This document shows positions 1 to 64,000 of a stretch of DNA of 64,000 bases, piece by piece. The notes below the pieces were generated by a model, which did not search any database, was not told the origin of the DNA, and saw nothing but the letters and a program-made list of their open reading frames with translations. Position 1 is the stretch's first letter; each line of letters begins with the position of its first letter. Origin of the DNA: Klebsormidium nitens. Its lineage: Eukaryota; Plantae; Klebsormidiophyceae. The stretch spans positions 186,001 to 250,000 of the forward strand of contig DF237001.1 of the NCBI GenBank assembly GCA_000708835.1, in the 5' to 3' direction. A program made the position numbers and the translations under genes.

Positions 1-252
1 TCTGGTCCTGACAGCGCTTTTCTGCAAGATTCCATTCTCCAAGAACCCGACCAGTATCAGGTAAGCGTCTCCACCAGATCGAGGGAGAAAAGTTGTTTTG
101 AGATTGCCAACGACATTCCAACCACCATGCTAGGCAATGCAGCACCCACTCGTGGACTTTGGCGCGCTGCTCCAACCGATTGCACTGGGCCCGCTTCTGC
201 TTGATTCTGTTGTCCAACATCCAGTTCTCGTCTGCAACCAAAGCCAACATGC

Positions 253-2282
253 TTAATGAATCTCAAAATAATCCCTGCAAGATTTCATGCCATTACTGCT
301 ACGGCCAGCGGTCTTGCTTGGATCGAGACCTTGCAACAATTCAGCATATTTAAAAGGACGTGAAATCAAGTGAGATACAACCCTGGAAGGCTCACTCGTT
401 ATCTTTGGTAGCTGCGCTTCGAGGCCCGCAGTGCAATCGCTGAGGGTCGCTATCTCGTCCTCTACCGCATCAAGTTCAGCCACCAACCTGTGAAATAAGC
501 AGAACAATCTGAAGTTTTGCTGGAGCGCCTTGACCAGGACAACACGCTTCAGCAGTGCACCGCAGGGCGTTCACGTCATCCTTCGGTTTGCAGGTCATAG
601 GCAAACTTACTAAACACAGCACAATGCTTCGAAAATCTTCCGAGTACACCATTGCAGTTGTTTCAGGTGTTACCTTCTGAGAGTCTGGTCACGCTCATGT
701 GCTACGGTTTCTTTGGCAATGCGCTCGGCCCTGACTTTGGCTGCAGCTAATGTCCGTTCGGCAGTCTTCACGTTAAGGTTCAGACCTGAAGAGACACGAT
801 GCGTCTGCAATTGACCTTCTTCATGCTGTTCTTCTAGTTGAGTTCTGTGAACTACAAGAATCCATCCGTGACATGAACTTGTCACTCGAATTTGTCATTG
901 ATCGGATAGGACCTGCAGAACCTGGTGTGGAAATTAAGGACAGTTGCCAAAGATCTTACCTTCTCTTTTGTCCCGCAAACGAGTTACAGCCGATTTCTTC
1001 GTCCTCACTCGATTTGCATCTTGCTCTTTTTGGAGCTCAGTCTCTGCGGAAACCTTGTCGATGCTTTTCTGCAACTGGTTGCAGGCTTGCTCGAAGCCCT
1101 TCCGCTCTTTAGCTAGATCAACCTTTAGCTGGGCTTTATGAAAAGACTTGCAAAAGTCAATGAATTCCTGCCTGCACAGGACGGATGACAAAAAATGAAC
1201 ACAACTTTTCACGGACTTCTGTCGCTACATATCCAATCAATCTCCTTGCAGGTCTGCTTCGACGACAATCAAAACATAAGAAACTGATGTGCTTTGCTGA
1301 TAGGAGTCTGTTTGCATGCGGCGTCAACTTACTCACCTCTGTTTTTCTAAAAGCTCTTGCTTCTCGTCTTTGATACGCTTTGCCAGCAGAATCTCTTCGT
1401 CTAGTCTGTTTTTCTCCTTCTTTAGAGCTTCTGCAACAAAAATATTCCACGCCATTCCAAAATTACCATCAAAGAATAACCTGTTTGCTGCTCATCTGGT
1501 TCTTGTCGAGGAAACAACCGAAACATTGTCAGAGAATCAGCTTCGTCTCACATCCTCAGAAAATTCAAGAGAGTGAATCTGATCGAAAATGCACATCATT
1601 CTGGTTTCCCTGAATATTGATCGCAGGTTGGGTGTCCGAAGCTCAGAAAGTGTGATTGCTGAGTGTTCCTTACGTTTCAGGTTCTCAAAGTCTTCTGCTT
1701 GTGTTGCAAAGGTGCAATGCTCTCTGAGCAAACTTTGCTCCTCATCTTCCCAGCTTCGCACTTCGTCCTCACAGAGGACGATTGAGGACTCGATCTCTCG
1801 AGTCTTTCCAATTTCGTACGTTATACTTGCGTCCACCTGCAATGGAGAAAAGAATGAGCATAACATTCAGAAGAAGCCCAACGCACTGTCTGATTGAGAC
1901 TGAATTTCAAGCATTGCTTCTCAGCGTTCCTTGCTGAGATTCCTCTTTCAAACAAGGTGCAGCTGATTGCCCCAAATCAAACCATCTGATGCATGTTGCT
2001 TAGCCTTCAGCAGGAAATCCGGATTCACTTACCGCATCCAACTCACTTTTCAAAGCGGTCACTTGCTGCAATAGAGTCGCACTTTCCATTCTAAGAGAGC
2101 TGACCACCTTATATGGACGACGTACCAGTCCGGCAGCAGCGAACGGCTAGTTTTTCTGTTTCTCTCCCTTCGTTTTAATGCTTGAACTTGATACGTGAGG
2201 ATCCTCGGCTCCTTACTAGATAATCTGTACCAACCCAGCTTTTGTGGCACACTGTGATCTCGTCAGCCCCCGCGTCAGCCAT
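253..2282 (-). CDS. Multi-exon coiled-coil protein of unknown family (exon structure partly uncertain; may continue toward the left edge)
   Basis: Several GT-AG-bounded segments on the minus strand encode helical E/K/Q/R-rich peptides: MESATLLQQVTALK (~2089-2047), VDASITYEIGKTREIESSIVLCEDEVRSWEDEEQSLL (~1840-1670), RQEFIDFCKSFHKAQLKVDLAKERKGFEQACNQLQKSIDK (~1170-1000), LEEQHEEGQLQ...AERIAKE (~840-690) and LVAELDAVEDEIATLSDCTAGLEAQL (~490-410). The start could be the ATG at 2282 or at 2089. Confidence 0.5.
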
Positions 2283-2636
2283 AGCAGCAGCATGCAGAAA
2301 GCTCGCCTTGAAAGCGTAAAAAGCTTCTCACAAGGTACGAAGCTGCGATCTGATTTTCTTTGCTTTCTTTGTGGTTCCGGCAGGAGCTAGCGCGTCGCTG
2401 GCGGCCGCTTCAAGCGCACAGGCGCCCACGCGGCCGGCCGTTCATTGCGGACGCCCACTTCGACTTCGGAACAGCTTCGCAAACCTCCAGTCCGAAGAGC
2501 GTCCGCACACGGAAGATGCACGTGTTGTCCGGATGATTGTCCTGATGATTGTCCTGATGCACTGCAGGCTTCAACTTCAACTTCCAAGTTCAAACTCAAG
2601 CCTGTTGTTGCTGTAGGACGCTTGCTGTAGGATCTG

Positions 2637-3030
2637 CAGTGATCGTGGCGAAATTGTTTTCGGAAATGCGCAAACACTAATTGCTGAAGCGCAAATTCAC
2701 CCTAATTGGCGAAATTGGCGAAATTATCTGTATGCTTATGCAATTTCGGGCGCCTCAGCCTATAACTTGGTGCCGAAATCGGTATTGGTCTGACGCTAAC
2801 TCAACTATTTAGCTGCCTTCAAGGCAGACTGGTCATACAAGATCAAGAGTAACTGCTCCTGGGCCCAAAATGTCATTGACACAGGTGTTTCCGCGCCGCG
2901 CGCCTACGCGCGACCGCGCGGCCGCGCTTAATTTCGCCAGCCTGCGCAAACTCCTCCCTTTGCGCGAATATGCGCAAACTAATGCGCAAACCTAATTGGC
3001 GAAATCAATTAGGTTTCGCCACGAACACTG
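2637..3030. mobile_element. Non-autonomous hAT-type DNA transposon (MITE), 394 bp
   Basis: 17-bp terminal inverted repeats with one mismatch: CAGTGATCGTGGCGAAA (2637-2653) and TTTCGCCACGAACACTG (3014-3030). Both ends are flanked by the identical 8-mer AGGATCTG (2629-2636 and 3031-3038). Subterminal GCGCAAA/GGCGAAA motifs are repeated. There is no transposase ORF. Confidence 0.85.
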
Positions 3031-3187
3031 AGGATCTGGGGAATTTGGGCCACCCCCGAAAGATACAGCAACTGACGGTGAAGGAGCGGTTTATTCTTGA
3101 GGGGCAAGGAGCAAAGAAAGCGCACAGAGATACTATAGCAATTGCCCAATTCGCATTGGTCGCGGCTGTGCCGCTCATCTCAACAGG

Positions 3188-5538
3188 ATGGGAAAGGGGG
3201 AGGTGAGCATCTGTCTCATTGTTTTTATAGTTCATCATGAAATATTCAAAATAAAAGGAGTAGCACATGCTGGATGCAATTGTCTGGACGCACTCACTGC
3301 TGCACCAACCTTATGCAGCTCATCAGTTTCTTTAGTCCGTTCTAGCATGTGAAGTGGAGTCACTTGTGCAATTGTGCTGATCATATAACTATGGCCCTTT
3401 GTGCTGTCCTTGCCTATGTAGAATGTTTCACTTCAGGTGGCGTACTAGTGCATTGAATTTTAGCAGCCAACCGGCTCATTAGAAAGTGAAGAACGCCAGG
3501 GAAAGTTGTAGACTTCAGGAAAACTCATACTTTCCTAACTCGACTGGGTGTCGACTGGGTGTCCTTCATTGCAGCTGATGTGATATATGTCGTTTTGCAA
3601 CCATAATCTCCACCTACTTTATTATTCCCTGCAGTCATCGTCGAAGAAGGTCATTGGTAGAGAAGATTGGGAGAAGAGGCTGAGCGATGTGAAGATCAGG
3701 AAGGAGGACATGAACAAGTTGGTCATGAACTACCTTGTCACCGAGGGTTATGTAGACGCTGCGGAGAAGTTTCAGCTCGAGTCCGGCGTAAAACGTGAGC
3801 GACACTCTTTCACTTTGATGCCATGTTCTCTGGAGCAATGTTGGCAGAAGGGGAATTGCATGTCTTCAGTCGCAACCGTTGTGAGCCAGGTCGCAGTGAA
3901 TGTCCGAACTTTGGACGTATTTGCCTCAGCAGGCTCTCATGAAGTCTGGCTAAGCATTTTAGACCACTTAGCGATGCCTGCCATTCAGCTCTTGAGGTCA
4001 CGATAGCCTGCCATCAGGGCGCACACAGCAGGTATCCTGCTATCAATCACCTGCTATATGTGTACTTTTTGGAAGGGCAAAACATTCATCTCAGGTCAGA
4101 AGCCAAACGTAGGCTTGATTAAGGCCTCGTCAGTGATGTTCGCCACCTTTCAACCTGCAGCGGAGATTGACCTGAGCACTATCACGGACCGGATGACTGT
4201 ACGGAAGGCGGTTCAGAGTGGGAATGTGGAGGATGCCCTTGAAAAGGTCAACGATCTGAATCCCGAGGTGCGATCTTCTTTCCCATGTCTGTGGTTGCTT
4301 GAAGCTTTGGTGTCGGCGATGTGTGCATATCACTGACGACAACGATGTATCCAGTTAAAAAACGGTCTTGAAGCCCTTATTTGCAATTCCAAATGCGCTG
4401 AAGCGGAAGCTGATCTTGTTGAACTTCTCTGGCTAATTATCTGGAAGCGCGCTGCCTCAACATACAGAGTGGAAAGACATGCCAATTGATGGATCATGCC
4501 TTTTCAGAAAAGCGGCAGCAATGCGCTGGTGGTCACGCACAGAAACGGGAACCGATTTCGGGTCACTCTTTCATGATCTGCAAGTCTTGTTTTGGCTGGC
4601 CCGTATATATCAGGACTTACGGGGGGTAAGAATCCACATGTGATTTACACGAAAACAAATGTTCCTTTCTGCAGATACTGGACACCAATCCCCAGCTCTT
4701 CTTCCACCTTCAACAACAGCGGCTGATTGAGTTGATACGGAGTGGAAAGGTGGAAGAAGCTCTAGAGTTTGCACAGGAAGAGCTTGCTCCACGGGGAGAG
4801 GAAAATGTAAGTGTCTTGCTCCGAAAGTTTGGCATAAGATCAGGGCTGCCCCTCAACATCTCAACTTTCACGCTTGAGATGCTAAGGCACTCATGTTTGC
4901 CGGATGTATGATCATCCTCTCTCCAGATTGCCAACCCTTCGCCTTAATTCTTGGAAGCTTCTCCAAGTCTCTGATGGTGCTCGATGATAAAGATCTGAGC
5001 TCGAGTATCGACCGTCTCCTCTTCTTTGCAGCACCAATTTCTGGAGGAGCTTGAGCGGACAGTTGCGCTGCTAGCGTTTGAGGACACCGCAAACAGCCCA
5101 GTATCGGACCTGCTAGACATCAGTCAACGGCAAAAGACAGCCAGCGAGCTGAATGCTGCGATCCTGACGAGTCAGAGCCACGAGAAAGGTGCGTTGTTTC
5201 CTCCCCAACACTTCCTCCGGTTGTTCTGTTTCAAGGCTGTTAAGAATTGCCAGCAAGCTTGGAGGACCTCCAACTAAAAGACACCAGTGAAAACGAGTTT
5301 TGCTCGAAGCCTGCATCTCCCCACCTGTCCCAGTCTGCATGACCATCTTGATTCTTTGATTTGATAGGCAGGCAAGGGAGAAGTGTTGAGTGCATATAAA
5401 GCACGTCTCTTCTTTTCAGATCCCCGGTTACCCAGCCTGCTCAAGATGCTCGTGTGGGCACAGAATCAGCTCGACGAGAAGGTCTCCTACCCAAGGATAA
5501 ACGACCTCGTTAATGCTACGCTAGAGGACCCTGTATAA
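3188..5538 (+). CDS. GID8: GID8/TWA1 homologue (LisH-CTLH-CRA subunit of the CTLH E3 ligase)
   Basis: Exons 3635-3794, 4161-4267, 4675-4806, 5032-5188 and 5420-5538 splice in frame to [46 protein letters not shown] (LisH), [49 protein letters not shown] (CTLH) and [14 protein letters not shown]...[14 protein letters not shown] (CRA), ending at TAA 5536-5538. A micro-exon at 3188-3202 (MGKGE) is a tentative first exon. Confidence 0.93.
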
Positions 5539-5699
5539 TGAGATTGTTGCAGATACTATCGGAAGGACGTCGATTCTGTACATAGAAAACTGGGGTTTGG
5601 AGCATGTCGGATAGACATGTCGAGGGATAAGGGCAACCATTGCTTAATCTAGTATATGTGCAGCTTTCCGGTCCAAAGGACTCGAAGTTCTTCTGACCT

Positions 5700-6400
5700 G
5701 ACGTGTCAACCTAGAGGTTGGGCGCGCGCGTCATCTATAGTAAGTTGGTGGCTCACTTCCAGTAGGATCGAGCTGCAGTACGTGGCCACCTTCATATAAT
5801 TGATATCACGTCTTGCAAACATGCACTGGAGCCTCAGTCCCGTGCACCGAATTTCAGAAGGTTCCATGCATGGCTGATATGAACGTCATATCCAGCCTGA
5901 CGCGCTGGTGGCCTGACTCTTCATGCTTAATTGCAGTAGGTGTATGATCATTCGCGCGACAATGTAACTGAGCCTCGTTCAACGGTTGCTTGATTGTGAG
6001 ATCGATGATCGACGCGGCCGTTCAACCATGCATGGTCGCCGGGCCTGCATGGCCCTATTATACAACGAAGCGCACGTTAGTACGGCAAAATGTCGATCAT
6101 GTTCACTGATGCCAGGCGGCCGCTGGCCTCGGTTGGCAAGCTGCGCGATGCATGCCGCCGCCACTCTCTTTACACCTTGGAATATTGCATGGCTGCTAGG
6201 TAACGTACACTGCATCCATGCATGGTTTGTATACAACCAAGCATTGAATCGATATAAACCTCCAAGTGAGTGCATCTGTTTGTACTTACATGCGGTAGGC
6301 GGTAGGTCGCCTTTCAGAGCCGCTACATACCTGGCAGCCTGTACGGCAGATTGTCAATCATGTCCTGTCTTTCGCAAACAGCGTGATTTCGGCTCTTGCC
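5700..6400. other. Palindrome-rich intergenic island A (between convergent GID8 and hemW 3' ends)
   Basis: Dense in CATG, TGCA, GGCC, CGCG, GATC, TATA and GTAC words (e.g. CCATGCATGG, GACGCGGCCG, GGTTTGTATACAACC). No credible exon. Confidence 0.55.
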
Positions 6401-6441
6401 GGGTCGAAATTCAGAAATTGCAAGGATAAACGCTTTTGTTG

Positions 6442-9400
6442 CTAGGATTCATTAGGCAATTGAGCAAATAGTGTTGAAAGAATCTCGTTTGAAAGAAGAA
6501 AGCCCTCTGGATCGCTCAGCCTGACCGTTGAATGCAACGATAAGGTGACCCCGTTCTCCTTTCCTCTAGGTCCGTTGCTAGCAGCCGGCTCAGAGGGAAT
6601 AACGTGCCCGCTTGCAACGAATGGCGCCAAACCCTGCACCCAAAAACATGCACGCACAATCAAAGGTTGCTCAATCTAAATCTGCACCATCAGCAATGTG
6701 CGCTTGCGTCGAAACCGAGTCTTAGCCGTGAAAAAACTTTGGTTATCCGCACGGATTAGCGCTTCCAATCGAAATTGCGTCTTTCAGCTCGAAACAATTG
6801 CCTTCTGACGTCTTGCGAACGACATTAACACAGCGTAGTCTCAGCACTGGCCATCTGACAACAGTCGATACCCGAAGCACAGAGACGAAGAAATCCACGA
6901 GCCCTATGCCTACCCTGAGAGGACGCAGTCATGCCGACGCTCCCTTTCGACGACCTTAGAGATTTATTAACGCTCGGTGTCGAACACAAAAAGGTGGTCC
7001 TCATGTCAATCCGAATCGCCTACGTGGTCTACAAGAGCAGTCTTGTTCCCCGGTTTCCAACATGATCAAGACGTGCGACTCGAACCAACGGTGAGCTGCC
7101 ACTCTGTCGATTCTCGACTAGTCTTTCCGCTCGACGTCAAACCTTACCTTACAGACGGCCTGTGCGGCTTCCTCCCCAAATTCGTCCTTTAAGGCTTTCA
7201 AATCAACCCCCTGTAACAATACAACGAAGATCACTTTTCCTTCTTGCTAGTTGATTTCAGTAGAGCAATGGGCGTAAGCTCGTGCGCACTCGGCGCACCG
7301 TTCCCTTGCGAAAACGAGTGCTTAAAGTTCCAAAGCTCCATGTAGAAGGCGTTGCGACACTCGGGCTGATTTAGGCACGTCTTTCTTCAGACACGGCCCT
7401 GGAATTTTTCCGCTTCTTGAAGGGGAGGCACGACTGAGCGGGGTTCTCTTAGCAGTAGCTTGCTGGATTGCAGTAAGTATCTCATTGAAGCCCGAGCGGT
7501 TAACTTGTCTTCCACGACTCTGCTATAGGCTTCACTTTGATACCGTGCAGATGAAGCATTGAAGAGGCCAGATGTTGAACCTTGGGAAAATGCGGACAAT
7601 CCCGCAGAAACGCGTATTGCTGACCTCAGCGAGCCGTAGCCGCAGCATCAGCCGGTCCAGCAGTCGCTCCTCGGGGCCATCCTCCGGCCAGTCGATGACT
7701 CCCCGGGAAGCCTGAAGAAATAATGGTCTGATGGTCCAAACTACGCCGGCGGGAAAATGGTCGAGAACGGACGAGGAGGCGCGAAGCACGGGGCCACTAA
7801 AAGCTCCAGAGTTGTCTCTCTGACGCAAGAAGGTCAGAAATCGACCAAGATAAGGAGATTCTCAGAATGTTGTAAGAATTACGCACGGGTTTCCCTGCAA
7901 GCTTATCAGCGTGTTTCCGACTTCCGTGCCGCATTCTGCTGCCGTGCAAGCGTTAGATAAGCAGCCTGCAGCCAAGGTGTCAAGCACATTCTTCGAGCTG
8001 ATTCATTGATAATTTTAGATTGACCCGATACTAATCCGTCCGTGTGATTCTTATTACCACCTTCACCGTCTGGAAATTTTTAGTCTCAAGATCGGAATCT
8101 TGCCGAGCTAAAGACAAAAGAGCTCATTCCTTAGGCACTCACCGCATATTGTTGCACCCATTTCGGATATTCGGCCATCTTTCGCGGACGTGAGAACCTT
8201 TGACGGTTGATGTAACTCGCGGCCCCCAGGCCGAACGCAAAGTAGGGCGCTCCGTTCCAATACACGCAGTTGTGGCGGCACTCGTAACCCGCCTTCGCGT
8301 AGTTACTGATCTGAACGGGTCGAAATTGCAGGTCAGAAATAAAGAAGCAGGGGTAAAATAGGAGCAAACGATCGAGAATGGGACCCCTGATATCAGTGCC
8401 CCATGTGTGCCACGTTGCTGAAAGGAGACCCACAATGGTTGCAGAGATTCGCGTTTGAGAGTCCGGCGAGTGCCTCAGAAAGCCCTGGACGGAAAACAGC
8501 TGTAAAAAGGTCTTCTAGGCGAAGCTGATTGCCTCAAGTGCCAATTCAAGTTTAAGTTTCGGGAAAAGAAGCAAAAACGTCCCCAAAACTGGCATTTGAA
8601 TTCCGCACTTCACAGGTAGTTGAGTATGCTCGTCAGGTAAGAGGATCCAAAAGGCTCTGTTGCATCTTCCATTCGCACCACCGTCCATCAGATCGTGAAA
8701 GACTCATCTCCGTCAAAAACTCCCTGGCATCTATAACCCCTCCCTAACCCCTTTCAAAACTAGCCTCGCCTTACCTCGTAGTGCCCATACCCCGCCGCCG
8801 TCAGCGTCGCCACCGCCTGCCTATACATCCCCGCTGCCACGTCATCCCCGGGAAGCGGCCCTTCCCCCGGTTTGAACCACCGACCAAAAGCTGTCCCCTC
8901 TTCAATCTGAAGGTCGTAGACAGAGACGTGACTGGGGGAGGCTTGGACCGCTTGGTCAAGGGAGTGTTGCCATAGCTCGGGGGTTTGATGCGGCAGACTA
9001 GAAATGAGGTCGAGGCTCCAGTTGGAAAGGCCCGACCGGTGGACCGTTTCTATAGCGGAGTGAACGTCGGCGAGGCCGTGCGAACGGCCGCACTGTCGGA
9101 GGAGGTCGTCTTGGAAACCCTGTGCACAGAAGGAAGCCGTTCATAAACAAGAAAATCTTAGATATCATAAATGCAGATGTTGTTTATGCAAGCGACGCAG
9201 AAAGTCGATGACTCAGACGGGTAATAAGTTTTGGGGGACCTCTCCTCCTGGTATTGGAGGGGTGCTAAGAGAAAGGACAGTTGACATGACACTAACAAGT
9301 AGGGCGTAGGCTTTTCCGTCCGCGACCCTGACTATCCTGTATACCTGCCTTACAGAGAAAATCTTCGCCCTCTTACCTTCTTACAGCGTAAGCACAGTCA

Positions 9401-10908
9401 AAACACCTGGCTTCTCTGTTCGACTTCGTTTCATGATGGAAAAGAGAGAAAGGCCTATACGAAATTTGAATAATCTCTTTTCGACGCCGCTGGGCACATA
9501 CCGTTTGAGCAGGGATGTAAAGAAGCATCAGCCAAGTGCCAAAACAACATAATGACCCGGAAATTCCTGGAGACTTTGTTTCAAAATCTTCCTTACCTGC
9601 ACGCCCATGCTAAGCCTGTTCACACCAGTCGACATGAACGCCCGTAGCTTATCGTCATCAAACGTGCCTGGGTCCATCTCTACAGAAATCTCTGCATCCG
9701 ACTGGATTCCAAAATTGTGCTCCAGCTTTTTTAGGAGGCGGTCCAAGAGCCTGGGAGGGAGAAGAGACGGAGTGCCCCCTCCGAAGAAGACCGTGCGCAG
9801 GGGCTCGAAAGAAGCGGGGTCCGCTGCGGCCCTTGTTACATCAATCTCTTGGCATACTGTGTCGACGTATCGCTCCTGTAGGTGGAGGATATTCAAACTT
9901 GGATAAAACTTGACTACTGCAATCAGAGCTCAGAAGGATGATGCATGGCGCTTGAGGACTTGCACCTAGGAGGAAACCTATGTCTTTGAAAAGCAGGGTG
10001 AAATTGCCAGAGTACTTCAGGGATATCAGGTGGTGAGATTTGAACTGGTCGACTGATCTAGAACTCCTGTTGCAAAGCGGGGGACAGCGCGAGTGAATAC
10101 TTTCTGGTGGGAACTTCAGAATGTCAGAACTTCAGAACTCAGAACGACCGCCATTCTACTACATTCATCATTCCACCAATATATCCAATGCTGTTCCTAT
10201 TAGAGATGTTCCTCGCTGGACCTCCGGATCAAGAGGACACAGCAGCCTCGCCCTCCAGATGAGCAAAGAATGAAGAAGTTTCTATCCACCCTTGCTTTAT
10301 CAACACTGATCCTTCCAATCAAAGCTCACCATACCCTCCGCGACAGCCTCGTTCTCTGGCCGGCTGCCGACCACCTGAATGGGGAAGTCGCAGTAGTGGC
10401 ACCGGCGCTTACAGAACGGGATGTGAATGTACGCAGAAGATGCCTTTTCAACATCGGGCCGAGCCTGCTGCGTTCTTCTTTGATCAGTCTCAGATTGACT
10501 AGATTCCTCTACTGTGTCAGCTATTGCAGAAGTGAGTGTGGATCTGGCACCAAACGAACGGACTGCGTCCCACCGGCAAGGGGTGGTAGTTGCTCTGAAA
10601 AGACTTTTGGTTGAGAGATTGATTTTACGGTTGGTGGCGTGGTGAAAAAGTGGGTTAAGCGGGTGGTCAACTAAGTGGTTGATGGGGTGGTTACAGAGGT
10701 GGTGGGCCAAAGAGGAGGCCTGCCTAAACCCCGAAGAGGGCTCACAAGTAGATGACTTCGGGGCTGACCAAGACAAAAGAGGAAAGGAGAGGCGGTCCGA
10801 GTGCCCCCTTTTGCTCTGCCGTGAGCTGAGCAACAACTTATCGCCCTTTGGTAGTGTGATTCTGTGAAACCTCATGCTTGGCAATCCGGTTCTGGCAGCA
10901 AGCGACAT
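6442..10908 (-). CDS. hemW: Radical SAM HemW/RSAD1-type heme chaperone (HemN-like) with a long N-terminal organellar targeting extension
   Basis: Spliced exons at ~10908-10330, ~9880-9600, 9120-8775, 8310-8143, 7711-7625, 7210-7148 and ~6631-6442. Motifs: AYIHIPFCKRRCHYCDF (CxxxCxxC), TVFFGGGTPS, VNRLSMGVQ, SLDLISSLPHQT, HVSVYDLQIEEGT, CRHNCVYW and C-terminal RLSDPEGFLLSNEIL. Confidence 0.9.
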
Positions 10909-11357
10909 GCTTTGTGAACTTTGCGTGAACCCCGATGCAATCGCGTGTGTGCTTGGAGACTTGACAGGAAGAAAGTGCATTCCTCGCGAGAACGCCAAGT
11001 ATCTCAAAGCTCCGGAGCTTGCAGCAATGCTTTCCGCCATCTGGATCATAGGATTCATGAGCAGCACATTACTCCGCCTTGCTGAGGGAACAAACACTGA
11101 AACAGCGCCCCACAAATCATAAGAGTAACCTACTTCAATTGATCAGGAATGATTGCTTTGAAAGTTTCAAGTTGATCTTCATGCAGCGAAACCCCCATCA
11201 TGAGTCAGGCTATCATGGTAAAACCATGTACTGTTCCGCGAACAGAAACGGTAACCGTCCATAAGAAAACCCTCTACCGTCGATCTTACACCGCGTTTTG
11301 CACCGTCCATGCTGACCCTGATTGTCGACCATCGACGGTCCAAGTATGCCTGCTCTC

Positions 11358-11365
11358 GCGCCAAA
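11358..11365 (-). promoter_or_regulatory. Candidate E2F site (TTTGGCGC) upstream of POLE2
   Basis: Exact match to TTTSSCGS about 260 bp upstream of the POLE2 ATG, in the hemW/POLE2 divergent promoter. An 8-mer can occur by chance. Confidence 0.45.
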
Positions 11366-11624
11366 AGGTATGAAGCACAAGAAGATCACGGACGACCATG
11401 TCATTGTCACGTGCATTTTCTGCCTGGTTGAAGTTTTATGTAATCACCATTCTTCAAAGAAGCTCCTGGAGCTCTAAAGACTAAAGCCGACGGTGGAGGT
11501 TGCTCAGACGTCCTATAGGATGCTTGTGTTGAGTTGCCAGACAGTTGGATAGCTGTAATTTCGTCAGCCTGTGGCCTGCCTGGGTAGCTCTTAGAGAGTA
11601 GGATCCTGGACACCGCTTGCAGCG

Positions 11625-14600
11625 ATGGGGCCTATTGACATGGCTGCCTGCCGCAGAGTGCAAAAGGAATTCAAGTCTCGGGGCTTGGGGTTGAAGATGG
11701 ATGCTGTGAAGGCGGTGGCGGACTTTGTTGTGAACTCAATGCACGAGGAGCATGAGATACTGCAGGAGATCTTCGCTGAGCTGGACAGAAAGACATGTGA
11801 GTGCAGAGTCTGTCCAATATCGACTTTTGGTGAGTTTTTGGAGAAGTCTTGCCCAACTGAAGCCATGGAAAAATGTTGAGACTGTTTGAGTGTGAAGCTC
11901 GCACCTGCCAGATGCTTCGGATACCAAAGCATTCGATTTTTGGTGCATAGTCAGGTGCAAAAGCTCTTCTTGCCCAAAATTGATTGACGGGGCTGCATTT
12001 GGCACAACACGTGCTGGGCAGCTGGCGCTTGATGCAAGGCAGACTGCCCGGAGAAACTTATGACATGTCGGAACCCCTCTCTTATGGAAGTACTTTCTAG
12101 AACCAGATTCAACTTTGTTGCAGTGAGCAGCAGCATCCTGAGCAAGGAAGTGATCGACGAGGTTCTGAGCACTCTAGCCACTGGCGGTGACTCAGGGGAA
12201 GACGCCTTCACCTTCGTAGAGGCATTCCAAATGCCAAAGTTTGACTACGACCAGGTCCGAAAAGCATTCCATCAGTCCACAGCCAAGCTGTCAATCCACG
12301 CTGATGCTAAGTCAAAGACAGCGCTGTATCGAGATCGCTTCACGTTGCTGCAGCAAAGGGTTCTCCGACAGGAAGCGTTCACAAAGCCGGCATTGGGGCT
12401 CAAACGTGCGGAAGACACGCAAACGGCGGAGGTGAGTACTGTCTTGACTTTGTTGAAGAACTGCAAGGGGCTGTGAGCACTATTCCGCCACCCCAAGCAG
12501 GCTTCTGTCCAACCGGTGACTCGGTTGGGCTTCCAGATTAGGCGTTGGCCCCAGGTTGCGCATTTGCTTTAGATGAGCTTCTATATATTTTGCAACACAG
12601 TAATTTGAGTTCTGTTGCATGGCCTGCTTGTCCGTAATTGGACAGGCAAATTATCAGTAGGTCCTGCTCACTAGCAGTCAGAATCACAAAGGAGACCAAA
12701 CAGCTAAATCATCCCTTGCAGCAAACCTTTCAGACAAAGGATCATAACAGCCAAATGACAAACAGTGTGTCTACTTGTTCTTGCAGCTGACCCCGCTGCA
12801 GTCCCTGGTCGGCAGCACCGGCACAAAGTACGTGCTGGGCTTCATCTCCCAGCTGGAGGACGGCCGCTTCTTTTTGGAAGACTCAACCACGCAAATTCTA
12901 CTTGACCTCTCGCAAGTCACGAAGGAGAATGTGACGACGGGGCTGTTTACAGAGAACAGCTTTGTGGTGGTGGAAGGGCAGGTTCTGCCAACGGGGGAAT
13001 TGCAGGTGGGACTATTCTCCATCTCAAAGGAAGTTCGATTCGCGGAAGCTGCTCGTACGTTGCTGTGTGCCCTGCAAAAAACCCTTTCATGAAGAATTTT
13101 TGATTGACGCTGGCCACATGGAGGCATGTTGCGAATCTACTTTGCAATTTCAAAACGTCTCTTGGACGATTTGGCACGTTTTCTAAGAGGAGCTGCTTTG
13201 TGATGCTGCATAACATCCCCTATGAACTTCGACCTCGTCATCCTCAGAGATGCCGTGTCGCAAAAAGGTCGAGAAGATGGTCTCTCAAGAGGGGCCGTAG
13301 CGCCTGCTTGGGCAGGTGGCGAACATGCTCGAGCTAGGTCTCTTGCAGGTTTCGAACATGGGGTGCCCCCCAGTTGAGGACCGAGAAACGACATACCGGT
13401 TGACGGGTGGGCTGGACTTCTTTGGCGCGGGTGTGATCCCGTTAGAGAAGTATGTGAGTACCATTTCGCAGCATAGCCTGCAGCTGCGTCACACAGGAGC
13501 AGAGTCCCGTCTGAAGAGGGTCGGAGAAGTAGGCGCGTGCATACGAAGGTAGTCTCTCCAAATCAAGCATGATCAGATCTTGGTTACACCTAAGCATACC
13601 TGCTCTTAGATGTAAAATTTCGGATTTCCTGTTGAGTTGCTTAGCGCCTTTCGGATCCTCAAACACTTCACTGGAAGCAGTCTCAAAGAGACGGACTCAG
13701 TATATCAAGGCGCTCGTCCATCTATTCCCTTCAGTCTCCATAGTGTGTACGCTGGACGCAATGCGCCTAAGATTGAGTCCCGTTGCTGATACTGGTATCG
13801 TTTGCAGGAGAGTTTGCGGGAACAGGAGGAGGCGGCGACGGAGCACTCGTTCATGTTCTTCTCCGACCTGCATCTGGACGACGATGAGGTGCGTCGAACT
13901 TTCAAGGATCTCGAGATTTCGCTTTGTGACCAGTTGAGCTGACTGCTTCAAACTTTTAATTTGTGCATTGCGAAGGGGATCTATGACTGATCTGTTCTGC
14001 CCACGAACAAGAGTGAGTGACAGTTTTCTCGAAGGCGACGAGGACCGTCTTGAAGCCTACTAGCAGGAAAAATGGTAACTCCCTGTCAGAGTCACGGTGG
14101 CTGGAACAGTCTGCTGACTTATATGGATATGCTGCGCGGCATGCAGACGTTCCGGCGGCTCGAGAGCACGCTGGCCACCTGCCAGGAGAGCAACTTCGTC
14201 CCCTCCCTCTTTGTCTTGATCGGCAACTTCTGGTCTCGCCCGTGCAACCTCGCTAATCACGACTACGCACATATGAGGTGAGAGCGGGCCGCCGACTTTG
14301 TTGCAGACCGGACACACCTTTTCGAAGTCCCACGTTCGAGAGCTGGAGCCGCTTGCTCGCATAATGTCAGCTTCAGAACAAGAAGGATGGGGTGATCCGC
14401 TCAAGCGAGGGGCAACCGGTCACGGCTCAGTAATCTTGTTCCAACAAATCAGAGAACCCATAAGCCCAGTGGTTAGTGCCTGGGGTGGGTGGGGTAGTAA
14501 GTAGTGGAGTTCGGGTGCAAAGCTCGTAAACCTCTGGTGTGCAGTTTTTCTTGCACCCAAAGACGTTCCGTTTACTAGGCCTACTGTTCGCTACTTCGAG

Positions 14601-16984
14601 ATGATTACGTTCACCAGCTTTCGCTGCTGCGCACTTCGTTCGGTCTGAGCCGCTTCTCTCTTTGCTGCAGAGCCCAATTCAAAAAGCTTGCGACGACGAT
14701 AGCGGCGTTCGCTGACGTCAGAGATGCGACGCAATTTGTCTTCGTGCCTGGCCCTGGAGATCCTGGTGAGAAGTGGGGCGCGACGGTGGAAAGAAGAGCT
14801 ACTTTTCGGCAGCCTGGCTCTTTTTGATCCTTTTCAACTCACTTTATGTGGCTTCGCTAAGTCGCAATCGGAGGAGAAGGGTCCAACGAACAAGTCTACT
14901 CCCTTCGTTAAAGCAAGCTCTGAGTCAAGGAGAAGAAGCGCTTATTCAGATCAAAAGTGTAACTAATCCGTTCTTCAAAAATCACGCTGTTACGATGTTC
15001 GAACCTCACACGTTTGATCTGACGTCATGATTATCTCGAGCCAGCAAACGCTTGGTAAAGGACGCAACCGGCATTCATAGAACCTCAGGTTGTAAGGCAC
15101 TCGTCCTGAAAACTCTCAAGGAAGATCATATTAAGCCAAGATAATGCTAAGCTCAGACTATTGTAACGCTATATCCCTAACCCAAAAAGAAATTCGCTCC
15201 ACACCCATACTTACCCTAAGCACCAAACTAACCCTACCCGTCCCCATGCGGACACCCTATTATTATCTCGCCTTACTATTATCTTTCTTCAGTTCAATCT
15301 CGTCTTGTGGTGCAGGGCCCGCCAACGTGGTCCCGCGGCCGCCCCTTCCCAAGTTCTTCACCAACGAGATCAGCTCCCTGCTTCCAAACGCCGTCTTTGC
15401 CAGCAACCCGTGCAGGTCAGTCTGCATCTGACGATGCAATTTCACTTCCAGCCTTGAAGACCCATGATGATCAATGCTTGAAGGCAGCATAAAACACTCG
15501 TCGCTCAGAGGTTCGCGATCGAGCAACTCCAAGCAAATGTCGTGCTTTCCGCTGTCCAGTCCAGTCGAGAGTTGAGATTTGCATAGCTTATAAGCCGCTG
15601 TGCAAGTCATATGGATAGCTGCCAGCGATCCGAATAGCCATAGAAGCCTTCGCTCCAGAAGAGTCCCAACTAGTCACAACGAGAGTCACATCAGAGTGAG
15701 CAACTTTGAGACACAGCCGCACGTTTCCGACGGCCACGCTGAGTGCTTTCTCCGGAAACGTCCTTTCGATCTCCAAAAGCTTTGTCGCTTGAACCCACTT
15801 TCCAAGGGGGCGACGCTGATCTTGAATCTTCTCCCTCTGCAAAAGGCAACTCGCACGTTTCCCTAAGCGCTGCTTCCGTTTCCGCAGGATACGGTTCTAC
15901 ACCCAGGAGATCGTCATCTTCCGAGAGGACCTGCTGCACAAGATGCGGCGAGCGTGCGTGGTCCCCCCCTCCGAGAAAGAAACGACAGACCCGTTCCAGC
16001 AGGTATGGACACAGGACCAACCGGGCTGTTCGTCGGGGCCTGTATATGTATTGTACCTTAGCGATGAGGGTGGACTAGACGCTTGGAGACGCCCCGTGCC
16101 TCTGGCCAACTTTTCGTCTCCTCTGATTGGGTGCGAAGGGAAACATGCAGTCACGAACGCGCTCGTTGCTGGAAAGCCCTGCTTTTGCCGATCATTTGGA
16201 TCGAGGGAGGACACCGCCAAGCTCTGCCTTCCTAAAATGGATACCTGCTTCCTATCTTAGCGATAAAAGCGACGGGGTCGATTTGTGTCTCAACCGGCGT
16301 CAACAATCATATGACTATCATCGCTGAAGAGCAGTTGCTAGAGTGGATGAACTTTCGAGGGCGGAGACCAGCTTCTCTTTGAGTCTTTAAGGGTGGAGCT
16401 CTTTGCACGCAGACATGGCGGGAACTGACTTTAACGTGCCAGTCCTTTTCCGGGGTAGGAAAAGCCGGTGTTTATACAGTCCAGACTGTTTCCTGTCTTT
16501 GGTACAGCTAGCGGTGACGGTGCTCCAGCAAAGCCACCTGTGCCCCCTGCCGCTCCAAGTACAGCCCATCTTTTGGGAGTACGACCACGCGCTGCGGCTC
16601 TACCCCCTGCCGGACGTCGTGAGTGTGCCACGTGGCCATTGTCTTTGTAAAAAGGGGTTCTGATCGTTCAACATTTCGGATCGACGCCCAAAGCCTCGCG
16701 CAATGTCGCTCGTGATTTAGTTGGTGCATCGGTGCAGATTTGCACGGCCAACGGCTAACCCTAATCTTTTGCACTCCGCCTTTTCTGATACGACCTCGAA
16801 GCTTTTAGATTCCGAAAGAGGAACCTATCTTCTCTTTGTGCAGTTGGTGCTGGCGGACCGAGCCGAACAAAAGGAGTTTGTTTACGAGAACGTCGTGTGC
16901 TTCAATCCTGGGTCGTTTGCGAACGACAGCAGCTTTGTAATCTACAGACCGGCTCCTCGAGAAGTGGAACTGAACAGCTTGTGA
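11625..16984 (+). CDS. POLE2: DNA polymerase epsilon subunit B (DPB2/POLE2)
   Basis: About 11 exons, for example 11625-11778, 12124-12431, ~12787-13006, ~13349-13451, ~13809-13886, ~14150-14277, ~14671-14770, ~15316-15414, ~15888-16002, ~16508-16620 and ~16843-16984. Motifs: [110 protein letters not shown], and NPGSF near the stop. Confidence 0.93.
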
Positions 16985-17049
16985 TAGCATCAAGGCTCAA
17001 GTGTCGACTCTCGCAATCAAAAGGGTCTGGGTATGGTGCAACTGGCTCT

Positions 17050-17760
17050 CATGCCTTACACAATGGCTGTCTGTTTAGAGGCTTCGTGCATTTGGTCACG
17101 GAAATCAGCTTATGAGCTGCACTGATGCTTGCAGATTTTCATTGCATTGCCGGCACAGCCCTCGAAGCAAGTTGGTCCTGAACAGCCCGCCGACCAGCCT
17201 TGACATGATGCACCGGATATTGCACAGGACACATGATGTGCGTCGACATGCCATGACGTGGTTCCCTGATTCAAGAGGCGGAGTCACTCTTCATCAACTG
17301 CGATATGTTTGTCCGTGCAATGATGCGTAGATCCATGCGGCTGGCGGATTGGACCATCTAACTCCTCAGATTTCGATCGTCCCTACATGTACTGTTCACT
17401 ACGAATTGCACATGCATATCAGGGCATGCATGTCAGTGTGCCAAGCCTGGCCGTCCCGGCCGCGGCCGGAGAGAACGAGCCATGCGCCGTCGTACCGGGG
17501 CTTCACATGCACTATTCCGATAAGATAAGTTACTTGAACTTGCATGACCATCAATGACATAGGCATGCATGGAAATGAACGCGGCCGGCCAACAATGACA
17601 ACTTGCCGGACTTGAAGTTCTGCAGTGCGCGCTGAAGTATAGGTGCCAGATGAATGATCATGACATGCAATATACAAGTTTTAGCATGAGTCACTAAGTG
17701 GCCGGCAGATATTTCCCATACAGTAAATTCATTTTATGGACATGGTGACGTCACGTGACG
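17050..17760. other. Palindrome-rich intergenic island B (between convergent POLE2 and ERMP1 3' ends)
   Basis: GCACATGCATATC, GGCATGCATG (twice), CCCGGCCGCGGCCGG, GCGGCCGGCC, GTGACGTCACGTGAC. No credible exon. Confidence 0.55.
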
Positions 17761-17964
17761 GTCAGTCAGAGCTAAATTGCTCTGCATGGATTCTCCTAAA
17801 TCACGTTGGAAACCGGCATTCTTTCAGCATGCCGGGTGGCCACAGCAGAAGGGGCCCCAGCAAGCTCCTCGTTTCTTAATCAGTGCCTCAATGGAGCGAG
17901 AACGACATCATCAGAACGCCTCTTTGTCTTCTGGTTTCCTGTGAATGTATACGGACGAAAAATT

Positions 17965-20900
17965 CTAGACCTTCCATGTTGATATGTAGCTTGTAAGACC
18001 GATGAAGTCGACCCACGCAGGCAGGCTGCTTTTAATCTTCTCGAGCTCAGAACTGGAGTCAAACTTAAGCACCGCAAGGTCTATTCGAACCTTCTTCGTG
18101 CCTTCCGCCTGCAAGGAGTTGGCCATGAGTTAGCCGTGCATGCTCTCTTCGGCACAGGTTCGTAGAAGAGCAGACAACTTGACGTAGGACAAACGAGAGG
18201 CGACGTGCTCGCAATAGGCTCCATGTGTTATCGGCCCCAGACAGTGACGCACCGAAGGGAACCCAGCTCTTCAAGAAAAGCTGGGCAGACGAGTTCGCGA
18301 GAGCACATCTTGGAAGAGAGCCCTCCTACATACAAGGACCAGCCCTCTCGTCCTCACCTCTATCCAGAACCGCCATTTTTCCGTGCCCGGCCCCCCTGCG
18401 TGTCTTGCAATATACGAGACCGGCCCGCCCGGTCGCTGCTCGGGGGCCGGCAGCTGGAAGTTTCCCAGAGACCAACCCACAACCGGCCCCGTCACGTTGA
18501 TCGTCCGCCACGCGTGGCCCAACGCCCTACAGGTGCAGAACGGGACACGTGTCAGCACAATAAAAACTCATATGAGCGTCCACTTGTCTGGACCGCTGAC
18601 TGAACCAGATGGCTTGAGTGGAGACAGCTTGCTTGGCAGCACTGCAAATGCTGACCTCTAACCCAAACGCAAATCTCGTTCTTGTTCACTCCGTCGAGAA
18701 ATGCAGTTAAAAACGTGACCGAGTTCGAGAAGGGATCGCGGAGAGTTACACGATGACGGTACACTTGAGGGAGACACCGCTTGGAAGCGTCGCCTTTTGC
18801 TGCCGCACAAAGTTGACCCCCTAACCCGACTTCCAGTCTGGGCAGCTCGGCTTAATCTTGTCCGCTCAATGACAGAGATATGGCCATCGAATGGCCCGTA
18901 GTCCCCCAGATGCAAGTTGCACCAGTGAGCTGGGCGGAGAGAAATGAAAAAGTATTCCGAGAGAATTTGCTGCTAACTCTGCCGGTCTGTCACCCGAACA
19001 AACAAAAGCTCAGCACTGCGCAACTGTCGTCTTGCAACTCACCCGTTATTGATCTCGACGAGTATTCGTCTCCGGTCGTTCTCCAGCGCCTCATTCGCAA
19101 TGAGCTTGAGGCGCGGGAACGGCTTCCGCTGCGCCACCGCTGGCAAGTCGACCGACTGTTCCGGCAGAGACACGTCCCGATGCACCATCTCCGAGAGGGG
19201 GAAGAGCCCCTGCAGGAATGGACGGCTCACGGCTCAACGAGCAGACATCGGACGGCTTAAAAAAGTGCGAAGCTTGTTGCCGGCATGAAAAGGCCACCCG
19301 GCAAGCGTAACTAAGATGGTCAGGATTCGCGGCCACGTGTACCCACGGGATTGTATGAAGATGAAGTTTGGCAAAGGAAGCCCGTTAATTCCTGACACAG
19401 AAAAAGCAGACGTCAAACATACATGATTGGTTCCAGCTTTGCGGTAAGGAAAGGACTATCAGTACTGACACCTGCAATACTTTCATCATGTTAACAACGG
19501 CCACGACTGACTTCTTCGGACACCTGTAAGCCGATACCGATGGGACAAGCAAAAGTCTAACGGAACCAGAGTCGCGAAAAATGAAGGGCTAAAGCAAGGC
19601 GAAAGAGAGAGTCAACGCACCAGCCACGTGTTTGGAAGCGTCTTGTGGAAGGCCTCGTCCCCCGTGACATTGAAGTGCTCGCGCAGAGCGGGCGACTGGT
19701 CGAAGATGAAGGTCGGAGCGAGGGGGTCGAAGGTGAGCAGCGAGAACTCGCGACCGATCACGTCCTTCTTGCCTGGGACGAACACCCGAGGAACAGACGT
19801 CAGTTGAAGGCATCAAACAGTCAGGGTAGCTTTTCACACTCAGTCGGCCAGTGCCTCCAAAAGGACGGAGTAATGGTGACAGAGCAGTCGTTCAAAAGAG
19901 ACAGTGACTGAGTACCCGAAAGGAAAGAGCAGCAAACGCGAGGACCTGCACAGACTCAACCAGGGACTTTAAGCAGAGTGCCGTACTCTAGAAGGTGCAG
20001 CTTGCATGGTCGCATCTCGCTGCCAACTCAGCTTTTCAGCGTCTAATTGAACTTGAATTTGGTAGAATAACAGTCCATTCTGAAGCGCCAATCCCGAGAC
20101 CGCATCGCTTACCCTGCGTCCATATCGTATGCTGCACGGCCAGGCGCTTCAGCTCCGTAGTCGTGTACGGGAACAAGAAGCTTCCAACGATGGTCCCGAT
20201 CAAGGTCATAACTACCAAGGCCCGCATGACGCGCCACGTGGCGAGCCAACGCCGAAGGACGGGCGCGAGGGGCGCGGCTATGATTGCGGTGAACAGCGAA
20301 AAGATGATGGCAATCGCCACGTCACCCACGTACGAGCCTGGAGGGATGGCGAGAGGGGCGTCACTAACAGCCCAGAACTAGCGCAGATGCTTGGAAGTGC
20401 GCTAACCTCGATCGGGGGCCGTAATGGGCGGTGAGTGGTGAGATTAAGGGATACTCAGTGTTAGGAAGTACTTAAAGATATGCGGTAATGCTGTTCAATA
20501 ATGCAGAGCGCCCCTGTTTCTAAGCAGGACGTGATACAATAGCTCCGAAGCAGGGAACAGAAGGGCCAACTCTGAAAGATGCATGTCGGCAAGCAAAACG
20601 GGTCTTCTTATGCCCTGGCAGACAGAAGCAGGGATGAGATGCAGGGATAAATTTATTCTGCTCAAAAGAGAGCCGCGAAGGCGGTTCAGCTCACCGATCG
20701 GGTCTGGCCAGTTGCCGCTGGCGCCGATCTTCTGGGCGGTAAAAGTGGCTATGGTAAGCGCGATGTAGAAACACTGCGCCATGGGAATAGCCGCGATAGT
20801 GAGGTAGACTGCGAGCCCAGGGAGGGTTTGGAAGCCGCCCGCCTCGGTCGCGATTTGAAAGCCCGGCAGAAGAACCATTGCCCAGAACATGAATATGTAG

Positions 20901-23900
20901 CTGCCGCCCACGCCCAGGTAGATGAGCACCTGACACGTGGCAACACAAGTAAGATCAACTGACGGGGGTCGCAAGAAATGAGAAGGCTGCTTTCTTTCTT
21001 TGTGCAGGGGAGTAGCGCCCAAAGCTCGTGCTGGAAAGGGAATCGAGAAAGCAAATCTTCGAATGAGAGACCATCGTTTGTTTTTCGACATTGGGCTATC
21101 AACCTTGTTTAGAACGCATTGCCTTTGGAGCAGTTTCTATGCTTCATCTGGGCAACTTCAAGTTTTATCTGCAATTCCCAGCTGGATTAAAAAGCAGCCG
21201 TCACCCTCCTTGTCCTTGAAAGTCGATAGACAAAACGAAAGAGCCATGTTGCATGTTCATAGAGAGCACTGCAGTCAACGCAGCAAGCGACGCACCGCGC
21301 TCAGGAGAGCGTTGAAGCCGACGGCGGAGCCCCAATGACCGGTGAAGTCCAGGGCGCGCTGCTGGCTGGAGGTTTTGGCAGGCGAACAGGAGCGGAGACT
21401 TTGGACCAACAAAATGCCGAGCAGCGCCGGCGGGATGTACATCAGAGCCGCAACCGACGGCTGCGCTAGCCTGCACAGGAGTTAAGGTCGTTGTAGTCGT
21501 AGGCAAAATGTTGTTGACGGCGCGAGACGACGTAACGCCCGTACGTTTCTTTGCAGACGAGCGGCAACTTCGAAGACATTGACGGCAATGGACAAGCAAC
21601 TTTCGGCCCATTGAAACAGAGAGGCCAATGTCATGACAGGTCACAGAATCCGTACAGTCGGGCTTCGACAGCCACCGTTTGTCAGAGCTCGCCCTATCAC
21701 AGGCATCTGGTTGCAGACTTTCATAAGTTCCGGCCGCTCCGCTATCCAGTGCGTAGCAGGGTCTCTCATAGGTTCCAAAGGCAGCCTCAAACCCGAGTTT
21801 GAGTCGTCAAATGTAAACAAGCGTCTCACCAAGTGATGGGCTTCCCTGAGACGGCAACTCTAAGAACTGCCACACCGACCGCGAAAATGACGGCAAGCAC
21901 CCAGGCAGCGCCGGTTTGGAGAATCCCTGACACGATTGCGTTGAAGCGCCGGGGCATGCCCCGCAGTCCCGATGCGTGGTCGGAAGTAAAGAGGGGAACC
22001 ACGGCCAAAACGGCAAGCGGCGTGAGGTGAAAGATGAGGGCGTTCCAGCGGGGGTAGTACACCTGGACGAGGAATAAGGCATCTTTCAGAAAGGTTATGC
22101 ATATGAGTAAAGATGGATTGCAGAAACTACATGGAGCTTTTGGAACACAAAAAGGCGCCAATCTCCTGCGGTTGCTGTTTTGAATGAGGGGCAATCGAGC
22201 GACTCGTAAGAACGAAAGGAGGACGCAGGATACTTAAGCACGCACTGACTAAACGAAAGTAGGGCAACTGCCTCGTGGCAGGTAGACACGTCGCAAAATG
22301 TAGGCAGCAATTTGACACAGCTCCACCCACACAAAAAGTCCACACACTAGAATGACGGCTGCACTGCCGGTCTGACATTGACCCACTCAAGTGACGACTG
22401 CACTGCCCGCATGGAAACGGCGCACCTGGATATACCCCAGGAAGTCCCAGAAGACGGCCTGCTGTTTGGGCAGGGCTGACAGCGGGTCGTTCAGCTCAGG
22501 CGCCACGCTGAGGCCTTTTGTCAGCGCGTACAGGTTCTCCCCCATTGCTTGGACGGTGCCGCGCCTGCAGCCAAGGCCCGAAAGTGTTTCGTCAGTTTCA
22601 ATCAGTGAACGGTAAAGCCAGCGAACGGGAGCTTTTGACTCCAACAAAACCCTATACCAAAGCTTTACGACCCTGCACCCGTCCCCACTCTAAGCGATAC
22701 AAAACTCCACCCGTCCTAGTTACTGTTCAACGGGCTTGATGGTTTTCAGAGCATTTGGAGTAGGTGTCTAGACGCTTCGCAAGGAAGTACTCCACGGTGT
22801 TGATGGATAAGGGCGCTTTCGCAGAGAGTCAACAACTGTAGCGGCAACAAACAAACTGGGAGTTGGATGAGAAAGATCCACAAGAGCGCGTTGGGACAGA
22901 CTTTGAACAGAAGGTACTCGAAAGGGACTTCAGTCCAATGCTTAAAGAGTCAACGTTCCTGGTTCCTCATCGCGCGAGATCAATAGTGAGCCGTCCACTA
23001 TTGCGAACTTTGACTCCCACTTTTAGATTCACGAGTGACGTTGAAACGTGCAGAGGAGGAACGAAACCGATCGATATCAGCGTCTTTGAGGTGTCACTCT
23101 TCGCACTCACAGACGAACAAGCTGAGGGACTCTGCATGGGGGTCGAATGTACGAGCGATCGCACAGAACAAATGGTGGGCCAGAATTGAAAAGCTTCTTA
23201 GAATGAATCTTAATACCTGATGCGGTCGGGCGTATCCAGAGTGGTGTGATACGCATACGAGTCCAGCAAGGACAGCACATCGACGCCGGGAATATTCCCA
23301 AAGTCCTGGGCAAACACGCGAAAGTCGGTGTCCCCTGGGAGGACATGCATGTCAAACGTGTCCTGCAAAACGAGAGAAATGGATTAAGGAGAGGACTCCG
23401 CACAAGGTGAGTCGAGCGTTTGAGGGCACCGTTGGCATCCGTCGCTCTTTTGAAAATTGGCTGAAATTCAAAGAACGTCTTGAAGAGCGTTCCGTTTCAC
23501 AAGGGCGTCCAAAACCCAACTGTGATAGGCGAATTTTACACTGGTTCATTGGAAATGCATGCGAATCTAAAGAAAACTTAAGATCGCCCACACGACTGTT
23601 CAGGAGCCTCCTCTGCAAGATGATAAACTCATCAGCCAACACCTTCTACGCTTAAGAACACAACCATGATCATGCATATTCTCGTGCGCCTCAACTCGTC
23701 ATGTCACACATCATTGGGATCCTCAGCCGTATAGAGGTAAGGAGGCTGTCGAAGAAGTCGGGGCAGAAAGCATGATCTGCAAACACAGTGCCAGAAGTGA
23801 CCACCAGAGTCTTGTAGTAAAACTTTGTTTCACCTGCGCGATCACGCTTGCCCTAGGGTACGGCACCACCTCCGAGTACACCCGCACTGGCCACAGCTCC

Positions 23901-25769
23901 TTTCCCGCTGCTTGGAACAACAAGTCGGGACCGCCCGGCCCGGTCGACTCGATGTTTATCACCGCCCCGATCGAGTCGCTCCACTTGTGACCGGAGAGGA
24001 AACCGTGTGCGCCCATGCTGAAGGTCTCCTCCGCACCATTGAACAGGAAGATGAGCGGGGCAGGGGGGGCCTCGGGGGAGGCGGCGAACAAGCGAGCGAT
24101 CTCGAGGCCGACGGCTGCGGGAAAAGTCTGACATTGGGTTAGTGGCAAAGTCGAGTCATTTAAGATAAGGAGAAACGAAACGGACGGCTGCCGCTTTTCA
24201 AGAACAAGGGAGGTTTTGGTGGCAAAGTGTGGTCATTGAGGGAAAGGGAGAACAGAATGACGATTGCCGCTTTTCGACCGAAGAAAGGCTTGTACATCAA
24301 TCTTGTGTCAACATTAGCGGACTGAGGACATCTCTCTCGGACAACACAGAATGAACATGCAATTTTGGACGGACAAGACCTTGTCCAAGATCGACCGACT
24401 CACCAACGCACTGCGCGCAATCTGAGGCGCCTGGCGACCCCACGGCAGAGTCAAAGTGAGCGTTCATAAGAACGGCCTTGCTTTCCAGGTTGCTGTTCGC
24501 CCCCGAGATCCTGCACAGTGCCCCATCGTCACAGTTTTCACCAGCAGTTACTTGTAACCAGGGGGGGAGCTAGGGATCACACATGGGCTGCCGATGCAAG
24601 TTGCAATAGCCTTGACGCCACTTTGGTTGCTCATTAGAGAGTATCCATGGGCTGGTCCCTTGCAGACTTGACCTCCTTTCTCTCAATCTGGCAGATTAAT
24701 TGCACTGCTTGTGTGGGCTTACCTCAGCACGATATTGGTGACGTTTTCGTACTCCATTGCCTGCAAGTGACCCACTTTGGCAAGTCACACAATAGAAGTT
24801 TGCCAGTAATGATGGTCTATGACCCAGTCCGCTAGGTCAAAACAGGGGCAAGAAACGGGGGCAAGAAACGCTTGGTCAGACTTGGCAGAAAAAAATGCCT
24901 TTAAAAGGTCAGTTCAAAGCGCAACACAGGTTGTGTGGTTGTTGTGGGGCACATACCATGTTGTGCGTCAGGATGTTCATCCAGAATGTCCCACTTATAT
25001 GCTGCTCATCAATCTCAACGCGCAAGTGATCTCCCGCTATGCTTGCAATTTTGTCCAACTCTTCCAGAATATACGCTGCCGCTCGCATGTGATTGTCCGA
25101 TCCCACCTGTATGGAGTAACAAAGTTGGTAAGATACAAATATTTTACTTATAGCATTTTACTGTAGAATTCCCACGTTGGTTCGATTGGCATGTCAATTG
25201 AGGTTCATTGACTATCCAAGTTGGCTTGAGCAAACACATCGATGTGAAACACAGGGAACAAAAAGGAAAGCGGGTTGAACAATCCACGGCTCCTTGCCTA
25301 AGGGAAGGCAGTGGTGGTGCTCAATTTGGCAGGGCAAGTTGGACCCCCGATAATTTCCCCCTTCTTTATTCATTTGTAACAGCATTACAATTTGATCTAG
25401 AATGGCGAGATCATCTTCAAGATTCCAGCCTCCAATCACCACGCACGTCCACCACTGCAGTTGTCTCACCAGTCGAATGCCGATATCCCCTGCCAGTGCC
25501 TCCACATGTTGCAGCGCGCGTCCCTCAGAAAACATATGAGCTGGCGCCCTTTCCGACATCGGCTTTGGAACTCTGTACACCGCATGATGCACCACCCCCA
25601 CAATCGCTGATGTGAACATCAGGAGAAGCAGCACGGCGGATAGCTGTGACGCAGCCTCCGGTGCATCTTTGTTGCGGACCCGTGCCTGCTTCAAAACATC
25701 TGAGGGGGCCTCGCTTTTCTCCTGTTCCTGAGGCTCCTTGGTGCCAGTCGGGCGCTGCCTGAGCGCCAT
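17965..25769 (-). CDS. ERMP1: Endoplasmic reticulum metallopeptidase 1-like (M28 peptidase with multiple TM helices)
   Basis: N-terminal TM segment (LLLLMFTSAIVGVV), then FSEGRALQHVEAL, NAHFDSAVGSPGASDCA (~24480-24410), LIFLFNGAEETFSMGAHGF, VINIESTGPGG, PGDTDFRVF...AYHTTLD (~23350-23220), hydrophobic exons at ~20000-22500, and C-terminal INVTGPVVGWSL...EKWRFWIE and VRIDLAVL...SYISTWKV* (last exon 18108-17965). Confidence 0.9.
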
Positions 25770-25860
25770 TGCTGCCCCTGTTTACATCCGATATCACAGC
25801 AGGGAAGTGCATGCCGGCTGCAGCCATGCTCCAAGCTACTTGTTTGGGCCTAGGGTTGGA

Positions 25861-25869
25861 AAACCCTAA
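25861..25869 (+). promoter_or_regulatory. Telo-box (AAACCCTAA) in the ERMP1 / SET-gene divergent promoter
   Basis: AAACCCTAA at 25861, next to TGGGCC (site II-like, ~25845) and TAGGGTT (~25851). A second TTAGGGTT lies at 26317-26324. Confidence 0.45.
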
Positions 25870-26399
25870 TAGTAAGAGGGGCAAGTCAGCATCAACCATT
25901 CAGGTGTAAAACTGACCCGTTCTCCGGTCGGTCATGACTCTAAAAGACCGGGTGAACTGAACCGGCTTTCTTTTGGCTGCGCAAGTCCTGTGGGGTTAGC
26001 CTACAGAGTATTGTACGACGTAGATCTGAACCTCGGTTGGACCGCAGAGTGACCGGTACGCAGCTGGCCTTCTCCCGGCTGGCAATTACCACCATATTTT
26101 TATGGAACAAGCTTTGGCTCTGCAAAATCACAGCTCTGAGTCGTGACTCTGACTCTGAGTCTGACAGGTCTGCATTCGAAGCGGGCCCTGGCATGAACAG
26201 GACGAATGCACTCAGTGCAAGCAAAGAAACCCTTCTGAGCTGGTTGGGAAGCTTGCACGATGCGCCCGATGGACGTGATGGCGTCTGATTGACTGCAGAT
26301 TGAGCAGATTAGAGAATTAGGGTTGAAGGAGTGTCATGCTGCTTTTGCATACTCGCTATTTTCCCTCCAGTTTTTGTCCAAATAAGCAGCAGACGAATC

Positions 26400-29300
26400 A
26401 TGGAACAGCAGCAGCCCAGAGGAGCTGCATTTCCGTTCACAGTGATTGATGCAGACAGTGGGGCAAGCACAGGAGCTGAAGCAGCTCCCAGATTTGATGA
26501 GAGGCAAGCAGCTATGGCAAGTCTGCAAAGTGGGATTCCGGAGGTGGTGGTTGCAGCAGCAAGTGATCTTCAATCTAGAACTGAGAGCGAAGGCAGTGTC
26601 GTTCACCTGTCTGGAACTGGGACGGGTGGAGCTGCCAACGTGGTCGCAGCCAAGGATAGGGCGGCCGCGCTGAAGGAGAAGGCAGAGGTGCTGAAAGCAA
26701 AGGCGCGCAAGCTGAAGGAAGACGCAGAGGAGAAGCAGAGAGCAGCTGAAAGAGCGCGGCTTGCGATTCTGAGAAAGGCGCGGGAGAAGGAAGAAAAGGA
26801 GGAGAGGGAAAGAGAGCGAGCGAGGGAGCGGGAAAGGGAATTGGACCAGGAGAGAGAACAGGAGATGGAGAGGGAGAAAGAGATGCAGAAAGAGAGGGAG
26901 AGGGAGAGGGAACTTGAAAGCGCAAGAGAGAAAGAGCAGGAGGCAGAGGAGGAAAAAGAACGGGAAAGAGAACGGGAAAGGGAGCAGGAAAGAGAGGTGG
27001 ATAGAGAGTGGGAGAGAGGAGCTGAGAACGGGGTGGACACTGTAATGCAGGATGCCAAAGCAGAGCAATCAGGCTCCTTGGTGGATCACGAGCACGGCAG
27101 CTCAGCAGACGCAGCTCCCTTGGATGGCGCAGTGGAGGCGCTGGTGGTTGCCAGCATGTCTCTTGGCACGCCGCGCATTCCGCTGCTGCGGAGGGGCAGC
27201 CTTGGGAGCGGGGAGTTCAGCAGGTTCAGGAAATCAGAATCCTTTCCAGAGATTGCGAATGGGGATCACGAGATGATGGATGCTGCGGTCAGCTTGTCTC
27301 CACTGGGGCGGATGGGGAGGCTCAAGGTGCAGATTCCTGACCGGCTTCTAGAGCTGCAGATGGAAGACCTTCCGGAATTCCCAGGTGGATTTGGCGAGAA
27401 AGCATCCCCTGCAGAGGACGCGGCAGCTGCGGCCATGCTTGAGATCAGCATGACACCAACCTCGGAGCTGCACGCAGGATTCAGAGACACTCCAGCTCAA
27501 GGTGTCAACGTGGGGAGCGGTGGGGCTTCAACAGCAGAGGTAACAGAAGGCCGGACGAAGAGGAAGCGGAAGCGCAACCGCATGTACTTTGATGACGACG
27601 TGGCGGTGGGTTGGCATGATTTGGACACGCCAAGGGTGGCGTCGGAGGGCGAGAAGAAGAGCGACAGCCTCCCAAAGCCGAAGAAGAAGCTCAAGATCAC
27701 GTTCAAGGGTCCGGCAGCTCTAGCTCAGAAGGACCCGCACTCAGGCAAGAACATTAGAAAGCTGAAGAGCCTCAAGCTGATCAAAGCGAAGGCAAGCAAA
27801 GCGGCCGCCGCGCCCCCGAAAGTCAAGACACCGGTTGCGAGAACGCCGCTTCCGAAATCTCCCCTGGAGCTCAAGTCGCCAGAGAGCCCGGAGGACGCGC
27901 AGTGCCCCGTATGCCAGGCGCTCCGCCGGTTCGACTGCGGCGCTGAGTCAGCACACCCGCGCTGCATCAAGGCAGCCGGCGCAGACAACGCCGCCGTTCA
28001 GGGGGGGCCCAACGCCAAGGCTGCGGCAGTTGTCCTCATGGCCGCTTTGAATTCGAGGAAAGACGCCTCCTTTGAGCCCTGGGCCGGAACTGGGGAGGAG
28101 CAACTAGAACGGGTGCCGGTTTGGGAGCCGGTCACTGGAAAACGGTTGGTCGGTGAGGACGGCCCCCGCTTGCGGAACCTGGCAAGCTGGCTGCTCCTCA
28201 ATCCTGGCTGGGAGGTCCTTCCCCGGGGAGAGTTGGAGAAACCACCACCCCCGGCAGAACCAGAGCCCATCCCGACCCCTGCCCCCCCTGCTGAGATAGC
28301 AGTGGTTCCTACCCCCCTGGAGGAGTTGAAACAGTGGCGGGGGGTTCAGGCAGAGCTCGCGTTGCTCCTCCAAGCATGGTCGTCGTTGCGGGGACGGGCA
28401 GACGCGGGCTGCTTCGGGAGTTCGCAGGAGGCAGTGGCGGCATGCCGATTCCTGGACCCTGTGAGTCTTGCGCCTGTTCAGTCTTCTGCCTTTGACAGGT
28501 CGTTGGATCGGTCAAAATGGCAGAACACTGCCTGCTTTTGCAGCGGTTAAACAGATGATGCTTCTGTGCAATTTATGAAGGACTTGTCGTCTTTCACGGA
28601 TGCCTTCTGCTTCAGCTTATTCAGCGGTGTTACTCGAAATTCGTTAAGCAGGTTAGAACAGATGCAGACTCACACTCTTCGCCCTTCCGCTGTGATTCGC
28701 AATACTGAGGCTACAGGACTAGATCGGCGTGGAGGACGGAGCCCACAAACCCCGCTGAGCTTCGCATCTTGATCTCGGGTTAAGATTCACACAGACTGAT
28801 TGATTGTCCACTCGGTTGTAGGACTTTGGCCCGCTCTGCGACCTCTTAGGCGAGGAGCGGTACGCCGACTTGGAGACCCTCCTGGCGGACTTCTCCCGAG
28901 CTTGCAACGCAGCAGCCGTGGTCCGCATCAACGACCTGAAAAAGTGAGCCCGCACAGTGCGACTGTCCCTGCGCGTTCTTGGTTCCTGGCGCACTTATGG
29001 CAGATTCACCTCTAAAATGTTCGAGCTGGAAACAGCTACAAACACGTTCTTGACAGAAGAAAGGTTCCCAGGGCTTTTCTCTCGCATTCCCACAATCGAC
29101 GCTCATAGAAGCCGTCGGCTTTAGTAGCTGCCTGCTATCGACGTTAGCAGCCCGTCTCCAGCTCGAAATGTGACGGGGGCCGCCGCCCCTGTTAGCCCCT
29201 CTGTGCTGAGTAAGGCTTTGCTGTGCTTTCATTATCAGCACGGTGCACCAGCGGCCTTTCCTAATGGCGCTCTGCTTCGTCCTCTCCTCCATTCTCGCTT

Positions 29301-32300
29301 TTCAGATCACACTTTCCTCCTCTCCGCCAAGGGCGTTTAGTCGAGGGCTGGAACGTCTAAGCTGCTCTCTTGTGTTTTGCAGGGGCTGCTATGCGCCGTC
29401 CAGCCTGCACACCAGCCCGGCGCGTTTTGTGGGCGCCGCCGAGATCCTGATTCGGCACGGCTCTGCGGACCTTCGAAGTATAGCGGACGGGGTGAACAGC
29501 GGCCGGGTGCTCAGAGACGGGGCAATGGTGATGCGCAGTGCATACACAAACAAAGAGCCGATGACAGCTGGCCCCTGGCGGCGAGAACCGTGGCCCCGCA
29601 GGTGAGAGAAACAAACACTTCCTGCGTTACTCTGTGGCGGACTTCATTCCAGAACGATACTACGAGTTACACCCGAAACTTCAAAGTGGCGAGCGCGTGT
29701 CGTTGTTATCTCTGGTTCAGGAGCATGCACGATGTTGAATCGCAAGCTGGACACTGAGGCTTGTCAAGCTCATTCTGGAACTCCTATCAGACGCTTTCGA
29801 CACTGGGATGTTTGAAACAAATTTGCAGCGTTTTGCTAAGTAGGGCCAACTTTGCCTCCTTCGTCACTTGCTGACGCCGTGCGTCTTTCTTTAACTCGTG
29901 CAGCACAATTCCGGCTCTGATCGACACGAGAACGGATCAGCCGAGCGGAGGGGCGGAAGCAGGCGGGCTCGGGCCATCTTTGGCAAGTACCTTATCCCTC
30001 ACCCGTGCCTTATTATTCAGATATTGTCCGTGCATCATCATCAAGTTAATGGGATGCGGTTTTCTGTCCTCTTTTGTCCAGGTTATGCATCGCAATCGAA
30101 GTCCTTCTAGGATTGCGTGTCTTGATGGCTTCTCTCTAACACGAAAGAAGAGGAGAGATTGAGGATTTCAAGATGGAAAAGTCAAGGATTATTCTTCCCT
30201 TTTTCCCTGTAGAGTCGAAAATAGCCTGCTTTGACCTTGCTGATGTGCCCTTCGGTGCCAGATCCGAAACCAACTTGCCATTCCATACGAGCATCATTTC
30301 GCTCGTATGTTTCAAGAAGCAGTTGGTGTACTTATCAGGTGTAGAAGGAAAGCCCTGCCCTATAGATTCAAAACCCTTTACGTTCTTTTAGTCAAGTCTT
30401 GCAAGGGAGAATGGGCGGAATCCGGTAAAATCTGCTTCGGAAAATGGTTTGACTAATGCCATCAAGGCGACTCTAGATACGACTTTGGCCGCAAAAACAA
30501 GTAGTTGATGCTTGGGTCTTGTATACAACTCTTGGAAGTCTTTCCCTGGTTGAAACGTCAAGGGATGCAATCCTTCTTGATGTGGTCAGCGGAGTCATCG
30601 AACCTCTTCTCCCTGCGCCCTGTGCAGGCCTTCGACGTCGACGTGGGTGCGGTCGACGGGTGGGGCGTAGACCCGTTCACCCGGCGCGGCATCTTAGACG
30701 CTCTGCCCAAGGACGCCGCGCGCGAGGGAGGGGGCGTCAAGAGCCGGGCCAAGACCGTCGGGGACTTCGTCACCCAAAAGCTGCTCCCGGCGCTCAACGA
30801 CCGGGTGAGGTGTTACTAGAAAATCTTCAATGTTCTGCTGATCGACTTCCCTTTAACAGCAGAGCCAGCAATGCGAGGCCTTCCTTATGCTGGATCTTAT
30901 CACGGTTCGAGCGAAGCGATATGTCTGGAGGGGTCCACGAGATGGCGTTCCGCTTTTTGTCGGTCGATCAGAGGACGTGGAGAAGAAGCGGCACATCGTA
31001 GCTTGACGATGATGATACGTCCTTGGGCCTGCTCAACGAGCGACGGGCGCATCTGAAGTGACATGTTCTCGTCGCTTGTCCGTAGCTCACCTCGAGTCCG
31101 TTCTCTACTTTCTGCCAAACACCCTATGGTCTGGTCAGAGCTAGCTGTTATGCTGCCGCTCCAACGCGCACCAGAAATTGCTAGGTTTTACATCAATACT
31201 TCAATCACCCGCCTTAAAGCGTACGCGGTTCTGCGTTCCTGGATGAGTTCGAGTAGTGGCGACCTTGCCTTCTGACTCCACTCTCACCTCATAGCAGCCC
31301 CATCCTGACGCACACTGCCCTGTTTCGGCAGGGTCCCCAAGGGTGGGACATTTTCGAGTCGCTCAAGGCGCTGGGCCTTGCGGCGGGGCGCAGCCGGGAC
31401 GCTTCCCTGGTGGAGGCAGTCACGGAGCTCGCGCACAAGATGATGGAAACGGGGCCGCTGTGGTTTAGAGTGCACCCCAAGGTGAGCCGACGTGCGCGGG
31501 TGCGGGAATGAGGTTTGGGAGCGCTCCTCTAAGGTTAAGGCGTCGTTGTCAATGTATGGGTGCGGGCGTTGGGAGCGGCATCGAGCTGGAGAAATGTGTT
31601 TGACAGCGAGCGAGGGTACTGCTTATAGCCATAACTATGGTGAAAGCAGCTCGATACATGCAGCGATATAACTTTATCTAAAAATGTTGGTGCCCAAATT
31701 AGCCGCCAGGGTTGCCCATCCCCTTGTCGTCCAGCCGTGATCTGAGGAACGGAAAGGTCGCGGGACACATGCGACTTGAGACTTTCCCGTTCCTCTACAC
31801 CAGATGCATTTCACTCCTTTCAGAACCTCAAAAGCAAAAGTTGCAAAGCAATGACTTTCATTGAATCTAGCTTCATTTTCGCCTCACTCATGCCAAAAGC
31901 ATTCTTCCTTTTAAGTCTGAACCGCATACGCTTTGGCTCCGTCAGGTCTTGCTAAACAGTGTATAAGCTCGCTCGTATCGCTCGTATCCGATTTTTGTAT
32001 CGCGTGTTCCGCAGGGCACGTCCCTCGTTTGCCAGCGGGCAGGGGGACTCGATGCCGGCACTTGCGTGGCCTCGTATCCCCCAAGCACAATTCTAAGACC
32101 ATATCAATGGTAAGTGGTGACGAGTTTCTTCAGATTCGTGACGATGATTGAACTCAAGTGAGTGTCACGTGCGATTGCAGAAGGATTTGAGTGATTTGAA
32201 CAGATCTTGACAGAGACACAGCTGGACAGGAGCGTCAGCCTGCTGTGCTCCCACAAGCACGATCAGCACGTGTATTGCAGACTCCTGGAAGAATACATGG

Positions 32301-35300
32301 GTAACTAAATAGAAGGAGGCCTACACAGTAGTCATACCGTCCTCAAGAGGCCTGAAAAAAGCAGAGGTCCGCAGTTGCTCGTGGAATTTGACACAAGAAT
32401 GACTTAGGAGTTCGGTTTGCATCTGTACAGGTTCGAGTTGCAGGAGGGGCTACGGAAGCAGTCCAAAGAGGCTGAGTTGAAACCTCCGAACCGGGTGGAC
32501 TTTCTGCTCGTGGAGCAAGCGGCGACGAGCAAGGAAGGCTACGAGGTCTTCTTCGTGGACGTTCGGAACAGGGTGAGTCGCTGGGCTGAGACTGGCTATC
32601 AGCCTTCACACACGTTCGATGCGGAGCCGTGTCTAGAGCAAATTTCCAGCGTTCGCTTCGACTGGATTAGGTCCCCGGTTTCTCCCAGGCGGATGGCGGA
32701 GCAACCTCGGAAGAAGACGATATATGGGGAATGAGGAAATGCCGGGGTGTTTGGCTGCGTCGTCCTTTTATCCATCTTTCTCAAGGAAGATATACGTCAA
32801 GCCAAGATACTAAGCCTTCGCTCTCTTTACCGATTTCAGAATGCTACAAGCCAAACCCAGTGGAGTACCCGTGCTCCACCCCCCGGACCCACTCCGAACC
32901 CCAAAGTAATTCTGCAACGTCCATTACGGGGTTCTCAGTGCCACGTTAGCTTACTGTTCTTTCTCTTTGATCGTTCTTTCATCCCGTGTGTTGCAGGAGG
33001 GCGCGCCGCCCACCCAGCTGCTCCACTCATGTCAGGCAACGTGTCAGCCCGTCATTCGGCGCGTGCAGGGGCGCCCGACTGTCGACATTCAGACCGCTCA
33101 GAGGGTGGAGCAAGGCCAGGAGCTGACGCTCAATTACACGTGCTACACGGACTCCGACGACGACGTCACGCGGAACGTAAGCGCCCAAAAGGAGACGTTA
33201 CCAGCAACTACTTCAGGACTGGCTCGTGCATCGAAAGAAGTAACTGGCAGCGCGGCTGCGAATAGGAGATAGTGGTCGTTTTCCGTCGGTCAAAAAATAC
33301 ATGTTTCGTATGAGTGACTCTCTCGGGCCCCGGTATGACCAAGTTGCCGCCCCGTTTCCATGCGGATCTGAATGTACAGTTACACGTTGGAGCTTATTGT
33401 TTGTGGAGAAGTATACTGTCACAATACCCATGGCACTACAATTTTGAAGAAGCGGAGCAAGTAGCAGCGGACTACAGAAGCAGCCAATCCAACGGCGTAA
33501 GCGATCCGAGGCCCTGTTTGGTGCAGGTGTGCTTGTGCGGCATGCCTGCTTGCCGGGGCTCGTGTTTCGTGCACCTGGGACGAGGCCCCGCCACCGCTGT
33601 CCTCAACGAAACGCACTCGTTGCCCGACCGGCTCGCGGTGCTGCTTCGAGCGGTAGGTTATGTGACGAAAAGGAGATATTGGCGAATGTGACTGACGTCA
33701 CGTTTCCAAGCAGGCGTTGGTTTATGTTCGAGGCTCTCTGTCGAGGAGTCTCAGTTGTGACTAATTGGCTTAGGCGCCTGGCAGTCACCGCGCACCCTTT
33801 TGGGTGACGTGTCTGACAATCTCTGGTTATAGCGCTGGCTCCCTGACACTAGTCAGAATATGGCGAGCTGCAATGCTGTGGCCAATTGAGTTGGTGCACC
33901 TTTGTCCTGATTCTGGGCAGAGAGCGTGTAGCATTTCGATCAGGATTGCTCGACGAAGTCAAGATGCGCGGAAGCACCTCACAGTGACACGTAGAATGTT
34001 TCTAAACGGTTCAGTGATGCCAAAAATCAGAACCGCTCGCTTACGTCAGCATGACGTCACTTTCTGCAGAGCTCTGAGGACCTGACGGCGGCGGAAGAGG
34101 AGTTGATAGTCGGCCACGGCTTTGGGCCAATGCTGCCGGACAAAGGGGACGGTCACGCACCGGCGTGGCTCCGAAAGGTGCGCTCGATCACTTGCAGACT
34201 CTTCTTTACCACCTAGTGTTCTTTTCGTTCACCACCTTTCGAAGCTGGTAAAAGGAGCCGCGCATCTCCGATGGCATGTTAAGCCAATCCAGTTCCCGAC
34301 CGCAATCTGTTAGTATGGAGGGAAGGAGAACGGGGCCTCCCGGATGGTCAGTTTTGAGGACTCCTCGGCTATAAACTTGCACATTGACGATCTAGAGAGC
34401 TCTTCCTGTCAAAGTCAACCGTCGATCCCCTGGGGGTCATAGTCAAAGGGGACCTTACGAGGGTTGGCCGGGAGTCCACGTCCTCCCTATGTCCGTGCTG
34501 AAATGCTTCGGGAGTGCACAGGGGCCCATGACAGGCAGACACGGACCCACCTTCAAGCATAGATCACCTAAGCATACAAAGAAGACTTCAGCTTTCGAAA
34601 GAATATCAGTCATTCTGTCGTAGACCTTGGATTTAGGCATGCCGCAGCCGATGATCCATGTCAGCGATCCCTTCCGCGTAGACAGACAACGTCCTCTTTC
34701 TGAAGCTGTCACACGATTTATTGTCTTCCGGTCCCGTGTTTGACCGCTGCTTGTGTGGGCTTCGCCAGTGGGCGGCGCTCGCGCTGGGCTACATCGAGCG
34801 CGAGCAGGAGCTGGTGGCGCGCGCGTTGCAGGGCCCGGAGCACGGCTACAGCAAAAGCGTGGCCGCCGCGGAAGCGAAGCACCTCCTGCCGCTGCGCCTG
34901 CAGGTACGGCCGCAAAGACAGTTCGTCTACGACCGACGCTGAGAAGCTTGCTTCTGCAGGGAGTGTTTCGAGTCTGGCGGCTGATTTTGGCACCATTTCG
35001 GCCTGAAGATTGAGTGGGAAGCGCAGTCTTTGAGTGAGAACGTGACAAAACTTCGATGAGTTCAGGCTGTACTCTTGCAACGAGGCTGTCCAATCGGAAT
35101 ACTGGTATTAAAGTGCTCAAAGGCCGCCATTCCGAGCCCAAAAGATCTAATCTACGTATTTGAGGCTCTCAAGAAGGTATAGCAAGCGCTATTGTGAGCA
35201 CAGTGTAGAGTTTCGGTGTAACTGGTCAATTACACCCATTGCTGGCCAGGTTGGCAACTGTGCAAGCAACCCGCCCGCTGATGAGACCCCCAACCTCTTT

Positions 35301-38300
35301 GCGAGCGCCCTGCTCGTCGGACCGGCTCTCGTATCACAAATGTCGCGCGTCTCCAAAACCGGACCCAAATAAACCAACTGCTTGCCCTCCTTCCCCCAGC
35401 ACCTGTACATCACGTTGGACCGCGTCCAGCACTGCCTGGCGGGCCAGCCGCCGGACGTCCGCGAGCGGCCCCCCCTGCGCGCGCTCAACGCGGGCGAGGT
35501 GTGCGAGTACCTGTGGACGGGCCGCCGCTCCGTGGGGCGCTGCCTCGTCGGCCGGCTGGCCCCGGTGCTCTGCCCCGACTGCACCGCACGGGGCAAGGAG
35601 AGGCTCAAGGTATGGGCGGGGCGTGGTTGGGACTCGTTTGCTCTTCTCACGGGGCACTTCGGTGATGCGCCATCTGAGCGGAAGGACGGGCGGTGTGGGG
35701 GCGGAGGTTTTCGGAGAGCTGATTCGCAGGACTCTTGTGCTGTCGCGTCTATTGTGCTATTTAGGATGCTAACATTACGGCTCGTGCACGTAGAGACTGT
35801 TTTGTAGATGTTAGACTAGGAGATGTTGATTCGTCAGTCTTTCCACTTTCTTGTTCCCCTTGGTTGACGTTTTTCGCATTGAAACCCGCTCGAGGAGCCT
35901 CGCAGAAGCAAAAGGTAGTGTCGAGAGAGTGTACACTGTTGTGACGTCATCAGTCTTGCGCTTGCAGCTGATCCAGCACCCCACTCCGGGCTGTGCCGCG
36001 CTCCACCGCGCCTTGCGGACGCCCTCCACGTCGACAGGGGAGTCCCCCGCTGATGTCATCAAGGCAGCACTGAACCAGCTAGCAGCTGATGTGAGTTGCA
36101 CTTCAGCAGCACCATCCGCCATAGTAAAAAGGTCACTTTTTCAAGAATAGAAGTGCAACGTCACCCGTCACTTACGTCACATACACGTCACAAAGATGCA
36201 CTCGTCACATATGTCACACACCCGCACACGTCACTCTTATTTCCCCGTCCCTCGCGTCACACCACCAAACACGTCTCGATGCAACGTCACACACGCATCG
36301 AAAAACCGTACGTCACATACTTCACAAGTCACATCAATGTACCAAAATTCCGAGCTGAAGATCTTGCGTGAGAATCTTTGATAGCGCGCTTTAGATGGAA
36401 AGGACACCTTGAAGCCGCTCGGAGTTTCGTAGTGGCAGTCAGGCGGGTACTAAGATTGAGGTATCATTCCTGAGTACGTGACTTCCCTGATCTCTGTTTC
36501 TAATCATCAGCACCGTCAGCACCGATCCAAAAGGTCCTCCTTTGCGCACCAAATTGCGACGTCACAGGTCACACAGGTCACAGGTCAAACACGTCACATA
36601 CACGTCACATATACGTCACACACGTCACACGTCACTCAGGCCATACACATTTCAAAGCGACGTCATACACACGTCCTACACTCGTACGTCAACACATCAA
36701 ATGTTGCATTTCACGTGTATTTAAATTTGAGACCCCGAGCTTAAGATCTTGCGTGAGGATTGTAAATTTGCGCCGTTTACGGAAAGGACATCGTGGAGCC
36801 ACTCGGGAGTCACGTCGCCGACAGTCAGGCGGGTACCCGGGATCAGACATCAATTTTGGATTTCTTTGAGATACATTAAGATTATTTATCGCTGAAATCA
36901 CACCAATATTGCAGGGATCAGTTCAACCGCGCTTTCTATCTAATTGCTTCGGTGAGAAGGATGGATGTTTTTGGGTAGATGGAACTATCAGTCAGTCTAA
37001 CTTAACGTACTTACTACTGACTACGGTCCGTCTGGACTGATTGCCCACTGTGTTTGCGCCTTCCGTCTCAAATTGGCTCTCATAGGGTACTGAAAATGCT
37101 TGACGTCTTGGCTTGCACTTCTCCTATCTTCAGATCAGCGCCTTCGAGTCGGACGTATGCGTCGCCGCGCGCGATCTGCTCCGCTTCTTGACAAGGTAAG
37201 CTTGCACTTTCGGCGGTGCTATGACGCTCCTTTTCCACGCCCTTGACCGCCTGTGTCAAGCTGGCAAGCTCCAACAGTATTGCACGCCTCTCGCATTTCG
37301 TCCCTCTTCTTTTGGACGGCGGTTCCACAGCACAATGTAAGTCTGGTAATTGGCAAAGGCCCTGCATTCAGACGCTAAGGGGCCTTTTGCAGCATGCGAA
37401 AGATTCAGAAACCTCGACGCTGGGCCACTGTCTGGATGATTGGGATTATTGAGAAGACGGTAGTCGTGCTTAGATCCCAAAGCGACGGGGATCGCGACTT
37501 TGTGCAGGTGGAGAATGCGGTAGCTTGGCGGGTTGCTACCGGATCCTCCACCGTACTTTCACGCGCCTTGGCTTCGGCACTAGGACGACCCCCAGCCTAT
37601 TCTTACTGGGGGGAAGCGTCCGTTGTGTCCATTTTACTTGCCCAATCCAAGCGCCTATTGCCGGGGATATCGTGCAGCCCGCTCTCTAAAACTCTGAACT
37701 TACTCCCCCCTGCAGCACCGAGACCTTCATCCAAGCGCACCGCTACGATCCCGTCACCTCTGCCCCCGTCAGCATCCCCGTAGGTGACGTCAGCGGCGCA
37801 CCCCTCTCGCAAGCTGGCCCAATTCCCCAATTGCCGCAACCAGAGGCCTCGGGACGGCTTACTGGATCGGAACTACGGCAGTCGGAGCAGGGGGACAGTG
37901 TTCTTTCGGAAGGTGCCCCGCTTAGCACTGCGGCACAAAACGCTGAGCCATTTTCTAGCATTTCGAAACCCTCGGTTTCCGCTGCGGCTTCTCGCCATCC
38001 AGACAGGGACGCAACCAACCGGGATGCACCGGAAAGCGGGCTACCCGGGACTCGGGAAGGAAACGGGGCGACGATGCGGGCGCAGGATTTTGCGGGGGTG
38101 GCGGCTCGAAGCCGCGTGTCAGATGAGCTTAGAAAGAAAACGGCTGGAGCTTCGAGTAGCGACGGGGTAGACTCGGAAGAAGCCCACACGGGTCCGTCGA
38201 CGGGGCGAGAAAGTGCGCACGTGGCAGCAGGAGCGTCGGCGGACGGCGCGGCCCGGCCCTGTGTGGTATCCTTCACCAAAACGTACCCCGGGGAATACAT

Positions 38301-39336
38301 CCTGGCGCAGCTGCTGTTTTGGCACCGGAACGCGCCCGGGTTCGATCCCGTGGCGGCGCTCGGGGAAAGTCTCCGGGGCACGTGTCTGCTTCCGGACGCG
38401 GAGTCGGTGACACGGCCCGCGGTGCCCGGGGAGAGGGCCACGTGGCTGCGGAAGCTGACGACGGAGCCGGGGGGGCCGTGGCCGTCGCAGTGGCGGTTCA
38501 AGGAGGACGCGTTGCAGGTGAGGGGTTCTGGTTTGAGATGCAGGGTTCGGAGAATGGCGAATGGGTTGTGTTGGGGTGCGTTTGTGTGCGTTGCAACCCC
38601 GCTCGCATCGGTGAAGGTTCAGCAACGACTCAATGAAAAGGCCGACGGATCCCCTGGTCTTTGAGTGCGTCGCTCGAGGAAGCAGGTACCAATGTTCCGT
38701 AAAGTACTCCTGATCCGCAGACTACAAACAAGCGGCCGATCGGGTTGGACGTTTCCGGAAGGCGAGACTTTGCGACTTCGGGAATATACCTACTGTTTCG
38801 CCTGATGCATCTGATCTTCATTAACCCCCACGACTGCCCGAGGAAGTAACCCACCGTCGACTCCGTTGGCTTGCTAGCCTTTTATATCGCACAGTCCTGT
38901 TGATCCTTCTTTCCAAGTGCTGCCAATCGCTGCTTGCAACGTTTCTTAGAGGTTGCTCCTTCAAGGCAAGTGCGAAGTCAAAAGGCCAAAAGCTGGAGGC
39001 TCGTGGAGATAAGCTCGACACCAACGAGGTGCTTCCACCAATGCGTGTGTGCTGAAGAGCCACTGTTCCCGCACGTCGTTGATGATATGGTTTCCAAGCG
39101 GTCACCTTTCTGCATGTTCCTATGAATACGATCATTGGGTGGGTTTCTGAAACTTAGCTGCCCGTATTCAAGAAATAATAGGAGAATGGTTCTCGTGCAG
39201 ATTGACAAGCCTCTCATATCTTGATCATGCGCAGGCAACTCTTGGGAATCCGCTCGTGGACGCAGCTATTCGCCGTCAGATCACGTGTGAAAGTGGGGCC
39301 TTGCTTCTGCCACCGCTGCTTCTTGACAACATATAA
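26400..39336 (+). CDS. Divergent ATXR3/SDG2-like SET-domain protein with an N-terminal E/R-rich helix, a Cys4 motif, a BRK domain and a bromodomain-like segment
   Basis: Exons: 26400-28460, 28822-28943, ~29384-29602, ~29905-29985, ~30629-30805, ~31295-31461, 32015-32109, 32431-32572, 32997-33176, 33527-33652, ~34069-34177, 34769-34903, 35400-35609, ~35968-36090, further exons near 37.1 and 37.5-38.5 kb, and 39235-39336. The splice phases I checked are compatible. Colinear matches to ATXR3 C-terminal blocks as I recall them: GVDPFTRRGILDALP, GYEVFFVD, LLHSCQATC...ELTLNY, VCLCGMPACRGS, LQHLYITLDRVQH, KTYPGEYILAQLLFW, RGTCLLPD, PWPSQWRFK, TLGNPLVDAA. Confidence 0.82.
26780..27020 (+). repeat. 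Purine-rich low-complexity coding repeat (ER/EREQ), predicted charged single alpha-helix
   Basis: GAGAGGGAAAGAGAGCGAGCGAGGGAGCGGGAAAGGGAA... translates as EKEEKEERERERARERERELDQEREQEMEREKEMQKERERERELE. Confidence 0.8.
36150..36840. repeat. Intronic ~385-bp diverged tandem duplication carrying CACGTCACA/ACGTCA microarrays
   Basis: CGAGCT(G/T)AAGATCTTGCGTGAG at 36351 and 36736; GGAAAGGACA at ~36397 and 36781; CAGTCAGGCGGGTAC at 36436 and 36822. Each block follows an array of ACACGTCACA-like units. Confidence 0.75.
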
Positions 39337-39699
39337 ACGGGTCAACCCTCGCCTCATGTACGGCGGAGTCGTTCGTAAAAGCTGTTTTCGTTGATTCAAA
39401 CGCCTTTCGAGTGGCTGACAGTAACTTAACGATCGAAAGGATGCCACGTCGTCCAGATGCGGATGGCACGCATGAGGTCTTATTCGATGTGAACTTCGTA
39501 AATCTTAGCCGAGTTGTAGTGAACCATTATACATCAACTGGGCTCGACCGCCTGAGCAGTCTTTGGCTTTCGGGGGCTATGTGCAAAGCTCCGCCACTTT
39601 TTAGTAGTTTGAGCAACGTTTCGGACGCGCATGTGCAGAGCCTATGCCTTCAGCGCGTTGCTCGCTATAGCCGCCATGAATCCGCTTGAGCCATGTAGA

Positions 39700-41450
39700 T
39701 TTGCTGCGGTCTCTCATTGATAGCAGCCGAAGTATCAGATTGAAGCAAGAAGCATGCTCATGCTAGATGACTATAACGAGTCTCGACGGCGAGTGTCCGA
39801 CTCTTGACTCTAGCCATTCATTCTCCGACCAGATCATGGCATCATACTATAGTTGTCGGGCCAGTGCATGCATGACGGATCGATCTAACTAAGATTACCG
39901 TAGTCCGCGTTGCAGGCTGAACATACGGTAGTACTGTATGCTCAGGTATGCAAGCTTCGCTGGGCCTCTGTAGATACATCATACGTACCGGTGAATCGGA
40001 TCAATGGCCCTTGCTGAGCCTGGTCGGGCTGGATACCATTTCCATTTTCGCCGCTTCGACGAAAATTACGTTAGATATGTAGGTCCTAGGTCCTAGGTCC
40101 TAGGTATACCGGTAGCCTTCAATGAATACGGCGCCCGACGGTGCGAGATTCGGATTTGCTGCATTTTCGAAAGCTCAGAGCCGTCGATCGGAATCCAATA
40201 CATTTACCTTCTTTTCCCAAGAGTATATCTCAACCGTTGCGAACACTCGCGGCCATTGCATCGACGGTCCGATCCTGATTCCTGACGTACCAAGTCGTAT
40301 ACGGCATACGTACATTGAGATCCTTGACGTCACCTTGTTTCGATACGGACCGTACGATTGCTGACCCCAAAATCATTGGAATTCCAAAAATACGAACTTT
40401 GAAATAGGTACTGGTAACAATCAGTGTTTCTTCGATCCAAGTTCCGGTACTGTACCGTGTACGTACGCAAGTCCTGACTCCTGTCGGACGCCGAGGCCTC
40501 TGGGCCGGCTCTGGCCAGCCGAGGCTCGAATATTACAGTGGCCGGTTGACCGGGATAACGGCCGTTAAAGTAGTACTGGTATCTTACACGGTATGTACCT
40601 GTGGTACTACCGTGCAGCTTATAAATCCGCCTCGATCTTCTCAATTATATTGGAAATATGTTGAATGTATGATGACGTCAAACAATCGCAGTCAATCATG
40701 TACGGTGATTGTTTTGGATCGTTTCCAATATTAAGGCATCAACCGGGCGCCATTCTCGATCACGGGCGGTCTACCGGTATCCATATTAGGTATGGCCTGT
40801 TTTGCCGACGGGTTCATTGAATTGTTTGCCCGTTGCCTGCTAGCGCTCGGCGGTCGGAGTCCGGACTCCAGACCCGGGAATTGGAAATTTTAAGTTCCGG
40901 CCACCAGGTGGGTTGGCCGGAGACTCGGAGCTAGGTCGGAGCCAGGGCTTTTCTTGCTTTTGCTTTGCTTTTGCGCACCGATTATGGCCCGTACGTGCAT
41001 ACTTAAGGCTCGGCTGACGACAATCCATCATCACACGTGTGATGACATGCCTCTGCAGATTGAGCCCAGAGAATCCAGCTGGCAGAGTCCGATGTCAACA
41101 GGAACAACCTGCACCCGGTGTTCCGAACGTCGAACTCCGGTAGCAGGTTTGCTAGCTATAATCACGACCGTCTGCAAATGATGAGCTCTTTCTTACCAAA
41201 TATGGGCTGCCTTTTCTAAAGTGGTGTCAGGAACTGGTCCCAACTACCTACCCCGGGGCCCGTCGATCGAACGAGCTTGGGGTATTAGCGCGTGTCAATC
41301 CGGTACGGTACTCCAGAGTCCAAATCTCGAAAGCGGGTTAGACATACGGACACGTCGAAACCATAAACCGATACCTGGTTCAGGCCGAGTCGTCGACCGA
41401 ACGCTTCGAACCTAACCTAGAAGTTCTGGTCAAGGGTGGGTAGCGTACCG
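39700..41450. other. Palindrome-rich / GTAC-CCGG-rich intergenic island C, possibly a decayed repeat
   Basis: GTGCATGCATGACGGATCGATC, (AGGTCCT)3 at 40081-40101, TATACCGGTA, TACTGTACCGTGTACGTACG and many CCGG/GTAC words. No recognisable protein. Confidence 0.45.
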
Positions 41451-44035
41451 CGCACCTGTAGTAGGCACCGGTCTAACTCCCAAGGTCCTTTCCGTCCCTT
41501 TCCGATACAGGCATTTTTAACACCACGACTATAGTGGGGATGCTCCATTTCCGCCGGACGCGCATCCGTTTCACGGTAGTGTGCACTGTGCACTCAGCAC
41601 TGTGCACGGCGACGTTTGATCCAGCATTTGTGGCCACTTGGTACCAGGAAGCATGCTTGCCCGTGCTCACTGCACTGAAGAAAGTGGAGAAGCGAGGCCT
41701 GCCTTTCGTGTCGCCTCTTCTGAGCCCCTCGGGGTTCCGCTCGCTTGTCTGATGGTGACCGGAACATCTTGCACATCACTGGCCAATTCGATAATACGAT
41801 ATCCGCCAGAACTATTGTTCCGGTCCGAGGAGTCCGCTGCTCGCATTAATTTGTCGTTGTCAGGGCGACCAAGGTTCCGATTTACATCTCTGGTTTGTCG
41901 GAAAGTGCGTAGCAATCCGGCACGGAAATGCCGAAGTCGTGACAACCGTCGTCCCAGCTCCTCATGCAACTTGCGAGTCATGGCGGCAGTCATGAATGCG
42001 GCACTCATGAAACCTTCGTGAGGAGTCAAGCGCATCGTTTGTTGCGGCAACCTCCTCTGCACCCTGCATGCCTCCTGGCCTTCTCTCCGTCAATATGCCC
42101 ATGCCACACGGCGCGCCGCCAACCGTGCTGAGTGGGGCAAAAGGTGGGGGGGGGAAGCAAGTGGCCTAAACTTCAAGTTGGCGGGTAGACTCCAACACTT
42201 TGACGAGGAAGGAGCTTTGAGCTGTGACCAGTGCGTAGCTGAGCTGTGCAGACAGGATCCTGCAAGTAGCTGGGCCTAGGACTAAGAGAGCTAGCTGGTG
42301 TGAGCTTTGTCTAGGGTGATGCAGGGTTGGGGCGTTTTTGAGCGAAGCCCAAAGCTGTCGGCTAACAGTCAGCTATGAAAGAGAAGACAGCCGGCATTAC
42401 GTTTTAGGGAGAGGATTTTGCACGACCGAAGCTAGAGGGTTCAACTGCACCCTCATCAACGCCTGTTTTGGCCTTCACGGGGTGGCCACAGGTGGAATGC
42501 AAGTGGAACAGGTAATGATGACATGCTTCCCCGCGTCACCCCTTCATTTGACCATTGTGGGCTTCGTTGACCATTCCGCCATGATTTCAAAATCAGTGTC
42601 AAAGTTGGGAGCTTCTCTGTTGTAGGGCCGATTTCTTGTTGAACTCTGAGAAACGCCTTCCAATCTGGAGCTATGCGTTGCATGTGGCTGTCTTACAAGC
42701 AGTTCAGAACTGGAGGTACGGCAAATGCAGGGTTTTAGTCAGGATGGTAAAATGCTGTCCAAATGCTGTCTTGTGGCGGGCTCCTATAGCACTCTTGGAA
42801 CGGGTAAAGTACGGAGGAACTTCTGTAGCACTTGTCAGGTGGGCAAAGCAGCAGGAAAGTCACGCTTCTTTGCACAGTTGGGCTGCTTGGGCCCACAATC
42901 CCCTAGCATGTGGCAGCAAAAAGCCCCTTGTGCTTTTCCTTCGCGCTTTGGGTGGACACGGGCTTCGTGGATTCTGGATGCCATGTGCATTGATGTCAGT
43001 GGCAGTCAAGCTCTGGACAGTGTAATCTCTGTCTACATTTGCTGTGACCTTGACTTTGACTTGGTTTCAGCACCATTTGGTCCATTTGCTTTTGTGGCGG
43101 TTACGTGTTTCGGAGCCTTCGCTGGCCAAACCCGTCCCTTGCTCGTTTCTGAATATTACCAACACAGAGTCGAACAACTTTTACCTGGCCGGGCTGCTTA
43201 CTAATAATTATGGAGCCTCTCACTCTTGTTCCGGGGTTGAAGCCTAACACTTGGTCAGCTGCTGGTCACAGGAAGCATCTGCTTCTCGGATTCAGCTGTT
43301 GAAGGAACCCGAGTGCCAGTCAACTCAATTGAGGGGATAATGCCAGAGAATAATTGGTAGTAATGGCAGGATCACAGGTGGTCATTTCACAATCTGGTGG
43401 GATTCTACACAATTCGCGAGTTCGGCCGCGATGTGACAAGCAAATACCCCCTGCCCTCTCCTGCCCCATTATTCTGGTGAAAGGTGCTAGTAAAAGGGCC
43501 ACGATTTGACAAAAAGGGGAGACACCTCATTTTGCATGAGCTTTGCCGTTTAATTCGAGTCCCCTTGCTTAAGTGATGCAGCCAATCATCAGCCAATTTT
43601 GACCCCCATGCTTACCCAGCACAGGTGCCCTACAGGCTGGGTGGCCTGTTCAAAAGAGTTGCTGCATCGTCGCTTGTTGCCCACCTTTGCCCATCAGCAT
43701 TCACAAAATCTCGGTTTAAGGAATCACCCTCCATTGACAGTCCCAAGATAGGAGGCAACCAGATCTGGTGCGTGCCTCATGCTGTGCACGTTGCCTTGGC
43801 CCCACTGACCCGCCCTCATTGTCGCATGCAGGCTTACTAAACGCCCTGAGAACAGCTGTCTCTGAGAATACCACCAGCAGCCTCCATCTTCAGCACAGCA
43901 TTGACTGGGGGCTGTCCGCTGAGCAAAAAAAGAGGGTACTTTAGAGTAGGCCCCAGCTTGCATCTCAGTGACAATTGGCCGGGCTGGCCCGAATGCTCCC
44001 CCGCCGGTGCCCCCCCCCATGGTGCGGGCAGTAAG

Positions 44036-46894
44036 ATGCTGGCGCTGGAGGCTGTGAGCGACACGTTAGCTAGGCTCCATCCCGTGAGCATCCCCCCCAG
44101 TCCGCTGGACCCGAATGGTTGCCTCCAGAAGCTGCAGCGGATCGATACCCCGCGGGGGGTGCTAGAGGGTGCGGTGCGCCAGCAGAGCTCCGTCACAGAG
44201 CACACGTTGGAGGGGGGGGGAGAGGTGAATGAGGGCGCGTCGGCGCAGAGCCCACTGGTGATGGAGAAAGGGGGAAATGGGCAGCAGGGGGAGGGCGTGG
44301 GCCAGGAAAACCGCCCCCCCCCCGGACAGGAGATGACGCCCGAGCAGATTGAGACCCTGCGCCGACAGGTGGCGGTGTATTGCGGGATATGCGACAACTT
44401 GATGGCCTTGCACCGTGCGAAAATGAGCGGGACCCAAGGTGAGGCTGCATGATATGTTACCAATTTTGAAGTCGACACGAGCTGGGTTGATGAATTGACA
44501 GTCCTGTTTGAACAACCAAGTTGCAAGCTGTACCAAAGTGCAAGATCATTGTGCACATCTGCAACCTGGCCTTGCTTGCAGGTGCCAAGTCCCCTTCAGC
44601 ATCTTTGTTGCAGGACTCAACATTTCACACTTGCCCCCCATTCGTTGGCATTTCTCTATCTGCAGAAAAAGTTCAACCTCCTTAGAGCTAGTGGTGTTCT
44701 TTGCAGCATCGCCATAGGCTTGTTATGTCCTCCTAGTGCCCTCTTTTGGTGAAGAGCCCTCTCACGGATTTTCAGTCTACACTTCCCTTCCTGCCCTGCT
44801 CAGCAAACTGTGTCTAACCCACATATCCAATTCGGCAGGGCCCCTACAAGGGATGGATGCCTACTACCAGGACGCATCCGCGATGATCAACCGGGGGGGA
44901 AAGCACCGGTGGGCCCCCGCAGAGGCGCAGAAAGCGGCGCTGGACCGAGTGTTTCAGGAGCTGGGGGGGGGCACCCCGAGCAAGGCGCGCATCAAGGAAC
45001 TAGTAACGGAGCTGGGTCGGCACGGGCCAGTGACGGAGTCTAACGTGTACAACTGGTTCCAGAACAAGAAGGCGCGCAGCAAGCGCAAGGTGGCGGCCAC
45101 CGAGGCGGAGAGCGGGATCGACGACCGGAACCCCAAGCGGACGCGAGAGGACGGGGCGCACTCGAGCGGCAGCCTCAACATCACGTCGTCCTTCGATGTT
45201 GACCGCATGAGCGAGGGGGGGGTTGTGTCGTCTGGGTTTGAGCAGCGCCCCGCGCCTGCGCAGCAGCTTCAGGTGGGGGGCTTGCGTCTGCTGCTTTGCC
45301 CTTTTCTCTTCCCCTCTTTCTTCGTTGTCCCTTTTCCCTGTCCTTTTCTTGCCCCACTTCCATTTCGTCTGCTGCAGCTGCTGGTAAGTGAGATCTGACC
45401 CAAAGACGATCTCTATGTTGTCCTTCCGTATCCAAGCCTGATGAACCACGCTTTTTCCCCAGATCTGCTCTGCGACGTCTTTGTTCTTCTTTGTCAAAGG
45501 AGTCCTTTACTGCAGAGCAATAAGGCTGGCTCCTGGGGGTAAATGAGCCCCTGCCAAAGGCCAATTGACATGTTCCGTTACCTATTGAGATGTTCTTTGA
45601 CCACGTCATTCTAAGTTTGCCTCTAAAAAGAATGCGCGGTGTGCTTCTCTTTGGATCACGTCTAATCGTTTAGATGGAAGTTCTGTGGGCACCCCAGATC
45701 CAAGCTTTTTATTCGAGTCTGAGCCAACTTCTCAAGTTGTGTTGCTTGGTCACATCAAGGGCTTTTCTGCAACTCCACTGTATGCCTGTTCACACCAACT
45801 CCTCCAACCAACTCCTCAGAAGTTACATTCTTGATTTCAAATCGTCATATAGTTCTGCTTTTACAGTTGACATTTGGCCGCCCGCCTTACGGCCTTTCTT
45901 CCCCCTCGTGCAGACCCCATTGGGCTGGCGCAGCGGTGCCCTTGCTCACGACATCCCTGCCCCCCGCACGCAGCTCTTTGCCGACTCCAGCATCCAAGAC
46001 GCGGCAGCCATGCTCCTTTACGCCGCAGCGGAGAACGCTGGCCAGGGGGGGGGTAGTGCAGCGCAAAGCCTGGCCAACACGCTGGGCCTGCTGGGGGCTG
46101 CGCAGGATGGGGCGTCCTTCTTCCAGGGGGGTCAGGGCGGCAGCAACATGGGGGGGGGGCTGGACCTGCCTTATGGCGCACTCACAGGGGAGAGCGCGTA
46201 CAGCCAGCCGCAGGGTGAGGGGAGCAAAACATGGAAGCCCACGGGTGTCGATGCTCGGTGCCTAAGTGCGGCGAAAGCTGCACTGTACAGCCCAAGATTT
46301 AACAAGTTGCGCACTCTGATTTGAGGATCGATTCTAGCTTTGACTTGCTGACTTGATCTATCACCTTAGCTCGGATGGTGCAGCTTGCGGAACTTCTGAA
46401 CGAGACACCCTCTTTCCGTGCTTCCACGAATAAGGGAGTGCTACTACAGTCACTTTCTATCAGAATCAAAGAGAGTTGAGAGTTGTTCACCTCCGCCTGC
46501 AGCAAAGCCGTCGTTCAAGGCTGCCACGAGATTGTTTTAGAAAACGTTTTGCCCACTTTGATCAAAATGTCTGACCAACTGTTCTGGAGCGTCAAACTTT
46601 AGCCATTGGCCGTTGCAGCCAAGCCGACAGGGATAATCGGCCTGCCTCCAAGAGCAGTAGGAGTGCTTTTTCCCGGATCTAATCTTTTGTTGACGTTTGA
46701 CCTGCAGCAGAGACGTCGTTGAAGGTGATGATCAACGGGCGGCCGTACGACGTCCCTGCGGGCCCGCTGGACGTGCGCGCCAGCTTCGGGGAGGGCATGG
46801 TGCTGTACGACTCGCGCGGGGTGCAGGTGCTCACGGACAACCTGGGGGTCACCTTCGACGCGCTGCACAACGGGGAGTCGTACTACCTGCAGAG
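44036..46894 (+). CDS. WOX: WUSCHEL-related homeobox (WOX) transcription factor; start and last exon uncertain
   Basis: Exons 44036-44438, 44839-45272, 45914-46214 and 46708/46711-46894 are phase-compatible. They encode MTPEQIETLRRQVAVYCGICDNLMALH (WOX13-type motif), the homeodomain RWAPAEAQKAALDRVFQELGGGTPSKARIKELVTELGRHGPVTESNVYNWFQNKKARSKRK, and the C-terminal KVMINGRPYDVPAGPLDVRASFGEGMVLYDSRGVQVLTDNLGVTFDALHNGESYYL. Confidence 0.88.
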
Positions 46895-48079
46895 GTCAGC
46901 CGCTTTTTCACTGGTGCCGTGCTCGGATACGCTGTGCTGGCAAGCATGCGCGCATCTCCATTGTGTAGCTTCAATCGCCGCGAAAGTTGCATACGTGTTC
47001 GTGGGGTCTTTTTGAAGGGTACGGTCGGTCTGAGTTTCTTCTATATTTAGTTGGTCGTTGCTATTCCTGCGACCGCGTTTGTGGTCTGGTTAGGCAGGTG
47101 GCGCTTCCGCCAGATGTCTCTTTCCAAATGATGTAACTGCATGACTTCTCTGCTTGCAATGGTCTCAGATCATTCGTCTTCCTTCTGTGAGCAATCTTCG
47201 GGGGACGCACCTGATACTCAAAAGACGAGCTATCGTGATGTTGCATCAGACCGTGACGGATTGTTCTGCGCTCGTTCCGCTGACCCGACGCTGGCCTGTG
47301 TGCGTGCAGCGAGCTCCAACCCGGGTTGGGCCTGGATCACGACCGGCTGGGCAGAGCGGTAAGGAACATCGCGCTCGCTCCCGGTCTCCCCTCTACGATT
47401 TGGCCCGTTACCCGCTTGCACCTTCGCACGGAGCTTGCTAGTCTGTGACTCAGGGGCTTCGGTCCAGCGCAAGTGGTTTTTGGCCTTCGCTTCGTGCGGT
47501 CGCCTGCTCAACCTAGGGTGCACCCACGGGCAGTCGCAGGTCACGTCTTTAAAGATGAGGCTCCTCAGTTGGGGGCCCCATCGTACGGTTGACGGCTTAG
47601 CACAAGAAGTTCCTTCGACCGTGATAAAGGTTTCATTCGCAATTTCTGCCTGCGGCGTGACTCGTTCATTCTGTGCCTGATCGACTCTCTGTGCTGCGTG
47701 CAGCTGTTCCCGTAGCTGCGCTCCACGTCCATCGCTGACACCGCTAACCCCACAGAGCCGAGCTAACCCCCGCGCCAGGCGGGCAGTCCTGCGCGTGTAC
47801 AAGCTGTTGCAGATGGTAGGCCGCAGAACGGGGCGCCTGACCCCGCTAGACCCGCACCAGATAGGCCAAGCTTTCCCTTCGAGCATCAGACGCAGTCAAA
47901 GGGGCAGCCTGTTGTAATATCATGCTACTCGGCTGAGAGTTGTGCCACTATTTTGGGCGTTCTTCCGCATGCTTGCTCGGCCGACACCGTGACGACTCCG
48001 AAACAATAAAGTGGGCGCAACTCCCGCCCGTATGTCCGACTGGCAAACAAGTGTATTAAGTAGGACGTCAGCGAAAACG

Positions 48080-49250
48080 GCTTGATGGGAGGACTGCCGG
48101 CGCCAATAATCGTTGGAAGCTGCAGCTAGTTCGACATTCATAGACAGTTCATAGATTAAACTTGATTGAGTAGCTAGGTCGACTTCGTCCTCTTTTTGCC
48201 TAGCTTAAGTTATGGTCCTTCTGCAACATTGACCATCTTGGTGGATTGCCAGATGAGTTGTCTTGCCTTGAAACCACTTCGAGCAGTTCCGTAATTCAAT
48301 ATGGTGCATTCCGACCCATGCTGCCCCGGCGTAAGTTTGCGACCAGTATGACGATTTTTATAGCTAGAGGACACCTGAAGCTTATCAAGGGGCAAGCTAG
48401 CTTGCATCGCTATGCAGCGTCGAATCAGCTCGATCAGCTGGGCGACGGCTCATACATAAGATCATGTCGGCGCGGCCTATTGAACCGAGGCTGGCCGGGC
48501 TTCCTCCCAAGTTCACAAATTCAACGTACGATCATAAGCCCGGCTATACAATTAAGACTAAGAATTGCAGACCGTACCATACGTTCGCACCGCCGCGCAT
48601 GCTCAATCATATGTATGGGCCATTATTGCGGCCGCGCGGCGCTGATCGACTTATAGCTTATGAGCTGGCATGACCATAGGTATGCGTGCGCGTGACCGGC
48701 TCGGCGAGCTATCAGACTGCATGAATGCTAGCCTGGTATATATGTCCCCGCGGCCAAAGCTAGTGCATCATATGCATAGCTCGGCCGCGCCCCGGCTAGC
48801 TAGCTGCGGCCGCGACGCGCCTGCATGAGTCCACTGCCGCGCGCGGCCCAGAAGCCTGAGCTGAACATGCATATCGCGGGGCGGCAGCGAGTTAGGGCAC
48901 TAGCTATAGATATGCAATTCACTTACTCCGACAGTTACGTTGCCGGCCGGGCCAACCCTGGTCACTGCGCATGGCGGCATGGTCACTCTGGCATGCCGCG
49001 CAATTAAATGCAACTAGGTTACTTGCACGCCATCGGACTTGCCCGCCCGCAAATGAAAACCTAGAAAAGAGATCCTATGATTTGCAAGACATGCGCATGG
49101 AATACGCATCAGTTCTATATAATCTCAGATATACGAGTATTGGTATCCAGCCTTGTCACATTTACCGTGTGTGGGCACTGCGAGCTAGGCTCGAAGTCTG
49201 TGTACGTGTAATGATGTGCTAGCTTAGCCGCCGCTAACGGCCTTTGCTAA
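48080..49250. other. Palindrome-rich intergenic island D (between convergent WOX and G-patch 3' ends)
   Basis: TGCATCATATGCATAGCTCGGCCGCGCCCCGGCTAGCTAGCTGCGGCCGCGACGCGCCTGCATG and similar runs. Densest example in the window. Confidence 0.6.
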
Positions 49251-49668
49251 GTCTATCTCTTGACTAGTGAAGGTCGAGAGGTTCTGTATATAAAAATTGC
49301 ATGATGATGCACGCGCTGATGCTTGGCCACGTACCAAAACACGTTGTGTCGCCATCCATCAGACTGTGTGCATTGCCAGATCCAAGGGCTAGCAGATCAA
49401 TGTTCTCGCCTATGTTGTGCTGGCAGACAGACCGTACGGGACGTACGAACCTGCCACCTCCGTCTAAAACCTAGCGGAGTTTAGACCGCTCACCTTGCAT
49501 CAAGAAGTCTGCAAAGACCGCGTGCGACTATATGTATAACGTGCAACAAACTTCTCATACCAGTGTACTCCGTCCATGCTGCTCCATACCTTGTACTCCG
49601 CCCACGGGCTTCACAACGACGTGATACGTCTACCAGCTGGATCTTCCCCCCTGCCCACACGGCCGCTC

Positions 49669-55334
<5,666 letters not shown>

Positions 55335-56838
55335 CGCAAGTACCTCTGTGATTGCGAGTAATGATAACCTCTACCCACGATTGGTCCTGTAATGTTCTGG
55401 GTAAATTTGTTTGCCTAATACCTCCTCTTACCTGGAGGCTAAATACTGTAGCTCGAGGAATACACTTCAACAACTTGTTCTTTGAAACAAGGACGGACAT
55501 GCAGCAGAAGAAATGCTATGCTCGTTCCAGCTCCTACGCCCTTGTCCTGGTCCAGGACCAATGCCTAACTCTTAAAGTTAAAGGTCCACCAAAGCGATTA
55601 CGGTATTATAATTATGGGCCATCCTCCATGGCAAGTCTTTTGAGTTTCTTATGCGTATTTTGTAGGTATAAAAGCGTACCGGGCACAACTATGAATGCAC
55701 CCGGCCACTAACTTTGCCACTGGGGAGAGAGGCTGCGTGGGTTCGTCCGAATCTCCGGTTCTCACCATCCTTAAGAGGACCCCCCCGACCGAGCCTACCG
55801 GTACATTCGACAATGACCGGGGTGAAACTTCGGGGCGAAAGTGAGTGCAAAATCAACATGAGCGGTCTGAATTTTGAAAATGCCTTCGCCCCCAACCCAA
55901 GAATCTACCTACCTAAGGCTAGAGCTGGGCGTCTGTTGAAATTAGGGTTCTGTCAACTGGCGTCGCCCGGCATGGCGCTGCATTCGTCAGGATGTGTTTG
56001 AGCCGTTCCATTTGCAGACGAGTAGGCCACAGATGGGACTCTGCAAAATGATGCTGAAGTATGGAGGCCGATGGCAGCTCAATGACGGCTCAGTCACATC
56101 CTTATTGCACTGTCAAAACAGCGGCCTTTGGTGTGCGGAGGGCTAAGATGGCAGGAGACACAGACTCCGCATTGCAAATGACATCTTCAAAAAGGAAGGG
56201 CAAAGAACAGAGCTGAGGCTGCAGCTTGGCTGAACTGGTTCAGTGAGTTCCCCTGATGGAGGCTCGCAGCAGGCTCACGCTTGTTCAGCGGCGGCGCTAC
56301 TTTGGCGCCTTCTTGTGGGCCCTGGTCCGACGGCAGGTCCAGCTCATCTTATCAGGAGAAGCGGCTAGCGGCATCCAGGTGCAGTTCTCCTGCCTGGTAG
56401 CACTTTCCAGGTGAGAAGAAGCTGCCCTGGCTGTTGTTGTATTGATGCAGAGACAGATTCACATATGACATTCACAATGCTGTTGGGGTCATGAGCGTAA
56501 TCAATGAGGTTTGTCTGTGACAGTCTTTGGCCATTGCAAACGAAGCTGCAAACACCAAGCGATTGTTTTGTGGATCTTGGATCCCAACCGTCTAAAGCAA
56601 CTCGGAAGCATACTTTGTTTGTTGCAAAAAGCTTGTGCCCTGGAAGCACGACATGTTACCCTGCTGATCCCGACAGGCAGTCTGCCTGATCAGATTCCCA
56701 CTGGCATGAGAAAGCGCCAGCTGTTAGCTTTTTGTGCTCGCCAAACTGTGCCAGACTGTTAAGCTCACGGAGCAACGACATATGGGTTGCCATCATGGGC
56801 GTTACTTGTGCGTGAACCCCTTTCTCTGGTGTCTGCAG

Positions 56839-57523
56839 TTTGTGCTATTTATGGCCTGCCGTGTACTACTTTCTCTACGTCCAGTGCCACATGCGCACTC
56901 TGCTCTTTGGCGCTGTCACCATTTGCAGCCTCTTCTCTGACAGCCTCTGCCCAGCATCCCCAACATGGCGCTCCTTTGATCGCCTCTTCGCAACTTTAGC
57001 AGGTTAGCAGAACTTTGTGCTCCAAACAACCCTGATATCTGAACTGTTCTATGTCCCACTCTCACCCACACTTGGCTCAGAGTACTCAGCCTGATCAGCT
57101 TCTAATGAAAGTCTTGGATGCAGACTTCCTATATTCCGTATTTCATGAAGGCTCCTTAACTTTACACATGGGAAGATCTGGAGATCTGGCTCCCCTTTTT
57201 CTTACTTTGATAAGATTCGGCACTTCAAAGTCGAGCTTCTCAGATAGATTGCCATGTAAGGACAGGACTTCAGCATGTAACCCAACCTGTTGTCTCATTT
57301 CCGTGCAGCAATAGTTGGACCTGCCTGGAGTCTAGCATGGAGAGTAGTGTTTGGTCAAGCGTCCGTCCTCTTTCTTGCCCAAGCGCTTGTGTTGAACGGC
57401 GTGGCTTTATCGATCCTGTTTTGGAGCCGTAAGTCAAGATGCCAAGCGCACTATGTGTTGAGACATAGCTTGTGGCATGTTACAAGTGCACTTGCAATCT
57501 GTGGGACCCTGATACGAGACTGA
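56839..57523 (+). CDS. Small multi-pass membrane protein with a C-terminal HSLWH motif (CREST-like); 5' exons not located
   Basis: Exon 56839-57002 (LCYLWPAVYYFLYVQCHMRTLLFGAVTICSLFSDSLCPASPTWRSFDRLFATLA) joins in phase 1 to exon 57309-57523 (AIVGPAWSLAWRVVFGQASVLFLAQALVLNGVALSILFWSRKSRCQAHYVLRHSLWHVTSALAICGTLIRD*). Confidence 0.55.
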
Positions 57524-58129
57524 CAGTTGATTTCGGTCAGGAGGGAATGGTTCTTTTCTAGACGATCATTAGGTGTAACAGTTGCTCCGTGCAGAATAAT
57601 TTATTGGAAGGATCAAGGTGACACCACTACAATCGCAGTCTGTCAAAGGCGTAAGTGGCCCAAGCATCTAACGTGCTGAGAACTGAAAGAACAGGTTATG
57701 CGCAAGCAGCACATCAACTTGGCAACCGGTGCATTCAAAAGAGAAACGAACCTTGGGACTGACCGGCTATACACTGGCTCGGACGGCTGACGTGTGGAAG
57801 GTATCGCGTACCAAATGTAAGTTGTGTTGCTTATCTTGTGAAGATTCAAGTGACGAGTCGGATGTTTCACCATGGAGTTTGTCGGCCAGCAGGAATTTCA
57901 TGCAGTACAATCTGCTTAGATGCAGGTGCTGTACCAGGCTTTGAATTTGATGAAAGGAGTCAGAGACTCGGTGTAGAACTGAGTCGTGTCGGATCGACGA
58001 AACTACATTAGTCTTGACTATCAACAATTTAGTACCATGATTGCCTTCGGATGCATGAATCATACTTGTACCATCTGTCGAAGCTCCCTCCAACACAAAT
58101 GCTGCAGGAAAAAACAAGAAGTGTTCATA

Positions 58130-58660
58130 TACCTATAGCTCAGTGCGCTGCAGCCTGTCTGGCAGGCGTTGAATCATTCGGATATATATACCGCTTAAGT
58201 TCCGATCACATGCGCTGGAATGCAGCGATCGGCCCGGCCAAACAGGCTATAGCTGAGAGACGTCGATTGGATCAGTCGGCCGTGTATAATGATGCTCTAA
58301 GGCCCCCGAGGCTGGCAGGCCCTGTCCGAGCAATGTTGACTCATATCTAGGGACGGTATCTGGCATGCAGGGGCGCCGTCCGCTGCGGCTAGCTAGGTAC
58401 GTGCGCCAGCCCAATGCATGCATGCAAATTCATCCGTCATGCGTTGGCATCATCATGTGACGCGCGACCCGGCAGAGCCTGCTGACCAGTGACGACAACG
58501 GCCACTCAGCTGCTGGGCCATATAATCTGGCATGCATGGTCGATATCATTGCATATGGCGGCTAGAATGATAGCCCTCCAACGCATCCAATTAATATGAC
58601 GGTATGCGCATCTCGGAATCACTGGAACGTACTGAGATCTGACTCGAACTCGGTCGAGCT
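58130..58660. other. Palindrome-rich intergenic island E (between convergent membrane-gene and LOTUS-gene 3' ends)
   Basis: GGATATATATACC, GCGATCGGCCCGGCC, GCGGCTAGCTAGGTACGTGCGC, AATGCATGCATGCAAATT, GGCATGCATGGTCGATATC. Confidence 0.55.
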
Positions 58661-60028
58661 ACTCGCGGCGCTGAGCCTTGCCTCCAAAAACTCAAATCAA
58701 ATTATTGTCGACGCAAGATAAGTCAATTGTTAGGAGATTCACTGTCCCAGCAATCGACCACTTTCCAACGAATTTAAAATTCAATCTATGGACATACTTT
58801 ATTGTCTTCTGACCGAACAGAATGTGGCCTTCTTGGAGTGTCCGGGAACACCAAGTTCTTAAAATCCTGAACGATTCATGAAACGGACGCCCTCAAAACT
58901 GGTCCCTTCGTCTAGCTGGTAGGCCCGTGCCGCCACAGATGAACATGGTTGCCTGCCCCCAAACAACCTGATCTTGCCACTATCGGACGACTCATTCTCG
59001 CAATAGCCCCCTTCCATATTCCCTTCAAGTTCATAACTTTTACGGCATTCACCGAGTCAGCAACTCTCAGGATGCCCCTGATAATCTAGCAACTATAACG
59101 ACTTTCCTCACACGTCACACCTACTTAGCTCCCCTCTGCGCAGAATCAGCTCAAGCGACAATCACCGGGTACACTCCACCCACTCCGCCGCAAAACCTTG
59201 AACGTAGCTTGAGCTCACTAGACAGGACTTGCAAGTGGCTGCTAATCAAGAGCACAAGACAAATTCTCTCCAATCCCCTGGCCAGACCCCCAAGAGAGTA
59301 CTGTCAAGCGACTCAGGTTGCTTCACTGCTCGGTCCACTCTGTGCCTAACCAATCCGGAAGCTGTGCTCACAGTGCGGCACAATTAGTCACCCTCGAATA
59401 GGTCCTGACTACCAAAGCGGATGCCAGAGTTCCTCTATCGCCGCTATGAAGCCCTCCAGAAGCATTGGCTACTAGTCCGCTCTAAAGGCTCCTCTCCAAG
59501 TCTATACTCTAGGAAAGCGTGTCTACGAAGGCAGGGGCATGTGCTGCCGCACAAAGAAGAGGGTCGTCCCCATGGCTCGAATCCAGTGAACCCCACGGCC
59601 GAGGCCGGCCAGACAAAGGGAACCCCCTAGGACAGAGCCGGGGTCCCGTTGCTCCACGTCACGTGCTGGTCGGCTCCTCCTTCAAGGCTGGCGGAAGCAT
59701 TCTCCGGGTCGACGCCCCGATGTCACCAAAACCGGGCAACAGCTTCGAAACTTCGAAGAAGTTTATGGTTCCCAAACCGTCTGTTGTTGTCTTTCACTAC
59801 CCGCTCTGCGCTAGCCCAACGAAACGGGGCTTGAATCGCGCTGTCTTTGCACGAGGCACGACGAAAGGACCAAGGGCGTTGCTAATAACCGCAACACACC
59901 GACGGGCACATCTAGCTAGACTCTACTCTATGTTCCTCTCGCCCTTCCCTCGACGGCCTCTTCCCAACCAGGAACGCTCAAAACCACCTCCTCCCACCCC
60001 CAATGCGAGCTCAGAAGTCAAAAGTAGT

Positions 60029-63000
60029 TCACTGCAGAGAGCTCACTGCTGCGGACCCACTGTCCGCATCAGAGCCCCCATCAGCTGACGCGCTCTCATC
60101 CGACACGCCGGTGACATTCAACAGCTTCGCTACCTCCGAGACTGCCACGTGGCCTGCTCCACTGCCATTTTGCCCGCTGCTCGCCCCGTTCTGCTGCTCA
60201 AAATGGGCGTCCTCTGACGGCGCCGCAGCCACGCTGTCCACCGAGACTGGCGACTCCTCGGGCGAGTCGTCCGCGGCCGGCTCAGTCTCCTCTTGGATGG
60301 CGTGCACTTCCTGGGCCAGCCGGCTGCGCAGCTCCGCCGGCTTCACGGAATACGCCGTCGCCTCGTGCGGCAGCACCAGCTTGCGGTCGGGGGTGGCGGC
60401 CACGGGCGTGGCCAGGCTGTCCGGCGACCAGTTGAGCGCCTTGGTGGGCTCGGGAGTCGCCCCCACCGCTAACCCGACAGGAATAGCCACCTCGGGGCTC
60501 TGCTGCCCGTACGTCCCTACCGAAAGGCTGTGGGACTCGACCGCTTTCGCATGGCCAGCTGTTTCTATTGTTGCACCGACTGCGTGCATCAGGTCTGCAG
60601 CAGCTTTGCTCAAATCCACCTTCTCGTGCGCCATCCCCAAAGTTGCAGACGGCTGCTCCGCAGGAGGGGTAGTCGTTTCCAAAACCTCAGCTGACACAGG
60701 GACTTGCGCCTCGGTTTGCACCACTTCCGAAGACGGGTCCTCCCCAGGTGCTTTGCGGGCCAATTCCGTCTGAATGGTGCTTGCCTCGGGCAGACTCAGC
60801 TCTGCTCCGGGCAGCAGCGACAAGCAGCCAATGGGCCCCACCGTTTCCCCGTCCTCCCCCTCGCTTGCGTCCCCATCCTTATCTCTATTCTCAGCGGCCA
60901 CCGCAGGCTTGACCCCCAGAGTATGCCCCTCAACCGCTGCCGCCCGCGTCGTTGCGCTCTTCTTGACAGGGCTCCAGACCTTCCTGTCCGGCTTGCCATC
61001 TTGCGGGAGGGAGTCCTTGGCGGGCGTGGCGGTGCGCGCGTGGATCATGATGTAGGGGTGGAACGTGAGGCGGCAGCTGCTTGGCAGCGCCTGCAGCAGG
61101 TCGCGCAGCTTGGGGTACCCCACCGCCTCGTGGTCCAGCTGGTACCCGAACCGGTTCGCATACAGGATCTTGATGCCCCTGCGCAGCAAGACACCCGGGC
61201 ATTAAGATGAGGCTGAATACGACACTGCCTCAAGTAACCGTCTGCGCAGCAAGACACCCGGGCATCTTTCCTGACGGATTGGCAAACAACAAGCAGATTG
61301 TCAAAAATCAGCAGAGCGTGACATGTTTCAAAATACCCCCGATTGCACCGAGTACGTCAACAGCAGCCCTCCATTAAAATAGCCCTCGATTCAAACAGGC
61401 GTCACAGAACTGCACACAAGCCACGTCAGCAGAAAAGCGGCCCTTCCAAACAAAAAAAGTCGATCACCTGTAGCGCATCACCCTGGCATAACCTGTGCGC
61501 CCCTCGACGGTTCAATCGAAAGCCAGTGTCACATTACTCACCCTGCATTGACACCGTCAGGGTACTTCGGCAACAGCTCCGCCAGCAGCTGTGCCATGTC
61601 GCGCTTCACCGTCTCCCGGTCCACTGCCGGCGCCGCTTTGGCGCCCTCTGCGGCGCCCTTGTCCACTTCTTTCGGGAAGAAGGTCGCCACAGGGACACCG
61701 GGACTAGCAGACCGCACCGCGGCTGCTGTTGGGGGGGTAGAAAGGGCCTCCGTGGAAGCGCCCTTGGGGGGGGGTGTCCATCCGGGGGGGTACAGCACGT
61801 AGTCCGTGTTGGTGCCGTGGTACTGCGGAACGAAAGTGGGGGCGGAGGGTCAGTGGCTTACAAAAGAAGGACGTTGCTTGGGTCGAGTACCAGTACGAGG
61901 GCAGACCTGTGATGCACAGTTGTTCTAAGCTGCTATGCACTCTTGAGCGAACACACATAACATCACCAATCACGCACTTGCAAGCTTATCATCTGCACTG
62001 AAGATATGCAGCCAAAGCTTGTCCGCAGAGCCGCAAATGTGCAGATGCAGCTTGAGAGTGGCTTGCTCACGATGACGGTATGCAGGGTGCAGACGTCGGG
62101 CATGGCAGCCAGCATTTGGCTGAACTTGAGGAAGCCCGCCTCCTTCAGATCGGCCTCGCTGATGTCAATCCCTGCACGCATCAGGCTCAAAGCCTCAGAA
62201 CCCACCAGGCTTAACGCCCTAAAAGACCGCACTTCCGCCTCAACAGACGACTGCAATTGAGGAGTCTAACGCTCAAACTACGCAAATATGCAGCAAAGAA
62301 CCGACTTCCAGCAGCGGCTTGAGCGCAATTGAACTCGAAGCAGCAACAGCGATCTTCACAGAGCTCCACACATCCGCAATCAGCAACCGGGATCTGCTGC
62401 TGCATGCCGATTGCGCTTTTGAGAGTTTGCTAGTCGCCGTTGCCCTCACCGGAAGCGTTCCTGAAGGTGCCCTTGAGCGCGGCGAGCTTGAAACCCTTGG
62501 CGCCGATCTGCTGCAAGAAGAGCGGGAGCCACTGGCGCAGCTTGACCAGCCACGGCGGGTACTCCTTCTTCTTGGCACCAGCAGCGGCAGCAGCAGTCGA
62601 AGAAGCGGCCTTGGCGGCCGAGGGGGACTTGAAGCTAGAAGGGGCCGCGTCCGAAGATCCACTGGAAGGAGAAGGAAGCACACCCTGCAAGTCAAACCCT
62701 TTTGTATCTTCAGAGTACAACTCGCAACCGGTCGAAACGGCCCACGGGATGCCGCTGACAGAGGTTGGAAATTAGGCAACGGGAGTATGCAACAGGCGCA
62801 CCACGATATGACTGACCGACAATGAAGCAAAATAAGGCACGACGACGATTACTGGAAGAGGCGAACGAAGGAAAAACGGAGGGGCAATTGTAAGAAGAAC
62901 CTGACTGCTTCCCAGCAGTAGCTGTATCCCCTTGCGCACTTCAGGGTAGGCTATCATTGCTTTGTCAACCAAGCAGTCGTGGTATGCCTTATGTCGCGTG

Positions 63001-64000
63001 CTGCGAGACTGCTGCTCACCTGCTGGGGCGCGGGAGCTGGGGTGAGAGTGACGCGCGCCGGGCGCCAGCTAGGCCCGGGCAGGATCCAGCCCTTCTTGAC
63101 AGCGGCCTGCAGCATGTTGATCATCTGGCCCAGCGCCAGCTCCTTGAGCGCCGGCCCACCTGCCTGCAGCATGCCACGGGCAGCCGCATACCTGCCAAAA
63201 CACAAGTAGCAGCGGGGTCAGGACTGGATCGTGTGCGTCCAAGCAGACACGTCACACCCCCAAGAGGGAGTGCGTTTACAGTGGCAGGACCGAAATACGA
63301 ATCTTCATTGTCACCTATCTGCTCTTTGATTGAGTATATGTTTGTATCACTTTTGCTTTAAAAGTAAGTGGACAAGTAGACAAGGTAGAGGCACTCATGT
63401 TTTGAAGCCCTCTACGTCCGATGTGGTTGATGACAGGGGGCTGGCACGAAACTCAGGAGCTTCCGTAATGCAAACTTTGCAATTGCGCTGCACTCCTTTC
63501 GTGACTTGGAAACTTGTAGAGACCCCAACAAGGATCCAAGCTTGCTGCTTGGATAAGCCCCGACGCCATGGCCACATATGCAACAGTAATCCAAAACATG
63601 AGAAATCGACAAGCAACCGTCTTCGCACACTACCCCGCCCTCCCACGTTTCCTGACCTGGTGTACGACCCCTCGATGACGGCGCGCCCCTTGGCGGTGCG
63701 CAGGCAGTCCTCGAGCGCGGCCCACTGCTGCGCGGGGTAGGTCATGGTGTAGTGCGGGTCCACAAAGCGCCAGCTGGGCATCCCCTGCGGCAGCAGCACC
63801 TCGCGGCTCGCCAGCGTGCTGGGCACCAGCGCGCCCTCCGCAATGGCCGCCTTCACGGCCGCCTCCCACACGCCGTCCGGCACAAACCACTGCTTCACCT
63901 CCGTGCCCCCCGCCATGACCGACTGCGGCCGCATGAGCTGCACGACGCGCGCACGGATGTTGGCCTCCGTGGGCGCCATGAGGTCGCGCCGCAGGCTGGC
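60029..64000 (-). CDS. 3' part of an NYN-family (MARF1/Limkain-like) protein with two LOTUS/OST-HTH domains; 5' end lies beyond the window
   Basis: Exons ~64000-63655, ~63192-63020, ~62690-62450, ~62172-62070, ~61825-61542 and 61178-~60045. Motifs: PTEANIRARV...WRFVDPHY...YPAQQWAALEDCL...RYAAAR...LALGQMINML...KKGWI, resembling the region after NYN in plant NYN proteins as I recall them. LOTUS 1: LRQWLPLFLQQIGAKGFKLAALKGTFRNASGIDISEADLKEAGFLKFSQMLAAMPDVC. LOTUS 2: LLAELLPKYPDGVNAGGIKILYANRFGYQLDHEAVGYPKLRDLLQALPSSC. The 3' end is uncertain. Confidence 0.75.
61179..61265 (-). repeat. 24-bp direct repeat duplicating a 3' splice acceptor
   Basis: CTGCGCAGCAAGACACCCGGGCAT occurs at 61179-61202 and 61242-61265. 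On the minus strand it reads ATGCCCGGGTGTCTTGCTGCGCAG, the acceptor of the large LOTUS-2 exon. Confidence 0.85.

What the first reader, a model, noticed from the sequence alone, without database searches (positions are those of the whole stretch)
32015..33652. ATXR3/SDG2-like SET domain with eroded catalytic motifs: probable pseudo-methyltransferase
Spliced SET core: GTSLVCQRAGGLDAGTCVASYPPSTILRPYQWFELQEGLR...GYEVFFVDVRNREGAPPTQLLHSCQATC...GQELTLNYTCYTDSDDDVTRNVCLCGMPACRGS. Against ATXR3 as I recall it (KGLGVVCNKEGGF...VEFLGEVYPVWKWFEKQDG...ANYASRICHSCRPNC...EEITFDY...VCLCGSQVCRGS), the SAM-binding GxG has become GTS, the FxGEVY motif has become YPPSTI, and ASRI has become PTQL. The post-SET cysteines, HSC and the ELxxxY tyrosine remain. 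Inference: the fold is retained while H3K4 methylation may be lost or redirected, giving a chromatin scaffold or reader paralogue.
Basis: partly seen in the sequence, partly recalled or inferred. Interest (0 to 1): 0.7.

Follow-up and report, generated by a model that had tools for sequence, protein, structure and literature searches.

The report
Remodelled SET domain in algal SDG2 gene
A Klebsormidium-type green alga carries a homologue of the plant H3K4 methyltransferase SDG2/ATXR3 that has lost the family's cofactor-binding motifs yet is conserved under purifying selection in four related lineages, so it is probably a maintained, catalytically weak or dead enzyme relative.

Summary
Four GT-AG exons (32015-32109, 32431-32572, 32997-33176, 33527-33652, + strand) encode the SET and post-SET core of a large SDG2/ATXR3-family gene, about 26400-39336. 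The gene also has a BRK domain in exon 1 and Pfam SDG2_C further downstream.

I compared it with 33 tool-fetched canonical SDG2-type SET domains from green algae:
- Family GxG is G-T-S here.
- Family (Y/F)xGE is Y-P-P-S.
- Family S-R-(L/M)-S-HSC is T-Q-L-L-HSC.
- Both GxG glycines and the Ser before HSC are 33/33 in the family.
- The His, the HSC/CxCx4C zinc cysteines and the catalytic Tyr are kept.

The same substitutions and the same splice sites occur in three further Klebsormidium-type lineages. SET-exon dN/dS there is 0.15-0.20 at dS 0.43-0.89, so this is not a pseudogene. One relative also has the catalytic Tyr changed to Asn.

By my own residue count, yeast Set1 G951S sits at the second motif-I glycine, and that mutation abolishes H3K4 methylation. 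A conserved pseudo-methyltransferase is therefore the best reading, at about 0.55. An atypical but active enzyme remains possible, at about 0.35.

Three things stayed untested: whether a second, canonical copy exists, whether the gene is expressed, and whether the protein has activity. The scan earlier reported another conserved dead SET paralogue elsewhere in this genome (s1-313252).

The parts
26400..28547 (+). First large coding exon of the gene. It starts MEQQQPRG, is rich in E/R/K low-complexity sequence, and holds a BRK domain at about 28107-28226.
   Evidence: Open frame. Pfam BRK 48.1 bits, cut-off 23. The L001 relative also has BRK in its first ORF.
30661..30798 (+). Pre-SET conserved block (WGVDPFTRRGILDAL...LLPALN). 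It is the most constrained part of the gene.
   Evidence: tblastn to P0040, E 1.7e-4. 97.8% aa identity to L001, dN/dS 0.02.
31295..31481 (+). Exon immediately 5' of the SET core. It ends ...LWFRVHPK and supplies the family's F-R-x-H-P-K lead-in to motif I.
   Evidence: Sequence. Family alignment A1 has H10 and K12 invariant. dN/dS 0.08 against L001.
32015..32109 (+). SET exon A: GTSLVCQRAGGLDAGTCVASYPPSTILRPYQ(W). Motif I is G-T-S instead of GxG, and motif II is Y-P-P-S instead of (Y/F)xGE.
   Evidence: Scores 6.0 bits against the family HMM, where canonical members score 34-42 bits. Conserved in L001, L008/L011 and L009.
32431..32572 (+). SET exon B (SET-I insert region): FELQEGLRK...GYEVFFVDVRNR. 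The family's PDFYN..LERP motif is lost.
   Evidence: Scores 13.4 bits against 41-60 for canonical members.
32997..33176 (+). SET exon C: EGAPPTQLLHSCQATC...GQELTLNY...TRN. His, Cys and the catalytic Tyr are kept. Ser(-1) is Leu, Arg(-3) is Gln, PN is AT, and the switch residue is Leu.
   Evidence: Pfam SET 25.1 bits. PDB MLL/SET1/SETD2 alignments. 38.3 bits against 60-90 for canonical members. Family column counts.
33527..33652 (+). Post-SET exon D: VCLCGMPACRGSCFVHLG...PDRLAVLLRA. The CxCx4C zinc motif is intact.
   Evidence: 26.9 bits against 27-49 for canonical members. Lowest dN/dS of the SET exons, 0.05-0.15.
34070..34177 (+). Next exon (SSEDLTAAEEELIVGHGFG...), the start of the SDG2_C-type region.
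   Evidence: Sequence. Conserved block against L001 and L008.
35397..35603 (+). SDG2_C exon (QHLYITLDRVQ...EYLWTGRRSVGR).
   Evidence: tblastn to P0040, E 3.6e-6. 95.7% aa identity to L001.
37716..38517 (+). Large C-terminal exon with a low-complexity insert and the conserved YPGEYILAQLLFWHRN...WPSQWRFKEDALQ block.
   Evidence: Pfam SDG2_C 35.8 bits. Hits P0001-P0003 and P0005. Boundaries read.
39235..39336 (+). Last exon: ATLGNPLVDAAIRRQ...DNI plus the stop codon. It corresponds to the family's VxGSPMLDA end motif.
   Evidence: Sequence. Conserved block against L001. P0040 alignment.

Best explanation
This is the SET/post-SET core of an intact, selected SDG2/ATXR3-family gene of a Klebsormidium-type alga.

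Shown:
- In the common ancestor of at least four such lineages, the N-terminal lobe of the SET domain was remodelled. That lobe holds motif I (GxG), motif II ((Y/F)xGE) and the SET-I insert.
- The C-terminal lobe, the HSC/CxCx4C zinc cluster, the flanking pre-SET block and the SDG2_C domain were kept.
- The motif changes, their conservation, purifying selection and the domain architecture are all observed here.

Inferred:
- S-adenosylmethionine (SAM) is held largely by the motif I backbone and the residues next to HSC. The protein therefore most likely binds cofactor poorly and has little or no lysine methyltransferase activity.
- It would then act as a non-catalytic chromatin scaffold. BRK and the other N-terminal modules would tether it. 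The SET C-lobe/post-SET and SDG2_C would bind the histone tail or COMPASS-like partners.
- Loss of SAM binding, loss of catalysis and the scaffold role have not been tested.
For: Family membership:
- Pfam SET on exon C.
- Pfam SDG2_C on 37717-38517 and BRK in exon 1.
- tblastn collinearity with P0040, P0041 and P0029 from the pre-SET block to the C-terminus.

Motif loss at family-invariant positions:
- Family counts are GxG 33/33, Ser before HSC 33/33 and Arg(-3) 32/33; G35 and E36 are invariant in A1.
- The window has S, L, Q, P and S at these positions.

Divergence is concentrated in the SAM-binding lobe:
- The window scores 6.0 and 13.4 bits for exons A and B. Canonical members score 34-42 and 41-60.
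- It scores 38.3 and 26.9 bits for exons C and D, against 60-90 and 27-49.

The altered form is old and maintained:
- The same residues and the same splice sites occur in L001, L008/L011 and L009.
- blastn aligns only exon-sized blocks between species.
- dN/dS is 0.15-0.20 at dS 0.43-0.89.
- The SET core (0.12-0.19) is less constrained than the pre-SET flank (0.02-0.08).

Other support:
- In L001 the catalytic Tyr codon is AAC, Asn.
- Yeast Set1 G951S abolishes H3K4 methylation while COMPASS stays intact (PMC4888839, PMC9816643, bioRxiv 10.1101/265926). By my own count from the remembered Set1 sequence, G951 is the second Gly of motif I. That position is Ser here.
- Maintained inactive SET proteins are known in plants: SUVH2 and SUVH9 (PMC3898904).
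Against: - No activity, SAM-binding or structural test was possible.
- The active-site-shaped parts are retained: His of HSC, all four zinc cysteines, ELT..Y with the catalytic Tyr in three of four lineages, and post-SET.
- The replacement residues themselves (GTS, YPP, TQLL) are conserved. That could equally mean a re-engineered but working pocket.
- The SDG2 family already lacks the canonical Asn of NHSC. Arabidopsis SDG2 is nevertheless active (PMC11842272), so this family tolerates deviation from textbook motifs.
- Two of the changes also occur in an otherwise canonical member, P0043 (SLLSHSCSPTC: Arg lost, PN to PT).
- The L001 Tyr-to-Asn change rests on a single assembly.
- The mapping of Set1 G951 onto this position rests on my memory of the sequence.
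Confidence: 0.55

Rival explanations
1. It is still an active lysine methyltransferase. The pocket has been rebuilt with lineage-specific residues, possibly with altered product state or substrate, for example a non-histone or different lysine target.
For: - The catalytic Tyr, the His of HSC, the complete zinc cluster and post-SET are retained.
- The substituted residues are themselves invariant in four lineages.
- The SDG2 family is already atypical (S/HSC, Arg shifted by one relative to SETD2) yet active in Arabidopsis (PMC11842272).
- Leu at the Phe/Tyr-switch position could simply change product specificity.
Against: - The second Gly of motif I and the Gly-Glu of motif II are invariant in every canonical family sequence examined.
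- Gly-to-Ser in Set1, at what I count as the same place, kills activity (PMC4888839).
- The N-lobe scores only about 15-25% of canonical bit scores.
- One lineage has lost the catalytic Tyr.
- The SET core is less constrained than its flank.
Confidence: 0.35
2. It is a decaying pseudogene or a non-functional gene remnant.
For: Classical catalytic motifs are missing.
Against: - All exons from 26400 to 39336 are open and in frame.
- Splice sites are conserved in four lineages.
- Introns have diverged beyond alignment while exons are 80-93% identical.
- dN/dS is 0.15-0.20.
Confidence: 0.03
3. The odd motifs are an artefact of the exon model. The true transcript would use other exons that carry canonical GxG and YxGE.
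For: The model rests on sequence and comparative data only. It has not been checked against RNA.
Against: - A family HMM run with all filters off over every stop-to-stop ORF of the 64-kb window and of L001, L008, L009 and L011 finds no other SET-like segment.
- The exon A boundaries are conserved in all relatives.
- The upstream exon ends HPK exactly where the family has HPK-GxG.
Confidence: 0.03

Closest known systems
Arabidopsis SDG2/ATXR3 and the green-algal SDG2-type proteins (Pfam SET + SDG2_C; e.g. Ostreococcus tauri 'Zinc finger, CW-type' P0029, Myrmecia bisecta P0040)
   Same: - The order is the same: pre-SET block, SET, post-SET CxCx4C, then SDG2_C.
- Family-typical strings are shared: HPK-G, C.R.GGL.AGT.VA.Y, W-F-E-x-Q, GY..FVD, HSC, ELT..Y, CLCG..CRGS, PDR.A.L.RA, and the YP.EY...QL..W block.
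   Different: - Motif I is GxG in the family and GTS here.
- Motif II is (Y/F)xGE in the family and YPPS here.
- PDFYN is lost.
- S-R-x-S-HSC-x-PN becomes T-Q-L-L-HSC-Q-AT.
- GEEL becomes GQEL.
- The switch residue W/F/Y becomes L.
- The N-terminal reader module is BRK, not zf-CW/Tudor/SAND or PHD.
- Arabidopsis SDG2 is the major H3K4me3 writer and its catalytic domain works on its own (PMC11842272). No such evidence exists here.
Arabidopsis SUVH2/SUVH9 (SET-domain proteins without detectable methyltransferase activity that recruit Pol V)
   Same: They are plant-lineage SET proteins kept by selection for a non-catalytic chromatin role. Their putative active site is dispensable in vivo (PMC3898904).
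   Different: They belong to a different SET subfamily (SU(VAR)3-9) with a different partner domain (SRA). Here the zinc-binding post-SET and the catalytic Tyr are retained, and inactivity is only inferred.
Yeast Set1 G951S catalytic-site mutant
   Same: A Gly-to-Ser change in the SET domain of an H3K4 methyltransferase. The protein still assembles into COMPASS but cannot methylate H3K4 (PMC4888839; bioRxiv 10.1101/265926). By my count G951 is the second Gly of motif I, which is the position that is Ser here.
   Different: It is a laboratory point mutant in the SET1 subfamily. Here the Ser is a natural, conserved state accompanied by many other changes. The positional equivalence rests on my recollection of the Set1 sequence and not on a tool alignment.
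Dead PHD-SET paralogue next to an ASHR3/NSD-type gene in this same genome (earlier scan finding s1-313252)
   Same: It is a second case in this genome of a conserved SET protein with lost cofactor-binding residues.
   Different: That protein is reported to have lost its zinc-binding residues too, and it sits beside an active paralogue. Here the zinc residues are kept and no active sister copy is known. I did not re-test that finding.

Membership tests
SDG2/ATXR3 family (SET + SDG2_C) | SET domain recognisable by profile | tested here: met
   - Exon C: Pfam PF00856 25.1 bits, cut-off 22.4.
- Family HMM: exon C 38.3 bits and exon D 26.9 bits.
- Only the C-terminal half is detected.
SDG2/ATXR3 family (SET + SDG2_C) | SDG2_C domain (PF19633) downstream of SET | tested here: met
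   35.8 bits against a cut-off of 27 on 37717-38517. Further collinear matches at 35397-35603 and 38260-38541.
SDG2/ATXR3 family (SET + SDG2_C) | Post-SET CxCx4C plus the Cys of HSC (zinc cluster) | tested here: met
   HSC in exon C and VCLCGMPAC in exon D. These cysteines are 33/33 in the family.
SDG2/ATXR3 family (SET + SDG2_C) | Family-invariant motif I, K-G-x-G | tested here: not met
   The window and all four related lineages have K|G-T-S. The second Gly is 33/33 in family sequences.
SDG2/ATXR3 family (SET + SDG2_C) | Family-invariant motif II, (Y/F)-x-G-E-x-(Y/F)-P-P-W | tested here: not met
   The window has Y-P-P-S-T-I-L-R-P-Y-Q-W. Gly and Glu are invariant in A1. The metagenome set was selected with this motif, so it is not independent evidence.
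Active SET-domain lysine methyltransferase | Catalytic Tyr of the ELxF/YDY motif | tested here: met
   ELTLNY in the window and ELTLKY in L008, L011 and L009. L001 has ELTLNN.
Active SET-domain lysine methyltransferase | SAM binding and methyl transfer to lysine | not testable with these tools
   This needs a biochemical assay. A fold of the spliced domain was not made, because the joined step was excluded by the operators.
SET pseudo-enzyme (conserved, non-catalytic) | Cofactor-contact motifs replaced while the protein stays under purifying selection | tested here: met
   Motif counts. dN/dS 0.15-0.20 over four lineages. Conserved splice sites.
SET pseudo-enzyme (conserved, non-catalytic) | Demonstrated absence of activity | not testable with these tools
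   No assay is available here. The inference rests on sequence and on the Set1 G951S precedent.

The most novel reading that the evidence does not exclude
Klebsormidiophyceae may have turned their only SDG2/ATXR3 orthologue into a BRK-bearing, non-catalytic chromatin scaffold. In land plants that protein is the main H3K4me3 writer. If so, bulk H3K4me3 in this early-diverging streptophyte lineage would be written entirely by SET1/ATX-type enzymes. The conserved pre-SET, SET C-lobe and SDG2_C modules would then carry an ancestral function of the family that does not depend on methylation.
Probability: 0.25. Interest if true: 0.65.

Novelty: new variant of a known kind. Interest (0 to 1): 0.45.

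Why it matters
SDG2/ATXR3 is the principal H3K4me3 methyltransferase of Arabidopsis, but its large non-catalytic regions are poorly understood. This is a natural form, conserved across lineages, in which the cofactor-binding lobe has been rewritten while the pre-SET block, the zinc cluster and SDG2_C are kept.

That gives an evolutionary separation-of-function case. It points to which parts of the family may work independently of methyl transfer. It also raises the question of who writes H3K4me3 in Klebsormidium. If the protein proves active instead, it would show that the GxG and YxGE motifs are dispensable in a SET enzyme, which would be more surprising still.

Tried and rejected

2. Land-plant and streptophyte ATXR3 sequences.
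- The representative search with the C-terminal exon gave only Klebsormidium-type ORF fragments and one marine fragment.
- The word search is length-limited. Even with a 2077-aa query it returned only chlorophyte SDG2-type proteins.

3. Second canonical copy in the genome.
- The metagenome scan kept only the 80 best loci, mostly uninterrupted (apparently intronless) matches from aquatic microalgae, and none came from the Klebsormidium-bearing sample.
- Earlier scan notes mention ATXR3 only in this window.
- Neither result is a real test.

4. Pseudogene: rejected by dN/dS and the conserved splice sites.

5. Alternative canonical exons: rejected by an unfiltered family-HMM scan of all ORFs in the window.

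6. A SET-I tyrosine in PDFYN as a lost SAM contact. I dropped this idea because that position is Phe in 18 of 33 family sequences.

7. Papers on Klebsormidium together with ATXR3 or H3K4me3 gave nothing relevant. One paper's supplement was not held.

All searches were exon by exon, and dN/dS counts were summed per exon.


Full report
**What is there**

The + strand between 32015 and 33652 holds four short exons with canonical GT-AG introns.
- A, 32015-32109: GTSLVCQRAGGLDAGTCVASYPPSTILRPYQ, plus a Trp codon split TG|G.
- B, 32431-32572: FELQEGLRKQSKEAELKPPNRVDFLLVEQAATSKEGYEVFFVDVRNR.
- C, 32997-33176: EGAPPTQLLHSCQATC...GQELTLNYTCYTDSDDDVTRN.
- D, 33527-33652: VCLCGMPACRGSCFVHLGRGPATAVLNETHSLPDRLAVLLRA.

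The exon before A (31295-31481) ends ...LWFRVHPK.

These exons are part of one large gene:
- A 2.1-kb first exon starts near 26400. It has a BRK domain (48 bits) and long E/R/K-rich stretches.
- A conserved pre-SET block lies at 30661-30798.
- Further exons follow at 34070-34177 and 35397-35603.
- An 802-nt exon, 37716-38517, passes Pfam SDG2_C (35.8 bits, cut-off 27).
- A last exon, 39235-39336, ends in a stop codon.

Exon C alone passes Pfam SET (25.1 bits, cut-off 22.4). It aligns to MLL, SET1 and SETD2 structures over the HSC...ELT.Y stretch. Earlier notes of the scan call the genome a Klebsormidium-type green alga. I did not verify the species.

**Relatives**

The C-terminal exon found three groups of ORF fragments at 70, 55 and 49% identity. 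Their contigs gave the homologous gene in related lineages:
- L001, a 13.5-kb genomic contig covering BRK to SDG2_C.
- L008 and L011, two samples with the same sequence.
- L009, a 66-kb metagenome contig with a homeodomain gene downstream of the SDG2_C gene, as the window has its WOX gene.

blastn between the window and these contigs aligns only exon-sized blocks at 71-94% identity. The introns have diverged beyond alignment. The AG|...|GT boundaries of exons A-D are at identical positions in all four lineages.

All lineages share G-T-S, (S/T)-Y-P-P-(S/E), P-T-(Q/P)-L-L-H-S-C-Q-(A/P)-T-C and G-Q-E-L-T-L-(N/K)-Y. The exception is L001, which reads ...L-N-N through a single TAC-to-AAC difference.

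Nei-Gojobori counts summed per exon give dN/dS of 0.15-0.20 at dS 0.43-0.89 for every pair. Along the gene, window against L001, omega is as follows:

| Region | dN/dS |
|---|---|
| Pre-SET flank | 0.02-0.08 |
| SET exons | 0.12-0.19 |
| Low-complexity insert | 0.58 |

The gene is therefore functional. The altered SET domain is old and maintained, but it is not the most constrained part of the protein.

**Comparison with canonical family members**

I did not rely on a remembered Arabidopsis sequence. Through a marine contig (L010) I obtained real SDG2-type proteins carrying Pfam SET and SDG2_C. L010's 1235-aa ORF has zf-CW, Tudor, SET (54.9 bits) and SDG2_C (109 bits). Two word searches then gave P0019-P0043, which include Ostreococcus tauri and Myrmecia bisecta proteins. 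A metagenome scan added 80 further loci.

A seven-sequence alignment (A1) has 37 invariant columns. Over 33 unique family sequences:
- both glycines of K-G-x-G are 33/33;
- the Ser before HSC is 33/33;
- the Arg three residues before His is 32/33;
- the catalytic Tyr is 33/33;
- the zinc cysteines are 33/33.

The Gly-Glu of motif II and the PDFYN motif are invariant in A1. They were also the scan patterns for the metagenome set, so that set is not independent for those two motifs.

The window keeps H-P-K-G, C.R.GGL.AGT.VA.Y, W-F-E.Q, G-Y..F-V-D, H-S-C, E-L-T..Y, C-L-C-G..C-R-G-S and P-D-R.A.L.R-A. It has Ser for the second motif-I Gly, Pro-Ser for Gly-Glu, Gln for Arg, Leu for Ser, Ala-Thr for Pro-Asn, Gln for the first Glu of GEEL, and Leu at the W/F/Y switch position.

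Leave-one-out profile scores show where the change lies:

| Exon-equivalent segment | Canonical members (bits) | Window (bits) |
|---|---|---|
| A | 34-42 | 6.0 |
| B | 41-60 | 13.4 |
| C | 60-90 | 38.3 |
| D | 27-49 | 26.9 |

The remodelling is concentrated in the N-terminal, cofactor-binding lobe. An unfiltered scan of all ORFs in the window found no alternative SET-like exon.

**Caveats on the motif argument**
- The SDG2 family as a whole is already non-canonical. It has Ser rather than Asn before HSC, and its Arg is shifted by one relative to SETD2's R-F-M-N-H. Arabidopsis SDG2 is nevertheless the major H3K4me3 enzyme, and its catalytic domain works when tethered (PMC11842272).
- One otherwise canonical member, P0043, also lacks the Arg and has PT for PN.
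- The alignment of YPPSTILRPYQW to the family needs an indel and can be drawn in two ways. Gly-Glu is absent in both.

**Interpretation**

The most likely reading is a conserved, catalytically impaired or dead SDG2 homologue. The supporting points are:
- loss of residues that never vary in the family;
- concentration of change in the SAM-binding lobe;
- somewhat relaxed constraint on the SET core relative to its flank;
- loss of the catalytic Tyr in one lineage;
- the yeast precedent. Set1 G951S is described as a catalytic-site mutation that abolishes H3K4 methylation while leaving COMPASS intact (PMC4888839, PMC9816643, bioRxiv 10.1101/265926).

On that precedent, I counted back from H1017 (the NH histidine, also a catalytic mutant in PMC9816643) in the Set1 sequence as I remember it. 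G951 then falls on the second Gly of motif I, which is the position that is Ser here. That mapping is my own knowledge and not a tool result.

Maintained inactive SET proteins are known in plants: SUVH2 and SUVH9 (PMC3898904). The scan has also reported another such protein in this genome (s1-313252, not re-tested here).

Against this reading, the His, the full zinc cluster, the post-SET and (in three lineages) the catalytic Tyr are kept, and the replacement residues are themselves conserved. A rebuilt but working pocket therefore cannot be excluded. I give about 0.55 to the pseudo-enzyme reading, 0.35 to an atypical active enzyme, and a few percent each to pseudogene and mis-model.

**What could not be done**
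- No land-plant ATXR3 sequence could be fetched with the length-limited searches.
- The genome could not be searched for a second, canonical copy, so 'paralogue' versus 'sole orthologue' stays open.

**Novelty**

Non-catalytic SET proteins are a known kind. The few full-text paper searches I ran found no description of an SDG2/ATXR3-family member with this remodelled N-lobe. I class it as a new variant of a known kind, of moderate interest. The interest rises if this turns out to be the only SDG2 orthologue of the lineage.

Noticed in passing
L001:5478-5657 (exon C homologue): The catalytic Tyr codon of ELTLNY is AAC (Asn) in this relative, through a single T-to-A difference. The rest of its gene looks intact and selected. 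This rests on one Logan assembly.
   Followed up: partly
window 33117-33152: A 36-nt stretch of exon C (CAGGAGCTGACGCTCAA.TACACGTGCTACACGGAC) is identical in all four lineages at all but two nucleotides, including almost every synonymous site, whereas neighbouring codons vary. This may reflect an extra constraint at the RNA or DNA level.
   Followed up: no
window 30661-30798: The pre-SET block WGVDPFTRRGILDAL...LLPALN is the most constrained part of the gene (97.8% aa identity, dN/dS 0.02 against L001). It is recognisable in Myrmecia P0040. No Pfam domain covers it.
   Followed up: partly
window 26400-28547; L010:5164-10480; P0041: SDG2-type proteins carry different N-terminal reader modules in different green lineages. 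This gene and L001 have BRK. The marine Mamiellophyceae-type proteins have zf-CW, a Tudor domain and weak, sub-threshold SAND-like matches. P0041 has PHD fingers.
   Followed up: partly
L010:6297-10480: In the marine alga contig the SDG2-type gene is called as two ORFs (1235 aa and 159 aa) that overlap by 4 nt at 10001. This suggests a frameshift, a short intron or an assembly error inside SDG2_C.
   Followed up: no
L009:10001-17942 and window 37716-46893: The order SDG2-like gene followed by a homeodomain (WOX-type) gene on the same strand is shared between the window and the 66-kb metagenome contig L009.
   Followed up: no
P0043 (residues about 321-516): This otherwise canonical SDG2-type SET domain (GHG, YRGE) has SLLSHSCSPTC. 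It lacks the family Arg and the Asn of PN, so those two positions are not strictly required in the family.
   Followed up: no
window 26700-27100: Exon 1 has a long ERE/KEK-type charged repeat (EREREREREL..., EKEREREREREQEREVDREWERG). It is probably a coiled-coil or disordered linker.
   Followed up: no
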